A stretch of DNA of 64,000 bases, from the IMG/VR virus record IMGVR_UViG_2541047802_000007. One strand, 5' to 3'. Under the pieces are notes generated by a model. It ran no database searches and was not told the origin of the DNA. It was given only the letters and a program-made list of their open reading frames with translations. Shown here in pieces: positions 1 through 64,000 of the stretch. The translations under genes were made by a program, and so were the position numbers. How positions within the stretch are numbered: the first letter of the stretch is position 1; every line of letters starts with the position of its first letter. The stretch comes from a virus (Duplodnaviria > Heunggongvirae > Uroviricota > Caudoviricetes).

Positions 1-2049
1 AAGGGGACAGTTATTGCCACGAGTCCAAGGGGCGCAAGCGCCCTGGTCGGCTGCCGCCTCCTGAATGTCAACGGCCTTACGAACCATTTTCCACTTCACC
101 GCATGAGTGCAGATCTTGCCCTCTGCAATGGGTGACCAGATGCCATAAATACGAATACCGTGATCGCCATAGGCGGTCGGCTCTTCGTTGATTTCATAAG
201 CGGTTCTGATGAGGTGATATTTGCGGGGAACCAGTACGCCGCCCTGCTTCATGATGTAGGTGGCAAAACAACCAGCATCAGCAGCGGCTAGGATGGCATC
301 AAGGCGCGGGTTATCCAGTACCGGCGCACCTGCTTTTTTGTCCCCCTGTTGCCTTGCCGCCTGACCAGCCAGCAATCGCAGTTCACGGTAAGCCTGACGC
401 CCCGGAATGCCAAAGAAGCGGAATTGCTGAACACGATGCAGAGACGCCCAGGCATTAACGTATTCAGCGTTATCACGCAGGGATTTACCCGTTTCCTTGC
501 TGATCTCGCCAGCCAGACCACGCCCGTCAATGTTCTTACTGATGTATTTCGCGATGTAGCTTGTTGGCGTACCTTTGCGCGGGTTTATCAGCTCAGACTT
601 AAAGCGTGGTTCCGTGTTATTACCCAGCTCCTCGCGGTCTTCACGAATGGCAAACTTACGCAACAAAGCAGTAATGGCGCGGCGATCTTTTTTGCGCATA
701 AAACACAACAGGTGCCAGTGAACTGTACCGTCATGATGCGGCTCAGCCACCCGCACGCCATACCAGCGTAATCCGGCTTTGTGCATCGCCTTACGAAATG
801 CAGCAAACATACCGACCAGATAATCACTGCTTTGTCTTACCGTCGCATTTGTCCAGGTCGGGTTGGGCCTGCCGTTATTTAGCGTGGAATGGAAACGTGA
901 CGGACAGGTGATGGTGTAGAAAACGGCGCAGTCACCGCGCATTTCCGCGATAAGCTCCAGACCTTTAACACAGGCCATCATCTCATTGCGGCGATGCGCA
1001 GGGTTGCTGCTGCTGGCGTTTACCACGTCTTCCATATCCAGCGTGTCGCCGTCTTCGTTCACCAGTTCATGAGAACGGAAAAACTCCAGCGACTTACGGC
1101 GCTGCTCACGTTTATGCATCACGGCTTCATAGCTGACATAGGGAGATGCTTTTTTGCTGACCAGGCAAACAGCACGCAACTGCTCTTCCCGCCATTCGCA
1201 ACGCATCTTCCATAATTTCCGATACCACCAGTCGGCGCATAACATACGCGCCAGCGAACCCGGAATGAGTTCATAAGGCACGGGTTTACGGCGGTTTCTT
1301 TTCCGACGGAGTTGCTCAAACGCAGGCGGGATAACATCCAGACGCAGGGTTTCCGCTGCCACCTTTTCCCATGTTTTGCGGATTTCTTCTGGCTTAATGT
1401 CATCGGTGGCATACAAATCACCACAAGCTGCATCAAGGCACATGCTCATATGCGCGGCGACAAGGGTAGACAGGCGCTTCACCTGATCCTGACTCATTTC
1501 AGGCAGGATCAGCAGGCCGTCCAGCCCTTCATGGCTTGCCATAAAGCGAAAAGAAGTGGATAGCTGACAGTCGCGTACATGCTCCAGTCGTTCCAGACAT
1601 GGCTTAATCGTCTCACGCAAATAGCGGGAATAAGCCTTTGGCCTGCCCAGGCTGCTGAAGTATTCAATACGTTGCATCAGCGGCTTGCTGATATGGGAAG
1701 GCTGGGCGTTAACGTCCGCCAGAATGACCATGTCTGGATTAAAACGCTGCTGCTCATGCGCCAGCTTTGCCCGGCTAATGAGCTTATCCTGCTCCATTTC
1801 GCGTTGGACAGGATCACGGGATTCATTAAAGAAATAACGCTCCCAGGCCTGATCACTCAGTGCCTCGCGGCGCAGCTGTTCCTGCTCGTTATCGGCAGCG
1901 TACAGAGTGATCAGGTTTGAAAGCGCAGAAACCGGCGCGACTTCCGCCGGGTCCAGATAAGGGTTAATGGCCTTTTTCGGGCTGTTCCATGAGAACGCTG
2001 CGGCAGCCTCGTTAAAGCCGCAGCAGTTGTTCATATCGGCATGACTCAT
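1..2049 (-). CDS. A: Phage replication initiation protein gpA-like, partial (3' end beyond window start)
   Basis: Mirror of 28089..30176; start codon region at 2041-2049 is revcomp of atgagtcat. Confidence 0.75.
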
Positions 2050-2903
2050 GCACGTACTCCGTACACGGCTGAACTATCCACGCCACGCGAATAATCAAAT
2101 CCCACCCAGCAGCGTGTCCCGGAAACAGCGATGATTTCTGTTGCAGATTTACTCTCACCAGCTGCTACGCCGATGCTGCGTTTTGCCTTGATGTAGTGGT
2201 GAGTAAAATTGCGATACAGCGAACGGATCAGGGATGTGTCACTGTTAGAAACAATGACCGGATGTCCTTCTGATGACCGATGTTCAAGAAGGGATGCCAG
2301 GTGATACTGGTCATCTTCAGTGAAGCCGTCAGTGTGATAGTCGGAAAACGTACCGTCATAAGGCGGATCGCAATACACCACATCCCCCGCCTTCAACATC
2401 GCCAGCGTTTCATCAAAGCTGGCGCATATAAACGTTGCCCGCTGGGCTTTCTCTGCAAATGCGCGAATTTCTTTTTCAGGGAAATACGGATTTTTATAAT
2501 TACCGTACGGAATGTTGAAATGCCCGCTCTTGTTATAGCGACATAACCCACGGTAACCATGACGATTGAGATACAGGAAATATACCGCTTTCATGAAATC
2601 AGTAATTTCAATGGAGTAATTAAACTCCTGCCTTATGTTGTAATAAGCCACATCCCTGTTTGCTTCCTCAAATAAAGCTCTGGCACGAGATATAAACGCC
2701 TCGCAATCAGCAGCAACCTTTTTATAGAGGTTGATTAAATCAGGATTAATATCCGCAACAAGATAGCTGGGGTAATCCGTCTCCATCATCACAGCACAGG
2801 AACCCGCGAAAGGTTCAACCAGTCGCGAGCCAGCAGGAAGATGTTTTTTCAGTTCGGACATAATGGCGGTTTTATTTCCCGCCCATTTCAGGATGGTGCT
2901 CAT
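2046..2903 (-). CDS. dam: DNA adenine methyltransferase (Dam-like)
   Basis: Mirror of 27235..28092; [12 protein letters not shown]-terminus, FAGSCAV and DPPY motifs. Confidence 0.85.
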
Positions 2904-3127
2904 ACAACACCTCCGTTGTAATGTTTGCCTTTCAGCTCTGCGATTTCCTGACAGGTAATGCAAAGCTGCACTCCAGGAATGGCGCGGCGTCGTGCTGGCG
3001 GAATTGGCGCTTCACATTCAATACAAAGCACACGAGACACGCCCGGTGTTTTGGCACGGGCAGCACGGATATAGCGCTGGCGTTCTTCTTCAACGCGCTG
3101 CTGTACGAGATCCATTGCATCTGCCAT
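2900..3127 (-). CDS. TraR/DksA-type C4 zinc-finger protein
   Basis: CIECEAPIP...CITCQ four-Cys motif, 75 aa; mirror of 27011..27238. Confidence 0.6.
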   Translation of the reverse strand: MADAMDLVQQRVEEERQRYIRAARAKTPGVSRVLCIECEAPIPPARRRAIPGVQLCITCQEIAELKGKHYNGGVV

Positions 3128-3360
3128 TAGTGGATCTCCTGCGCTTCGTTCTGGATTGCTTCAGCAGTCACACGCAGCAGTTCTGCCGCTTCGACGTGGT
3201 TTAGCTGGCGGGATGTGATATGACACGCCAGGCTATCAAGGCGAGCTGCCATTGCTTCAGCCCTTGCCCGGCGTTCTTCCAGACGAGCCTCTGTCAGTAA
3301 AATATTAAGCCCTGCATCATCCGGTCCGGTTTTAGTCGTGAGGGTTTCAATATTACGCAT
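3127..3360 (-). CDS. Hypothetical phage protein
   Basis: ORF track; mirror of 26778..27011. Confidence 0.4.
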   Translation of the reverse strand: MRNIETLTTKTGPDDAGLNILLTEARLEERRARAEAMAARLDSLACHITSRQLNHVEAAELLRVTAEAIQNEAQEIH

Positions 3361-3427
3361 AATCAATTCTCCTGAATTTAGATAAAGGGATGCCCGGCGG
3401 GTTTACGCCATTAATTTCATTAGTTGC

Positions 3428-3769
3428 TTAATTCGGCATGGTTAGCCGTCTGGGAAATAAGCTCACCACTGCACGAAAATGATTCATTGCTTTAATCAAC
3501 TCCCGCTTTTCGTCAGTGGTCAGCTCATTAATGCTGATGCTATGACGTTCAGCTGGAATTTTTGCCATAAAGAATATGGCAGCCAGTGCTCGTTTATTTT
3601 GTTCGTTATTGATATCCCGTGGATCACGCATATCTTTAATAAACCGCTCAAGCTCTGACTCAATATTCAGGCCAAATACTTTCGCCCTTAACTCCGCAAT
3701 GTGATTAAGTCCATTCAGGCGTTCACCGGGGCTTAATGGAACAGTCGCCGCAGCGCCATTAATTGCCAT
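3428..3769 (-). CDS. Hypothetical phage protein
   Basis: ORF track 113 aa; mirror of 26369..26710. Confidence 0.45.
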   Translation of the reverse strand: MAINGAAATVPLSPGERLNGLNHIAELRAKVFGLNIESELERFIKDMRDPRDINNEQNKRALAAIFFMAKIPAERHSISINELTTDEKRELIKAMNHFRAVVSLFPRRLTMPN

Positions 3770-3791
3770 AATTCATATCCCCAAAACGCAA

Positions 3792-4016
3792 CTATCGTTC
3801 TTTGTTCTTACGGTAACGTTCAAGAGGAGATACATTTTTTCGTATCGTCTCTTTAACCTGCTCTCCCCGTAAAAACGTCCCATCCCTTAGCGTGAAAAAG
3901 TAACTGCCATCGCCCGACAACGACGGATAACAACAGAGCAAATCATCTTCAGGTACTGAATAACTCTCCCCTCTGTAACGAAACTGATAAACCACTTCAC
4001 TTTCCGCTGCATACAT
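3792..4016 (-). CDS. Hypothetical small phage protein
   Basis: ORF track 74 aa; overlaps neighbouring ORF in another frame. Confidence 0.3.
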   Translation of the reverse strand: MYAAESEVVYQFRYRGESYSVPEDDLLCCYPSLSGDGSYFFTLRDGTFLRGEQVKETIRKNVSPLERYRKNKER

Positions 4017-4183
4017 TTTGACTTTCTCCGTTTCCTCGTGGTCAATTCAGACAGCAATTCATCTTGTGAATGACATGGATGCCAGCGTTTACCATCCTCA
4101 CCCATGATCCAGCCGTGACCGTAGTGCATTGCCGGGCTTTGTTTTACCAGCAGCGATGCAAATGATGGTTCTTTCGTCAGCAT
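3887..4183 (-). CDS. Hypothetical small phage protein
   Basis: ORF with RBS-like gaggtg before internal ATG in right-arm copy. Confidence 0.3.
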   Translation of the reverse strand: MLTKEPSFASLLVKQSPAMHYGHGWIMGEDGKRWHPCHSQDELLSELTTRKRRKSKCMQRKVKWFISFVTEGRVIQYLKMICSVVIRRCRAMAVTFSR

Positions 4184-4190
4184 AAGCACC

Positions 4191-4700
4191 TCACAGCAAA
4201 CCGAATGAAGCACCGAGGCCAGTCACGGTATCAACTGCACTCACCATCGCAGGATTAGCCTGTAAACGGGCCTGCAATGAAACAGCCGCCAGCGCCATCA
4301 GTCGTGTTACAGAGTTAATGCTGCTGATAGCATCACGACGACCGGCACTAGTTTTTACATCACCAGATACCGCACCTGCTGCAACACGCCCGATCTCTGC
4401 AGTTGCGCTCATGACGTAATGCGGCAGTTTCTCTTTTGCCACCTCATTAATCGGTACACATGGCAGACAATGAATCTGTGCCAGAAAACCATCTACCAGC
4501 GTTGAATCTTCAGTCAGATCGGTAAGCAGCCAGATTTCTGGTGCGGTTAATAAATGAGGCTGAGCTGGGTTCAGCTTGTTCCGCAGAATCTGCACATTCA
4601 TGCCTGCACGTTCTGCCAGTTGCACCAGGTTGTGACGCAGTGCAAAAGCCCTACAGGCTTCATCGAAATGCGGATGTTTGGAAATCTTGTAATCAAACAT
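4191..4700 (-). CDS. cII: CII-like phage regulatory protein (186 family)
   Basis: 169 aa, position directly after apl in the early operon; mirror of 25438..25947. Confidence 0.65.
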
Positions 4701-4732
4701 GGTGCCCCCTTAGAAAGTTCCCATAATTGAAC

Positions 4733-4975
4733 TTACTTACCAACAATGACGCGGAAGTTGGAATGACCGAGGGATTCACGGACCTGATCAGTTTTGTACA
4801 TCAGATAACGAAGGCTTACGCGGCCTTTATTTTTTTCTTTCTTGACCATGTACTTAGCAAGTTGACCATGGTGAATTTTTTGGTAAACAGAGCCACGGGA
4901 AATGCCCTCCCACTCTGCGAACTCTGCAGGCGTAGCCATCTCTTTTGGTACACGAATTGAAATATCAGTACTCAT
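4733..4975 (-). CDS. apl: Apl/Cox-like small HTH excisionase-repressor
   Basis: 80 aa, first gene of rightward early operon opposite cI. Confidence 0.55.
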   Translation of the reverse strand: MSTDISIRVPKEMATPAEFAEWEGISRGSVYQKIHHGQLAKYMVKKEKNKGRVSLRYLMYKTDQVRESLGHSNFRVIVGK

Positions 4976-5096
4976 AGTGCAGTATCTCTTACTTTGTGTG
5001 CGTGTTAGTTCGTTTTAGCTCGTCTCTTTAACTCTCACATCAAGAGACACGAAGACATTACGATCTTGATTCAAGATTGTCAAATGGAGATTACCA
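4976..5096. promoter_or_regulatory. cI / apl switch region (divergent early promoters and operators)
   Basis: 121-bp intergenic region between divergent cI and apl with short inverted repeats (atcttgattcaagat). Confidence 0.4.
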
Positions 5097-5729
5097 ATGT
5101 TAAACATCAGAATGGGTTCCGATACGGGAGGTAAGGCAGCTATTGAGAGGCTGCTTGAGGCTTATGGATTCACAACTAAGCAGGCATTAAGCGAGCACCT
5201 GAATGTCTCAAAAAGTACTATGGCAAACAGAGTGTTACGTGACAGTTTTCCTGCTGACTGGATAATTCAGTGTGCACTAGAAACCGGTGTTTCGTTACTT
5301 TGGTTAGCCACTGGACAGGGAAGCATGAAAGAAGGATACGAGTCTGAGAAAAGATCTCATAACGAGAACAAACAAGCAATTAAACCGTTATCCAAACTCA
5401 TAACTCCATCTATTCCTAAAGGAACCTTGGAAAATGGACAACTCAGTATTGATGAAGAGATTTTCCTAGACCACAGCATATTACCTGCAGATTATGAAGA
5501 ATCGATGTTCTTAGAAACCCCTACTGATTGTTATCTCATCGATAAATCAGTTAAACAAGTCAGCAATGGATTCTGGCTTATCAATATTGATGGAATGATT
5601 ATTATTGCAAAAATCATGCGGATTCCCGGCAATAAGATTGTAGTAAATCAAGATGAAGCGTCTTTCGAGTGCTCTGCCGATGATGTGGAAGTTATTGGGC
5701 GTGCAGTCAAAGTAATAAAGAGTATCTAA
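5097..5729 (+). CDS. cI: CI-type immunity repressor
   Basis: 210 aa, N-terminal HTH-like region, adjacent to int and opposite apl. Confidence 0.7.
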   Translation: MLNIRMGSDTGGKAAIERLLEAYGFTTKQALSEHLNVSKSTMANRVLRDSFPADWIIQCALETGVSLLWLATGQGSMKEGYESEKRSHNENKQAIKPLSKLITPSIPKGTLENGQLSIDEEIFLDHSILPADYEESMFLETPTDCYLIDKSVKQVSNGFWLINIDGMIIIAKIMRIPGNKIVVNQDEASFECSADDVEVIGRAVKVIKSI

Positions 5730-5731
5730 AC

Positions 5732-6751
5732 ATGACTGTCAGAAAACAGCCAAACGGTAAATGGTTGTGCGAGTGCTATCCCAATGGACGCAATGGCAAG
5801 CGCGTGCGTAAGCAATTTGCTACGAAAGGCGAAGCCATTGCTTTTGAAAGCTTCACAATGGAAGAAGTGAACAAAAAACCATGGCTGGGGGAAAAGGAAG
5901 ATCGGCGACACCTATCAGAATTAATTGAGCAGTGGTATTCCCTGTATGGTCAAACACTCGCAGACCCCAAGCGCCTCATAGCGAAACTTAGAATTATCTG
6001 TAATGGTCTAGGCGATCCCATCGCTTCAGAACTGACAGCCGGTGACTTTACGAAATACCGCGAAGCACGGTTAAAAGGTGAAGTACGAAATGAAGATGGC
6101 ACGTTTATGTCGCCCGTTAAGCCCCGCACGGTAAACCTTGAACAGCGCAATCTATCATCTGTTTTTGGTACACTGAAAAAGCTGGGCCACTGGTCAGCCC
6201 CCAACCCGCTTGCTGGGCTGCCAACATTTAAAATTGCTGAGAGTGAATTGGCGTTCCTGACCCCGGAAGAAATTAAACGTCTGCTGGATGCCTGCGCCGA
6301 TTCTCAAAGCTCCAGCCTGCTTTTGATTGCAAAAATATGCCTGGCCACCGGCGCACGCTGGAGCGAAGCCGAAAACCTGCAGAGTCATCAGGTATCAAAA
6401 TACCGTATCACTTATACCAAGACCAAAGGCAAGAAAAACCGAACTGTGCCTATTTCTAAGGATTTATATGAAGAACTGCCTAAGAATAGGGGGAAGTTAT
6501 TCACCCCATGCAGAAAAGCCTTTGAGCGTGCAGTAAAGCGAGCCGGTTTAGAACTACCAGAAGGCCAATGTACCCATGTTCTGCGCCATACATTTGCCAG
6601 TCATTTTATGATGAACGGTGGAAATATACTGGTACTGCGCGATATTCTTGGACATGCCGATATAAAAATGACGATGATTTACGCTCATTTTTCCCCAGAT
6701 CATCTTGAAGATGCAGTAACTAAAAACCCATTAGCAACCTTGATGGATTAA
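5732..6751 (+). CDS. int: Tyrosine integrase (P2/186 family)
   Basis: 339 aa; C-terminal HxLRHT...Y catalytic region (VLRHTFASH, MIYAHF). Confidence 0.9.
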   Translation: MTVRKQPNGKWLCECYPNGRNGKRVRKQFATKGEAIAFESFTMEEVNKKPWLGEKEDRRHLSELIEQWYSLYGQTLADPKRLIAKLRIICNGLGDPIASELTAGDFTKYREARLKGEVRNEDGTFMSPVKPRTVNLEQRNLSSVFGTLKKLGHWSAPNPLAGLPTFKIAESELAFLTPEEIKRLLDACADSQSSSLLLIAKICLATGARWSEAENLQSHQVSKYRITYTKTKGKKNRTVPISKDLYEELPKNRGKLFTPCRKAFERAVKRAGLELPEGQCTHVLRHTFASHFMMNGGNILVLRDILGHADIKMTMIYAHFSPDHLEDAVTKNPLATLMD

Positions 6752-6755
6752 GCAC

Positions 6756-7979
6756 ATGCGCAACATTATCGAATTAGAACAGATATCGGAAGAACTAAAA
6801 AAACATGAACTATTGCAACCCCCATTCATTGCCGAGGGAAAACTAATTTCTGACTTTTCTAAGAGAGTCGAGTGCTATTTAGAATTAATTGACTCCATTA
6901 GAAATAAATATCCTGACAACGAGATAATTAAACAAGTAAAGATTCGCACAAAATCAATAATATATTTATCTGATAAAATAATAGAAACTCTTAAGCTATT
7001 TTTAATAGGAAATGTTAAAGAAGCTTATAAAAAATTCGATTTGGCAATTACCAAGTCATCAATGCATACTCATCTTTATAAGATGACTGTTCCTCTAACT
7101 AAATTATGCAACCCACACACCCCTTTATTTCGCGTAAGGAAAAGTGAGTGCATCCTAAAACAAAGAGAAGAATTATTTCATATACCATTTAAAAATAGAC
7201 ATTTAGTTAGCGCACAAAGATTTTCTGTATCCGGTCTTCCATGTTTATATCTTGGAACATCAATATTTGTATGTTGGCAAGAAATGGGAAAACCTGACTT
7301 TGATAAACTTTACATATCTTCCTTCATATCCGATAAAGAAAATTCAAATATAAGAATTTTAGATCTTGGGTACAATTTAACATCTGCACTTCGTACAAAA
7401 CCGGGAGATCTTTGGTATTCATTCGAACAAGGTTCAGATGATGATTACGATCTAAATAATGATAATTTCATGGATCAAATTAATGATAAAATTTCAAAGT
7501 TGATTGCATGGCCTTTAGTCCTTGCATGTAACTATACAAAAGATAATGAAAACGCAAGTTTTAATAAAGAATACATAATACCAAACCTATTAATGCAATG
7601 GATTAGTAGTGACAGAAACAAAAATATATCAGGGATATCGTATCGATCAACAAAGATATTAAACCAAAAAGATAGCGATATTGGGATTAATGTAATTATC
7701 CCCCCAAAAATAGAAAACATAGTTGAAACCAATGATACCCACTGTCCTGTTTTAAAAAAAATATTTAGAGTTACAAACCCTGTTTCCTGGACTGTGTTTA
7801 GTACACTAGAAGCCACCCCCTATCTATACAAAAATAATTTTAATTTTTCGACCTATAATCCCGCAAAAGGATGGATTGAAGACTTTGATGAATCCCTTGT
7901 TGAACATTATGAAAATACCACTTTTAGAAAAGTTGAACTCCTTATTCATCAAATGATGAAGTATGAATATTTAAAATAA
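6756..7979 (+). CDS. AT-rich cargo protein with RES-domain-like motif
   Basis: 407 aa; QRFSVSGLPCLYLGTSIFVCWQE resembles RES Arg-Glu-Ser signature; sits between int and att. Confidence 0.45.
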   Translation: MRNIIELEQISEELKKHELLQPPFIAEGKLISDFSKRVECYLELIDSIRNKYPDNEIIKQVKIRTKSIIYLSDKIIETLKLFLIGNVKEAYKKFDLAITKSSMHTHLYKMTVPLTKLCNPHTPLFRVRKSECILKQREELFHIPFKNRHLVSAQRFSVSGLPCLYLGTSIFVCWQEMGKPDFDKLYISSFISDKENSNIRILDLGYNLTSALRTKPGDLWYSFEQGSDDDYDLNNDNFMDQINDKISKLIAWPLVLACNYTKDNENASFNKEYIIPNLLMQWISSDRNKNISGISYRSTKILNQKDSDIGINVIIPPKIENIVETNDTHCPVLKKIFRVTNPVSWTVFSTLEATPYLYKNNFNFSTYNPAKGWIEDFDESLVEHYENTTFRKVELLIHQMMKYEYLK

Positions 7980-8095
7980 GAGTGGCGGCATAATGGCGGC
8001 AAAGAGTTAAAAACACATAAAACAAGGTAATACATCGTAAACTTAAGTGATTGAAAATTAACATAAATAGTTGTTTTGCAACATGTTATAATGGT

Positions 8096-8140
8096 ATGTA
8101 GGAATTTCGGACGCGGGTTCAACTCCCGCCAGCTCCACCA
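8096..8140 (+). other. ssrA: ssrA (tmRNA) 3'-end fragment ending CCA = prophage att core
   Basis: atgtaggaatttcggacgcgggttcaactcccgccagctccacca matches tmRNA 3' end; upstream tmRNA body absent. Confidence 0.8.
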
Positions 8141-8267
8141 ATCATGATTGGACGGTGTAAGGACAACACCAACAAAAACAGGAAGTTAGAAGTCTCAGCA
8201 GGACACCGACCAGACGGTGAGGAGACATAAAAGGATACGCAAAGGAGCCGCGGCTCCGAAGTGAAAT

Positions 8268-8293
8268 GAAAGCCCGCTGATGCGGGCTTTTTT
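8268..8293 (+). terminator. Rho-independent terminator
   Basis: gcccgc-tgat-gcgggc hairpin followed by T6. Confidence 0.5.
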
Positions 8294-8525
8294 GCTTCTT
8301 CTCTTTAGCCTGATTCGACACTCTCAATGCGGCCATAAACAACAACCCACTTTTCTTATACCGTAGCCTGTCCCCCTCTTCCTGCTTTCTAACCATAACA
8401 GATGTGAGCGTTTGCTATGAGCGATATATAGTCATTCGTACCCTCCGATACTAATCATCACAGAAATTAATATATTCATTCCTTACTGAAAAGCTATGAA
8501 GTAGATATATAGGATTGGGGCGCGT

Positions 8526-8723
8526 ATGGCACTGGACAGTTATGCATCTCCGAATATTATTCCGGAGCTAAGACAACCGAATGCCGCAGCAGGTAAGATC
8601 ACGCTAGGGGGGCTGGACAGAATGGCTGTTACGCCCAGTGTGAAGAAAAGAAGGCTAAGTATGGTAGAATTTCCATACGCACAGACCTTGTTATCCGACT
8701 ATACAGCCTGGAAGGCACTATGA
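8526..8723 (+). CDS. Hypothetical small protein, 4-nt overlap with next gene
   Basis: ORF track 65 aa. Confidence 0.3.
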   Translation: MALDSYASPNIIPELRQPNAAAGKITLGGLDRMAVTPSVKKRRLSMVEFPYAQTLLSDYTAWKAL

Positions 8724-9508
8724 CAAATCTACAACTGGAAGAAAGATTTAGGGCGCTTGAGAAAGATTACGATGCGCTCATTTCCACAAAATATACTGCG
8801 CAGAACGTTCTCACTCACACTATGGAAACCTATGTTGATTCTGGTAAATATAAAAACTGGATCGCCAGAGTGAAAAAGTTAATAGAGGACAGCTACGGAA
8901 AAGAGTCTGATTATTACAATGACTTCAATACTGTAAACAGCAGGTGGTCTTCTAATTACAATACACTGATCAAAAGTTATAAACCGTTGTTTGATGCGGC
9001 GAGAGATGATCTTGCGCACTCTGCTGTCAGTACTAATACTCCTCAAGAAGGTTCGCCGCTGAGCCTCGTACTTAATATTCTTAACAGGTTTCCGACCTTT
9101 GTTCGCCAGTTAAAGAGGCGGTACAACGGCCGTGCGCCGCTTGAAGTTAATGATGAGTATGACGTACAGGATTTGATTTATGCACTGCTGACGCTTCATT
9201 TTAATGATATTAGGGCGGAAGAGTATACCCCCAGCTTTGCGGGCGCGGCCTCAAGACAGGACTTTCTTTTGAAAAAAGAGAAAATTGTGATAGAGGTGAA
9301 GAAAACCCGTGAATCTCTGGGAGCGGGTAAAGTTGGTGGAGAGTTGCTTATTGATATGGCGCGCTACCGCGCTCACCAAGACTGCGATACGTTGATCTTG
9401 TTTGTATATGACCCGGATTGCTACATAAATAATCCTTTGGGCGTGAAAACCGATCTGGAATCTAAAGACGCGGAAGGAAAAGTGAAGGTTGTTATTGCGC
9501 AGTTCTGA
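8720..9508 (+). CDS. Hypothetical protein with PD-(D/E)xK-like nuclease motif
   Basis: 262 aa; C-terminal D...IVIEVKK pattern. Confidence 0.45.
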   Translation: MTNLQLEERFRALEKDYDALISTKYTAQNVLTHTMETYVDSGKYKNWIARVKKLIEDSYGKESDYYNDFNTVNSRWSSNYNTLIKSYKPLFDAARDDLAHSAVSTNTPQEGSPLSLVLNILNRFPTFVRQLKRRYNGRAPLEVNDEYDVQDLIYALLTLHFNDIRAEEYTPSFAGAASRQDFLLKKEKIVIEVKKTRESLGAGKVGGELLIDMARYRAHQDCDTLILFVYDPDCYINNPLGVKTDLESKDAEGKVKVVIAQF

Positions 9509-9595
9509 CACGCTTAAGTGTCACCTTACAGGATTAGGTTTGCGGCCGTGCCAGCAGGACGAGCATGAAAAAGGCCGCTGGCACGGCCGGATTTG

Positions 9596-9889
9596 TCATC
9601 TTTGCCAGGTCAAATCAAAATCTACGTGAAAATCCGCAGGCTTAAGCTCGCAACTGCCACCACGCCCAATTAACGACGTTATGTTTACAACGTTTGAACC
9701 TGTTGAGATGGCAAGTTGAGTGTCATCTGTAAACGTGATGATTAGCATTTCAGTCTGATGAACCTGTACTCCAGTTTTCTGAAAACCAATCTGGACAGAT
9801 TTCACCGTTTTCCCAACCATTTCACGGGCTTGATTGATAGAGTAATTAGCTTCAACTTGTAGGTCATTCCTGAACTTGGGTAGTGTCAT
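9596..9889 (-). CDS. Hypothetical small protein
   Basis: ORF track 97 aa. Confidence 0.35.
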   Translation of the reverse strand: MTLPKFRNDLQVEANYSINQAREMVGKTVKSVQIGFQKTGVQVHQTEMLIITFTDDTQLAISTGSNVVNITSLIGRGGSCELKPADFHVDFDLTWQR

Positions 9890-10099
9890 TTTACATCCTC
9901 TTTAGTGAAGTTTTCGCTATTTAAATCAGCAGCATTCCTTTTAAATCACTGGCATGTCAGCAGTGGATAGTCTGAGTGTAACGTCCAGTGAGGGGAATAA
10001 ATATTGGTCAGACTTTGCACAAAAGAGCCAACTATCGCGGGCTCTCTCTCATCATGTGCGAAAATTGACCACAATATGAAATCCAGTTCCATTCCGAAA

Positions 10100-10924
<825 letters not shown>

Positions 10925-11034
10925 TCAATTGACAACTTATAATCCCTACTAGTTAGCATTATGATTTCCAGAGTGAGGAATATAAAAATCTCTGTTTCTG
11001 GCACATAACAGCCCTTAAGATCGTAGCTCGCCAT

Positions 11035-11080
11035 CATGGGGTGTCGGGGGGCGGAGGTTCAAATCCTCTCGTGCCGACCA
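11035..11080 (+). other. tRNA-Pro (proL-like) 3' fragment ending CCA; probable att-site remnant
   Basis: catggggtgtcggggggcggaggttcaaatcctctcgtgccgacca matches 3' portion of tRNA-Pro; 5' half missing. Confidence 0.65.
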
Positions 11081-11092
11081 AAAATCCCTTAA

Positions 11093-11121
11093 GAACCAGC
11101 CTATTATGGCTGGTTTTTTTA
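11093..11121 (+). terminator. Rho-independent terminator after tRNA-Pro fragment
   Basis: aaccagcc-tattatg-gctggtt hairpin then T-run. Confidence 0.55.
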
Positions 11122-11288
11122 TGATTGTTTTTTATGCGGAGAAATACCGGGGAATAATTGGGGTAAAACACCTTTAGGCTATTCACTTAGCCTACCACCA
11201 TCAAAATCTTTCCGAATGTATCCATCTCTTTTTTCTTATGCAGCTAAAACGAAGTCTTGATACTGTTTATTTACACAGATAAGAATAA

Positions 11289-11308
11289 TACTGTCTACAA
11301 ACGCAGTA
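11289..11308. promoter_or_regulatory. LexA-box-like sequence
   Basis: tactgtctacaaacgcagta = CTGT-N8-GCAG, one mismatch from CTGT-N8-ACAG. Confidence 0.35.
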
Positions 11309-11321
11309 CAAAAGAAGTGTT

Positions 11322-11500
11322 ATGCGTATTGAGATCTCCATAGCCAAAGACAAAATGACCAAATGCCAAACGGCGCTGTGGACGCGTTAAAGGAAGAATT
11401 AACCCAACACATTGGCAAGCGTTATGACGATGTGGAGATGATCGTAAAAGCCACCAGCAACGATAGTTTTTCAGTTAGACATACTGCAGATAAAGATTGA
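11322..11500 (+). pseudogene. dinI-like gene disrupted by frameshift
   Basis: [11 protein letters not shown] in one frame, ...[25 protein letters not shown]... in another; both halves DinI-like. Confidence 0.4.
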
Positions 11501-11924
11501 GCTAAAACTTTCGTTCAGGAAACTCTGAATGATACCTGAGAGTCTACTGAAGAGTTGTTTGTTCACTAGTTAGCACGTAGGAAATCATTCAATACTCGCA
11601 CTATCGGAAGTTCACCAGCCAGTCGTAGCACGTCCTTGCAAACGACGTGCCTACGGTTTCAATCACCTCTCACCATCAATTCTATCAATAATAATTAAAC
11701 AGCGCCTAGACAAAATAAATAACAACAAGTCAACAACCTCGACAGGATGCCGATGGGATGATGAAGAGATAAGAAAGAATAACCAGTAAAGCCCTAAAAC
11801 GTCAGCGTTCAGACGCGTTTTTTACTTAATCGGTAACAAATACGTTGTATCATAGCAAAATAAAATGATTGTTCTAAATCAGATTAACTCCTCACTTTTG
11901 TACAATGTCGCTTACAGGTATACC

Positions 11925-13814
11925 ATGAAATCCGAGACGCTAACTGTCCAACAACTTTTTCAAGACCGCCGACAATACTGTGTTCCATTCTATCAACGTG
12001 CCTATGTATGGACTCAGCAAGACCAGTGGTCAGCTCTACTGGAGGATATCCTAGAGAAAGTACAATCCCGGCTCTCGGGTACAAAACCAACTCCCCATTT
12101 CCTTGGTGCGGTTGTACTGGAACCTCAATCAAAAAAAGGATTATTAGGTGTAGATTCCATACATATTATTGATGGTCAGCAACGATTGACCACTCTTCAA
12201 TATGTTCTGGCATCCATCCGATTAGCATTACGTGCTACGGATCTTTCCAGCTTAGAGGCTCTCATTTCGCCTTGCCTGAAAAACTCAAACGAAGACACAA
12301 TGCGAAATAAAGAAGTAGAACGCTTCAAACTGTGGCCAACTTTTCGGGATCAAACTCATTTTATTCAAAGTTTTAATGTTGAAAATATTGACGATCTCCG
12401 GGACGTATTCTCTGATAGTTTCACGCAGCATGGTACGTTGCGTAAGCATTTTAATCACCCGCCATCACTAGAAGCATTATGTTTTTTTACTGAAGCCTTT
12501 ATAAAATGGATTAAAATAGAAAACCACTCACCACAAGAAAATGCTGTAGCTCTAATTGAGGCTGTCTTAACAGATCTGAAACTGGTAAGCATATTTCTCG
12601 AAGCTGAAGATGATGCCCAAATAATTTTTGAAACATTAAATGGGCGAGGGGCGGAACTTCATGCTACGGATCTTATTCGCAACTATATCTTTATGTGCGC
12701 TGAGCATGAAAATATTAATGCTATTGAATTATATGAAAATGAGTGGAAGAGCTTTGAAGATAAATACTGGTCGGAAAAACAACGCCGTGGACGTATTAAT
12801 AAACCACGCATGGAGTGGCTAGTACATGCGACATTGCAATCAGAAAGGCAACGTGAAATTGATCTGTCTCGCCTTTACAATGAGTATCGTGATTATGTAA
12901 GTAAGGACTTGTCTTCACAACGAGCAGATCTGCAAGTAAAGCGCCTCAAACAATATGCATCACAATATAAAGAATTGGTTGATGGTTTTGGCACAACCCC
13001 CATCTCACACTTTGGATATCGCATCGCAGACTATGATGTGACGACACTTTATCCGCTTGCTTTGTTCATTTCGATAGCTAACATCGCTGATGATGAGAAA
13101 GCAGCCATGTATAATGATCTTGTCTCCTACGTAGTACGAAGAGCCGTATGTGGCCTGACGCCAAAGAATTACAACAATGTATTTATGAATGTATTGCGGC
13201 ACTTGGCTAAAACGGAAATTTCCAGTGTTGAGTTACGTAATATCCTCAATAACTTAAATGGCGAAGCCTCACGTTGGCCTGGTGACTCAGAATTTCTCAA
13301 CGCTTGCATCAATGCTCCACTTTATCCTGGCAGGCTCGACGCACCGAAAATGCGCTCAATGTTAACGGAACTTGAAAGAGAACTTTGTCGCCAAGTAAAG
13401 ACAGAAAAGCCTGATGTTCCAAATCTTTCTAATCTCGATATCGATCATCTTATGCCTCAAAGTTGGTATTCCTGTTGGCCTCTCGAAAATGGTCGTATGG
13501 TGACAAATTCAGATGCTACGGTATTGAACCAAATTGTTCTGTCTGGAACCGATCTTACCCCTGAACAGCTACTGGTAAGGAAACGGCAACAAGCGATATC
13601 TACTTTGGGAAATCTAACTTTGCTTAACCTTAGCGTAAACCGTTCTGTTCAGAATGCTGTATTTCTGAAAAAACGTGATGCTCTCATCGTCCACACCAAT
13701 CTACGACTGAACATTCCACTTATAGTTAAGGATAAATGGGATGAGGATGAAATCCTGGAGCGGGGTAAAAAGTTGGGGGAAATTGCATTGAAAGTATGGC
13801 CAAAACACGATTAA
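11925..13814 (+). CDS. GmrSD-like type IV restriction endonuclease (DUF262 + DUF1524)
   Basis: FYQRAYVW and IDGQQR motifs N-terminal; DIDHLMPQSW...GNLTLLNLSVN C-terminal; track start 11865, ATG 11925 preferred. Confidence 0.7.
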   Translation: MKSETLTVQQLFQDRRQYCVPFYQRAYVWTQQDQWSALLEDILEKVQSRLSGTKPTPHFLGAVVLEPQSKKGLLGVDSIHIIDGQQRLTTLQYVLASIRLALRATDLSSLEALISPCLKNSNEDTMRNKEVERFKLWPTFRDQTHFIQSFNVENIDDLRDVFSDSFTQHGTLRKHFNHPPSLEALCFFTEAFIKWIKIENHSPQENAVALIEAVLTDLKLVSIFLEAEDDAQIIFETLNGRGAELHATDLIRNYIFMCAEHENINAIELYENEWKSFEDKYWSEKQRRGRINKPRMEWLVHATLQSERQREIDLSRLYNEYRDYVSKDLSSQRADLQVKRLKQYASQYKELVDGFGTTPISHFGYRIADYDVTTLYPLALFISIANIADDEKAAMYNDLVSYVVRRAVCGLTPKNYNNVFMNVLRHLAKTEISSVELRNILNNLNGEASRWPGDSEFLNACINAPLYPGRLDAPKMRSMLTELERELCRQVKTEKPDVPNLSNLDIDHLMPQSWYSCWPLENGRMVTNSDATVLNQIVLSGTDLTPEQLLVRKRQQAISTLGNLTLLNLSVNRSVQNAVFLKKRDALIVHTNLRLNIPLIVKDKWDEDEILERGKKLGEIALKVWPKHD

Positions 13815-13926
13815 TGCAATTAATAAAATGATTATAGTGGCCTTACATTAGTAAGGCCGCTACTCACTATTAAATACTTTAATTTGCATCAAGAACAGCA
13901 GTGTCAGCCCTAGGTCTCGGACTTTG

Positions 13927-14049
13927 TACCGCTTATCTTGTCTTCAAAAATCAGCTCGCATCCTGCACAGTTCAGCGCATTACGTTGTAGATCTGTGTTC
14001 TGGTCATTTGTTGACACACGTACATAGCCAATAAGCATGGTAGATCTCC
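13927..14049 (-). pseudogene. Pin-like serine invertase, truncated after ~41 codons
   Basis: MLIGYVRVSTNDQNTDLQRNALNCAGCELIFEDKISGTKSE then stop; intact homolog at 56819..57436. Confidence 0.75.
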
Positions 14050-14092
14050 CTGACAAAAGCAGGAATGATGCCATTTGCTCGTTATTTCTGCA

Positions 14093-14118
14093 TTTTCATA
14101 AACGTTGGTTTGGGAGAA
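14093..14118. other. 26-bp invertase crossover site (pix/hix-like), left
   Basis: ttttcataaacgttggtttgggagaa; inverted copy at 16020..16045. Confidence 0.7.
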
Positions 14119-14559
14119 GCGGCAAAACGGAATGTGGGCAACGGGGAAAACCAAATCCCTGATATGTCTTTCTGGACGGTTACTGGTGGCAATGGAAATT
14201 TTGTGATTCGTCAACCTGACGGGCTAATCATTCAGATGGTTACTGTAAGTATAAGCGGCCCAGTGGCGATGAATGGAATGACTGATAATGCTTATGCCAT
14301 CACAGGTTCTAATAAGTCTTATATTGCCACAGCCACATTGCCCTTTGTATTTCCTAATAAGGTGCTGGGCGTTATCCCTCTGGTATCAACAACAGCTTAT
14401 GGTGGTGTATCCAGTAATATTACAGGTTCATACGCGACGGCGGTTTGTTCTTTTGCCGCTGTCAGGGGGAATAATACGATTGTGTTCAAAGTCGACAAAC
14501 CACTGAATGCAGCCTTTCCTTCAGATACCAGCGTCTCAGCGTTAATCATTGGACGGTAA
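14119..14559 (+). CDS. Tail-fibre C-terminal variable segment (Sv type), no own start
   Basis: Open frame runs through crossover site (FINVGLGE); track ORF 14065..14559 has artefactual N-terminus. Confidence 0.6.
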   Translation, partial: AAKRNVGNGENQIPDMSFWTVTGGNGNFVIRQPDGLIIQMVTVSISGPVAMNGMTDNAYAITGSNKSYIATATLPFVFPNKVLGVIPLVSTTAYGGVSSNITGSYATAVCSFAAVRGNNTIVFKVDKPLNAAFPSDTSVSALIIGR

Positions 14560-14561
14560 TA

Positions 14562-15005
14562 ATGAACTCAGTATTCTTTTCACCCGGAAGTAAAAGTTTT
14601 TATCTGCAAGAATTGTTTCCAGAATATGAGGATGCGGGAACGCTTCCTGATGATGTTATTGAAATTACCAGAGAAACATATGAGCAATTTCTTGGTCTGC
14701 ATCCAGAAGGGAAAGAAATTGGCGCTGACAGTTCAGGACGGCCAGTATGGATTAATTCCCCACCCCCTTCAAAAGAGGATGAGGTGTTGACGGCTGAAAT
14801 GAAAAAAATATCTTTGGTTTCAGAAGTCAATACCTACATCAATACCCATCAGTGGCCTGGCAAAGCTGCTATTGGTCGTCTGAAAGGCGAGGAACTGGCG
14901 CAATATAATTCGTGGCTGGATTATCTGGACGCACTGGAACTGGTCGATACTTCCTGTGCGCCAGATATTGAATGGCCTACGCCTCCGGCAGTTCAGGCCA
15001 GATGA
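14562..15005 (+). CDS. Tail fibre assembly chaperone
   Basis: 147 aa directly after Sv; C-terminal DIEWPTPP. Confidence 0.65.
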   Translation: MNSVFFSPGSKSFYLQELFPEYEDAGTLPDDVIEITRETYEQFLGLHPEGKEIGADSSGRPVWINSPPPSKEDEVLTAEMKKISLVSEVNTYINTHQWPGKAAIGRLKGEELAQYNSWLDYLDALELVDTSCAPDIEWPTPPAVQAR

Positions 15006-15579
15006 CATCCGGCGCTGTGCTGGTATTTGTTGCCGTCACCGCGTCAATGTAATCCAGCACAGCGTTAAGCCGGGTTGTTTCTGCCTGCATCAGCTTCCGT
15101 CCGGCCTGTAATTTCAGCTGAATCAGACCGATGGAAGCCATTGCAGCATCAATCAGTGACTGACGCTGTGCTTCTGCCGCGTCTACTGCGGCGCTATGCT
15201 GTGCCTCAGTATCGGTCACCCATTTCTCACCATCCCATTTATCGTATGGCGTTAATGGGGCAATAGTGGTTGTATTTTCGGGGTAATCACCCGGTGCTGT
15301 GATTTGTTTTGATTCTCCCGTTTCGGTGTTATAGACGATTTCACCGCGATGGTCTGGCACATATTCCCATGAATTTAAATTCACAGAACGACAGATAGCA
15401 TAACCCGCCTTATGTATACCTGGTGCATCCAGACAGGAATATGCCGGGATACCAACACCAACGGCAAGATATTCACTTGAAGTGGAAATATATTCCCGAG
15501 TTTCACCATCATAGTTATAAACGGTAATATCCCCTGCCTTTGTAGCAACAAGTCCACTATTTAATATTGCTTTATCCAT
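14977..15579 (-). CDS. Tail fibre assembly chaperone (TfaE-like), near-identical to prophage gpG at 47600..48202
   Basis: 200 aa MDKAILNSGLVATKAGDITVYNYDGETREY...; TAATG overlap with Sv' stop. Confidence 0.75.
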   Translation of the reverse strand: MDKAILNSGLVATKAGDITVYNYDGETREYISTSSEYLAVGVGIPAYSCLDAPGIHKAGYAICRSVNLNSWEYVPDHRGEIVYNTETGESKQITAPGDYPENTTTIAPLTPYDKWDGEKWVTDTEAQHSAAVDAAEAQRQSLIDAAMASIGLIQLKLQAGRKLMQAETTRLNAVLDYIDAVTATNTSTAPDVIWPELPEA

Positions 15580-16019
15580 TATGCTGCTCTCACGATATAG
15601 TTAAATGCAATGTTGCGTGGACGGGTATCGACGGGGTTAACGGCCACTGTACCCGACACGGACTGGTCATTACCGTTGCTAACGGTAATGTTACTACTGG
15701 TTGATCCAATCCCTACTGAATCGGTAAATTTAGCACCTGAGCCGCTCAAAGTTCCCGAGATGATAGCTAGCTCCACATAAAAAGTACCTACAGTTGGCTC
15801 TTGTGTTGACAGCACCGCACGCCTTGAATCAACGCCGCGCCCATCATCCCAGCCACGAATAAACTCACCACGTAAATCAGGCAATTTATTTGTCGGATAA
15901 GCCTTTGCCAGTTCCGGGTATTCTTCAGCAGAAAAAGCCGCACCGTTGCATTTCAGCCAGCCTGTTGGCGGTGTGGCTGAAGGCCATGGAACAGGCACAC
16001 CAACAGGTAATGCAGAGCC
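15579..16019 (-). CDS. Tail-fibre C-terminal variable segment (Sv' type), no own start
   Basis: GEGSALPVGVPVPWPSATPPTGWLKCNGAAF... shares N-part and last 13 aa with gpH C-terminus. Confidence 0.65.
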   Translation of the reverse strand, partial: GSALPVGVPVPWPSATPPTGWLKCNGAAFSAEEYPELAKAYPTNKLPDLRGEFIRGWDDGRGVDSRRAVLSTQEPTVGTFYVELAIISGTLSGSGAKFTDSVGIGSTSSNITVSNGNDQSVSGTVAVNPVDTRPRNIAFNYIVRAA

Positions 16020-16045
16020 TTCTCCCAAACCAACGTTTATGAAAA
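16020..16045. other. 26-bp invertase crossover site, right
   Basis: ttctcccaaaccaacgtttatgaaaa. Confidence 0.7.
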
Positions 16046-16088
16046 TGCAGAAATAACGAGCAAATGGCATCATTCCTGCTTTTGTCAG

Positions 16089-16211
16089 GGAGATCTACCA
16101 TGCTTATTGGCTATGTACGTGTGTCAACAAATGACCAGAACACAGATCTACAACGTAATGCGCTGAACTGTGCAGGATGCGAGCTGATTTTTGAAGACAA
16201 GATAAGCGGTA
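16089..16211 (+). pseudogene. Pin-like serine invertase, truncated after ~41 codons
   Basis: Same N-terminus as Gin at 56819..57436, then abrupt divergence and stop. Confidence 0.75.
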
Positions 16212-16323
16212 CAAAGTCCGAGACCTAGGGCTGACACTGCTGTTCTTGATGCAAATTAAAGTATTTAATAGTGAGTAGCGGCCTTACTAATGTAAGGCCA
16301 CTATAATCATTTTATTAATTGCA

Positions 16324-18213
16324 TTAATCGTGTTTTGGCCATACTTTCAATGCAATTTCCCCCAACTTTTTACCCCGCTCCAGGATTTCATCCTCATCCC
16401 ATTTATCCTTAACTATAAGTGGAATGTTCAGTCGTAGATTGGTGTGGACGATGAGAGCATCACGTTTTTTCAGAAATACAGCATTCTGAACAGAACGGTT
16501 TACGCTAAGGTTAAGCAAAGTTAGATTTCCCAAAGTAGATATCGCTTGTTGCCGTTTCCTTACCAGTAGCTGTTCAGGGGTAAGATCGGTTCCAGACAGA
16601 ACAATTTGGTTCAATACCGTAGCATCTGAATTTGTCACCATACGACCATTTTCGAGAGGCCAACAGGAATACCAACTTTGAGGCATAAGATGATCGATAT
16701 CGAGATTAGAAAGATTTGGAACATCAGGCTTTTCTGTCTTTACTTGGCGACAAAGTTCTCTTTCAAGTTCCGTTAACATTGAGCGCATTTTCGGTGCGTC
16801 GAGCCTGCCAGGATAAAGTGGAGCATTGATGCAAGCGTTGAGAAATTCTGAGTCACCAGGCCAACGTGAGGCTTCGCCATTTAAGTTATTGAGGATATTA
16901 CGTAACTCAACACTGGAAATTTCCGTTTTAGCCAAGTGCCGCAATACATTCATAAATACATTGTTGTAATTCTTTGGCGTCAGGCCACATACGGCTCTTC
17001 GTACTACGTAGGAGACAAGATCATTATACATGGCTGCTTTCTCATCATCAGCGATGTTAGCTATCGAAATGAACAAAGCAAGCGGATAAAGTGTCGTCAC
17101 ATCATAGTCTGCGATGCGATATCCAAAGTGTGAGATGGGGGTTGTGCCAAAACCATCAACCAATTCTTTATATTGTGATGCATATTGTTTGAGGCGCTTT
17201 ACTTGCAGATCTGCTCGTTGTGAAGACAAGTCCTTACTTACATAATCACGATACTCATTGTAAAGGCGAGACAGATCAATTTCACGTTGCCTTTCTGATT
17301 GCAATGTCGCATGTACTAGCCACTCCATGCGTGGTTTATTAATACGTCCACGGCGTTGTTTTTCCGACCAGTATTTATCTTCAAAGCTCTTCCACTCATT
17401 TTCATATAATTCAATAGCATTAATATTTTCATGCTCAGCGCACATAAAGATATAGTTGCGAATAAGATCCGTAGCATGAAGTTCCGCCCCTCGCCCATTT
17501 AATGTTTCAAAAATTATTTGGGCATCATCTTCAGCTTCGAGAAATATGCTTACCAGTTTCAGATCTGTTAAGACAGCCTCAATTAGAGCTACAGCATTTT
17601 CTTGTGGTGAGTGGTTTTCTATTTTAATCCATTTTATAAAGGCTTCAGTAAAAAAACATAATGCTTCTAGTGATGGCGGGTGATTAAAATGCTTACGCAA
17701 CGTACCATGCTGCGTGAAACTATCAGAGAATACGTCCCGGAGATCGTCAATATTTTCAACATTAAAACTTTGAATAAAATGAGTTTGATCCCGAAAAGTT
17801 GGCCACAGTTTGAAGCGTTCTACTTCTTTATTTCGCATTGTGTCTTCGTTTGAGTTTTTCAGGCAAGGCGAAATGAGAGCCTCTAAGCTGGAAAGATCCG
17901 TAGCACGTAATGCTAATCGGATGGATGCCAGAACATATTGAAGAGTGGTCAATCGTTGCTGACCATCAATAATATGTATGGAATCTACACCTAATAATCC
18001 TTTTTTTGATTGAGGTTCCAGTACAACCGCACCAAGGAAATGGGGAGTTGGTTTTGTACCCGAGAGCCGGGATTGTACTTTCTCTAGGATATCCTCCAGT
18101 AGAGCTGACCACTGGTCTTGCTGAGTCCATACATAGGCACGTTGATAGAATGGAACACAGTATTGTCGGCGGTCTTGAAAAAGTTGTTGGACAGTTAGCG
18201 TCTCGGATTTCAT
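16324..18213 (-). CDS. GmrSD-like type IV restriction endonuclease (DUF262 + DUF1524)
   Basis: Mirror of 11925..13814. Confidence 0.7.
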   Translation of the reverse strand: MKSETLTVQQLFQDRRQYCVPFYQRAYVWTQQDQWSALLEDILEKVQSRLSGTKPTPHFLGAVVLEPQSKKGLLGVDSIHIIDGQQRLTTLQYVLASIRLALRATDLSSLEALISPCLKNSNEDTMRNKEVERFKLWPTFRDQTHFIQSFNVENIDDLRDVFSDSFTQHGTLRKHFNHPPSLEALCFFTEAFIKWIKIENHSPQENAVALIEAVLTDLKLVSIFLEAEDDAQIIFETLNGRGAELHATDLIRNYIFMCAEHENINAIELYENEWKSFEDKYWSEKQRRGRINKPRMEWLVHATLQSERQREIDLSRLYNEYRDYVSKDLSSQRADLQVKRLKQYASQYKELVDGFGTTPISHFGYRIADYDVTTLYPLALFISIANIADDEKAAMYNDLVSYVVRRAVCGLTPKNYNNVFMNVLRHLAKTEISSVELRNILNNLNGEASRWPGDSEFLNACINAPLYPGRLDAPKMRSMLTELERELCRQVKTEKPDVPNLSNLDIDHLMPQSWYSCWPLENGRMVTNSDATVLNQIVLSGTDLTPEQLLVRKRQQAISTLGNLTLLNLSVNRSVQNAVFLKKRDALIVHTNLRLNIPLIVKDKWDEDEILERGKKLGEIALKVWPKHD

Positions 18214-18637
18214 GGTATACCTGTAAGCGACATTGTACAAAAGTGAGGAGTTAATCTGATTTAGAACAATCATTTTATTTTGCTATGATACAACGTATTT
18301 GTTACCGATTAAGTAAAAAACGCGTCTGAACGCTGACGTTTTAGGGCTTTACTGGTTATTCTTTCTTATCTCTTCATCATCCCATCGGCATCCTGTCGAG
18401 GTTGTTGACTTGTTGTTATTTATTTTGTCTAGGCGCTGTTTAATTATTATTGATAGAATTGATGGTGAGAGGTGATTGAAACCGTAGGCACGTCGTTTGC
18501 AAGGACGTGCTACGACTGGCTGGTGAACTTCCGATAGTGCGAGTATTGAATGATTTCCTACGTGCTAACTAGTGAACAAACAACTCTTCAGTAGACTCTC
18601 AGGTATCATTCAGAGTTTCCTGAACGAAAGTTTTAGC

Positions 18638-18816
18638 TCAATCTTTATCTGCAGTATGTCTAACTGAAAAACTATCGTTGCTGGTGGCTTTTACGATCAT
18701 CTCCACATCGTCATAACGCTTGCCAATGTGTTGGGTTAATTCTTCCTTTAACGCGTCCACAGCGCCGTTTGGCATTTGGTCATTTTGTCTTTGGCTATGG
18801 AGATCTCAATACGCAT
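18638..18816 (-). pseudogene. dinI-like gene disrupted by frameshift
   Basis: Mirror of 11322..11500. Confidence 0.4.
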
Positions 18817-18829
18817 AACACTTCTTTTG

Positions 18830-18849
18830 TACTGCGTTTGTAGACAGTA
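18830..18849. promoter_or_regulatory. LexA-box-like sequence
   Basis: Mirror of 11289..11308. Confidence 0.35.
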
Positions 18850-19016
18850 TTATTCTTATCTGTGTAAATAAACAGTATCAAGACTTCGTTTTAGCTGCAT
18901 AAGAAAAAAGAGATGGATACATTCGGAAAGATTTTGATGGTGGTAGGCTAAGTGAATAGCCTAAAGGTGTTTTACCCCAATTATTCCCCGGTATTTCTCC
19001 GCATAAAAAACAATCA

Positions 19017-19045
19017 TAAAAAAACCAGCCATAATAGGCTGGTTC
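19017..19045 (-). terminator. Rho-independent terminator
   Basis: Mirror of 11093..11121. Confidence 0.5.
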
Positions 19046-19057
19046 TTAAGGGATTTT

Positions 19058-19103
19058 TGGTCGGCACGAGAGGATTTGAACCTCCGCCCCCCGACACCCC
19101 ATG
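19058..19103 (-). other. tRNA-Pro 3' fragment (att remnant)
   Basis: Mirror of 11035..11080. Confidence 0.65.
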
Positions 19104-19213
19104 ATGGCGAGCTACGATCTTAAGGGCTGTTATGTGCCAGAAACAGAGATTTTTATATTCCTCACTCTGGAAATCATAATGCTAACTAGTAGGGATTATA
19201 AGTTGTCAATTGA

Positions 19214-20038
<825 letters not shown>

Positions 20039-20248
20039 TTTCGGAATGGAACTGGATTTCATATTGTGGTCAATTTTCGCACATGATGAGAGAGAGCCCG
20101 CGATAGTTGGCTCTTTTGTGCAAAGTCTGACCAATATTTATTCCCCTCACTGGACGTTACACTCAGACTATCCACTGCTGACATGCCAGTGATTTAAAAG
20201 GAATGCTGCTGATTTAAATAGCGAAAACTTCACTAAAGAGGATGTAAA

Positions 20249-20542
20249 ATGACACTACCCAAGTTCAGGAATGACCTACAAGTTGAAGCTAATTACTCTA
20301 TCAATCAAGCCCGTGAAATGGTTGGGAAAACGGTGAAATCTGTCCAGATTGGTTTTCAGAAAACTGGAGTACAGGTTCATCAGACTGAAATGCTAATCAT
20401 CACGTTTACAGATGACACTCAACTTGCCATCTCAACAGGTTCAAACGTTGTAAACATAACGTCGTTAATTGGGCGTGGTGGCAGTTGCGAGCTTAAGCCT
20501 GCGGATTTTCACGTAGATTTTGATTTGACCTGGCAAAGATGA
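20249..20542 (+). CDS. Hypothetical small protein
   Basis: ORF track 97 aa. Confidence 0.35.
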   Translation: MTLPKFRNDLQVEANYSINQAREMVGKTVKSVQIGFQKTGVQVHQTEMLIITFTDDTQLAISTGSNVVNITSLIGRGGSCELKPADFHVDFDLTWQR

Positions 20543-20629
20543 CAAATCCGGCCGTGCCAGCGGCCTTTTTCATGCTCGTCCTGCTGGCACGGCCGCAAAC
20601 CTAATCCTGTAAGGTGACACTTAAGCGTG

Positions 20630-21418
20630 TCAGAACTGCGCAATAACAACCTTCACTTTTCCTTCCGCGTCTTTAGATTCCAGATCGGTTTTCACGCCCA
20701 AAGGATTATTTATGTAGCAATCCGGGTCATATACAAACAAGATCAACGTATCGCAGTCTTGGTGAGCGCGGTAGCGCGCCATATCAATAAGCAACTCTCC
20801 ACCAACTTTACCCGCTCCCAGAGATTCACGGGTTTTCTTCACCTCTATCACAATTTTCTCTTTTTTCAAAAGAAAGTCCTGTCTTGAGGCCGCGCCCGCA
20901 AAGCTGGGGGTATACTCTTCCGCCCTAATATCATTAAAATGAAGCGTCAGCAGTGCATAAATCAAATCCTGTACGTCATACTCATCATTAACTTCAAGCG
21001 GCGCACGGCCGTTGTACCGCCTCTTTAACTGGCGAACAAAGGTCGGAAACCTGTTAAGAATATTAAGTACGAGGCTCAGCGGCGAACCTTCTTGAGGAGT
21101 ATTAGTACTGACAGCAGAGTGCGCAAGATCATCTCTCGCCGCATCAAACAACGGTTTATAACTTTTGATCAGTGTATTGTAATTAGAAGACCACCTGCTG
21201 TTTACAGTATTGAAGTCATTGTAATAATCAGACTCTTTTCCGTAGCTGTCCTCTATTAACTTTTTCACTCTGGCGATCCAGTTTTTATATTTACCAGAAT
21301 CAACATAGGTTTCCATAGTGTGAGTGAGAACGTTCTGCGCAGTATATTTTGTGGAAATGAGCGCATCGTAATCTTTCTCAAGCGCCCTAAATCTTTCTTC
21401 CAGTTGTAGATTTGTCAT
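20630..21418 (-). CDS. Hypothetical protein with PD-(D/E)xK-like motif
   Basis: Mirror of 8720..9508. Confidence 0.45.
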   Translation of the reverse strand: MTNLQLEERFRALEKDYDALISTKYTAQNVLTHTMETYVDSGKYKNWIARVKKLIEDSYGKESDYYNDFNTVNSRWSSNYNTLIKSYKPLFDAARDDLAHSAVSTNTPQEGSPLSLVLNILNRFPTFVRQLKRRYNGRAPLEVNDEYDVQDLIYALLTLHFNDIRAEEYTPSFAGAASRQDFLLKKEKIVIEVKKTRESLGAGKVGGELLIDMARYRAHQDCDTLILFVYDPDCYINNPLGVKTDLESKDAEGKVKVVIAQF

Positions 21419-21612
21419 AGTGCCTTCCAGGCTGTATAGTCGGATAACAAGGTCTGTGCGTATGGAAATTCTACCATACTTAGCCTTCTTTTCTTCACAC
21501 TGGGCGTAACAGCCATTCTGTCCAGCCCCCCTAGCGTGATCTTACCTGCTGCGGCATTCGGTTGTCTTAGCTCCGGAATAATATTCGGAGATGCATAACT
21601 GTCCAGTGCCAT
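21415..21612 (-). CDS. Hypothetical small protein
   Basis: Mirror of 8526..8723. Confidence 0.3.
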   Translation of the reverse strand: MALDSYASPNIIPELRQPNAAAGKITLGGLDRMAVTPSVKKRRLSMVEFPYAQTLLSDYTAWKAL

Positions 21613-21844
21613 ACGCGCCCCAATCCTATATATCTACTTCATAGCTTTTCAGTAAGGAATGAATATATTAATTTCTGTGATGATTAGTATCGGAGGGTAC
21701 GAATGACTATATATCGCTCATAGCAAACGCTCACATCTGTTATGGTTAGAAAGCAGGAAGAGGGGGACAGGCTACGGTATAAGAAAAGTGGGTTGTTGTT
21801 TATGGCCGCATTGAGAGTGTCGAATCAGGCTAAAGAGAAGAAGC

Positions 21845-21870
21845 AAAAAAGCCCGCATCAGCGGGCTTTC
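21845..21870 (-). terminator. Rho-independent terminator beyond att
   Basis: Mirror of 8268..8293. Confidence 0.5.
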
Positions 21871-21997
21871 ATTTCACTTCGGAGCCGCGGCTCCTTTGCG
21901 TATCCTTTTATGTCTCCTCACCGTCTGGTCGGTGTCCTGCTGAGACTTCTAACTTCCTGTTTTTGTTGGTGTTGTCCTTACACCGTCCAATCATGAT

Positions 21998-22042
21998 TGG
22001 TGGAGCTGGCGGGAGTTGAACCCGCGTCCGAAATTCCTACAT
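21998..22042 (-). other. ssrA: ssrA 3'-end fragment = prophage att core
   Basis: Revcomp matches tmRNA 3' end ending CCA; 3' end points away from prophage. Confidence 0.8.
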
Positions 22043-22158
22043 ACCATTATAACATGTTGCAAAACAACTATTTATGTTAATTTTCAATCACTTAAGTTTA
22101 CGATGTATTACCTTGTTTTATGTGTTTTTAACTCTTTGCCGCCATTATGCCGCCACTC

Positions 22159-31436: not shown

Positions 31437-32846
31437 ATGTCTTTTCTTGATATAAAAAAAATGAGTAAAGAGAGGTTTAATGCTTTTGTTGATTGGACCA
31501 GAATGCCAAATACTGAACTTTTAGGCTATGAGTTTGAGTGGTACTGTAGTCCGAGAGAGTTCCTGCTAGGGGCACTATTATTGGATCAAATCGATGAAGA
31601 TTATAGCGGTATTGTTTTAGCAAGAGACTTAAGTGGGAGATATAGATGTATTGACCTATTTACTAGTGTTTCAGAAATGAATTCTGCACGAGCAAAACTA
31701 AAGAAATTAATGCGGAAGCATACTAAATTAAACGTAAAAGTATTTCCACAAGGTGATGAAACTTATAAAGCAATGGATTTATTCACACCTATAGTTACAC
31801 CAGATAAACTTCATCATCATTTTTCATTATTTGGTAAATATGCGAACTGGTCGCCTGCAACAGGGATAATCAAGGAAATGATGAATCATTTTGAGGATGT
31901 CGACGGGAATTTTATAGAGCAGTTTCAGACAACAGGTTTTGATGCCCGGCTATGGGAGTTATATCTTTTCGCATATTTACGAGAGGAACACTTTTGGCTA
32001 GATAGGCAGTTTAATGCCCCTGATTATGTGGCACGTAAGTATGGTAATACTATTTGCATTGAAGCTGTAACGGTTAATCCAACAGGGAATGATATTAATC
32101 AATCATCTGAAATGCTATCTGAACCTAAAAGTAAGGAAGAATTGCTAGAGAAAATAGAGAATTATATGCCGATTAAATTTGGAAGTTCTCTCTATTCTAA
32201 ACTGAAAAAGAAAACTCGATACTGGGATCTAGAACATGTTAAGGGGAATCCTTTAATTTTCGCAATTGCTGATTTTCATGAACCAAACTCTATGATTTGG
32301 TCCCATAGTGCACTTTGGCAGTATCTTTATGGTATTCGCTATGAGCATGTTAAATCTGAAGATGGATGTTACAGTTTAGCAACTAAGAAAATTATATCGC
32401 ATCAATTTGAGAAAAAGGAAATTCCTTCAGGCTTTTTCTTCTTGGATGAGTCTGAAAATATTTCGGCCGTCCTTAGTTCTAATAGTGGTACTATATCGAA
32501 GTTTAATCGGATGGGAAAACTGGCTGGTTTTGGAAGAAGTGACCTTAGATTATTTAGGAGTGGTTACTGCCATGATCATGACCCAGAGGCATTATATCCA
32601 GCAGCATTTAGTTTTGAAGTGAAAGAAGGCGATATTACAGAAACATGGGCAGAAGGTTTAAATATGTATCATAATCCTAATGCTAAATATCCTGTAGATC
32701 CTGATTTATTTCCTTCAATAGCACATCATTTTCTTGAAAATGGAGAGGTTAAAAGTATAGTGCCTGACTTTCATCCGTATACATCTATTACCATAAATGT
32801 CTTAACTCAAAATAATAAAAAACAAAAAATCAGAGTAGATGAGTAA
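31437..32846 (+). CDS. AT-rich cargo protein of unknown function, 469 aa
   Basis: Long ORF in low-GC island between cos-like site and portal gene; no recognisable motif. Confidence 0.6.
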   Translation: MSFLDIKKMSKERFNAFVDWTRMPNTELLGYEFEWYCSPREFLLGALLLDQIDEDYSGIVLARDLSGRYRCIDLFTSVSEMNSARAKLKKLMRKHTKLNVKVFPQGDETYKAMDLFTPIVTPDKLHHHFSLFGKYANWSPATGIIKEMMNHFEDVDGNFIEQFQTTGFDARLWELYLFAYLREEHFWLDRQFNAPDYVARKYGNTICIEAVTVNPTGNDINQSSEMLSEPKSKEELLEKIENYMPIKFGSSLYSKLKKKTRYWDLEHVKGNPLIFAIADFHEPNSMIWSHSALWQYLYGIRYEHVKSEDGCYSLATKKIISHQFEKKEIPSGFFFLDESENISAVLSSNSGTISKFNRMGKLAGFGRSDLRLFRSGYCHDHDPEALYPAAFSFEVKEGDITETWAEGLNMYHNPNAKYPVDPDLFPSIAHHFLENGEVKSIVPDFHPYTSITINVLTQNNKKQKIRVDE

Positions 32847-32865
32847 TTAATTAGGTTTATTCTTG

Positions 32866-32892
32866 TTAACCACCTCATAGAGGTGGTTATTA
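32866..32892. terminator. Bidirectional terminator hairpin between convergent genes
   Basis: aaccacctc-ata-gaggtggtt. Confidence 0.5.
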
Positions 32893-32893
32893 A

Positions 32894-33931
32894 TTAGTCT
32901 AGGGATAGTTGATATTCTTTGAATGTAATAATATTATTTTTTAGCCATAAATTTAATTCTTCGAAACGTTTTTGCAAAGGTATTAATTCATTACGAACAA
33001 ATACCCGACTTGCCTTCTCCACATCCCCAAACCCCCCAACATTATTCGGCAAAATTCCCATCATCTGAGGCGGTACGCGGTGTGCAGCCATCATGTCGTC
33101 CCGGCTCACGTTCTTGATGTTCAGAAATTCATCTTTCGCTGCGACTTCTGACAACGGGATGATCTGAAGCCCGTCCTTTTTGCCGTTAGGCGAGTACATA
33201 AACAGGTTGCGGAAGTTGCCAGGGCCTTTGGCGCTTTTCATCGCGTTGCGGAGGTTGTTCACATCTTCCTGGTTCTGCGCGGCGTCGGTCATATACATGA
33301 TGAAGCCTGCATGACTGCCGTTAATGTAATACTTGCGGCGGAACAGCGTGGCAGACTCGTTGAGCAGGGCGGATGGAATAGCAGAAAGATAACCGGGCAG
33401 GCCGTAGATCTCCTGGTTGATGTCCGGTTCCATCAGATGAAAGATGCTGCCTTTCGTGAACTGATATGGCTGCGTGGTCATACCGTATTGCACAAACCAG
33501 TAGGTATCCAGGTCTAACCCGCGTCGGGTGTATTTTGCCAAGGCAGGTTCAAGGGCGATAACTTCACCGAAGCGGTTCGTGCGTTTCTCCAGGTAGGCGT
33601 TACCAAATACCAGATAGTCCTGCACAAAACGCGAAAAAGCCTGCTGGCTGAGCAGCGGGTGAGGGATGTAGGTGCTGGTCAGAATGTTGCACTTTACTGC
33701 AATCGGGGAACTATGATGAACGGCAGCGCGGAAGGTGCGCGCCAGTCCGTCAAAGCTGACGGGCGGCTCATACCAGCGGTCCATCTGTACGCATTCCACA
33801 TAATCCAGCAGTTCTCGGCGGTCCAGAACAGGAACGGGATCGCCGAAGCTGAATGCTTCGGCTGTAGTTTGACTTTTAAGCTGGATCTGTTTCGTCGCCG
33901 CAGCGCGGTTCTTCTTACTCTTTCCCATCAA
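32894..33931 (-). CDS. Q: Portal protein (gpQ-like)
   Basis: 345 aa; P2 order Q-P opposite O-N-M-L. Confidence 0.8.
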   Translation of the reverse strand: MMGKSKKNRAAATKQIQLKSQTTAEAFSFGDPVPVLDRRELLDYVECVQMDRWYEPPVSFDGLARTFRAAVHHSSPIAVKCNILTSTYIPHPLLSQQAFSRFVQDYLVFGNAYLEKRTNRFGEVIALEPALAKYTRRGLDLDTYWFVQYGMTTQPYQFTKGSIFHLMEPDINQEIYGLPGYLSAIPSALLNESATLFRRKYYINGSHAGFIMYMTDAAQNQEDVNNLRNAMKSAKGPGNFRNLFMYSPNGKKDGLQIIPLSEVAAKDEFLNIKNVSRDDMMAAHRVPPQMMGILPNNVGGFGDVEKASRVFVRNELIPLQKRFEELNLWLKNNIITFKEYQLSLD

Positions 33932-35694
33932 AAAATCTCCACAATATTGCTGGTATTGGCGGATTCGCCCTGCAGCGGTTCGTTAAACAGTGCGTGCATC
34001 GTTGCCCAGGCCAGATCGGCGTGGCTGGCTTCTTCGCTGCGGCTGGCTTCATAGGTCGGGCGGTTGCCACTGGCGGTGGTGGCGCGGCGGATTGCCATAA
34101 AGGACTGCGCTATGTCGGTGTGTCCGGCGTCAAACTCCAGACGGCGGTGGCTGATAATGTCGTAGGCCTTGAGTACCAGGGCGTTTTTAACGTTGGGGTT
34201 GTAGACAAACTCCCGGACGGCAGGAAAAAACGCTTTCACGTTCTCGTAAACCCCGTGACCAACGCCGGTTGAGTCGATACCGATATAGGTCACGTTGTAC
34301 TGTTCGGTCAGTTTTTTGATGGCGTCAGCCTGGGCGCGGAAGTCCATTCCGCGCCACTGGTGACGCTCAAGAATGCGGAACTTACCGCCCGGCACGGCTG
34401 GCGGCGCCACCACCACGCATCCGGCGCTGTCGCCGTTCTGCGTACCTTTCGCCGGGTCATATCCGATCCACACTTCGCGCCAGCCAAACGGGCGCAGGGC
34501 CAGTGCATGAAAGTCGGTCCAGACTTCCCAACTGTCCACCATGCACGCCTGCAGCTCGCTGAGTGGGAACACAGACGCGAGATCGTCCACGAACTCACAC
34601 ATCAGCAGGTTCTGGTATTCGTCCGGGCTGTACTCCATGCGCAACTGGTCGAGGTCGAACAGGTTACAGCCGCCGCGCACCGCATCTTCCACAGTGACTA
34701 TCTGGCGGTACTGCCCGTCTGCGCACAGCAGGCCGGGGGCCAGATTGCTGTGGGACAGGTCGATGTCCACCTTATCGGCTTTGTTGCGCCCTCGGTTGAA
34801 CAGCGCACCGGACCAGAACGGATAAGCACTGTGTGTCAGGCTGGATGGCGTGGAAAAATAGGTTTGTCGCCATTTTTTGTGAATAGCCATACCGGAAGCC
34901 ACTTTGCGCAGCTCCTGGAATTTCGGTATCCAGAAATATTCATCCAGATACAGGTTGCCGTGGTAACTCTGGGCCGTGCGGGCATTGGTGCCGAGGAAGT
35001 ACAGCGTGGCCCCGTTAGGAAGCACCATCGGATCGCCTTTCAGCTCCACCTCCACTTCTTTGGCGAAGTCGATGATGTACTGCTTAAAGACGTGGGCCTG
35101 AGCCTTGCTGGCGGAAAGGAAAATCTGGTTACGCCCGGTTAGCAGGGCGTCAATCAGGGCTTCACGGGCAAAATAGAAGGTCGCGCCGATCTGGCGTGAC
35201 TTCAGCAGGTTGCGGATGCGGTTGGTTTTTCCGGCTTCCCACCAGTGGCGCTGGTAGTTGAACATGGAGGAATGGAAGATTTCTTCCAGCTTCTCAATCT
35301 GTTCATCGGTGAAAACGTTCTTTTCCGGCTGACGGCGCGGGCCTTTGTTGCGGTTGGCGACGTTAGGGTTTAAGTCGGCTTCGTTGCCGCCATTGTTAAA
35401 CTTGCCGATCCGCGCATGGCGCTCCGACTGGCGCGCCAGCAGGTCAATCTCTTTGAAATCTTTCCCTTCTTTGTGCTCCTTCATAATGAGCTGGCAGTAG
35501 CGTGCGGCGGTGGTGAGCTGCATCTGATCCAGCGGCCCATAGTCACCCCACTTGTCGCGTTTTTTCCAGCTGTGAACGGTTGCAACTTTCTCGCCCAGCA
35601 TTTCAGCAATGCGGGCTACGCGGTATCCCTGAAAGTACAGCAGCATGGCCTGCCGACGGGGATCGAGATCTGCGGGTGTCAGTGTGGTGTTCAT
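33928..35694 (-). CDS. P: Terminase large (ATPase) subunit (gpP-like)
   Basis: 588 aa; overlaps Q start. Confidence 0.85.
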   Translation of the reverse strand: MNTTLTPADLDPRRQAMLLYFQGYRVARIAEMLGEKVATVHSWKKRDKWGDYGPLDQMQLTTAARYCQLIMKEHKEGKDFKEIDLLARQSERHARIGKFNNGGNEADLNPNVANRNKGPRRQPEKNVFTDEQIEKLEEIFHSSMFNYQRHWWEAGKTNRIRNLLKSRQIGATFYFAREALIDALLTGRNQIFLSASKAQAHVFKQYIIDFAKEVEVELKGDPMVLPNGATLYFLGTNARTAQSYHGNLYLDEYFWIPKFQELRKVASGMAIHKKWRQTYFSTPSSLTHSAYPFWSGALFNRGRNKADKVDIDLSHSNLAPGLLCADGQYRQIVTVEDAVRGGCNLFDLDQLRMEYSPDEYQNLLMCEFVDDLASVFPLSELQACMVDSWEVWTDFHALALRPFGWREVWIGYDPAKGTQNGDSAGCVVVAPPAVPGGKFRILERHQWRGMDFRAQADAIKKLTEQYNVTYIGIDSTGVGHGVYENVKAFFPAVREFVYNPNVKNALVLKAYDIISHRRLEFDAGHTDIAQSFMAIRRATTASGNRPTYEASRSEEASHADLAWATMHALFNEPLQGESANTSNIVEIF

Positions 35695-35836
35695 GGCACA
35701 AACCTACAGCCTTGAATGAAGGCTTTCCCCGCCTGCGGTTTGTGTGGTTGTCGGTACAAATACCGCGCATTGTTTCACTGCCCCCATCACCGCAACCATA
35801 AGGCTCCAGTAAGTTTTTTCTAACGGAGCACGGCTC

Positions 35837-36670
35837 ATGACAGTGAAAGCAAAGCGTTTTCGCATCGGGGTGGAAGGTGCCACCACCGACGGACGCGAAA
35901 TCCAGCGTGAATGGCTGGAACAGATGGCAGCCAGCTACAACCCGGCGGTGTATACCGCGCTGATTAACCTTGAGCACATCAAGTCTTATCTGCCGGACAG
36001 CACCTTTAACCGCTACGGCAAGGTGACGGCGCTGTTTGCTGAAGAAATCACGGAAGGTCCGCTGGCAGGCAAGATGGCGCTGTATGCCGACGTTGAGCCA
36101 ACGGAGTCCCTGGTGGAACTGGTGAAAAAAGGCCAGAAATTATTCACCTCTATGGAAGTCAGCCCGAAGTTCGCTGATACGGGCAAAGCCTATCTGGTCG
36201 GCCTGGCTGCCACTGATGACCCTGCCAGTCTGGGTACGGAAATGCTGACATTCAGCGCCAGTGCAGCCCATAACCTGCTGGCAAACCGCAAGCAGAATCC
36301 TGCCAATCTCTTTACCGCTGCAGAGGAAACGGTGATCGAACTGGAAGAAATCCAGGACGACAAACCGTCCCTGTTTGCCCGCGTCACGGCGCTGTTTACC
36401 AAAAAAGAGCAGTCCGATGACGCCCGGTTCTCTGATGTGCATAAGGCCGTGGAGCTGGTCGCCACTGAGCAGCAGAACCTGAGCGCACGCACCGAAAAAT
36501 CCCTGTCTGAGCAGGAAGAACGCCTGTCTGAGCTGGAGACTGCCCTGCAGGCACAGCAAACCGCCTTTAACGAACTGGTGGACAAGCTGAGTCATGAAGA
36601 CAGTCGCCAGGACTACCGCCAGCGTGCAACAGGCGGTAACGCCCCCGCTGACACTCTGACCAATTGCTGA
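35837..36670 (+). CDS. O: Capsid scaffolding protein (gpO-like)
   Basis: 277 aa, divergent from P. Confidence 0.75.
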   Translation: MTVKAKRFRIGVEGATTDGREIQREWLEQMAASYNPAVYTALINLEHIKSYLPDSTFNRYGKVTALFAEEITEGPLAGKMALYADVEPTESLVELVKKGQKLFTSMEVSPKFADTGKAYLVGLAATDDPASLGTEMLTFSASAAHNLLANRKQNPANLFTAAEETVIELEEIQDDKPSLFARVTALFTKKEQSDDARFSDVHKAVELVATEQQNLSARTEKSLSEQEERLSELETALQAQQTAFNELVDKLSHEDSRQDYRQRATGGNAPADTLTNC

Positions 36671-36686
36671 TGGAGCACAAAACCCG

Positions 36687-37745
36687 ATGAAGAAGAATAC
36701 CCGCTTTGCTTTTAACGCTTACCTGCAGCAGCTGGCGCGTCTGAACGGTGTGGCAGTTGAAGAACTGTCCAGCAAGTTCACCGTGGAGCCGTCTGTGCAG
36801 CAGACGCTGGAAGACCAGATCCAGCAGTCCGCCGCTTTCCTGACGCTGATTAACGTCACGCCAGTGACTGAGCAGTCCGGTCAGCTGCTGGGGCTGGGAG
36901 TTGGCAGCACCATTGCCGGAACCACTGACACCACCGCGAAAGAGCGTGAACCTGTCGATCCGACGCTGATGGTCGATGTGGAATATAAATGCGAGCAGAC
37001 CAACTTTGACACGGTGCTGACCTACGCGAAGCTGGACCTGTGGGCGAAGTTTCAGGATTTCCAGGTGCGCATCCGTGACGCCATCGTGAAACGTCAGGCT
37101 CTGGACCGCATCATGATCGGCTTTAACGGCGTGAAGCGTGCGAAAACCTCCAACCGTAGCGAAAACCCGCTGCTGCAGGATGTGAACAAAGGCTGGCTGC
37201 AGAAAATCCGTGAAGATGCACCGGATCACGTCATGGGCAGCACCACCACGGGCGGTGAAACCACACCGGGTGCGGTGAAAGTCGGGAAAGGTGGCGAATA
37301 TGCCAACCTGGACGCCGTGGTGATGGATGCCGTCAATGAGCTTATCGATGTGGTCTACCAGGACGATGACGATCTGGTGGTGATTTGCGGTCGTGAACTG
37401 CTGTCTGACAAGTATTTCCCGCTGGTCAACAAAGAGCAGGAAAACAGTGAAAAACTGGCTGCTGATATGATCATCAGTCAGAAACGCATGGGTGGCCTGC
37501 AGGCCGTGCGTGCGCCGTTCTTCCCGCCGAATGCACTGCTGATCACCCGTCTGGATAACCTGTCCATCTACTGGCAGGAAGACACCCGCCGCCGCTCAGT
37601 TATCGACAACCCGAAACGTGACCGGATTGAAAACTTTGAATCCGTTAACGAAGCCTATGTGGTTGAGGACTACCGCTGCGCCGCACTGGTGGAAAACATC
37701 CAGATTGGCGACTTCAGCGCCGCAGCAGCAGAAACCGGAGCGTAA
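36687..37745 (+). CDS. N: Major capsid protein (gpN-like)
   Basis: 352 aa after scaffold. Confidence 0.8.
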   Translation: MKKNTRFAFNAYLQQLARLNGVAVEELSSKFTVEPSVQQTLEDQIQQSAAFLTLINVTPVTEQSGQLLGLGVGSTIAGTTDTTAKEREPVDPTLMVDVEYKCEQTNFDTVLTYAKLDLWAKFQDFQVRIRDAIVKRQALDRIMIGFNGVKRAKTSNRSENPLLQDVNKGWLQKIREDAPDHVMGSTTTGGETTPGAVKVGKGGEYANLDAVVMDAVNELIDVVYQDDDDLVVICGRELLSDKYFPLVNKEQENSEKLAADMIISQKRMGGLQAVRAPFFPPNALLITRLDNLSIYWQEDTRRRSVIDNPKRDRIENFESVNEAYVVEDYRCAALVENIQIGDFSAAAAETGA

Positions 37746-37748
37746 TTC

Positions 37749-38399
37749 ATGAGCCTGAGTCCCGCACGGCAGCATCGCCTGCGCGTTCAGGCTGAACAGG
37801 CCGCCCGCGAGGGCGGCAGCGTTCGCCACGCGTCGGGCTATGACCTGATGCTGCTGCAACTGGCGGAAGACCGCCGCCGTCTCAAGGGCGTTCAGTCCAC
37901 GGTCAAAAAAGCGGAAATCAAGGTGGAGCTGCTGCCGAAGTACGCCGCCTGGGCGGAGGGTGTCCTGGCTGCCGGAGGCGCTCAACAGGATGACGTGCTG
38001 ATGTACGTGATGCTGTGGCGCATTGATGCCGGAGATTATGCCGGGGCGCTGGAGATCGGGCGTCACGCCCTGCGTCATGGCTGGGTGATGCCGTTAGGTA
38101 ACCGCAACGTGCAGACCGTGCTGGCAGAGGAAATGGCAGATGCAGCCCAGAGCGCAATGCTTGCCGCCACCGGCTTTGATACCGATCTGTTGCTGAAGAC
38201 CCTGGAGCTGACAGACGGTATGGATATGCCGGACCAGTCACGGGCGCGTCTGCATAAAGCGATTGGCGCTGTCCTGAGTGAAAGAAATCCGGCGTCTGCC
38301 CTTAATCATCTCAACCATGCGTTACAGCTCGATCCCCGCTGTGGCGTGAAAAAAGACAAACAGCAGCTAGAGCGCAGACTGCGCAATGACAGCCGCTGA
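37749..38399 (+). CDS. M: Terminase small/endonuclease subunit (gpM-like)
   Basis: 216 aa, position after N. Confidence 0.7.
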   Translation: MSLSPARQHRLRVQAEQAAREGGSVRHASGYDLMLLQLAEDRRRLKGVQSTVKKAEIKVELLPKYAAWAEGVLAAGGAQQDDVLMYVMLWRIDAGDYAGALEIGRHALRHGWVMPLGNRNVQTVLAEEMADAAQSAMLAATGFDTDLLLKTLELTDGMDMPDQSRARLHKAIGAVLSERNPASALNHLNHALQLDPRCGVKKDKQQLERRLRNDSR

Positions 38400-38494
38400 C
38401 AGAACGTGCCCCCGCGCACGGGCGGCACGGGGTGGCGAAAGGCACTGCCACATCAAAACCCCGTCCACCGCCCTCTATTTCAGGAGAAAGCAGC

Positions 38495-38959
38495 ATGAAG
38501 TTTGTTGCGCCAGAACAGGCACCGGAACAGGCGGAAATCATCAGGAATACGCCGTTCTGGCCTGATGTGGACCTGTCGGAGTTTCGCAGTGTGATGCGCA
38601 CTGACGGCACGGTGACGCAGCCGCGTTTAAAACAGGTTGCCCTGTCGGCAATTTCGGAGGTCAACGCAGAGCTGTATGAGTTTCGCAGACGCCAGCAGAT
38701 GCTGGGGTATGCCTCGCTGGCAGAAGTCCCGGCGGAACAACTGGACGGCAAAAGCGAGCGCATTCAGCACTATTTCAACGCGGTTTACTGCTGGGCACGC
38801 GCCATGCTCAACGAACGTTACCAGGACTATGACGCCACGGCATCCGGTGCGAAGCGAGGCGAGGAACTGGCGGAAGCAAGCGGTGATTTATGGCGTGACG
38901 CCCGCTGGGCCATCAGCCGGGTGCAGGATGCGCCGCACTGCACAGTGGAGCTTATCTGA
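38495..38959 (+). CDS. L: Head completion protein (gpL-like)
   Basis: caggagaaag RBS then ATG at 38495. Confidence 0.7.
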   Translation: MKFVAPEQAPEQAEIIRNTPFWPDVDLSEFRSVMRTDGTVTQPRLKQVALSAISEVNAELYEFRRRQQMLGYASLAEVPAEQLDGKSERIQHYFNAVYCWARAMLNERYQDYDATASGAKRGEELAEASGDLWRDARWAISRVQDAPHCTVELI

Positions 38960-39162
38960 TGAAAGTGCGTGCGCATCAGTATGACACGGTGGACGCACTT
39001 TGCTGGCGTCATTACGGGCGCACGCAGGGTGTCACGGAGCAGGTACTGAAGGCAAATCCGGGGCTTGCCGAATACGGCCCCTTTTTACCTCACGGGCTGC
39101 AGGTGGAGCTGCCGGACATTCCGACCACCACCACCGTGCAGACCGTCCAGCTATGGGACTGA
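38959..39162 (+). CDS. X: Tail protein X-like
   Basis: 67 aa, ATGA overlap with L. Confidence 0.6.
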   Translation: MKVRAHQYDTVDALCWRHYGRTQGVTEQVLKANPGLAEYGPFLPHGLQVELPDIPTTTTVQTVQLWD

Positions 39163-39165
39163 ATT

Positions 39166-39381
39166 ATGACGCTTGAGCGAATCAGCGCCTTTATCACGTA
39201 TTGCATCGCCGTCGTGCTGGCCTGGCTGGGCGATTTGTCCATCAAGGATGCCTCAACGCTGGGCGGCCTGATGATCGGTGTGCTGATGCTGGCTATCAAC
39301 TGGTACTACAAACACAAAGCCTACCAGCTTCTGCGCGACGGGCAGATCTCGCGGGAGGACTATGAATCCATCAATCGTTAA
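39166..39381 (+). CDS. Holin
   Basis: 71 aa, hydrophobic segments, charged C-terminus, precedes lysozyme. Confidence 0.65.
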   Translation: MTLERISAFITYCIAVVLAWLGDLSIKDASTLGGLMIGVLMLAINWYYKHKAYQLLRDGQISREDYESINR

Positions 39382-39874
39382 ACGCTGCCTTGTCGGGGCC
39401 GTGCTGGCTATTGCTGCCACGCTGCCGGGGTTTCAGCAGCTTCACACCTCCGAGGAGGGACTGAAACTGATCGCTGATTATGAAGGCTGTCGTCTGCAGC
39501 CGTATCAGTGCAGCGCGGGTGTCTGGACCGACGGCATTGGTAATACGTCGGGCGTCATTCCCGGCAAAATTATTACGGAACGACAGGCAGCTGAAGGGCT
39601 GATCTCCAACGTGCTACGAGTGGAGCGGGCGTTGGAAAGGTGTGTGAAGCAACAGCCGCCGCAGAAGGTGTATGACGCTACGGTGTCGTTTGCCTTCAAC
39701 GTGGGGACGGGCAATGCCTGTAGTTCCACGCTGGTGAAATTGCTCAATCAGCGGCGCTGGGCGGATGCATGCCGACAGTTGCCGCGCTGGGTTTATGTGA
39801 AAGGTGTTTTTAATCAGGGGCTGGATAACCGCCGTGCGCGGGAGATGGCCTGGTGTTTACAGGGAGCAAACTGA
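39362..39874 (+). CDS. Endolysin (lysozyme-like), possible signal-anchor
   Basis: 170 aa; hydrophobic N-terminus; EG...DG...GIG lysozyme-like pattern. Confidence 0.7.
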   Translation: MNPSIVKRCLVGAVLAIAATLPGFQQLHTSEEGLKLIADYEGCRLQPYQCSAGVWTDGIGNTSGVIPGKIITERQAAEGLISNVLRVERALERCVKQQPPQKVYDATVSFAFNVGTGNACSSTLVKLLNQRRWADACRQLPRWVYVKGVFNQGLDNRRAREMAWCLQGAN

Positions 39875-39875
39875 A

Positions 39876-40253
39876 ATGAAAAAGAAATTAATCAGCGGAC
39901 TGTTTCTGATGTTATGGATGGCGCTGTTAATCGCAGCAATGGTGTATCCGCAGGGGATTTTTCCGGTACTGGCAGCGTCCGGCGTTTGGGTAGCCTGTTT
40001 GCTGACATGGGCGGTAATTCCGGTAGCACTGGCTGCGTTAATTAAGAATGGCCCGCTCTGGCAGGAGTTAAGGGCATCTTTGCTGAAGACAATTACTCGA
40101 AAAGAAAACGTATTTACCAGTTGGGTGATGCGATTGCTGATTGTTGTAAGTCTCGCCTGGACGGGGTGGGCTATTACCCTGGTCTTTTATCTACTGACCG
40201 TTATTGCCTTCTGGATCACCCGTAATCAGATGGCGCAACAGGTAGCAGCATGA
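39876..40253 (+). CDS. LysA-like membrane protein
   Basis: MKKKLISGLFLMLWMALLIAAMV... multiple hydrophobic helices. Confidence 0.5.
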   Translation: MKKKLISGLFLMLWMALLIAAMVYPQGIFPVLAASGVWVACLLTWAVIPVALAALIKNGPLWQELRASLLKTITRKENVFTSWVMRLLIVVSLAWTGWAITLVFYLLTVIAFWITRNQMAQQVAA

Positions 40254-40678
40254 ACCGGTTGCTGCTGGTTGTGCTGACGTTATTACTGGCGGCGCTGGGC
40301 TGGCAGACGTGGCGGCTGGCTGATGCCAGCCAGACCATCAGCACGCAGGCAGACGAGCTGCAGAGCAAAAGCCAGGCACTGGCAAAGAGCAATAGCCAGC
40401 TTATCAGCCTGTCCATTCTGACTGAAACCAATAACCGGGAGCAGGCGCGGCTCTATGCCGAAGCAGAACAGACCAGCACGCTGCTGAGACAACGACAACA
40501 CCGGATCGAGGAACTGAAACGTGAGAACGAGGATTTACGCCGCTGGGCTGATACTCCTTTGCCTGCTGACATTATCCGGCTGCGGAAACGTCCGGCACTC
40601 ACCGGAGGTATGGCTTACCGTCAGTGGTTGTCCGCGAGTGACGCCGTGTCGGCTGGATCAGGCAACGCCGCGCACTAA
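40250..40678 (+). CDS. LysB-like inner-membrane spanin
   Basis: N-terminal TM helix then coiled-coil-like region. Confidence 0.55.
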   Translation: MNRLLLVVLTLLLAALGWQTWRLADASQTISTQADELQSKSQALAKSNSQLISLSILTETNNREQARLYAEAEQTSTLLRQRQHRIEELKRENEDLRRWADTPLPADIIRLRKRPALTGGMAYRQWLSASDAVSAGSGNAAH

Positions 40679-40811
40679 CGGTGATCTGAACGCGTTGCTG
40701 GATGAAACGGAGGCCGCCTGGGCGGTCTGTGCAGACAAAGTGGACATGATTATTGCGTGTCAGGAGCGAAACAGTGAACAAACCACAATCCCTGCGCCAC
40801 GCCCTCAATAA
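40521..40811 (+). CDS. LysC-like outer-membrane lipoprotein spanin, overlapping LysB in another frame
   Basis: Lipobox LLTLSGCG. Confidence 0.5.
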   Translation: MRTRIYAAGLILLCLLTLSGCGNVRHSPEVWLTVSGCPRVTPCRLDQATPRTNGDLNALLDETEAAWAVCADKVDMIIACQERNSEQTTIPAPRPQ

Positions 40812-41205
40812 AGCGGTGCCTTATGTCCGCAATAACCCGGACAAACTGCATCTGTTTGTGGATAACGGTTCGCTGGTTGCCACGGGGGCCAGCTCCATGT
40901 CGTGGGAGTACCGTTACACACTGAACGCGGTGATTGAGGATTTCAGCGGCGACCAGAATCTGCTGATGGCCCCGGTTTTGCTGTGGCTGAGGGATAACCA
41001 GCCCGATGCCATCAATAACCCGGCGTTACGGGAAAAGCTATTCACCTTTGAGGTGGATATTCTGCGCAACGATGTCTGTGATATCAGCCTGAACCTGCAA
41101 CTGACGGAACGTGTGCTGGTCAGCACTGACGGCAGTGTGTCGAGCGTTGAAGCTATAGCGGAACCTGATGCACCTGAAGAAATGTGGACGGTGAAATGTG
41201 GCTGA
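40774..41205 (+). CDS. R: Tail completion protein (gpR-like)
   Basis: caggag RBS then GTG; position before S. Confidence 0.6.
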   Translation: MNKPQSLRHALNKAVPYVRNNPDKLHLFVDNGSLVATGASSMSWEYRYTLNAVIEDFSGDQNLLMAPVLLWLRDNQPDAINNPALREKLFTFEVDILRNDVCDISLNLQLTERVLVSTDGSVSSVEAIAEPDAPEEMWTVKCG

Positions 41206-41656
41206 ACTGCAGAAGGTGGACGACTGGCTGAGTGCCTTGCTGGCGAATCTGGAACCAGCCTCGAGAAGCCGCATGATGCGCCAGCTGGCGCAGGAACTTC
41301 GCCGGACACAGCAGCAGAATATCAGGATGCAGCGCAACCCTGACGGCAGCAGCTATGAACCGCGACGGGTAACAGCACGCAGTAAAAAAGGCCGTATCAA
41401 ACGTCAGATGTTTGCAAAGCTGCGCACCACAAAATACCTGAAAACTGCCGCCAGCGCCGACTCTGCCAGCGTGCAGTTTGAAGGTAAGGTACAGCGCATT
41501 GCCCGTGTTCACCATTACGGTCTGCGTGATCGCGTCAGTCGCAAAGGACCGGACGTACGGTATGCAGAGCGGCGTTTGTTGGGTATTAACAATGATATTG
41601 AGAACAACGTTAAGAATGTTTTTTATCAATGGTTAATTAATAACAATAAGCCGTAA
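41198..41656 (+). CDS. S: Tail completion protein (gpS-like)
   Basis: 152 aa. Confidence 0.65.
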   Translation: MAELQKVDDWLSALLANLEPASRSRMMRQLAQELRRTQQQNIRMQRNPDGSSYEPRRVTARSKKGRIKRQMFAKLRTTKYLKTAASADSASVQFEGKVQRIARVHHYGLRDRVSRKGPDVRYAERRLLGINNDIENNVKNVFYQWLINNNKP

Positions 41657-41682
41657 AAATTTTAGATTAAAAATAAGTTATG

Positions 41683-41709
41683 AACGGGTGGCCTAGGAGG
41701 CCACCCGTT
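41683..41709. terminator. Bidirectional terminator hairpin between S and convergent cargo gene
   Basis: aacgggtggcc-tagga-ggccacccgtt. Confidence 0.6.
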
Positions 41710-41711
41710 AT

Positions 41712-43412
41712 TTATTCAAGGTGATTTGAAAGAGTAATTAATGGCTCAATCGGTTGGAACGCTTTTAAGGATGTTAATATGTTTTTAACTTCCTTTGATA
41801 CGATAGATAACGGGTTGTCTGTTACAGATAAGTAGGTGGTTAAATCTTGACCTGAAACACGGATAACATGTGGTAATATCGCAGTTATAACTGGTGTCCA
41901 AAGGTCGATTAAATCATCCAGAGAGTTATTTTTAGATAATGCTGTATCATATTTATATTTTATTTTCTTCTTGTTCAAAGGTTTATCTGTTAATTCTTCA
42001 AGTATTTCTCCGATGACGGATATTAAAAAGAATCGAGACTTTAAATTTTGGAGGAATAATAAGTTATCCTCATCTACTTTAATTTTATTCTCTTTTGCAC
42101 GGATTTGAGATTTTACTTTTTCTATAGCTTTTGAAATAGTGTAAGCACATAAAATATGCTGGGCTTTCGAATCATGAAAGGCATTGTCATAGGCTGATTT
42201 TGTATCGAAAACGTAGTTTTTACCTCTATTGGCGCTAACATAATCCCCATGTAACGCTATCAGCGGTTGAGCAACAGACTCAATGCCAAATAAAGAACCA
42301 GTATTTTCGAAGCCGCGTTTCAGTGAATATGTATAACCAAGAGTGGAAAATTCTTCTGCCACCTGTTTTTGTTCTGTGCTGTTAGAGTAGTGATCCCAGG
42401 TTGTAATATGATTCTGAGTATTATTATACTGGACTATTTTTTTTACTTTGTCCGCATCATTACATTCAATAACCTTACAAAGGACTTTTAGGCCATCTAA
42501 TTTTTGTATATCTTGAACTGAACCAATAGAACCAGTGGTTTGAGCTCCATTTATGATTGAAACTCCTTCCAACAACCCTTTTTCTTTGTTGAATTTTGTT
42601 GTTAGGATTGATACACCATTGTTAAAGACAAAGAAGTCTTTTGGGGATGTTTCTGCGGTATTCTTAATTGATGAGTTTATTTTTCTTCTCTTATTTAATC
42701 CCATGAACCCCCTATAATTAGCAGAAAATAATTCTGCTCCATAATTTTTGTATAAATAATTTAGCCAAGTGCCGTTTGCAAAGCCAACATGTGAAGTCCA
42801 GCCATCACCTTGTACAGAATTTATAAGTTCGCCATTGAACTTTATATTGTCAGTCACAACAATTTGTTGTGATAGCGCAATATACAATTTTTCAAGACTA
42901 TTAACACCAAGTTCTCTGTAAGTTACCTCAATTTCTTTGTCTGCAAATCTACCTGCTAGATAGTCACGACAAGTTTCAAGCTCAGTTTTAACCTGCTCAG
43001 ATTCGGCACAATTATGGATATATAATAATTCAACAGCTTCAATTTCGTTATCATCAATTAATTTTCTAACCTCAGAAATTTTTGCTCTTAATTTTGCATT
43101 TGGAGACTCTCCTGAGCCTGCCATAATCCACGCTAAAGCAGTGTTTAAGTCAGAAGCTTTATTTGCAGGCGCAACTATTTTAAGTGCTTGCTGATTGCAG
43201 TAGTAACCCTGAGCAATAAATAACGTTGAATTAATTACGGTAATGAAGTCTATTTTCTTATCGTTTCCACCATCAGTAAGTCCATCAGATGCTAGCTTAT
43301 CAAAATCGGATTCATCTAAGTAAAGACCTAATGACCATAAAAGATGTGCGTTACTAGTCCCGTACTTTTCTAACAGGGAAGTTTTATTTTGCAGTTGTCT
43401 TAAGTGTTCCAT
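41712..43412 (-). CDS. AT-rich cargo protein, 566 aa, possibly Abi/AIPR-like
   Basis: Opposite-strand ORF in low-GC island between S and V; contains NGAQT; family not verified. Confidence 0.55.
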   Translation of the reverse strand: MEHLRQLQNKTSLLEKYGTSNAHLLWSLGLYLDESDFDKLASDGLTDGGNDKKIDFITVINSTLFIAQGYYCNQQALKIVAPANKASDLNTALAWIMAGSGESPNAKLRAKISEVRKLIDDNEIEAVELLYIHNCAESEQVKTELETCRDYLAGRFADKEIEVTYRELGVNSLEKLYIALSQQIVVTDNIKFNGELINSVQGDGWTSHVGFANGTWLNYLYKNYGAELFSANYRGFMGLNKRRKINSSIKNTAETSPKDFFVFNNGVSILTTKFNKEKGLLEGVSIINGAQTTGSIGSVQDIQKLDGLKVLCKVIECNDADKVKKIVQYNNTQNHITTWDHYSNSTEQKQVAEEFSTLGYTYSLKRGFENTGSLFGIESVAQPLIALHGDYVSANRGKNYVFDTKSAYDNAFHDSKAQHILCAYTISKAIEKVKSQIRAKENKIKVDEDNLLFLQNLKSRFFLISVIGEILEELTDKPLNKKKIKYKYDTALSKNNSLDDLIDLWTPVITAILPHVIRVSGQDLTTYLSVTDNPLSIVSKEVKNILTSLKAFQPIEPLITLSNHLE

Positions 43413-43550
43413 TTACCAAGCTTCTTTTTTGTTAATGAGATAACTCTCAATAATTTATAGATAGTAGTCGTTTTTTGCCAGTTGTTTGTGACAGCCGTGA
43501 TACAACTATCAAAGCTACTTCTCAATTTTGAGATATAGCAGTCTATTTTC

Positions 43551-44129
43551 ATGAACACACAACTAACCGAAATCATGCGCCTTATCACCAACCTGATCCG
43601 CACTGGGGTAGTCACCGAAGTGGACCGGGAAAACTGGCTTTGTCGGGTGAAAACAGGCGACTTAGAAACCAACTGGATCAGCTGGCTGACCCTGCGTGCC
43701 GGGAATGCCCGGACATGGTGGCGACCATCGGAAGGTGAGCAGGTGGTGCTGCTGAGTCTGGGCGGCAATCTGGAGACCGCCTTTGCGCTGCCCGCTGTCT
43801 ATTCGAATCAGTTCGCACCACCGTCGACGTCGGCGGACGCCTGCGTGACAGAACATCCTGACGGTGGCTGGTTTGAATACGAACCCGCCACCGGGCGCTG
43901 GTATGTCAGGGGCATCAAATCCATGGTTATTGAGGCTGCCGACAATATCACCCTGAAAACCAGTGAGTTTGTGCTGGAGGCTGACCGCACGCGTATTAAT
44001 AGTGAAGTAGTGATCAATGGCGGCGTTACCCAGGGCGGCGGTGCGATGAGTTCTAACGGGATCGTGGTTGATGCGCATCAGCATACTGGCGTCCTGAAAG
44101 GCGGCGATACAACCGGAGGCCCGGTATGA
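43551..44129 (+). CDS. V: Baseplate assembly protein V
   Basis: 192 aa. Confidence 0.75.
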   Translation: MNTQLTEIMRLITNLIRTGVVTEVDRENWLCRVKTGDLETNWISWLTLRAGNARTWWRPSEGEQVVLLSLGGNLETAFALPAVYSNQFAPPSTSADACVTEHPDGGWFEYEPATGRWYVRGIKSMVIEAADNITLKTSEFVLEADRTRINSEVVINGGVTQGGGAMSSNGIVVDAHQHTGVLKGGDTTGGPV

Positions 44130-44485
44130 CGCTTTATAGCGGGATGAACAATACCAGCGGTAAAGCCATTACTGATATTGACCATCTGCGCCAGTCGGTG
44201 CGGGACATTCTGCTGACACCGCAGGGTAGCCGCATTGCTCGCCGGGAATATGGTTCCCTGCTGTCGGCACTGATAGATCAGCCACAAAATCCGGCATTAC
44301 GCCTGCAGGTCATGTCGGCAGTGTATGTGGCGCTGAGTCGCTGGGAGCCACGGCTGATGCTGGATTCCATCACCATCAACAGCAATTTTGACGGTTCAAT
44401 GATGGTGGAGCTGACCGGGCGGCGGAATAACGGTGTACCTGTGTCCCTTTCCGTATCAACAGGAGCAGAGAATGGCAGTGATTGA
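44126..44485 (+). CDS. W: Baseplate protein W
   Basis: 119 aa, ATGA overlap with V. Confidence 0.7.
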   Translation: MTLYSGMNNTSGKAITDIDHLRQSVRDILLTPQGSRIARREYGSLLSALIDQPQNPALRLQVMSAVYVALSRWEPRLMLDSITINSNFDGSMMVELTGRRNNGVPVSLSVSTGAENGSD

Positions 44486-45380
44486 CCTTTCGCAGTTGCC
44501 TGCACCGCAGATTGTGGATGTGCCGGACTTTGAGACGCTGCTTGCCGAACGCAAGGCAGAATTTGTGGCGCTTCATCCGAAAGATGAGCAGGAAGCAGTG
44601 ATCCGCACGCTGGAACTGGAATCTGAACCCGTCACCAAATTGTTGCAGGAGAACGCTTATCGTGAGTTGCTTCTGCGCCAGCGCATTAACGAAGCCGCGC
44701 AGGCGGTGATGGCGGCTTATGCCATAGGGAGCGATCTGGACCAGCTCGCTGCCAATTACAACGTGAAACGCCTGACGGTGACGCCTGCTGATAATGACGC
44801 TGTGCCGCCCGTTGCGGCAGTGATGGAAAGTGATGAAGCGTTACGCCTGCGTGTGCCTGCAGCCTTTGAAGGGCTTTCAGTTGCGGGGCCAACTGCAGCT
44901 TATGAATTTCATGCCCGAAGCGCCGACGGTCGGGTGGCGGATGCCAGTGCAACCAGCCCGGCACCTGCAGAGGTGGTGCTGACTGTCCTTAGCCGCGAAG
45001 GCGACGGAACAGCAGAAAAAGACCTGCTGGATGTGGTGGAGAAAGCCCTGAACAGTGAGAACGTCCGCCCGGTGGCTGACCGTCTTACGGTTCGCAGCGC
45101 AGAAATCATCCCGTACCGCGTGGAAGCCACCATTTTTCTCTATCCGGGGCCCGAAGCAGAGCCGGTAATGGCAGCGGCAAAAGCCAGCCTGCAGAAGTAC
45201 ATCGCCAGTCAGACGCGGCTTGGTCGGGATATTCGCCGTAGTGCCATTTTTGCCGCGCTGCATGTTGAGGGGGTTCAACGTGTGGAGCTGGCTTCACCGC
45301 TGGCTGATGTGGTCCTGAACAAAACACAGGCCGCATCATGTACGCAGTGGAGCGTAACCAACGGAGGAACGGATGAATAG
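44472..45380 (+). CDS. J: Baseplate protein J
   Basis: aggagcagag RBS then ATG at 44472. Confidence 0.75.
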   Translation: MAVIDLSQLPAPQIVDVPDFETLLAERKAEFVALHPKDEQEAVIRTLELESEPVTKLLQENAYRELLLRQRINEAAQAVMAAYAIGSDLDQLAANYNVKRLTVTPADNDAVPPVAAVMESDEALRLRVPAAFEGLSVAGPTAAYEFHARSADGRVADASATSPAPAEVVLTVLSREGDGTAEKDLLDVVEKALNSENVRPVADRLTVRSAEIIPYRVEATIFLYPGPEAEPVMAAAKASLQKYIASQTRLGRDIRRSAIFAALHVEGVQRVELASPLADVVLNKTQAASCTQWSVTNGGTDE

Positions 45381-45978
45381 TCTGCTGCCACCGGGTTCAA
45401 CTTCACTGGAGCGCCGACTGGCGCAGACCTGTAGCGGGATTTCTGATCTGCAGGTGCCGCTGCGTGACTTGTGGAATCCGGCAACCTGTCCGGTCAGTTT
45501 CCTACCTTATCTCGCCTGGGCGTTCTCTGTGGATCGCTGGGATGAGGGCTGGACAGAAAGCGTCAAGCGCCAGGTGGTGAAGGATGCTTTTTATATTCAT
45601 CAGCATAAAGGGACCACCAGTGCCGTGCGGCGGGTGGTGGAGCCGTTCGGCTTTCTGATCCGCATTATTGAGTGGTGGCAGACCGGAGAGACACCGGGCA
45701 CGTTTCGTCTGGATATCGGCGTGCAGGACCAGGGCATCACTGAAGATACCTATCTGGAACTTGAGCGACTGATAAGCGATGCCAAACCATGTAGCCGTCA
45801 CATGATCGGCATGTCCATCAACCTGCAGACCAGCGGCCCGCATTGGGTGGGAGCCGCCAGCTATCTTGGCGAAGAAATCACGATCTATCCGTATATCAAC
45901 GAAACAATTATTTCCGGCGGCACCGCGCATGAAGGCGGGGCGGTCCATGTTATTGACACAATGAGAGTGAATCCATGA
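45373..45978 (+). CDS. I: Tail protein I
   Basis: 201 aa. Confidence 0.7.
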   Translation: MNSLLPPGSTSLERRLAQTCSGISDLQVPLRDLWNPATCPVSFLPYLAWAFSVDRWDEGWTESVKRQVVKDAFYIHQHKGTTSAVRRVVEPFGFLIRIIEWWQTGETPGTFRLDIGVQDQGITEDTYLELERLISDAKPCSRHMIGMSINLQTSGPHWVGAASYLGEEITIYPYINETIISGGTAHEGGAVHVIDTMRVNP

Positions 45979-47600
45979 GCACAAAATTTTATACCCTGCT
46001 GACGGATATTGGCGCGGCGAAACTTGCCAGCGCCGCCGCGCTCGGTGTGCCTTTAAAAATTACCCATATGGCGGTCGGCGATGGCGGCGGAACATTGCCA
46101 ACGCCGGACGCCAAGCAGACAGCATTGGTAAATGAGAAACGCCGGGCTGCGCTGAATATGCTCTATATCGACCCGCAGAACAGCAGCCAGATTATTGCTG
46201 AACAGGTGATCCCTGAAAACGAGGGCGGTTGGTGGATACGTGAAGTGGGCCTGTTTGATGAGTCCGGGGCATTGATTGCCGTGGGAAACTGCCCGGAAAG
46301 CTATAAGCCGCAACTGGCTGAAGGCAGCGGACGTACCCAGACCGTGCGCATGGTGCTGATAACCAGCAGCACGGACAATATCACCCTGAAAATCGACCCT
46401 GCCGTCGTGCTGGCAACCCGCAAGTATGTGGATGATAAGGTACTGGAGCTGAAGGTGTACGTGGATGACCTGATGGCAAAACATCTTGCCGCACCGGACC
46501 CGCATTCACAGTATGCACCCAAAGAAAGTCCGACGTTTACCGGGACACCCAAAGCGCCAACGCCAGCAGCAGGGAATAACACCACGCAGATTGCGACCAC
46601 CGCGTTTGTTCAGGCGGCTCTGACGGCTCTTATTAATGGTGCGCCAGCCACCCTGGACACGCTGAAAGAAATAGCCGCAGCCATTAACAATGATCCGAAA
46701 TTCAGTACCACCATTAACAATGCACTGGCACAAAAAGCGCCGCTGTCGAGTCCGGCACTCACCGGAACGCCAACAGCTCCCACGGCGGCGCAGTCGGTCA
46801 ACAATACACAGATTGCCACTACCGCTTTTGTGAAATCGGCAATTGCAGCAATGGTGGGTTCTGCACCTGCGGCACTGGATACGCTGAACGAACTGGCAGC
46901 GGCGCTGGGGAATGATCCGAACTTTGCCACGACAATAACTAACTCCCTTGCGGGGAAGCAGCCAAAGGATGCTACTTTAACGGCGTTGGCAGGGCTTTCT
47001 ACATCAAAAGATAAACTCCCTTATTTTACAGGGGAAGATCGAGCTGCCTTAACTGCACTGACAAGTGTTGGGCGTACCATTCTTAGCAGGCCCAGCGCAC
47101 AGGGCGTTCTTGATTATCTTGGTTTAGGGGATGGCTCTGCATTACCTGTTGGTGTCCCTGTTCCGTGGCCTTCTGCCACTCCACCGACAGGCTGGCTGAA
47201 ATGCAACGGAGCGGCTTTTTCGGCTGAAGAATATCCCAAACTGGCAAAGGTTTATCCGACAAATAAATTGCCTGATTTACGTGGTGAGTTTATTCGTGGC
47301 TGGGATGATGGGCGTGGTATTGATGCTGGGCGTGCTTTATTGAGCCTTCAGGCTGGAATGCTGGAAAAACACCGCCATATGGTTGTAGCCAACGATGGGT
47401 ATGATTCAAAAGAGGAATGGGAACTGGCGGCAATCTTCAGAAAAGCATATACGCAAGGCCGGGGGCTTGATGCTGCCGATGCCGGAGGGACTCTGATTCC
47501 ATCACCAACGCTACATACACGAGGGAGTATTGGTAACACAGGTGGGAGCGAAACCCGTCCACGAAATATTGCATTTAACTATATCGTGAGAGCTGCGTAA
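45975..47600 (+). CDS. H: Tail fibre protein H
   Basis: 541 aa; repeated ATTAFV...AAL motifs. Confidence 0.85.
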   Translation: MSTKFYTLLTDIGAAKLASAAALGVPLKITHMAVGDGGGTLPTPDAKQTALVNEKRRAALNMLYIDPQNSSQIIAEQVIPENEGGWWIREVGLFDESGALIAVGNCPESYKPQLAEGSGRTQTVRMVLITSSTDNITLKIDPAVVLATRKYVDDKVLELKVYVDDLMAKHLAAPDPHSQYAPKESPTFTGTPKAPTPAAGNNTTQIATTAFVQAALTALINGAPATLDTLKEIAAAINNDPKFSTTINNALAQKAPLSSPALTGTPTAPTAAQSVNNTQIATTAFVKSAIAAMVGSAPAALDTLNELAAALGNDPNFATTITNSLAGKQPKDATLTALAGLSTSKDKLPYFTGEDRAALTALTSVGRTILSRPSAQGVLDYLGLGDGSALPVGVPVPWPSATPPTGWLKCNGAAFSAEEYPKLAKVYPTNKLPDLRGEFIRGWDDGRGIDAGRALLSLQAGMLEKHRHMVVANDGYDSKEEWELAAIFRKAYTQGRGLDAADAGGTLIPSPTLHTRGSIGNTGGSETRPRNIAFNYIVRAA

Positions 47601-48202
47601 TGGATAAAGCCGTATTAAATAGCGAACTTATTGCCACGAAGGCGGGGAATATTACCGTCTATAACTATGATGGTGAAACACGGGAATATATTTCTGAATC
47701 AACTGAATATCTTGCTGTTGGCGTCGGTATTCCCGCACATTCGTGTTTAGATGCTCCTGGTTCATATAAGTCAGGTTATGTGTCCTGTCGAACTCTGGAT
47801 TTGAGATCATGGGAATATGTGCCAGACCATCGCGGTGAAATCGTCTATAACACCGAAACGGGGGACTCAAAAGAAATCACAGTGCCGGGAGATTACCCTG
47901 AAAAGACAACCACTATTGCTCCGTTAACACCATACGATAAGTGGGATGGTGAGAAATGGGTGACGGATACCAAAGCGCAACATAACGCAGCAGTGGAAGG
48001 GGCTGAACTGCAACGCCAGTCACTGATTGATGATGCCATGTCTTCCATTGTTCTGATTCAACTAAAATTGCAGGCGGGAAGAAAATTAACTGCGGAAGAA
48101 ACAGTAAAGCTCGATTCCGTTCTTGACTATATCGACGTGGTAGCAGCAATAGATATCAGCACAGCCCCTGATATTAACTGGCCCAAACTACCAGAAATTT
48201 AA
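47600..48202 (+). CDS. G: Tail fibre assembly protein G
   Basis: 200 aa; TAATG overlap with H. Confidence 0.8.
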   Translation: MDKAVLNSELIATKAGNITVYNYDGETREYISESTEYLAVGVGIPAHSCLDAPGSYKSGYVSCRTLDLRSWEYVPDHRGEIVYNTETGDSKEITVPGDYPEKTTTIAPLTPYDKWDGEKWVTDTKAQHNAAVEGAELQRQSLIDDAMSSIVLIQLKLQAGRKLTAEETVKLDSVLDYIDVVAAIDISTAPDINWPKLPEI

Positions 48203-48336
48203 ATTCCTGCCCCGCGCCTGCGGGGATTTTTTCGCCCCGTCGTTGTGCCATTTTCCATACAAAACCCATCGCGTGCACCCTGCGTGTATCAACCAGAACA
48301 TAGGCAGACCCCCTCTACAACCGGAGAGACTGCCTT

Positions 48337-49509
48337 ATGGCTCAGGATTACCACCACGGGGTGCGCGTTGTTGAAGTCAACGAAGGCACCCGATCCATTA
48401 CCACGGTGAGCACCGCCATCGTGGGCATGGTCTGCACGGGCGATGATGCCGATGCAAAAATGTTTCCTCTTAATAAACCCGTACTGATCACTGATGTGCT
48501 GACTGCCAGCGGTAAAGCGGGTGAGTCCGGCACGCTGGCCCGTTCGCTGGATGCCATCGCTGACCAGGCAAAACCCGTGACCGTTGTTGTGCGTGTGCCG
48601 CAGGGTGAAACGGAAGACGAAACCACGACCAATATCATCGGCGCAGTGACTGCTGAAGGTAAAAAAACAGGTATGAAAGCCCTGTTATCTGCCCAGTCAC
48701 AGCTCGGCGTTAAACCGCGCATTCTGGGTGTACCTGGTCACGACACCAAGGCGGTAGCTACTGAGTTGCTGAGCGTGGCGCAAAGCCTGCGTGGGTTTGC
48801 TTACCTGTCAGCGTATGGCTGCAAGACGATACAGGAGGCGATCACTTACCGTGAAAACTTCAGCCAGCGCGAAGGGATGCTGATCTGGCCTGACTTTACT
48901 GGCTGGGACACGGTGCTGAATGCCGAAGCAACGGCATATGCCACCGCCCGTGCGCTTGGTCTGCGCGCCAAAATTGACGAGCAGACCGGATGGCACAAAA
49001 GCCTGTCCAACGTGGGCGTGAACGGTGTCACCGGAATTTCTGCAGATGTGTTCTGGGATCTGCAGGACCCGGCAACCGATGCAGGTCTGCTGAACCAGAA
49101 CGACGTCACCACGCTTGTGCGTAAAGACGGTTTCCGCTTCTGGGGTTCCCGCTGCCTGAGTGATGACCCGCTCTTTGCCTTCGAAAACTACACCCGCACG
49201 GCGCAGGTGCTGATGGACACGATGGCAGAAGCACACATGTGGGCGGTGGATAAACCGCTTAACCCGTCGCTGGCCCGCGACATTATCGAAGGTATCCGCG
49301 CCAAAATGCGCAGCCTGGTCAGTCAGGGCTATCTCATTGGTGGTGATTGCTGGCTGGATGAGTCGGTGAACGACAAAGACACGCTGAAAGCCGGAAAACT
49401 CACCATCGACTACGACTACACGCCAGTGCCGCCACTTGAAAACCTGATGCTGCGTCAGCGCATCACCGATCAGTACCTGGTGAATTTCGCCAGCCAGGTC
49501 AGCGCGTAA
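48337..49509 (+). CDS. FI: Tail sheath protein FI
   Basis: 390 aa. Confidence 0.85.
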
Positions 49510-49518
49510 GGGGACAAC

Positions 49519-50034
49519 ATGGCTTTACCACGCAAATTAAAACACCTGAACCTGTTTAACGACGGGAACAACTGGCAGGGGATCGTTGAGTCGCTGACGC
49601 TGCCGAAATTTACCCGCAAATATGAGAAGTATCGCGGCGGCGGAATGCCGGGTGCGGTGGATGTGGATCTGGGGCTTGATGACAGTGCGCTGGACACAGA
49701 ATTTTCCATTGGTGGTACTGAATTGCTGCTGTTTAAACAGATGGGTAAAGCCACGGTGGATGGCATCCAGCTGCGCTTTACCGGCTCTATTCAGCGTGAC
49801 GATACCGGGGAAGTGCAGGCCGTGGAGCTTGTCGTGCGTGGACGTCACAAAGAAGTGGATTCCGGCGAGTGGAAGACGGGCGAAAGCAACACCACCAAAG
49901 TGACCAGTACCAACAGCTACGCGAAGCTGACCATCAATGGTGAGGTGCTCTATGAAGTGGACCTTATCAACATGGTGGAAATTGTGGACGGTGTGGACCT
50001 GATGGAAGCGCACCGCAACGCCCTCGGCCTCTGA
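49519..50034 (+). CDS. FII: Tail tube protein FII
   Basis: 171 aa. Confidence 0.8.
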   Translation: MALPRKLKHLNLFNDGNNWQGIVESLTLPKFTRKYEKYRGGGMPGAVDVDLGLDDSALDTEFSIGGTELLLFKQMGKATVDGIQLRFTGSIQRDDTGEVQAVELVVRGRHKEVDSGEWKTGESNTTKVTSTNSYAKLTINGEVLYEVDLINMVEIVDGVDLMEAHRNALGL

Positions 50035-50088
50035 TATATCTGAACGGCGCGGGATACCGCGCCAGAACCCAATTGACAGGACAGCAAA

Positions 50089-50391
50089 ATGAGCGATAAG
50101 CAGACTGAAAAGACCATTCAACTGGATACCCCCATCAAGCGCGGTAAAACAGAAATCACCGAAATTGTGCTGCGTAAACCGCAGTCCGGTGCGCTGCGCG
50201 GTACACGCCTGCAGGCCATTATGGATATGGATGTAAACGCGATGATGACCGTGATCTCCCGCATCTCCAGTCCGGCACTGACTGCACAGGAAATTGCAGA
50301 GATGGACCCGGCAGATCTCACTGCCATGTCGGTTGAGGTTGTCACTTTTTTATTGAAGAAGTCGGTGCTTGCCGGTTTACCGACAGCCTGA
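50089..50391 (+). CDS. E: Tail assembly chaperone gpE
   Basis: 100 aa ending just after slippery site. Confidence 0.7.
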   Translation: MSDKQTEKTIQLDTPIKRGKTEITEIVLRKPQSGALRGTRLQAIMDMDVNAMMTVISRISSPALTAQEIAEMDPADLTAMSVEVVTFLLKKSVLAGLPTA

Positions 50392-50525
50392 CGGTTGACG
50401 ATCTGGTGGCAGATATCGCCACCATTTTTCACTGGCCGCCATCCGTTACTGACGTTATGCCGCTGACCGAAGTGCTGGAATGGCGGTATAAAGCGATTCA
50501 GAGAAGCGGGGCCAACGATGAGTGA
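50089..50525 (+). CDS. gpE+E' product of programmed -1 frameshift
   Basis: Slippery T_TTT_TTA at 50346..50352; -1 frame open to stop at 50523..50525, overlapping T start. Confidence 0.6.
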
Positions 50526-53500
50526 TAACAACCTGCGTCTGCAGGTCATTCTTAATGCGGTTGACAAGCTCACCCGCCCATTTCGATCTGCGCAGGCCAG
50601 TTCAAGAGAACTGGCTGCTGCTGTCAAAAAATCCCGCGATGCAATAAAGCAGCTTGATCAGGCCGGGAGCAGTCTGGACAGCTTCCGAAAGCTGCAGGCA
50701 GAAAATCAGAAATTAGGCGACAGGCTGAACTATGCCCGCCAGCGTGCAAATTTGCTCAGTCAGGAACTGGGAGCGATGGGGCCGCCTTCGCAACGTCAGG
50801 TTGTTGCTCTGGGCCGTCAACGGCTGGCTGTTCAGCGCCTGGAAGAACGCCAGAAAAAGCTGCAGCGGCAGACGGCGCTTGTGCGTGCTGAACTGTACCG
50901 GGCGGGAATTTCTGCGAAAGACGATGCGGGAGCAACTGCCCGTTTAGCCCGTGAAACATCACGTTATAACCAGGAACTTTCGAAACAGGAGGCGCGGCTG
51001 AAGCGACTGGGGGAAGCTCAGCGCAGGATGAATGCAGCGCGTGCCAGTTATGCCCGTTCGCTGGAGGTGCGTGATCGTATTGCAGGTGCCGGAGCCACCA
51101 CCACGGCTGCAGGGCTGGCAATGGGTGCGCCAGTGATGGCGGCAGTAAAAAGCTATACCAGCATGGAAGATGCCATGAAAGGTGTGGCAAAGCAGGTCAG
51201 TGGTTTGCGTGACGATAATGGCAACCGCACTGCACGTTTTTATGAAATGCAGGATGCCATCAAGGCTGCCAGCGAACAGTTGCCGATGGAAAACGGTGCG
51301 GTGGACTTCGCTGCACTGGTTGAAGGTGGTGCGCGCATGAACGTCGCAAACCCTGACGACAGCTGGGAAGATCAGAAACGTGACCTGCTGGCCTTCGCCA
51401 GTACGGCAGCAAAGGCGGCAACAGCCTTTGAGCTGCCAGCGGATGAACTGTCAGAAAGTCTGGGGAAAATCGCCCAGCTCTACAAAATCCCCACCCGCAA
51501 TATTGAACAGCTCGGTGATGCGCTGAACTATCTGGATGATAACGCCATGTCGAAAGGGGCAGACATCATTGATGTGATGCAACGTCTGGGCGGTGTGGCT
51601 GACCGTCTGGATTATCGTAAAGCGGCGGCGCTGGGTTCCACCTTCCTGACACTGGGCGCTGCGCCAGAGGTTGCAGCCAGTGCAGCAAACGCGATGGTGC
51701 GTGAATTGTCCATTGCCACCATGCAAAGCAAGAGTTTCTTTGAAGGGATGAATCTGCTGAAACTCAATCCTGAAGTGATTGAAAAGCAGATGACGAAGGA
51801 TGCGATGGGAACCATCCAGCGCGTGCTGGAGAAGGTAAACGCGCTGCCGCAGGACAAGCGCCTGTCTGCCATGACTATGTTGTTTGGTAAAGAGTTTGGC
51901 GATGACGCGGCGAAACTGGCAAACAACCTGCCGGAACTGCAGCGTCAGTTAAAACTGACAGCGGGCAATGATGCGCTTGGCTCCATGCAGAAAGAATCCG
52001 ACATTAACAAGGATTCACTTTCTGCGCAGTGGTTGCTGGTCAAAACCGGAGCGCAGAACACCTTCAGCAGCCTGGGCGAAACGCTGCGCCAGCCGCTGAT
52101 GGATATTCTGTACACGGTGAAAAGCGTCACGGGGGCGTTGCGTCGCTGGGTGGAAGCTAACCCGGAACTGACAGGCACACTGATGAAAGCATCGGCTGTT
52201 GTGGCTGCGGTTACCGTCGGCCTCGGCACCTTAGCGGTGGCGCTGGCTGCAGTGCTGGGGCCGCTGGCAGTGATCCGTCTGGGATTCTCTGTGTTGGGTA
52301 TCAAAACGTTATCTTCCGTTACGGCAGCAGTAACTCGAACCAGCAGCGCGTTGTCCTGGCTGGCTGGCGCACCACTGGCACTGCTGCGACGCGGGCTTGC
52401 TTCATCGGGCAACGCCGCAGGTTTACTTACTGCGCCGTTGTCGTCTTTGCGCCGCACGGCATCACTGACGGGAAATGTCCTGAAAACTGTAGCAGGTGCG
52501 CCGGTTGCACTTTTGCGGTCTGGATTATCCGGTTTACGTGCTGTTGCTGTGATGTTTATGAATCCTCTGGCGGTACTGCGCGGTGGACTGGCCGCCGCAG
52601 GCACGGTGCTGCGAGTACTGGCATCTGGTCCACTGGCGATGCTGCGCGTTGCCCTGTATGCCATATCTGGTCTGTTAGGTGCTCTGCTCAGTCCGATAGG
52701 TCTTGTGGTTACTGCACTGGCGGGCGTGGCGCTGGTTGTCTGGAAATACTGGCAACCTATCACCGCATTTCTCGGTGGCGTGGTGGAAGGATTCAAAGCG
52801 GCGGCAGGTCCCATCAGTGCAGCGTTCGAACCGCTTAAGCCCGTGTTCCAGTGGATTGGCGACAAAGTGCAGGCGCTGTGGGGCTGGTTTACTGATCTAC
52901 TGACGCCCGTTAAGTCGACCTCTGCCGAACTGCAGAGCGCAGCGGCAATGGGGCGGCGATTCGGGGAGGCACTGGCGGAAGGGCTGAATATGGTCATGCA
53001 TCCGCTGGACTCCCTGAAATCCGGCGTTTCCTGGTTGCTGGAGAAGCTCGGCATTGTCAGTAAAGAGGCCGCAAAGGCAAAACTGCCGGAAAGCGTGACG
53101 CGTCAGCAACCTGCGACGGTGAATGCAGACGGTAAAGTGATGATGCCATCGGGTGGTTTTCCATCATGGGGATATGGCTTTGCGGGGATGTATGACAGCG
53201 GCGGGTATATCCCGCGCGGGCAGTTTGGCATCGTCGGTGAAAACGGGCCGGAAATTGTTAACGGCCCGGCAAATGTGACCAGCCGGAGAAATACAGCTGC
53301 ACTGGCTGCCGTTGTTGCCGGAATGATGGGCGTTGCTGCCGCGCCAGCAGAGCTTCCACCGTTGCACCCCTTGGCACTTCCCGCGAAAGGTGGAGAAGCA
53401 ATTGTGAGTCGCGCAGCCACTGTGCCACTCGTTCAACGGATTGAGGCACCGACGCAGATCATCATTCAGACGCAGCCAGGACAAAGTGCGCAGGATATTG

Positions 53501-53595
53501 CGCGGGAGGTGGCACGCCAGCTTGATGAACGTGAACGCAGGCTGAAGGCAAAAGCCAGGAGTAACTACAGCGATCAGGGGGGATACGACGCATGA
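50518..53595 (+). CDS. T: Tail tape measure protein T
   Basis: 1025 aa, Ala/Leu-rich repeats. Confidence 0.85.
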   Translation: MSDNNLRLQVILNAVDKLTRPFRSAQASSRELAAAVKKSRDAIKQLDQAGSSLDSFRKLQAENQKLGDRLNYARQRANLLSQELGAMGPPSQRQVVALGRQRLAVQRLEERQKKLQRQTALVRAELYRAGISAKDDAGATARLARETSRYNQELSKQEARLKRLGEAQRRMNAARASYARSLEVRDRIAGAGATTTAAGLAMGAPVMAAVKSYTSMEDAMKGVAKQVSGLRDDNGNRTARFYEMQDAIKAASEQLPMENGAVDFAALVEGGARMNVANPDDSWEDQKRDLLAFASTAAKAATAFELPADELSESLGKIAQLYKIPTRNIEQLGDALNYLDDNAMSKGADIIDVMQRLGGVADRLDYRKAAALGSTFLTLGAAPEVAASAANAMVRELSIATMQSKSFFEGMNLLKLNPEVIEKQMTKDAMGTIQRVLEKVNALPQDKRLSAMTMLFGKEFGDDAAKLANNLPELQRQLKLTAGNDALGSMQKESDINKDSLSAQWLLVKTGAQNTFSSLGETLRQPLMDILYTVKSVTGALRRWVEANPELTGTLMKASAVVAAVTVGLGTLAVALAAVLGPLAVIRLGFSVLGIKTLSSVTAAVTRTSSALSWLAGAPLALLRRGLASSGNAAGLLTAPLSSLRRTASLTGNVLKTVAGAPVALLRSGLSGLRAVAVMFMNPLAVLRGGLAAAGTVLRVLASGPLAMLRVALYAISGLLGALLSPIGLVVTALAGVALVVWKYWQPITAFLGGVVEGFKAAAGPISAAFEPLKPVFQWIGDKVQALWGWFTDLLTPVKSTSAELQSAAAMGRRFGEALAEGLNMVMHPLDSLKSGVSWLLEKLGIVSKEAAKAKLPESVTRQQPATVNADGKVMMPSGGFPSWGYGFAGMYDSGGYIPRGQFGIVGENGPEIVNGPANVTSRRNTAALAAVVAGMMGVAAAPAELPPLHPLALPAKGGEAIVSRAATVPLVQRIEAPTQIIIQTQPGQSAQDIAREVARQLDERERRLKAKARSNYSDQGGYDA

Positions 53596-54077
53596 TGATG
53601 GTGCTGGGATTGTACGTGTTTATGCTGCGCACCGTTCCGTATCAGGAACTGCAGTATCAACGCAGCTGGCGACATGCGGCAAACAGTCGGGTAAACCGAC
53701 GTCCGTCCACGCAGTTTCTGGGACCGGAAAACGACATGCTGACGCTTTCCGGTGTTCTTATGCCGGAAATAACAGGCGGCAGGCTGTCGTTGCTGGCACT
53801 GGAGCAGATGGCAGAACAGGGGAAAGCATGGCCCCTGATTGAAGGCAGCGGCACGATTTACGGCATGTATGTGATTGAGGGACTGAATCAGACTAAAACG
53901 GAGTTTTTCCGCGACGGTATGCCGCGCCGGATTGAGTTCACCCTGTCGCTCAAACGAGTGGATGAATCCCTGTCCGATATGTTCGGTGATCTCAGTGCGC
54001 AACTGAATAATCTGCAGGACACGGCAACGTCTGCCTTAAGCGATATCAGTAAAACGGTGGGAGGGCTGCTGTCGTGA
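53592..54077 (+). CDS. U: Tail protein U
   Basis: 161 aa. Confidence 0.7.
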   Translation: MMMVLGLYVFMLRTVPYQELQYQRSWRHAANSRVNRRPSTQFLGPENDMLTLSGVLMPEITGGRLSLLALEQMAEQGKAWPLIEGSGTIYGMYVIEGLNQTKTEFFRDGMPRRIEFTLSLKRVDESLSDMFGDLSAQLNNLQDTATSALSDISKTVGGLLS

Positions 54078-55174
54078 ATTTCAGCTCTGAACTGCTTAAC
54101 AAAGGCAACAAAACTCCCGCATTCAGCATCAGTATTGAGGGCAGGGATATCACCACTGTGCTGGATAACCGCCTGATGAGTTTGACGCTGACGGATAACC
54201 GGGGCTTTGAAGCGGACCAGCTTGATCTGGAGCTGGATGACGCTGACGGAAAAATCGTGCTGCCGCGCCGTGGTGCGGTTATTACGCTGGCGCTGGGCTG
54301 GAAGGGGCAGCCGCTTTTCCCGAAAGGGGCATTCACAGTGGACGAGATTGAACACACTGGCGCACCGGACCGCCTGACTATCCGGGCGCGAAGTGCTGAT
54401 TTTCGGGAAACGCTGAATACCCGCCGTGAAAAATCGTGGCATAAGACCACCGTCGGGGAAGTGGTGAAGGAAATAGCCGCGCGGCACAAGCTGAAGATGG
54501 CACTGGGTAAAGACCTGTCGGATAAGCCCGTGGAGCATATAGACCAGACTAATGAGAGTGACGGCAGTTTTCTGATGCGGCTGGCGCGACAGTACGGTGC
54601 CATCGCGTCGGTGAAAAATGGCAATCTGTTATTCATCCGGCAGGGGCAGGGCAAAAGCGCCACTGGTAAACCTCTGCCAGTGATCACTATCACACGCAAG
54701 GACGGCGACAGTCACCGATTTACCCTGGCAGATCGCGGAGCCTACACGGGCGTAATTGCCAGCTGGTTGCATACCCGCGAACCTGCGAAGAAAGAAAGCA
54801 CCACGGTGAAGCGTAAGCGCAGAACTAAGAAGCAGAAGAAAGAGCCGGAAGCGAAGCAGGGCGATTACCTGGTGGGTACGGATGAAAACGTGCTGGTACT
54901 TAATCGCACTTATGCCAACCGGAGCAACGCTGAACGGGCAGCGAAAATGCAGTGGGAACGCCTGCAACGCGGCGTTGCGTCATTCTCGCTACAACTGGCG
55001 GAAGGGCGGGCAGATCTTTACACGGAAATGCCAGTGAAAGTTAGTGGCTTTAAACAACCGATAGATGATGCGGAATGGACCATTACGACTCTGACTCATA
55101 CCGTCAGCCCGGATAATGGTTTTACGACCAGTATTGAACTCGAAGTGAAGATTGATGATCTTGAAATGGAATAA
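54074..55174 (+). CDS. D: Tail protein D
   Basis: 366 aa, last tail gene. Confidence 0.75.
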   Translation: MNFSSELLNKGNKTPAFSISIEGRDITTVLDNRLMSLTLTDNRGFEADQLDLELDDADGKIVLPRRGAVITLALGWKGQPLFPKGAFTVDEIEHTGAPDRLTIRARSADFRETLNTRREKSWHKTTVGEVVKEIAARHKLKMALGKDLSDKPVEHIDQTNESDGSFLMRLARQYGAIASVKNGNLLFIRQGQGKSATGKPLPVITITRKDGDSHRFTLADRGAYTGVIASWLHTREPAKKESTTVKRKRRTKKQKKEPEAKQGDYLVGTDENVLVLNRTYANRSNAERAAKMQWERLQRGVASFSLQLAEGRADLYTEMPVKVSGFKQPIDDAEWTITTLTHTVSPDNGFTTSIELEVKIDDLEME

Positions 55175-55242
55175 AGTGTTCTCAATATTGATATTTTGTG
55201 TATCATTACAATGATTCTGATAGCAAAGGTAGGGATCTGGAT

Positions 55243-55329
55243 ATGATGAATTGTCCAAAGTGTGGTCATGCGGCACACACAAGGAGCAGTTTTCAAGTAA
55301 CTGAAAGCACCAAAGAGCGTTACTGCCAG
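55243..55329 (+). pseudogene. ogr: Ogr/B-type zinc-finger late activator, truncated after codon 29 by Mu-like insertion
   Basis: MMNCPKCGHAAHTRSSFQVTESTKERYCQ then stop supplied by first bases of inserted element. Confidence 0.7.
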
Positions 55330-55410
55330 TGAAGCGGCGCACGAAAAGCGCGAAAGCGTTTCAAATAAAATACGAAAACTCAAAACTTTCGCGCTTCAAT
55401 TGAGACAGTT
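55330..55410. promoter_or_regulatory. Mu-type right end with transposase-binding repeats
   Basis: tgaagcggcgcacgaaaagcgcgaaagcgtttcaaataaaatacgaaaac closely resembles the Mu R-end as recalled. Confidence 0.75.
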
Positions 55411-55422
55411 GTTTTATGTATG

Positions 55423-55869
55423 TCAGTTTCGTTTACATTTATATGTCTTAAAAATATTCACATCATCTCGGATATAAAGATTTTTTCCTGATTTATCAAC
55501 GATAAAATACTTTATAACCGCAGGATTTCTAGTCAAAGCATAGAGATAATCAGTCCCTTTAATCTTTTCATCCTTGTCTTGTTCGTCAATTTGGCCTGTT
55601 TCTATCTGAGTGTATAGTTCACCTGTATCAAGGTCTGTCCATGACCCCATATCAACGCCCATATGCATACGAATACCGTGGCAGGTCCAAAAACCAGAGG
55701 CAGGGGCTTTATTTGCAACACTCTTATCTGGATCTATCCCGGCGGACCTTAAGACTGCATCAGCAGCCACTTCAGGATCAAAATCTTTTTCTTGAGCGTG
55801 ATTGACTGAGGAGGCGGTTAGTACGAATAGGCTGATGATGGTACTGATTAGCAATTTTGATTTTTTCAT
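55423..55869 (-). CDS. Secreted hypothetical protein (signal peptide), AT-rich
   Basis: MKKSKLLISTIISLFVLTASSVNHA signal-like N-terminus; between mom and element end. Confidence 0.5.
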   Translation of the reverse strand: MKKSKLLISTIISLFVLTASSVNHAQEKDFDPEVAADAVLRSAGIDPDKSVANKAPASGFWTCHGIRMHMGVDMGSWTDLDTGELYTQIETGQIDEQDKDEKIKGTDYLYALTRNPAVIKYFIVDKSGKNLYIRDDVNIFKTYKCKRN

Positions 55870-55913
55870 CTAATATGCTCCGTATGTGAGTAAATACATA
55901 AATTTATATGATA

Positions 55914-56651
55914 CTAATCAGAACTGCTTTTTGGGTATGGCTGAATCCTGAATAGTTTGGTATTTAGCCGCTTTCTTGCTCGCTTGTTCAGGAACCTGAT
56001 GTAGCGATACTGATTAAATTTGTGCACCACGGCACGCTCTTTATTAGCCCGTAAATACATGCCTCGTTGTCCACCGCGCTTAATTGCGTTCATCGTTATC
56101 TCGTGATACCACTCACCATCCAGCTCGTAGAACGTGCTTTCATGGCTGCCAATAAAATCAAAATTTGACGCCTGATACACAACGCCAGCACGTCCGCAGC
56201 GTTCGTCTGCAAAAGACTGAACCCACTCCACTGACGGATACAGTAACCTTATGGTTTTCAGTGCATAACTGATGGCCCGTGATTCAGAGTTGCGGGGCAT
56301 GTCGTCGTGTAGCCACATGCGGTTCAACTCCATATAGCCCCGGTTATCCGTTTCAAGCACGACACGACGACCAGAGTTGGGGTTAAGGGCATATCCCCAC
56401 TGGAGAACGCCAACCAGATCGCGTCCGCTGAATACTCCCAAGTGGAGGTAAGAGTTATTCACAAAACGGCGGGAATAGTGCTTTGTCTGAATAATTGTGC
56501 GGGCCAGCCAGCAGGATATGGTTTCAACGCGCAGCTCCTTTGAACCATAGCCAACAATCTGGCTTTCATACTCAATAACGCACGGTTTCGTCAGAATGCG
56601 TGATTTCTTCTCTTTTCCCACAATGTTTCTCCGTGGGATGCTCGCAGGCAT
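55914..56651 (-). CDS. mom: Mom-like DNA modification protein (start uncertain)
   Basis: 245 aa ORF overlapping com 3' end, downstream of gin-com. Confidence 0.55.
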
Positions 56652-56760
56652 TCAGCATTATGATATGACGTTTGCAACGCGGACACCTGATTTCAATGTG
56701 ATCAAAGGAATCCGCCTTAAATAACAGTTTGTTGCAGTTTTTACAGCGAATTGATTTCAT
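56572..56760 (-). CDS. com: Com zinc-finger translational activator of mom
   Basis: 62 aa [14 protein letters not shown]...RCPRCKRH four-Cys finger. Confidence 0.7.
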
Positions 56761-56818
56761 CTCACCTCCTTTGCATCAATTCGCCACTATCTTAAAAAAC
56801 ATCGTGGGTTGAGTGTGG

Positions 56819-57436
56819 TTATTGGGGCATAATCGATCTGTATTGCCGATCGATTTGATTGATTCGATCGTCGTTTTCTATATGCGTTCGTTTCGCGGGG
56901 TGTTTTTTATACAGAGTTGACAGAGCCACATCATAGATCAATGCAACCTGCTTGCGGGGGATTCCTTGTACTAATAAACGCCCGGCCTGCTCCCATTCCG
57001 CTTTGGTTAGTTTAGGTGGTCGCCCACCAATACGGCCTTTATTTCTGGCGGCAGCAAGTCCAGCCATCGTTCGCTCGATGATTAGTTCTCGTTCCATTTC
57101 AGCCAGGGCACCCATAACGTGGAAGAAAAAACGCCCCATTGGAGAAGATGTGTCTATGCTGTCGGTAAGACTGCGAAAATTAATCCCTCGCTCCCGTAGT
57201 TCCCCGACGAGGGAAATCAGATGTTTCATGCTTCGCCCGAGGCGATCCAGTTTCCAGACAACCAGTGTGTCACCTTTTTGAAGGCGCTTTAACGCGCGTT
57301 TTAATCCAGGTCTGTCTGTCCTTGTTCCGCTTAATTTATCTTCAAATATTTGTTCACATCCTGCACAAACAAGAGCGTTTCGTTGCAGGTCTGTATTCTG
57401 GTCATTTGTTGATACCCTTACATAGCCAATCAGCAC
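56819..57436 (-). CDS. gin: Gin/Pin-family serine DNA invertase, intact
   Basis: 205 aa; catalytic Ser in YVRVSTNDQ; C-terminal HTH. Confidence 0.85.
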   Translation of the reverse strand: MLIGYVRVSTNDQNTDLQRNALVCAGCEQIFEDKLSGTRTDRPGLKRALKRLQKGDTLVVWKLDRLGRSMKHLISLVGELRERGINFRSLTDSIDTSSPMGRFFFHVMGALAEMERELIIERTMAGLAAARNKGRIGGRPPKLTKAEWEQAGRLLVQGIPRKQVALIYDVALSTLYKKHPAKRTHIENDDRINQIDRQYRSIMPQ

Positions 57437-57490
57437 TCTGGATCTCCCGTTTAAAAGCGCAAATCACGCCATGCAGGCCGGAAACAACCA

Positions 57491-57516
57491 TTATCTAAAA
57501 CCTCGGTTTACAGGAA
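57491..57516. other. gix crossover site (invertase-proximal)
   Basis: ttatctaaaacctcggtttacaggaa, inverted repeat of 60486..60511. Confidence 0.75.
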
Positions 57517-58377
57517 ACGGTAAACAGGGCTGGTAACGCCGTGCAAAAAAATGGCGATACCTTGTCCGGTGGGCTTACTTTTGAAAATGACTCAATCCTT
57601 GCCTGGATTCGAAATACTGACTGGGCGAAGATTGGATTTAAAAATGATGCCGATGGTGACACTGATTCATACATGTGGTTTGAAACAGGCGACAACGGCA
57701 ATGAATATTTCAAATGGAGAAGCCGCCAGAGCACCACAACAAAAGACCTGATGACGCTGAAATGGGATGCACTAAATATTCTGGTAAATGCCGTCATTAA
57801 TGGCAGTCTTGGAGTTGGTACGACGAATGCGTTAGGTGGTAGCTCTATTGTTCTTGGTGATAATGACACCGGATTTAAACAGAATGGAGACGGCATTCTG
57901 GATGTTTATGCTAATAGTCAGCGTGTATTCCGCTTTCAGAATGGAGTGGCTATTGCTTTTAAAAATATTCAGGCTGGGGATGGTAAAAAATTCACGCTAT
58001 CCAGCTCCAACAACTCCACGAAGAACGTAGGGTTTAATTTATGGGGCGCTTCGTCAAGGCCAACTGTTGCAGAGCTTGGCGATGATTCTGGCTGGCATTT
58101 CTATAGTCAGCGAAATACAGATAACTCAGTAATATTTGCTGTTAACGGTCAGATACAACCCAGCAACTGGGGGAATTTTGATTCCCGCTATGTGAAAGAT
58201 GTTCGCCTAGGTACGCGTGTTGTTCAATTGATGGCGCGTGGTGGTCGTTATGAAAAAGCCGGACACGCAATTACCGGATTAAGAATCATTGGTGAAGTAG
58301 ATGGCGATGATGAAGCCATCTTCAGACCAATACAAAAATACATCAATGGCACATGGTATAACGTCGCACAGGTGTAA
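57517..58377 (+). CDS. Alternative tail-fibre variable segment S'v (silent in this orientation)
   Basis: Frame opens at crossover site and would fuse to Sc after inversion. Confidence 0.65.
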   Translation, partial: TVNRAGNAVQKNGDTLSGGLTFENDSILAWIRNTDWAKIGFKNDADGDTDSYMWFETGDNGNEYFKWRSRQSTTTKDLMTLKWDALNILVNAVINGSLGVGTTNALGGSSIVLGDNDTGFKQNGDGILDVYANSQRVFRFQNGVAIAFKNIQAGDGKKFTLSSSNNSTKNVGFNLWGASSRPTVAELGDDSGWHFYSQRNTDNSVIFAVNGQIQPSNWGNFDSRYVKDVRLGTRVVQLMARGGRYEKAGHAITGLRIIGEVDGDDEAIFRPIQKYINGTWYNVAQV

Positions 58378-58380
58378 ATT

Positions 58381-58914
58381 ATGCAGCATTTAAAAAATAT
58401 TAAGTCAGGAAATCCAAAAACAAAAGAGCAATATCAGCTAACAAAGAATTTTGATGTTATCTGGTTATATACAGAAGACGGTAAAAACTGGTATGAGGAA
58501 GTAAATAACTTTCAGGAAGACACCATAAAGATTGTTTACGACGAAAATAATATTATTGTTGCCATAACCAAAGATGCCTCCACACTTAACCCTGAAGGTT
58601 ATAGCGTCGTTGAGATTCCTGATATTACCGCCAACCGGCGTGCTGACGACTCAGGTAAATGGATGTTTAAAGATGGCGCAGTCATTAAACGTGTATATAC
58701 CGAAGAAGAGTTGCGCCTACAGACGGAAAACCAGAAAAAAATATTATTACAGCAGGCCAGAGAAAAAACGCAGTTCTGGCAAACACAGCTTGCGCTGGGA
58801 ATTATCAGCGATTCAGACAGGCAAAGACTCATTAACTGGATGTTATACATGCAGCAGGTTGATGCCACAGATACCTCTGTTCTTCCTGTAACATTCCCGG
58901 AACAACCAGAATGA
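58381..58914 (+). CDS. Tail fibre assembly protein U'
   Basis: 177 aa. Confidence 0.7.
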
Positions 58915-58942
58915 GACAAGGCCCGCTATCGGGCCTTAATTT

Positions 58943-59470
58943 TTATTCAGGCTTTTGTGGCCATTCAGGCTTTGCCGTATCTACACGGCTGACCAGAACG
59001 CTGTAGCGTTCCCATGATTCCAGCCGTGTGCGTTCCTTGTCTGTTGCCATATTCAGCCTTACAGCACGTTCCAGCGGTTGAATCACAGACTCCGCTTCAG
59101 AAAGCAAAGCGGCTTTTTGTAACTCAGCCTGCTGCTGCAGTTCCTGTTCTGTATATTCCCGTTTTACCACTTTACCATTCAGAAACATCCAGTTTCCGTA
59201 ATTATCTGCGCGACGATTTGCCGTAATATCGGATACTTCAACAACACTTAAACCTTCCGGGTTAATAGTTGAAACATCTTTGCTTACGGTAACAATCACA
59301 TTATTTTTATCGTATGCAATTTTTATAGTATCTGGTTGAAAGTTTTTTTGTTCTTCGTACCAGTTTTTACCATCTTCAGTATAAAGCCAGACAACTCCAG
59401 CTTTTTTGGTTAACTGGTATTGTTCTGGTGTTTTTGGGTTTCCTGCTTTAATGTTTTTTAAATGCATCAT
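58943..59470 (-). CDS. U: Tail fibre assembly protein U
   Basis: 175 aa. Confidence 0.7.
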
Positions 59471-59471
59471 G

Positions 59472-61007
59472 TCAAATACTCACAACGTTATAATATGTCC
59501 CACCAATCAACTTCTGAATAGGTCTTCTGGTTAATGTATCAATAAACTCATCGGTGTTGCTGTTTCCGGCTGCGGTCAGAACATATCCAGAAGTATCCCA
59601 ATAACCAGGGCCTCGCCATGCTGATATTGATTCTGCGCTACCAAGTCGAATGTCTCTTACATATGTGCTATTGAGATAATCAGCTAAATTTGAACCCCAA
59701 CACCCGCCAAATATATTTCCATCGGTGTTATAACGGATGCCACCCGCAACAAGAGCACCCGGTGAAATAAAAGATTTATCGTTCGGGTTAAACTGCCATA
59801 AAGCATCATTACCGCCATCGCCACGCATATGAATACATGGAACCGGAAATCCATACTGTTCTGTCAGCAAATAACCAAAGCTGACCGCGCCGGGATAGCC
59901 CTGTCCATTGCGAATGGACAAGCCCTTAACTATCGGCACGTAATGACCACCAGGAGTGGGATTCCAGGCAAACTGCGTCTGAACAAAAGGCGCGGTGGCA
60001 TTATTCAACTGGTCTGCAAATGCGCCACTTCCATCAGGAATTATTCCCTGATGAATATATGCAACCCGCTTATAAAAATCAGCAGATGCGGGTTGAAGCC
60101 CGAATGCCAGTTGTCCATTTGAATAGAATAAAAGGACACCGTCGCCGCCCTGTTTAATACCAGTGTCGTTATCTCCGAGAGTAATGGAATTACCGCCCAG
60201 TGCGTTATCTGTACCAAGCGCCAGCCCACCATCAATTTTGGCCCCGTGGCTGACCGATATAGCTCCTGTTCTCAGATTTATAGCGAATGGCCTTAATGGG
60301 CCGATATCACCGTTTTCGCCTTGTCCTTCAGCCGTAGGGATGAAATGAAGGTACTCTTCTGAACGACGGAAAATAAGACCGAAGGCATCATTAAAAATTC
60401 GCAGCGCATTCATCGTGCCAATTTTCAGTTCTCCGGTCATTTTATCGCCGGAACGCTGAACGGCGTTACCAGCCTTGTTTACCGTTTCCTGTAAACCGAG
60501 GTTTTGGATAAACAGCGGCTTATTGGGAATATCTGCTCCGTTCCGGTCTTTTGCCAGACGGGCATTGGCATTATCCATCGCAATTTTCACCGCTTTTGCA
60601 GTGGCTGCCAGCGTTTCACTGGGGCTGTCAGTGGCACTGGTTAGCTGAACGAGTCCTTTTTTGTTCAGGCTGGCATCATAGATATCCAGATTTTCACGTG
60701 CTGTACGCTGTGCTGATGCCCCGGCAGTTTTAATTTCGCTGAGGTTATTTTTTATCAGCAGCGCGTTATTGCTCATAATGGCTTTAATGGACAGTGCAAG
60801 CTGGTTTAATTTTGTTTTATCCGGTTGAATACCGGCTTCTTCCAGCGTGTTTAATAACTCCGCCTGCACAATATTAAACCAGTCCATGCCGGGCCATGTG
60901 ATAACATTATTCCCGTCACCTTCTGAAAACCAGCGAACGATAGCACTACGCTGGGCGGATACGGGCGGCATGACGGTTACGCCGCTGTCGTTATCAATAT
61001 AAAACAT
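59472..61007 (-). CDS. S: Tail fibre protein S (constant Sc + variable Sv, current orientation)
   Basis: 511 aa; gix site lies in frame (FIQNLGLQE) inside the gene. Confidence 0.8.
60486..60511. other. gix crossover site (inside S)
   Basis: ttcctgtaaaccgaggttttggataa. Confidence 0.75.
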
Positions 61008-61549
61008 TAGTTATCTCCGTCATGGTAAACAAATTTATAAATCTGATGTGCGGGTTTATATTTCTCCAGTAAACATTCCAGCGCACCCGATTCATAAACA
61101 CGTAACGGCGTCAGAACATTATCCAGCACCGTTGCGTTGCGATAATTTTTAATACCGTAAATATTGACCTGCGTAACCCACTGGCCTTCTGTGGAATCCG
61201 TCAGCCTAACGGTAAAACCGTACTGTGCAGCCAGCCATTCATAAAAGCGCCGACTCAGATTGCCGGTCATACGCATTTTATTCGCGGCAGCCCGCTGGCG
61301 TTCGGACAAGGTGCCGTTTTCGCTGGTACAGTCCGGCAACCCCAGAAATGATTCCCACTCCCCCAGATACCAGCGGGATGTGGACGGGAAACGCTCCCGC
61401 AGCATTTGCCGCGCATCATCCGCCGCAGTGGCAATCACGTCGCTGATGGCCTGCGCCAGCGCAGATAATTTGCTGTCGGGGCTTTTATTCCAGGCAAGCC
61501 CTGACGGCAGTAATTGCAGAAAGGCCGTCTGATAGGGTGTTACAGCCAT
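61007..61549 (-). CDS. Tail protein (Mu gp48-like)
   Basis: 180 aa, position between baseplate J-like gene and S. Confidence 0.55.
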   Translation of the reverse strand: MAVTPYQTAFLQLLPSGLAWNKSPDSKLSALAQAISDVIATAADDARQMLRERFPSTSRWYLGEWESFLGLPDCTSENGTLSERQRAAANKMRMTGNLSRRFYEWLAAQYGFTVRLTDSTEGQWVTQVNIYGIKNYRNATVLDNVLTPLRVYESGALECLLEKYKPAHQIYKFVYHDGDN

Positions 61550-62622
61550 TCAATTGTCCCCGGTGTTAACAGTTCCGTATTCTCCGAACGCTGGATCTCT
61601 GTCGGGAAACGCACTTCAAAATCATCCAGACCGGTAACACCTGCCACCGCACGGATAATACGGGAGGGGGCAAGTGCGCCGCCCGGCGTCACCTCATTAA
61701 AAAACATGGTATTAATGGCGTGGGTAATAGCCTGTTTCAGTTCGGCTGTCTTCGGTGATATATAAATCCGTGGATTTACCGGCTTTGCCTTTGGCGCAAA
61801 TACAGTGACATTTACACCGTCAGGCTGTCCGACAATCAGACCGGTGATCGGGTCAGTATGACCGGCGATATAATCCGCCACGCGTTCCACGTCTGCCGGT
61901 TGTGGAAAAATATTGCTCCGGTTATCCATAACAAACGTCACCCCGACTGTGCCACCGCCTTTCCATGTCGGAAAACACCAGGCACGGGTAACGCCGCTGA
62001 CTTCACGTGCCCAGCGAACGTAATCAAACTGATTACCGCCGAACGGAGGGTACTGGACACGATATTCCAGCCGTGACAGCAGTTCCGCTGCACTCTCAAT
62101 ATCAGCTCCACCGGAAAACCCTTTTACAGTGATGGCATCGGAAACAACACAGGCAACCGGGGTGATCAACGTTAAAAGGGTATTCTCACCGGTATTTCCT
62201 GCTTCACCGGCAGCCAGTGCGGTAACGGTAATTTCCGTCGTTCCTGCACGGTCAATCACAATGGCATCAGCCAGGCTGTAAACCACACCATCAGCACGCT
62301 GCCAGCGTGTACCGGCAGGAATGGTGGTCGCTGCCGATGTGGTGACAGTCAGCGGGCCGCTGGCGGCTGTCGCCTGTTTGCGGCGCACGCCCCAGAACCG
62401 GCAGTGCTCCAGCAACTCATCTTCATCTGCTGTCGACGGGATAATCTGCCGTCCAACCCATGAAATATGCTCGTGACAACCGGCAGCAAGCCCTGCCTGG
62501 GCGTAAGCAATGGCACTCAGCGTTTTTTCACGGGCCTGAGGCCAGCTACCCGGCAGGCGCTGTTCAATATTCTGTTCTGTACGGGCAATCAGCGATGATA
62601 ATGTCGGTGGTGAATAAGCCAT
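61540..62622 (-). CDS. Baseplate J-like protein (Mu gp47-like)
   Basis: 360 aa. Confidence 0.65.
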   Translation of the reverse strand: MAYSPPTLSSLIARTEQNIEQRLPGSWPQAREKTLSAIAYAQAGLAAGCHEHISWVGRQIIPSTADEDELLEHCRFWGVRRKQATAASGPLTVTTSAATTIPAGTRWQRADGVVYSLADAIVIDRAGTTEITVTALAAGEAGNTGENTLLTLITPVACVVSDAITVKGFSGGADIESAAELLSRLEYRVQYPPFGGNQFDYVRWAREVSGVTRAWCFPTWKGGGTVGVTFVMDNRSNIFPQPADVERVADYIAGHTDPITGLIVGQPDGVNVTVFAPKAKPVNPRIYISPKTAELKQAITHAINTMFFNEVTPGGALAPSRIIRAVAGVTGLDDFEVRFPTEIQRSENTELLTPGTIEWL

Positions 62623-63060
62623 TTAAACCCCGTTAAATGCTGCTTTAAACTCATAAGGAATAACGGAACCATCCGGTAATGTCAGTGCAATGTAGAGGTA
62701 TAACCAGCCCTGATGTAACTGTTCCGCTCTGACGTTAACCGCACTTACCCGGCCTGCTGTTTTCAGCCATTCCAGCGCCTCTTCGGCATACCCTCTGGCA
62801 CGTTCCAGCGTATCCTGTGTGGCTTTTTCACGTGATAACAGCCACAACCGCGAACCAATGGGGCGGTCGCGGTAACTGTCACCCCACCATCCACGGCGAT
62901 CATCTGAACCATCCGGCAGCGTGTCAGAATCCAGCGCGCGCCGGTCGGTAAACAGGGAGATTGTCACATCGGTTGTCAGGCTGTCGTCGGTCAGCATATC
63001 AATGCCATCCTGTGCAATATCGCCGCGTCCGTTCGTCCAGATAATGGCTAAATCGGTCAT
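62623..63060 (-). CDS. Baseplate protein (Mu gp46-like)
   Basis: 145 aa. Confidence 0.55.
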   Translation of the reverse strand: MTDLAIIWTNGRGDIAQDGIDMLTDDSLTTDVTISLFTDRRALDSDTLPDGSDDRRGWWGDSYRDRPIGSRLWLLSREKATQDTLERARGYAEEALEWLKTAGRVSAVNVRAEQLHQGWLYLYIALTLPDGSVIPYEFKAAFNGV

Positions 63061-63650
63061 TGCATTGGCCCCGTGGTTCCGCCGCTGTCGCCACGGTGGA
63101 TATGCTTATCCGTCGATTTGCCATTGATGATGGCATCCGGGGCAGTAATATTGCTGTCGAACTGGCTTTTACCTTTAACGCCCAGACCTTTCTGGATCTC
63201 AACGTCGCCGGTAAACGTGGTTCTGGGTGTATCAACGGTCATACTTTCATCGGCGTAAATCTCAACCGTTTTACAGGTAATGATGCAGCGCCCGTCCTTT
63301 GTCAGCCTGATACGATGTCCCTCGTGGTGGTAAATGCCTGCATCACCCGGTTCAAGATTTGTCGGGCGGTAGCGGCGGTCTTCCACCACAACGGCAATCC
63401 CCTGATCACGTTGTGCACCCACACAGGCAATCAGCGCCTCTGCGCCCGGCAGAGGAACGCTGAAATGCCCGTAATTTTGCAGGCGCTCCACTTCATCAGA
63501 TTCCTCATCATCCAGCAGACCGACCTGCAGGTTCTGAACCTTTCGCCCGTCGTTAATCACGTTAACAACGGCACGCGCAAGCATCAGACGCACACGACGC
63601 ATCAGCGGTGCCAGCAGGCGGTTCATGGCGGAATCATTTACTCTTTCCAC
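63057..63650 (-). CDS. Baseplate assembly/spike protein V-like (Mu gp45-like)
   Basis: 197 aa. Confidence 0.6.
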   Translation of the reverse strand: MERVNDSAMNRLLAPLMRRVRLMLARAVVNVINDGRKVQNLQVGLLDDEESDEVERLQNYGHFSVPLPGAEALIACVGAQRDQGIAVVVEDRRYRPTNLEPGDAGIYHHEGHRIRLTKDGRCIITCKTVEIYADESMTVDTPRTTFTGDVEIQKGLGVKGKSQFDSNITAPDAIINGKSTDKHIHRGDSGGTTGPMQ

Positions 63651-64000
63651 GGCGGCGTTTTCTCCGGGTGTCTGCGATAATAATCTTCAACCAGCGCATC
63701 AATACCGCCGTTACTGTCGCCGCCTTTCCTGTTTTTACGGTCGCTTTCAACCGGCACCAGAAAGCCTTCGCGTGGTGCAAGGCTGACGCGGGTTTTCAGC
63801 CCGTCCTGGTCATTCAGTATCAGGGTGACTTTGCTGACCAGTAATTCTGTGGTTTTGATGGCATATATCGAGGCATCAATAGTGACCAGCAGGTTCGGCA
63901 TCCAGAGTTGCCCGTCCTTGCGTGTCCATCCGTCAATTTCTGCCTCAAAGGTGATGGATTTTGCCAGTCTGCGGCGTTGCTCACGCAGGGCGCGGGCCTG
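63638..64000 (-). CDS. Tail/baseplate protein (Mu gp44-like), partial: 5' end beyond window
   Basis: Frame stays open upstream of track M at 63901 to window edge. Confidence 0.45.
   Translation of the reverse strand, partial: QARALREQRRRLAKSITFEAEIDGWTRKDGQLWMPNLLVTIDASIYAIKTTELLVSKVTLILNDQDGLKTRVSLAPREGFLVPVESDRKNRKGGDSNGGIDALVEDYYRRHPEKTPPWKE

Follow-up and report, generated by a model that had tools for sequence, protein, structure and literature searches.

A predicted β-barrel protein with a signal peptide, encoded between mom and the right end of a Mu-like prophage, is phage D108 gp56 and belongs to an accessory family of Enterobacterales Mu-like phages

The DNA analysed here, referred to as the window, is a stretch of 64,000 nucleotides from a viral record assigned to the Caudoviricetes (IMGVR_UViG_2541047802_000007). 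Among its listed open reading frames is one of 148 codons on the minus strand (55423–55869, ATG start, TGA stop included). Directly 5′ of this ORF and on the same strand lies the DNA modification gene mom (55914–56651), identified by a match to Pfam PF25680 (Mom, E = 1.9e-75) and by the annotation of phage D108. It is preceded by com (56572–56760, minus strand; Pfam Zn_ribbon_Com, PHROG 13819, and the D108 and Mu annotations), which encodes the translational activator of mom and is the first gene of the com–mom operon. A gin-type serine invertase gene was located by Pfam search at 56819–57436 on the minus strand, and a tail-fibre region resembling a G segment is found beyond gin, com, and mom. 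The mom stop codon is separated from the start of the 148-codon ORF by an AT-rich spacer of 44 bp (55870–55913, minus strand, 25% GC), in which a Shine–Dalgarno sequence, GGAG, can be read at 55878–55881, 8 nt 5′ of the ATG. The same ribosome-binding site is kept in a 90% identical variant of the gene (L028). At the other end of the ORF, the stop codon is followed by 14 bp and then by a Mu-type right end.

This arrangement agrees with the initial annotation, in which an extra AT-rich gene had been placed between mom and the Mu-like right end within some 580 bp; the distance from the mom stop codon to the prophage end was measured as 583 bp. The GC content of the ORF is 39.1% (33.6% at third codon positions), compared with 48.8% (54.5%) for mom. 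For Mu itself, the initial annotation gave only a short non-coding stretch after mom, and this was borne out, with 115 bp between the stop codon at 36602 and the genome end at 36717 (AF083977). About 115 bp likewise follow mom in typical Mu-type prophages such as those of E24377A and 2020C08-115.

The right end itself (attR, 55330–55408, no strand assigned) carries transposase-binding repeats and is 83.7% identical to the right end of Mu over 86 bp. This 79-bp stretch starts TGAAGCGGCGCACGAAAA and is read inward as TGAAGCGGCGCACGAAAAGCGCGAAAGCG..., and transposase-binding sites are annotated at the matching positions of the D108 record. From 55330, the Mu-like prophage extends rightwards past position 64000. 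In a global alignment with Mu, homology was confined to 55330–55408 and to the sequence from 55929 onwards, delimiting a D108-lineage-specific segment of ~520 bp (55409–55928) that takes the place of ~40 bp in Mu, flanked there by the right-end transposase-binding sites on one side and the end of mom on the other. Megablast matches to Mu and SfMu likewise began only at query position 604. The segment holds little beyond the ORF, its ribosome-binding site, and the 44-bp spacer, and relative to Mu it adds a C-terminal extension of five codons, KSSSD, to mom (55914–55931). A similar extension, KSTPD, was noted in a cargo-less Mu-like prophage of E. coli RM8082 (L013, 2501–2520), which implies that the mom extension either is older than the insertion of the downstream gene or has no connection with it. 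Electron microscopy in a 1981 heteroduplex study of Mu and D108 reportedly revealed some 0.5 kb of additional DNA close to the right end of D108.

Comparison with phage records showed that the feature is already known. The protein encoded in the window is 100% identical to the product of D108 gene 56, annotated as "D108-specific protein" (ACV50316.1; GQ357916/NC_013594), and the genes share 99.8% nucleotide identity. The order gin–com–mom–56–transposase-binding sites in the D108 record, as well as the position and strand of the gene, are the same as in the window, which differs only in the insertion site of the prophage. The protein also matches PHROG 15648 over its whole length (positions 1–148 of 148, E = 7.6e-88), a group annotated as of unknown function. 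When 55331–55913 was searched by BLAST against a phage collection, the whole stretch was recovered at 99.5–99.8% identity in six records, namely phage D108 (two records), Escherichia phages Mu_3F6 and PhiR68_1, and Yersinia phages vB_YpM_3 and vB_YpM_23; the copies of gene 56 in the latter four phages are identical or 99.3% identical. In the same search, Mu, SfMu, and one Proteus phage matched over the terminal 49–86 bp only. More broadly, the rightmost 8.7 kb of sequence in the window belongs to a Muvirus of the D108 lineage, with vB_YpM_3 as the best match (98% coverage, 97.3% identity). The proposal of a gene that is extra relative to Mu is therefore upheld by its absence from Mu and SfMu, but any novelty is lost to its identity with D108 gene 56, a name that we use from here on.

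The left boundary of the prophage falls within the late activator gene ogr of another, P2-like prophage, a context that the initial annotation had missed. The ogr remnant (55243–55329, plus strand; Pfam Ogr_Delta, E = 6.7e-10, profile positions 1–27 of 47) has been cut after ~29 codons by the Mu-like insertion and is flanking context outside the element. Intact ogr genes in E. coli S88, MS7163, and others match at 100% up to window position 55331, and the P2-like side is 100% identical up to the same position to prophages of extraintestinal pathogenic (ExPEC) strains of the S88, MS7163, and NU14 type. The junction between ogr and the Mu-like end was found in no complete E. coli genome of the collection. 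Several other features were noted elsewhere in the window. An inverted repeat of 14.1 kb, with arms at 1–14119 and 16019–30137 that are 100% identical, encloses a 1.9-kb spacer (14120–16018) with the C-terminal fragment of a tail fibre and two opposed tail-fibre assembly genes, similar to an invertible segment. Natural genomes match 13500–16038 and then diverge, and the left arm runs off the window; the repeat is probably either a fold-back mis-assembly or a rearrangement at inversion sites. A cluster of nuclease and restriction-type genes adjoins the P2-like early region at 8720–13814 (mirrored at 16324–21418) and includes genes for a DpnII/MboI-like endonuclease (8720–9508), a GIY-YIG protein (10100–10906), and a GmrSD type IV restriction enzyme (11865–13814). 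An ORF of 469 codons that has no Pfam match lies on the plus strand at 31437–32846, flanked by the P2 gpA replication gene on one side and the portal gene on the other, the interval in which P2 carries accessory genes (old/tin).

No function for gene 56 could be found in the databases or literature searched. Neither the window protein nor four diverse homologues matched any Pfam family at E ≤ 1, and searches of NCBIfam, PADLOC, and PDB sequences gave no meaningful family match. The PADLOC-DB defence profiles returned a single chance-level match (Csm2, E = 0.036), and a profile search against all PDB sequences also returned one chance match (E = 0.33). No RNA family was found by Rfam in 55100–56900 at a permissive threshold. 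Gene 56 is not discussed in papers on SfMu, Yersinia Mu-like phages, and Mu lysis, and full-text literature search yielded nothing further about the gene.

To identify relatives of gp56, a word-indexed search was carried out across 5.8 billion proteins, yielding 16 clusters at 90% identity, together with an exhaustive profile HMM scan of 1.84 billion representatives, yielding 11 representatives at 50% identity. One of the latter, a repetitive protein of 2,316 residues, was spurious, and otherwise few further close relatives were recovered. The family is tiny and closed and belongs to the Enterobacterales, with named members from Escherichia, Citrobacter, Salmonella, Hafnia, Kluyvera, and Apirhabdus. 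An alignment of 14 sequences with 43–89% identity contains 26 invariant positions, among them Cys63 and Cys145, and two conserved motifs, PASGFWxCxGxRLHMG and FIVDKSGKNLYIRDD..F.K.YKCKR. Two cysteines are found at matching positions in the mature part of all full-length members. Truncated copies of 81 and 98 residues occur in some assemblies, and in some homologues a linker of ~30 residues ahead of the C-terminal domain is missing. Between the window gene and the 90% identical variant, which also occupies the mom–attR position, dN/dS was estimated as 0.16 at a dS of 0.33; for distant pairs, dN lies far below a saturated dS, giving ratios of 0.1–0.23 or lower. Judged by these substitution patterns, gene 56 is a genuine gene under purifying selection. 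A chance ORF is ruled out by the conservation of 26 residues at 43–89% identity and by the dN/dS of 0.16.

The genomic surroundings of the family were compared across 31 loci, gathered by looking up exact protein matches and by scanning genome and viral contigs for patterns, with flanks typed by tblastn using GemA, Mor, Lys, Gin, Com, and Mom. All 31 are hosted by Mu-like transposable prophages. Only six have the arrangement gin–com–mom–X, where X is the family member, and the proteins at these loci are all at least 89% identical to D108 gp56; the order gin–com–mom–56–attR was seen at L018–L020 and L026–L028. In 18 of the 31 loci, the gene instead lies in the order gemA–X–mor–lys on one strand, and in the other seven it is inverted between gemA and mor. 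The start of the Hafnia homologue is positioned one base past gemA. The gemA–mor slot is closed in D108 by a 4-bp overlap of the two genes. Members of the family are thus normally housed at the end of the early region, and the copy in the D108 lineage has been relocated. Homologues in the gemA–mor slot, from Salmonella, Citrobacter, Hafnia, Kluyvera, and Apirhabdus (e.g. P0004, P0012, and P0013), are 43–57% identical to gp56 and share with it the signal peptide, the two cysteines, the barrel motifs, and the restriction to Mu-like transposable phages. They differ in their slot, which closes the early region instead of following mom, and, in one clade, in being encoded on the opposite strand.

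Several observations were made at individual loci. In the inverted, Salmonella-type clade, the homologue is flanked by two copies of a GC-rich hairpin resembling AAATCCCGCGCTGTGGCGGGATTT (L005, 5880–5906 and 6434–6457); the same bracketing hairpins are present at L021, L033, L035, and L036 and could be terminators or inversion sites. A contig from a Kluyvera metagenome-assembled genome carries ~930 bp of extra DNA between gemA and the homologue (L025, 3047–3976), which may be a further insertion in the gemA–mor slot. In E. coli RM13745 (NZ_CP044312.1; L014, 1881–2384, minus strand), a different protein of 167 residues is encoded in the mom–attR gap of a Mu-like prophage. It has a signal peptide (MMRKALKMVLITTAIISPIAQA) and two cysteines, and was found by hhalign to be unrelated to the gp56 family. 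Because the gap is filled there by an unrelated secreted gene, it behaves as a cargo slot, which suggests that secreted cargo collects between mom and attR.

Among 5,426 complete E. coli genomes, gene 56 is present in six and com–mom in 97. The initial annotation had reasoned that a gene universal and syntenic among Mu relatives, with a known structural role, would not be cargo. What was found is the reverse on both points, since the gene is missing from Mu and SfMu and from most E. coli genomes with com–mom. A structural role in the virion was rejected because Mu and SfMu share the virion genes and do not have gene 56. Gene 56 is thus an optional gene of foreign base composition that occupies one of two slots, gemA–mor or mom–attR, and is the D108-lineage copy of an accessory family carried only by Mu-like transposable phages of the Enterobacterales. 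Mu itself is reported to have no more than four membrane-protein genes, all of them adjoining lys (PMC9239132), which places gene 56 outside the core Mu lysis set. It resembles a moron in being a lineage-specific extra gene of deviant base composition at a module boundary or prophage end, and it is absent from the same place in Mu, SfMu, and most E. coli com–mom loci. Morons are said to have been described by Hendrix and colleagues for lambdoid phages as extra genes between conserved ones. Unlike gene 56, for which neither element was predicted by consensus scan, classical morons carry their own promoter and terminator.

The N-terminus of gp56 has the features of a Sec-type signal peptide (approximately residues 1–25, 55795–55869, minus strand), according to a simple rule-based script rather than a trained predictor. 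The n-region MKKSK carries three positive and no negative charges, the core LLISTIISLFV has a Kyte–Doolittle value of 2.69, candidate AxA-like cleavage sites fall at residues 19–25 (approximately 17–25 across the family), and there is no lipobox. Such features, with a core value above 2, were seen in every homologue examined, in keeping with the clear signal peptide of the initial annotation. In the AlphaFold2 model, residues 1–28 have pLDDT values below 50, and block means of 79–97 were obtained over residues 51–148, which contain eight strands. The mature domain (residues 56–148; 55426–55704, minus strand) is confidently predicted to form a lipocalin-like, eight-stranded antiparallel β-barrel that holds both conserved motifs together with Cys63 and Cys145. 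The predicted fold has the eight-stranded up-and-down topology of the lipocalins and calycins; membership of a lipocalin Pfam family, a size of 160–180 residues, and a C-terminal helix were not found, with a barrel of ~93 residues and no helix after its last strand. The best structural neighbours include lipocalins, fatty-acid-binding proteins, avidins, the Cap15 nucleotide receptor, and ZinT-like domains, and no match at E ≤ 0.001 was returned by Foldseek from the BFVD viral structures or the PDB. As modelled, gp56 has a generic fold of the calycin-like barrel type, from which no function can be read. Barrels of the family have isoelectric points between 4.9 and 9.1, leaving no conserved charge signature of the kind that might mark, for example, a lysozyme target.

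Signals for expression were sought around the gene by consensus scan. No σ70-like promoter was detected on the minus strand 5′ of the gene 56 start, in a scan that does not exclude weak or non-σ70 signals, and no intrinsic terminator was detected either between mom and gene 56 or between gene 56 and the prophage end. When the 44-bp spacer was inspected by eye, the best promoter matches were 8 of 12 or worse and did not include the key −10 bases. A want of expression signals had been counted in advance against the cargo proposal; the ribosome-binding site answers this in part, but a promoter and terminator of its own were not predicted. Because it has its own ribosome-binding site but no predicted promoter, gene 56 is probably co-transcribed with com and mom. 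Transcription from the late, C-dependent com–mom promoter would probably read through into gene 56, the com–mom–56 transcript would leave the prophage through attR, and gp56 would be translated from its own ribosome-binding site, late and together with Mom. Exclusion genes of temperate phages are usually expressed in the lysogen; such expression of gene 56 is unsupported, as no promoter was predicted in the window. Across lineages, family members sit in an early operon, in a late one, or in antisense orientation, the last presumably under a promoter of their own, and this variation leaves no obvious single role that depends on timing.

Taken together, these data favour a reading of gp56 as an exported, optional periplasmic binder that is co-transcribed with mom, to which we assign a probability of about 0.6, a figure that does not extend to any specific target. 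The initial annotation had suggested a periplasmic cargo, and the Sec-type signal peptide and the two cysteines of the mature part fit this, although a periplasmic location is read from sequence features. The protein would be exported to the periplasm, lose its signal peptide, and act there as a non-enzymatic binder of an envelope or periplasmic target. A binder is preferred to an enzyme because the barrel is small, no catalytic family was matched, and many of the structural neighbours are binders or inhibitors. Because the family has remained exclusively tied to one type of phage over long divergence, a role directed at phages is favoured over one directed at the host. As the favoured, if low-confidence, suggestion for its target, gp56 might act in superinfection exclusion by blocking the passage of an incoming phage across the envelope, for example by inhibiting its tail-associated peptidoglycan hydrolase. 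T4 Spackle (Sp), a phage-encoded protein with a signal peptide that is made during infection and acts in the periplasm, offers a functional analogy only, as there is no sequence similarity and gp56 is predicted to be all-β, whereas Sp is a helical protein. It is more doubtful still, if conceivable on the same analogy, that gp56 and its gemA–mor relatives constitute an unrecognised family of periplasmic β-barrel exclusion proteins specific to Mu-like phages, binding and neutralising a component with which incoming phages cross the envelope, such as a tail peptidoglycan hydrolase or the tape measure or needle.

Other roles for an exported barrel were weighed against the binder reading. The position at a prophage end and the foreign GC content are typical of lysogenic conversion genes, and gp56 could be a host-fitness factor that shields the lysogen envelope from external agents such as animal or bacterial lysozymes, in the manner of the PliC/MliC lysozyme inhibitors. 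The inverted arrangement, which must be transcribed apart from the phage early operon, and the second, unrelated secreted protein in the mom–attR slot of another Mu-like prophage are both consistent with a benefit to the host. This is nevertheless unlikely, given that no Pfam match at E ≤ 1 was obtained for five diverse members, although Pfam presumably contains an MliC family, and that the best structural matches are proteins other than PliC and MliC. With these and with other small barrel inhibitors (staphostatin, the LupI/serralysin-inhibitor type, and potempins), any likeness of gp56 would be one of common fold only; no sequence profile was matched, and none of these inhibitors is among the top structural matches. 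A conserved acidic charge is also absent, the D108 arrangement shows no predicted promoter, and the family never occurs outside Mu-like phages (31 of 31 loci), which would be unexpected of a generic host-fitness gene. A further proposal, in which gp56 tunes the timing of lysis by modulating the spanins, the Mu-type SAR endolysin (gp22), or the release of that endolysin, for instance by buffering endolysin released prematurely in holin-less phages, draws on the 25 of 31 loci in the gemA/mor interval, with lys following mor wherever the locus reaches that far, and on the same-strand placements in early and late operons, which imply transcription during lytic growth. Also in its favour, lysis by Mu depends on a SAR endolysin of the periplasm that is not under the control of a holin (PMC9239132). 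Yet Mu and SfMu lyse without gene 56, the gene lies 26 kb from lys in D108, inverted copies have no coupling to the lysis genes, and adjacency is weak evidence in a compact phage genome. A part in lysis timing is thus rather improbable.

The barrel could also be a periplasmic carrier of a small ligand, as its calycin-like fold would allow, or of a metal held by Cys63-x5-His69-Met70 with Trp61. Ligand-binding barrels (lipocalins, fatty-acid-binding proteins, avidins, Cap15, and ZinT-like domains) are indeed among the best structural neighbours, the first strand bears an invariant G-F-W that we liken to the G-x-W motif of lipocalins, and the cluster of Cys, His, and Met is kept in the 14-sequence alignment. 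We nonetheless consider a carrier slightly less probable than a lysis factor, as a lipocalin-type cavity probably would not fit in a barrel of ~93 residues, Pfam returned no match to a lipocalin, cupredoxin, CusF, or CopC family, the His–Met pair is missing in the most distant member (P0022), and the phage has no obvious need for such a protein. Finally, the 520 bp of extra DNA might be non-functional filler from illegitimate recombination that carries a chance ORF or a decaying remnant, as the lack of a predicted promoter or terminator, the absence from Mu, and the truncated 81- and 98-residue copies could suggest. This is extremely improbable in view of homologues that, at 43–57% identity, keep the length, the signal peptide, the two cysteines, and 26 invariant residues, and of the low dN/dS (0.16) and the confident predicted fold; no Rfam match points to an RNA element either.

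D108 is a classic model phage, and gp56, with its predicted export, is among the few genes that set it apart from Mu. The finding in the window adds nothing new by itself, and its interest lies in a family that has been kept under selection in two genomic slots. Should gp56 turn out to be an exclusion factor or an enzyme inhibitor, the interface between phage and host would gain a further small periplasmic protein. If the exclusion family were real, it would represent a new structural class that does the job of T4 Spackle, and it would explain why these genes travel with transposable phages only and have been re-slotted at least twice. A role of gp56 in exclusion or enzyme inhibition would be readily tested in E. 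coli K-12 and would overturn nothing in what is understood of Mu biology.

Follow-up and report, generated by a model that had tools for sequence, protein, structure and literature searches.

Is the short ORF that overlaps a longer one just downstream of gin in this phage DNA the com gene of a com-mom operon, and would such an operon be expected to work here as it does in phage Mu? The first-pass annotation of the window (the whole stretch of 64,000 nucleotides analyzed) had described a 62-aa ORF lying across the start of a 245-aa ORF directly downstream of gin, and had read this as the Mu arrangement in which Com activates translation of Mom. The ORFs lie as described, on the minus strand, and protein families, gene order and DNA identity all agree with a Mu-like com-mom arrangement. 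Judged from its sequence, the locus is almost certainly the late operon com-mom of a transposable prophage of Mu/D108 type, situated at the right end of that prophage, and it is predicted to work as in Mu. The module as such is already known: it is near-identical to those of sequenced phages and is named by standard annotation, and regulation of mom in Mu, which has been dissected over forty years, is a textbook system. The coordinates of the features discussed below are collected in Table 1.

Table 1. Features of the com-mom region and of the adjoining prophage (window coordinates)
Feature	Position	Strand	Description and basis
com	56572..56760	-	62 aa, ATG start; zinc-ribbon translational activator of mom (Pfam, PHROGs, Mu alignment)
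mom	55914..56621	-	235 aa from GUG; GNAT-fold adenine N6 glycyl-transferase ('methylcarbamoylase') (Pfam, PHROGs, 8bv8)
mom, longest ORF	55914..56651	-	245 aa from ATG at 56651
gin	56819..57436	-	205 aa; serine invertase of the G segment; Resolvase 7.7e-50, HTH_7 2e-16
Three GATC (Dam) sites	56866-69, 56848-51, 56835-38	-	Identical in Mu, D108 and Mu_3F6
Pmom core	56789..56819	-	-35 ACCACA 56814-19; -10 TAAGAT 56789-94; T6 run 56794-99; 19-bp spacer
Com target site on com-mom mRNA	56635..56653	-	GAAUGCCUGCGAGCAUCCC; exact match to the published 19-mer
Translation inhibition structure	56617..56637	-	Predicted hairpin CCCACGGA-GAAACA-UUGUGGG; stem holds GGAG and GUG
D108-type gene 56	55423..55869	-	148 aa; N-terminal signal-peptide-like segment; phrog_15648 (unknown function)
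Right end (attR) of Mu-type prophage	55330..55380	-	Plus strand begins TGAAGCGGCGCACGAAAAG; D108 transposase-binding region
Truncated ogr/Delta-like late activator gene	55198..55332	+	Ogr_Delta positions 1-27 of 47
Dam-family N6-adenine methyltransferase of P2/186-type prophage	27175..28092	+	MethyltransfD12 1.6e-76; TIGR00571
Mirror copy of Dam-family gene	2046..2963	-	Within the 14-kb inverted repeat

Between positions 55330 and 57500 the DNA is 99.9% identical to Mu_3F6 (LR595867; over 2171 nt) and 99.4% identical to D108 (GQ357916) and to two Yersinia Mu-type phages. Identity to Mu itself (AF083977) is 96% and reaches as far as the end of mom. The order gin-com-mom is the same in the annotated Mu, D108 and Mu_3F6 records, and in Mu these genes, with Com as Mu_52 and Mom as Mu_53, likewise stand at the right end. 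The com ATG is found 58 nt downstream of the end of gin, and the overlap of com with mom amounts to 80 nt if mom begins at its ATG and to 50 nt if it begins at 56621, the curated GUG. Protein alignments with Mu revealed no frameshifts or premature stops in com or mom. There is essentially no difference from Mu_3F6 and D108 within the module: Mu_3F6 has an identical Com, an identical Mom and the same 205-aa gin, and the 301 nt of com, mom and control region that were tested match it at 100% identity. D108 shares gene 56 and the C-terminal tail of Mom; in Mu_3F6, too, an additional gene stands between mom and the right end. Farther along, the tail-fibre genes of the G segment are mosaic, and coverage of the visible 8.7 kb is 66-79% for Mu_3F6 and D108 and 98% for Yersinia phage vB_YpM_3. 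Comparable copies of com-mom were found in 98 of 5,426 complete E. coli genomes.

The 245-aa ORF matches the Mom family along the whole of its profile (Pfam PF25680, profile positions 1-202 of 202; 253.4 bits against a cut-off of 27.1, 1.9e-75) and is 98% identical to Mu Mom. The initial reading had hinged on this similarity to Mom-family proteins, and it is present. Matches were also obtained to phrog_1384, 'Mom-like DNA modification protein' (2.3e-84), and to the solved structure PDB 8bv8, 'Methylcarbamoylase mom' (4.3e-156). The substitutions relative to Mu are G30S, V133T, V198M, K235R and V236I, and beyond the end of Mu Mom there is a four-residue C-terminal tail, SSSD, that is common to D108 and Mu_3F6. 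The enzymology and structure of Mom were settled in 2026: the protein is a dimeric GNAT with a helix-turn-helix (HTH)-like insertion at about residues 175-209, and it moves glycine from Gly-tRNA(Gly) onto adenine N6 within S-A-S contexts of double-stranded DNA, after which the glycyl group rearranges on the base to give 6-NcmdA (PMC13219725). Residues R111, S124 and R151 are essential, replacement of D149 by Ala greatly lowers activity, and W48, H58, Y59, Y159 and W181 also matter (PMC13219725). Every one of these residues is kept in the window Mom with its numbering unchanged, and the HTH-like insertion aligns without gaps and with a single conservative change, V198M. Membership of the Mom family thus agrees with the Mom-type adenine modification that had been proposed from the sequence, with the predicted chemistry refined to glycyl transfer followed by rearrangement (PMC13219725).

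The overlapping 62-aa ORF belongs to the Com family (Pfam Zn_ribbon_Com PF10122, 37 bits against a cut-off of 22.9) and matches phrog_13819, 'gpCom control of modification', over 62 of 62 positions (3.2e-45). Alignment to Mu Com, suggested as a check in the first-pass annotation, gave agreement at 61 of the 62 residues, with K52E as the sole change. The protein had been described as having four cysteines; the length and the four cysteines of the zinc ribbon stand, as two CxxC pairs (C6 and C9, C26 and C29), but there are six in all, the others being at positions 39 and 47. Its Shine-Dalgarno sequence, AGGAGG at 56765-70, is the same as in Mu. By sequence, no relative of Com was found among solved structures, the best hits being unrelated zinc ribbons (best E-value 0.13). 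NCBIfam has no model matching Mom or Com and PADLOC has none for Mom, so that neither collection is informative here. The label given to Com by PGAP, 'Com family DNA-binding transcriptional regulator', differs from its actual role as an RNA-binding translational activator.

Two neighbors set this region apart from Mu. The first is gin, which is 12 codons longer than Mu gin because the Mu stop codon is changed; its product is 205 aa here, those of Mu and D108 being 193 and 197 aa, and Mu_3F6 carries the window variant. Two T-to-C changes abolish the Mu and D108 gin stops, with the result that gin reads through the three GATC sites. The 3' end of gin thus traverses the upstream control region of mom, and its stop codon, TAA, shares bases with the -35 of Pmom. 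The second is the D108-type gene 56, which lies between mom and the right end in the window and is missing from Mu. It begins 44 nt downstream of mom and has no match in Pfam, NCBIfam or PADLOC. A terminator scan gave nothing convincing between mom and gene 56, so the latter may be co-transcribed with mom; it is a neighbor of com-mom and not a demonstrated member of the module.

The Mu-type homology extends to the final base of the Mu_3F6 and D108 records, which corresponds to window position 55330, and D108 annotates two transposase-binding sites in the aligned right end. Homology to P2-type phages, coming from the opposite side, ends at 55331. When compared with the intact gene of E. coli S88, the window tracks D-ogr to ...TACTGCCAG(TG) and then passes into the Mu end; the 72-codon ogr/Delta-like gene is broken after codon 29, between its two cysteine pairs. 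The sequences on either side of the junction thus show that a P2/186-type prophage has received a Mu-type one within its late activator gene. The integrase, CI and CII genes of the interrupted prophage are at 23387-25947 and its gpA is at 28089..30176, and it extends to the insertion point. With its late activator lost to the Mu insertion, this prophage can probably neither turn on the late genes nor complete lytic growth. The exact Mu/ogr junction is absent from the 5,426 complete E. coli genomes, in which the same Mu-type right end was found at other places, namely in ldtD, in a carbamate kinase gene or in yjiT.

The window ends within the Mu-type element and covers its last 8.7 kb, out of a prophage of about 37 kb. 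The gene for the activator C, which in Mu is located about 27 kb from the right end, falls beyond the window. The com-mom genes could in principle be a silent remnant in a prophage that is defective or truncated, for example one without C or the transposition genes, in which the operon is never expressed, and the perfect 14-kb inverted repeat described below advises caution about the assembly. We regard this as unlikely, as all of the visible ORFs are full length and collinear with those of viable phages, including the baseplate genes and a G segment in S-U orientation, and the right end and the transposase-binding region are intact. The identity to Mu_3F6 across com, mom and the control region, and the open state of both reading frames, argue in the same direction.

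The control region upstream of com was compared with those of Mu, D108 and Mu_3F6 in a 420-nt alignment, in which mean column identity was 99%. None of the three substitutions that separate the window from Mu in the 110 nt upstream of com touches a defined element: the GATC sites, both promoter hexamers, the T6 run and the ribosome-binding site of com are all unchanged. The stretch of the Mu record that aligns with the putative window Pmom is annotated there as a late promoter. In Mu, regulation of mom depends on the interplay between Dam and OxyR, on promoter hexamers of poor sequence and spacing, on a T stretch, on activation by C and, for translation, on Com; mom transcription requires Dam methylation, which keeps OxyR off the GATC region, where it binds if the sites carry no methylation (PMC3378877). 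The mutation tin7 is described as lying at -14 (PMC3378877), and in its published oligonucleotide the fourth T of the run is altered (PMC4461284). With tin7 as an anchor, the transcription start would be at about 56782 and the GATC sites would thus lie at about -87 to -53. Secondary statements (PMC3378877, PMC4461284) and general background underlie the positions assumed for the OxyR and C footprints. Pmom went undetected in a generic sigma-70 scan; with hexamers this poor and 19 bp between them, this was to be expected, and the missing match is consistent with dependence of Pmom on an activator.

The Com-binding site upstream of the mom start, which the first-pass annotation had proposed to look for as a stem-loop, was found as an exact Com target with an adjoining hairpin that encloses the ribosome-binding site and the GUG. 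The native target used in experiments with Com is 5'-GAAUGCCUGCGAGCAUCCC-3', and the motif selected by SELEX is CC(N)2-3GAG (PMC6483171). This 19-mer occurs once in the window, with zero mismatches, where 0 occurrences are expected by chance. It is predicted to form a hairpin of 4 bp with a 6-nt loop, and the loop bears the SELEX motif. Directly 3' of it lies the predicted inhibitory hairpin, of 8 bp and -9.5 kcal/mol (z = -3.07; one of 200 shuffles equally stable). The 19-mer, the hairpin and the GUG are unchanged in Mu, whose sequence folds identically. Over a 96-nt stretch the fold was no better than that of shuffled sequences (z = -0.54), the local 29-nt hairpin alone being significant. 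An Rfam search of 55000-58000 gave no match and is uninformative, since the com-mom RNA switch has no curated family.

Where translation of mom starts bears directly on this switch. In the curated Mu record the Mom CDS start and a ribosome-binding site (GGAG) are placed 30 nt 3' of the ATG; the equivalents in the window are a Shine-Dalgarno GGAG at 56629-32 and a GUG at 56619-21, from which a 235-aa product would be made. The GUG start of mom has been described within the stem of the hairpin (PMC6483171). On the strength of these two sources, the 245 aa are the longest ORF and not the mapped product. It is nevertheless the case that the ATG-initiated frame is open and conserved, that the long form of Mom is annotated in D108 and in several RefSeq records, and that the 2026 structural paper counts Mom residues from the ATG (PMC13219725). 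If translation did start at the ATG at 56651, the hairpin would be intragenic and would have no control of initiation. We consider this very unlikely: the ATG sits within the Com-binding 19-mer (AAUGCC), no Shine-Dalgarno sequence was seen upstream of it, and removal of the first ten residues is well tolerated and leaves Mom activity unimpaired (PMC13219725). The GUG is thus retained here as the start of mom. In RefSeq, Mom goes under varying names ('protein mom', 'Mom family adenine methylcarbamoylation protein', 'hypothetical protein') and with either an ATG or a GUG start. For Mom, automated annotation tends toward the ATG rather than the mapped GUG.

A second class of com-mom, with about 83% nucleotide identity, was encountered in roughly 50 E. 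coli genomes (for example NZ_AP041814 and pCFSAN004178P_01). As in the window, com and mom overlap and the GUG is at the same place. The flanks of the Com site, GAAUGCC...GAGCAUCCC, and both arms of the inhibitory hairpin are invariant, whereas the loops of both hairpins differ, a pattern that fits recognition through CC(N)2-3GAG together with a constrained hairpin. In these loci the stems are invariant and hence show zero compensatory changes, so that covariation analysis gave conservation only; because compensatory changes are missing and two overlapping reading frames constrain the stretch, comparative support for the RNA structure is weak when taken alone. Unlike the window, the second class has homology that begins only within com, with no gin upstream, and a different promoter region that does not have the GATC/Pmom architecture of Mu. 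Its cassettes are situated amid tail-fibre genes of non-Mu prophages or plasmids; in the extracted loci, which come from E. coli chromosomes and plasmid pCFSAN004178P_01, they span 1491-2322 (two loci) and 1491-2331 (a third).

It had also been pointed out from the sequence that mom expression depends on Dam in Mu and that the neighboring prophage encodes Dam. That prophage does carry a Dam-family methylase, which scores 322 bits with TIGR00571 (cut-off 114.85), but any functional connection between it and mom is speculative. The enzyme scores 290 bits against the E. coli Dam equivalog, whose cut-off is 441, and because it falls below this its GATC specificity is presumptive. That this methylase, instead of or besides host Dam, licenses mom is extremely unlikely. 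Such a dependence across prophages would accord with the presence of a Dam-family enzyme next door and with the Dam requirement of Mu mom transcription outlined above. However, Mu inserts nearly at random, as the other insertion sites of the same right end illustrate, and none of the 5,426 genomes repeats the junction with ogr, so the adjacency of the two prophages is most likely accidental. As a rule E. coli carries a dam of its own on the chromosome; this is the one that Mu uses, and it is sufficient for Mu, so that the neighbor's Dam is not needed for mom. We give almost no credence to the further idea that the nested prophages form a functional unit, in which the crippled P2/186-type neighbor would be kept as a fixed defence-plus-Dam island whose methylase helps to license mom, for example where host Dam is limiting; adjacency is the sole specific point in its favor.

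The P2/186-type prophage is also accompanied by a cluster of defence genes, within it or beside it, at 16324-18273 (minus strand), 19232-20038 (plus), 20630-21418 (minus) and 31437-32846 (plus). The cluster includes a GmrSD-type type IV methyl-directed restriction enzyme (PADLOC mREase_IV, 1415 bits), PD-T4-3 (GIY-YIG) and PD-T7-1, as well as a protein with a DpnII/MboI-type restriction endonuclease domain. This GATC-type nuclease domain and the Dam-family methylase, being in the same element, might be a restriction-modification-like pair. The window further contains a perfect (100%) inverted repeat of 14,119 bp, at 1-14119 and 16019-30137, around a center of 1,899 bp; its left arm begins at base 1 of the window and the repeat may be longer. 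The window consequently holds two copies each of the Dam-family gene and of the defence genes at 16-22 kb. In natural E. coli genomes, contiguity with the window at 100% identity is limited to 13000-16038; the window therefore folds back at a short inverted repeat (14065-14119 / 16019-16073) that occurs naturally in an invertible tail-fibre segment. Either the 14-kb repeat is a genuine inverted duplication of large size, or it arose as a fold-back artefact of assembly.

Because the sequences are almost identical, we carry the Mu mechanism over to this prophage: the control elements and catalytic residues are the same, and from them we infer function as in Mu. Nothing in the sequence speaks against this reading. 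During lysogeny and early infection the operon would be silent: with a poor -35, a spacer of 19 bp and a T6 run that distorts it, Pmom is weak, and OxyR would act as a repressor for as long as the three GATC sites upstream lack methylation. Late in the lytic cycle OxyR would be kept off by Dam methylation at these sites, and the phage activator C, whose gene is outside the window, would unwind Pmom and recruit RNA polymerase. A bicistronic com-mom mRNA would then begin near 56782, and com would be translated from its strong ribosome-binding site. By default mom would not be translated, because its GGAG and GUG are locked in the 8-bp hairpin; binding of Com to the short 5' hairpin (GAAUGCCUGCGAGCAUCCC) would open the inhibitory hairpin and allow mom to be translated. 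Mom, as a dimer of the GNAT fold, would transfer glycine from Gly-tRNA(Gly) to the N6 of adenines in S-A-S contexts of double-stranded DNA, after which rearrangement of the glycyl group on the base would yield N6-carbamoylmethyl-adenine (6-NcmdA). Modification would reach roughly one adenine in five, and the phage DNA would then resist many restriction enzymes. For a strain that bears this prophage, it follows that the virion DNA should be resistant to many restriction enzymes.

Follow-up and report, generated by a model that had tools for sequence, protein, structure and literature searches.

The 64-kb stretch of DNA analysed here (referred to below as the window) comes from the chromosome of an S88-like ST95 Escherichia coli. 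Its right-hand 8.7 kb (55332..64000, minus strand) belong to a Mu-like prophage that carries mom, com, gin, the G segment and baseplate genes, and that matches Yersinia phage vB_YpM_3, D108 and Mu at 94-97%. This prophage sits inside the ogr gene of a P2-like prophage: read across the junction, the Mu R end TGAAGCGGCGCACGAAAAGCG adjoins a truncated ogr (55244-55331), and ogr is uninterrupted at the corresponding position in S88. Within the Mu-like part, positions 56819-61007 form a canonical Mu-type Gin/G-segment host-range switch, an arrangement that is already textbook. A second system, at a distance of 41 kb from the switch, is an orphan cassette; it represents the e14-type P segment of a prophage that is linked to ssrA and is typical of ST95 E. 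coli. Exact-protein matches of Gin, of the P2 tape-measure protein and of both cassette ORFs are all found in ordinary contexts, and exact scans of GTDB representative genomes and JGI metagenomes for the ogr::Mu junction did not turn up the contig from which the window derives. Here, we describe the two systems, the large palindrome that surrounds the cassette and the distribution of cassette orientations in public genomes, and then weigh which invertase is likely to act on the cassette.

In the prophage state, Mu expresses Gin, a serine invertase dependent on Fis. In the window, gin (56819..57436, minus strand) encodes a protein of 205 aa with the Pfam domains Resolvase (E 7.7e-50) and HTH_7, starting from a GTG codon that is also used by Mu. 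Residues 1-193 align with the Mu Gin structures PDB 3UJ3 and 4M6F, with 191/193 positions identical, two natural substitutions and the catalytic Ser9 in place, whereas the C-terminus is 12 residues longer owing to a change of the stop codon TAA to CAA. The claim of the first-pass annotation that the Mu-like segment holds a full-length invertase is thus well founded, and a tblastn search of the window found no other invertase of full length. The exact protein was found in 494 blocks of public assemblies.

The same annotation had proposed that both gix sites are present, one of them in frame within S, and this is also what the sequence holds. The gin-proximal site (TTATCTAAAACC TC GGTTTACAGGAA, 57491..57516) has one mismatch to the Mu site TTATCCAAAACCTCGGTTTACAGGAA, and the site inside S (TTCCTGTAAACC GA GGTTTTGGATAA, 60486..60511) is an exact Mu gix, in frame at about S codons 166-174. 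The two 26-bp sites are mutually inverted and their centres match (TC/GA). The gix pattern had no match in 100 shuffles of the sequence, and a looser Din-type pattern found only the two gix sites together with 14093-14118 and 16020-16045, for a chance expectation of 0.02. Between the gix sites lie S'v, an ORF for a silent alternative tail-fibre C-terminus (57541..58377, plus strand; Pfam Gp34_trimer), and two tail-fibre assembly genes with the Pfam domain Caudo_TAP, U' in the silent (58381..58914, plus strand) and U in the expressed orientation (58943..59470, minus strand), which form an inverted pair of 73% identity. The tail-fibre gene S (59472..61007, minus strand; Pfam Phage_fiber_2) is made up of a constant (60512-61007) and a variable part (59472-60485). 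When inversion of the G segment is simulated, S stays open and is shortened from 511 aa to 460 aa; the two forms have 177 N-terminal residues in common, and S'v supplies the C-terminus of the 460-aa form. This 460-aa S occurs naturally in contigs L005, L006 and L012-L014, and both G orientations occur in natural contigs beside identical Gin.

By analogy with Mu, Gin would synapse the two inverted gix sites with an enhancer located in its own 5' coding region and invert the G segment of ~3.0 kb, which would exchange the C-terminus of S (511 versus 460 aa) and replace U by U'. The recombinational enhancer is predicted from sequence only and consists of two Fis-type G-N13-C 15-mers at gin coding nt 22-36 and 71-85, so that it spans coding nt 22-85 (57352..57415, minus strand). 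Coding nt 1-66, the stretch compared, are identical to Mu and cover the first 15-mer. In size and position the predicted element agrees with the geometry of the Hin enhancer, which is 65 bp long and lies ~100 bp from the proximal site (PMC3798978).

The orphan cassette (14093-16045) is built on the same principle as e14. Its invertible P-type segment (14119..16019) provides two alternative tail-fibre C-termini (ORFs at 14065-14559, plus strand, and 15579-16073, minus strand) and two tfa genes (ORFs at 14562-15005, plus strand, and 14977-15579, minus strand), with the Pfam domains Gp53-like_C, Collar and, twice, Caudo_TAP, and it is 100% identical to the segments of S88 and UTI89. The stub-side pix site (TTTTCATAAACG TT GGTTTGGGAGAA, 14093..14118) has the same sequence as the site next to pin in K-12 e14, and a second copy of it (16020..16045) occupies the place of the native tail-side site TTCTCCCAAACC AA GGTTTTCGAGAG. 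The pix sites are inverted, and those of native S88, of APEC O1 and of the window are identical to the K-12 e14 sites. No functional pin gene was found adjoining the cassette, either in the sequence or by tblastn of the window: pin breaks off after 41-42 codons and is adjoined by a type IV restriction gene, GmrSD, and the remaining stub (13916..14038, minus strand) matches pinE from the pix site through codon 41. In S88, UTI89 and APEC O1 the stub is annotated as 'recombinase family protein, missing C-terminus', and in the relatives L028 and L035 pin is complete, at 184 aa. Both predicted Fis 15-mers (coding nt 22-36 and 71-85) are conserved in the stub, forming a predicted enhancer of 65 bp (13954-14017) at the native distance from the site, again in agreement with PMC3798978. 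Since the stub keeps this predicted enhancer where it belongs and the pix sites are intact, the cassette is expected to be open to inversion by a Gin-family invertase provided in trans.

A mirror copy of the stub, found by tblastn, lies on the other side of the cassette (16100..16222, plus strand; predicted enhancer 16121-16184). The first-pass annotation had described a central cassette with similar 26-bp sites and only invertase stubs; the sites and the truncation stand, but the apparent pair of stubs represents a single native stub, because both copies lie within a perfect palindrome that duplicates it. Native genomes have a single stub at one side of the cassette and the tail-fibre constant region at the other. 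The palindrome is an inverted repeat of 14,119 nt, whose left arm (1..14119) stands where native tail genes belong and whose right arm (16019-30137) is its exact complement (100%); each arm equals S88 2824241-2838359. The window leaves S88 at 16034, the first base of the outer half-site beyond the central dinucleotide. The structure is composed of an S88-type junction of orientation A and the reverse complement of an APEC O1-type junction of orientation B, and the switch from A to B falls within 16019-16033, the interval covered by the inner half-site and the central dinucleotide. In the native arrangement, the inverted repeat is exact over no more than 15 nt, and the palindrome was found in none of the complete E. 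coli genomes.

This structure implies that both orientations, or the product of an inter-molecular exchange, were present in the sequenced DNA. Most likely, the palindrome is an assembly mis-join from a culture containing both orientations, in which the contig would have joined reads of the two orientations via the shared 1.9-kb segment. Judged from the structure of the contig, the cassette was thus probably present in both orientations in the sequenced culture. Three other sources were considered and rejected. A random fold-back (missed-adapter) read does not fit, as the symmetry is broken by precisely the invertible segment and the arms begin at crossover sites; an assembly-graph collapse of a flanking inverted repeat would need more than the 15 nt of native exact repeat, which is too short; and replicative transposition of Mu would give inversions or deletions bounded by Mu copies and not a palindrome of host DNA at pix.

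Public genomes hold the cassette in both orientations. Among complete genomes, up to 159 have it in orientation A and 23 have it in orientation B, the latter at an identity of at least 99.9% and with the same truncation junction as A; the map of APEC O1 displays a clean in-frame inversion of the cassette. Three flank variants each unite an A strain with a B strain, and orientation is not congruent with the flank variants. With an identical truncation in both orientations and three such A/B pairs, comparison of the sequences indicates that the cassette has evidently flipped repeatedly in nature after pin was lost. Full-length Mu-type gin occurs in 44 complete E. coli genomes (the full list), and these do not overlap with the 23 flipped ST95 complete genomes (0/23); therefore, Gin is not required for flipping of the cassette, and another invertase in the ST95 lineage is implied. 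Partial megablast matches to gin in 1075/5426 genomes indicate that members of the family are common.

Gin is known from the literature of the 1980s to act on pix sites. The Gin of the window is a plausible contributor to cassette flipping, and nothing was found that ties the flipping to it. The more general premise of the first-pass annotation, that related invertases cross-complement, agrees with published work: PinQ and PinR invert the e14 P segment across prophages, and the action of PinE on Mu G is cited in the same study (PMC12529663). If Gin does act on both systems, it should flip the G and P segments separately, and no gix x pix recombination is expected because the centres differ (TC/GA in gix and TT/AA in pix). 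Taken together, we lean towards a reading in which a standard Mu Gin/G switch and a repeatedly flipped e14-type cassette lie side by side, the palindrome is a mis-join and Gin is a plausible contributor that is not required; we regard this combination as reasonably probable.

The strongest competing explanation, which we consider possible but would back only tentatively, assigns the flipping of the cassette to a different resident invertase, for example of the PinQ/PinR type or another Pin type, encoded by a prophage outside the window, with no meaningful part for Mu Gin. It draws on the lack of full-length Mu-type gin in 23/23 flipped ST95 complete genomes, on the recurrence of flips among near-identical flanks and on the frequency of gin-like partial matches given above, and it is in line with K-12, where PinQ and PinR outweigh PinE on the e14 P segment (PMC12529663). 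A second invertase was, however, not found within the 64 kb by tblastn; the identity of Gin to PinE, at 78%, is far above that of PinQ, at 38% (PMC12529663); and the cassette is predicted to offer what Gin needs in cis.

Very unlikely, in our view, is an explanation in which the strain has a fixed cassette and the palindrome arose independently of inversion, as an artefact of scaffolding, of a manual error or of a library into which two ST95 strains with the cassette in opposite orientations were mixed. ST95 strains of identical sequence do hold either orientation, and such a join would also result from a mixed sample, but contamination by a near-identical strain has to be assumed, and a random fold-back would place a palindrome lacking a spacer at an arbitrary position rather than around a 1.9-kb segment with crossover sites at its ends.

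A real chromosomal palindrome, that is, an inverted duplication centred on the cassette and produced by invertase-mediated exchange between the stub-side and tail-side sites of sister chromosomes or by a tandem-inversion duplication via the sites, would explain why the arms start exactly at the crossover sites and why the right site has the hybrid form that an exchange at the central dinucleotide would produce, and in strain 2022E04-002 a site of this cassette is indeed joined to one from the cassette of another prophage; a real palindrome is nevertheless highly improbable, as wild-type Gin-family invertases are established to strongly prefer intramolecular inverted sites, a sister exchange would yield a head-to-head dimer chromosome unable to segregate, complete E. 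coli genomes are free of the structure, the arms are 100% identical with the left one reaching window position 1 like a contig-end overhang, and an assembler joining the two orientations produces the same sequence. We accordingly give little credence to the specific version in which a Gin-family invertase made the palindrome in trans at the orphan cassette by exchanging sites between sister chromosomes; if it were true, borrowed invertases could remodel chromosomes at orphan sites.

Under the favoured reading of a flipping cassette and a mis-joined contig, a very common cassette of ST95, a lineage that comprises UPEC, APEC and neonatal-meningitis strains, has lost its invertase, kept its sites and a predicted enhancer, and evidently continues to flip. 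As pin is lost and flipping nonetheless recurs, the state of the cassette would depend on the invertases of the strain's other prophages, and this extends a recent finding that the e14 P segment is under cross-prophage control, with effects on phage adsorption in K-12. For genome assembly, palindromic contigs centred on an invertible segment could be used as a sign of inversion heterogeneity, and they should not be taken for real duplications or for 'two stubs'.

Compared with known systems, the switch is closest to those of Mu and D108, with which it shares the order mom-com-gin-gix-S'v-U'-U-Sv-gix-Sc. The likeness to Mu extends to Gin (191/193), to gix sites that are exact or have one mismatch, to the GTG start and to the identical nt 1-66 of gin. 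In contrast to Mu, the window Gin has the 12-aa C-terminal extension caused by the stop-codon change, and between mom and the R end there is an additional ORF of 148 aa. Its variable fibre parts are not those of Mu; Mu and D108 are covered to 70-76%, and Yersinia phage vB_YpM_3 comes closest. The cassette resembles e14 in its pix sites, which are identical on both sides, in its stf-tfa / tfa-stf architecture and in its stub, which is near-identical to the 5' end of pinE, including the enhancer region. It differs from e14 in that 41-42 codons of pin lie beside a GmrSD gene, whereas e14 has pinE followed by mcrA, and in that the prophage at ssrA retains full tail and baseplate genes and has different variable parts. 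Cross-prophage systems, namely PinQ/PinR of Qin/Rac acting on the e14 P segment and Fin of Fels-2 acting on the Salmonella H segment, provide the closest parallel to the arrangement considered here, since an invertase in one prophage could flip a tail-fibre-type cassette of another, and several invertases can act on one target (PMC12529663). In contrast to K-12, where the e14 target retains PinE, the cassette of the window has no invertase of its own and is wholly reliant on supply in trans.

The Mu-like prophage carries at 56819-61007 what, on its sequence, is apparently a functional, canonical Mu G switch, the biology of which is already known. Its gix sites (57491-57516 and 60486-60511), both reported by the first-pass annotation, are mutually inverted, one matching a Mu gix site exactly and the other with one mismatch, and no gix-site matches occurred in 100 shuffles. 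The same annotation placed one site in frame within the tail-fibre gene S, and inversion in silico between the gix centres indeed keeps S open, changing its product from 511 to 460 amino acids (aa) with 177 N-terminal residues in common. The invertase Gin is likewise full-length: it contains Resolvase and HTH_7 domains and aligns with Mu Gin crystal-structure sequences over residues 1-193, retaining Ser9 and differing by two natural substitutions. It starts with GTG, as in Mu itself, and is 12 residues longer through a TAA-to-CAA change. The exact 205-aa Gin is found in 494 blocks of public assemblies, and both segment orientations occur beside the identical protein, giving either S of 511 aa with U of 175 aa or S of 460 aa with U of 177 aa.

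The host is an S88-like ST95 chromosome, since window 1-55331 matches Escherichia coli S88 with a single real SNP (position 51205) by BLAST. The right end of the Mu-like prophage starts at 55332 with TGAAGCGGCGCACGAAAAGCG and breaks the ogr gene of a P2-like prophage (~33-55.2 kb) after 29 codons (fragment and junction at 55244-55332), which should cripple late gene activation in the latter. This junction was found in none of the complete E. coli genomes, GTDB representative genomes or JGI metagenome contigs. A 148-aa ORF (55423-55869, minus strand), with a signal-peptide or lipoprotein-like N-terminus, separates mom from the right end of the Mu-like prophage. This ORF is found in D108-type relatives; the alignment to Mu begins only beyond it. 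An AIPR-family (abortive-infection-type) gene (41712-43412, minus strand) sits in a low-GC island flanked by genes S and V of the P2-like prophage, a typical P2 locus for defence cargo.

Beyond the gix pair, the Din-type site pattern matched in the window only at 14093-14118 and 16020-16045, confirming the 26-bp sites noted earlier on the central cassette. Between them lies a segment of 1.9 kb, encoding two alternative tail-fibre C-termini and containing two tfa genes. In S88, UTI89 and APEC O1 the cassette is part of an ssrA-adjacent prophage in which baseplate, tail and head genes are retained, and is bordered on one side by a 744-nt tail-fibre gene, the constant part of which reads into the segment, and on the other by a 123-nt 'recombinase, missing C-terminus' and then a 629-649-aa GmrSD type IV restriction gene. 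The pix sites of K-12 e14 are identical to both native sites, and the stub is near-identical to K-12 pinE over the stretch that runs from the site to the end of codon 41. As relatives of the cassette prophage (L028 and L035) have a full 184-aa pin, its truncation is the derived state. The GmrSD gene (11865-13814, mirrored at 16324-18273) occupies the place of the pin 3' part, where relatives (L027, L028, L033 and L035) carry other cargo (a LEM-3 GIY-YIG protein, a 1484-aa protein or a 279-aa protein); the pin-distal end of the prophage resembles a hotspot for defence or cargo genes. The tfaE-like gene and Collar-domain fibre tip of the cassette are 80-90% identical, inverted, to G and H of the P2-like prophage (14984-15630 versus 47549-48195 and 15817-16033 versus 47119-47335), and might allow fibre tips to be exchanged by homologous recombination.

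Two arms of the window, 1-14119 and 16019-30137, complement each other exactly and form around the segment a perfect inverted repeat of 14,119 nt, a length that applies inside the window only, as the left arm reaches position 1. The left half (flank, site and segment) is the junction of orientation A (S88-like), and the right half is that of orientation B (flipped, APEC O1-like) in reverse complement. BLAST against fetched loci accordingly places 1-16038 at S88 (NC_011742.1) 2824241-2840278 on the plus strand and 16019-55331 at 2838359 down to 2799047 on the minus strand, and divergence from S88 starts at 16034, the first outer half-site base past the central dinucleotide. None of 5426 complete E. 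coli genomes has this structure. On the simplest reading it is probably a mis-join, that is, a contig joined through the common segment from reads of both orientations; alternatively, it is a rare inter-sister recombinant molecule. Assembly-graph collapse is ruled out by a native exact inverted repeat of just 15 nt, and a random fold-back read by the spacer, 1.9 kb of unique sequence with crossover sites at its borders. Either a mis-join or an inter-sister recombinant would imply that, in the culture that was sequenced, an invertase acted on the cassette. The palindrome is instructive and probably artefactual. It also means that the two 'stubs' are one native stub seen twice and that the tail-fibre constant region is absent from the window; the earlier description of a cassette with only invertase stubs holds as to the truncation of pin, but not as to their number.

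Both orientations are also found in public genomes. The stub-side junction of orientation A is present in up to 159 complete genomes (at least 80% coverage of the junction), and orientation B (APEC O1, IHE3034, PMV-1 and others) in 23 (at least 99.9% identity at full coverage, truncation junction included in the match). In APEC O1 the inversion is clean and both tail-fibre isoforms are 247 aa. Across 10.5 kb of flanks in 13 strains, three parsimony-informative variants, one of them a 1-nt indel that could be a sequencing error, each link one A with one B strain (L024 with L029, L020 with L026 and L021 with L034). The cassette has therefore flipped several times since pin was lost, and hence in trans. 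When all 44 complete gin-carrying genomes were compared, full-length Mu-type gin was found in 0 of the 23 orientation-B genomes; Mu Gin is therefore not needed, and another invertase acts on the cassette in the ST95 lineage.

A Gin-family invertase supplied in trans needs only crossover sites and an enhancer in cis. Coding nt 22-36 and 71-85 are G-N13-C 15-mers in each of gin, pinE and the stub, the first of them ~96 bp from the site centre; the enhancer of Hin spans 65 bp, has Fis sites at both ends and is located ~100 bp away from the proximal crossover site (PMC3798978). As the stub extends to nt 123-126, the whole predicted enhancer (13954-14017, mirrored at 16121-16184) is retained. With its pix sites and this predicted Fis enhancer, the cassette should be a substrate.

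Gin is the only full-length invertase within the 64-kb window and is 78% identical to PinE. The pix-flanked segment of e14 is inverted by PinQ, which is encoded in another prophage and only 38% identical to PinE, and inversion of Mu G by PinE has been reported (PMC12529663), in agreement with the cross-complementation on which the first-pass annotation relied. By analogy with these precedents, it is plausible that Gin inverts the orphan cassette. The suggestion that Gin drives both segments is thus partly supported and has precedent, but in related strains Gin is unnecessary for cassette inversion. As the central dinucleotides differ (TC/GA in gix versus TT/AA in pix), exchange between gix and pix should be blocked, leaving the two switches independent. 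A lone gix-like sequence (TCTATCGGAACC AG CGTTTGCAGGAA, 30477-30502) within a P2 replication gene, also present in S88, probably arose by chance. In contrast to the block expected between gix and pix, in strain 2022E04-002 (L004, NZ_CM132301.1; 13521-14200) the cassette tail side is joined to the AA-centre site of another invertase cassette, which looks like an invertase-mediated rearrangement between the cassettes of two prophages; through the hybrid site, TTCTCCCAAACC AA CGTTTTCGTCTT, it is connected with P2/186-like tail genes and with an invertase of full length (199 aa).

In e14, pinE is followed by the type IV enzyme McrA; the cassette prophage has GmrSD at the corresponding place. A short leader ORF (MMPFARYFCIFINVG..., 14065-14118 and 16020-16073) starts between stub and site and reads into the segment, giving products of 163-164 aa in either orientation; these isoforms are analogous to StfE/StfE2 of e14, one of which stops T2 adsorption in K-12 (PMC12529663). 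Overall, a known system lies here beside one more instance of a phenomenon that is itself already known.
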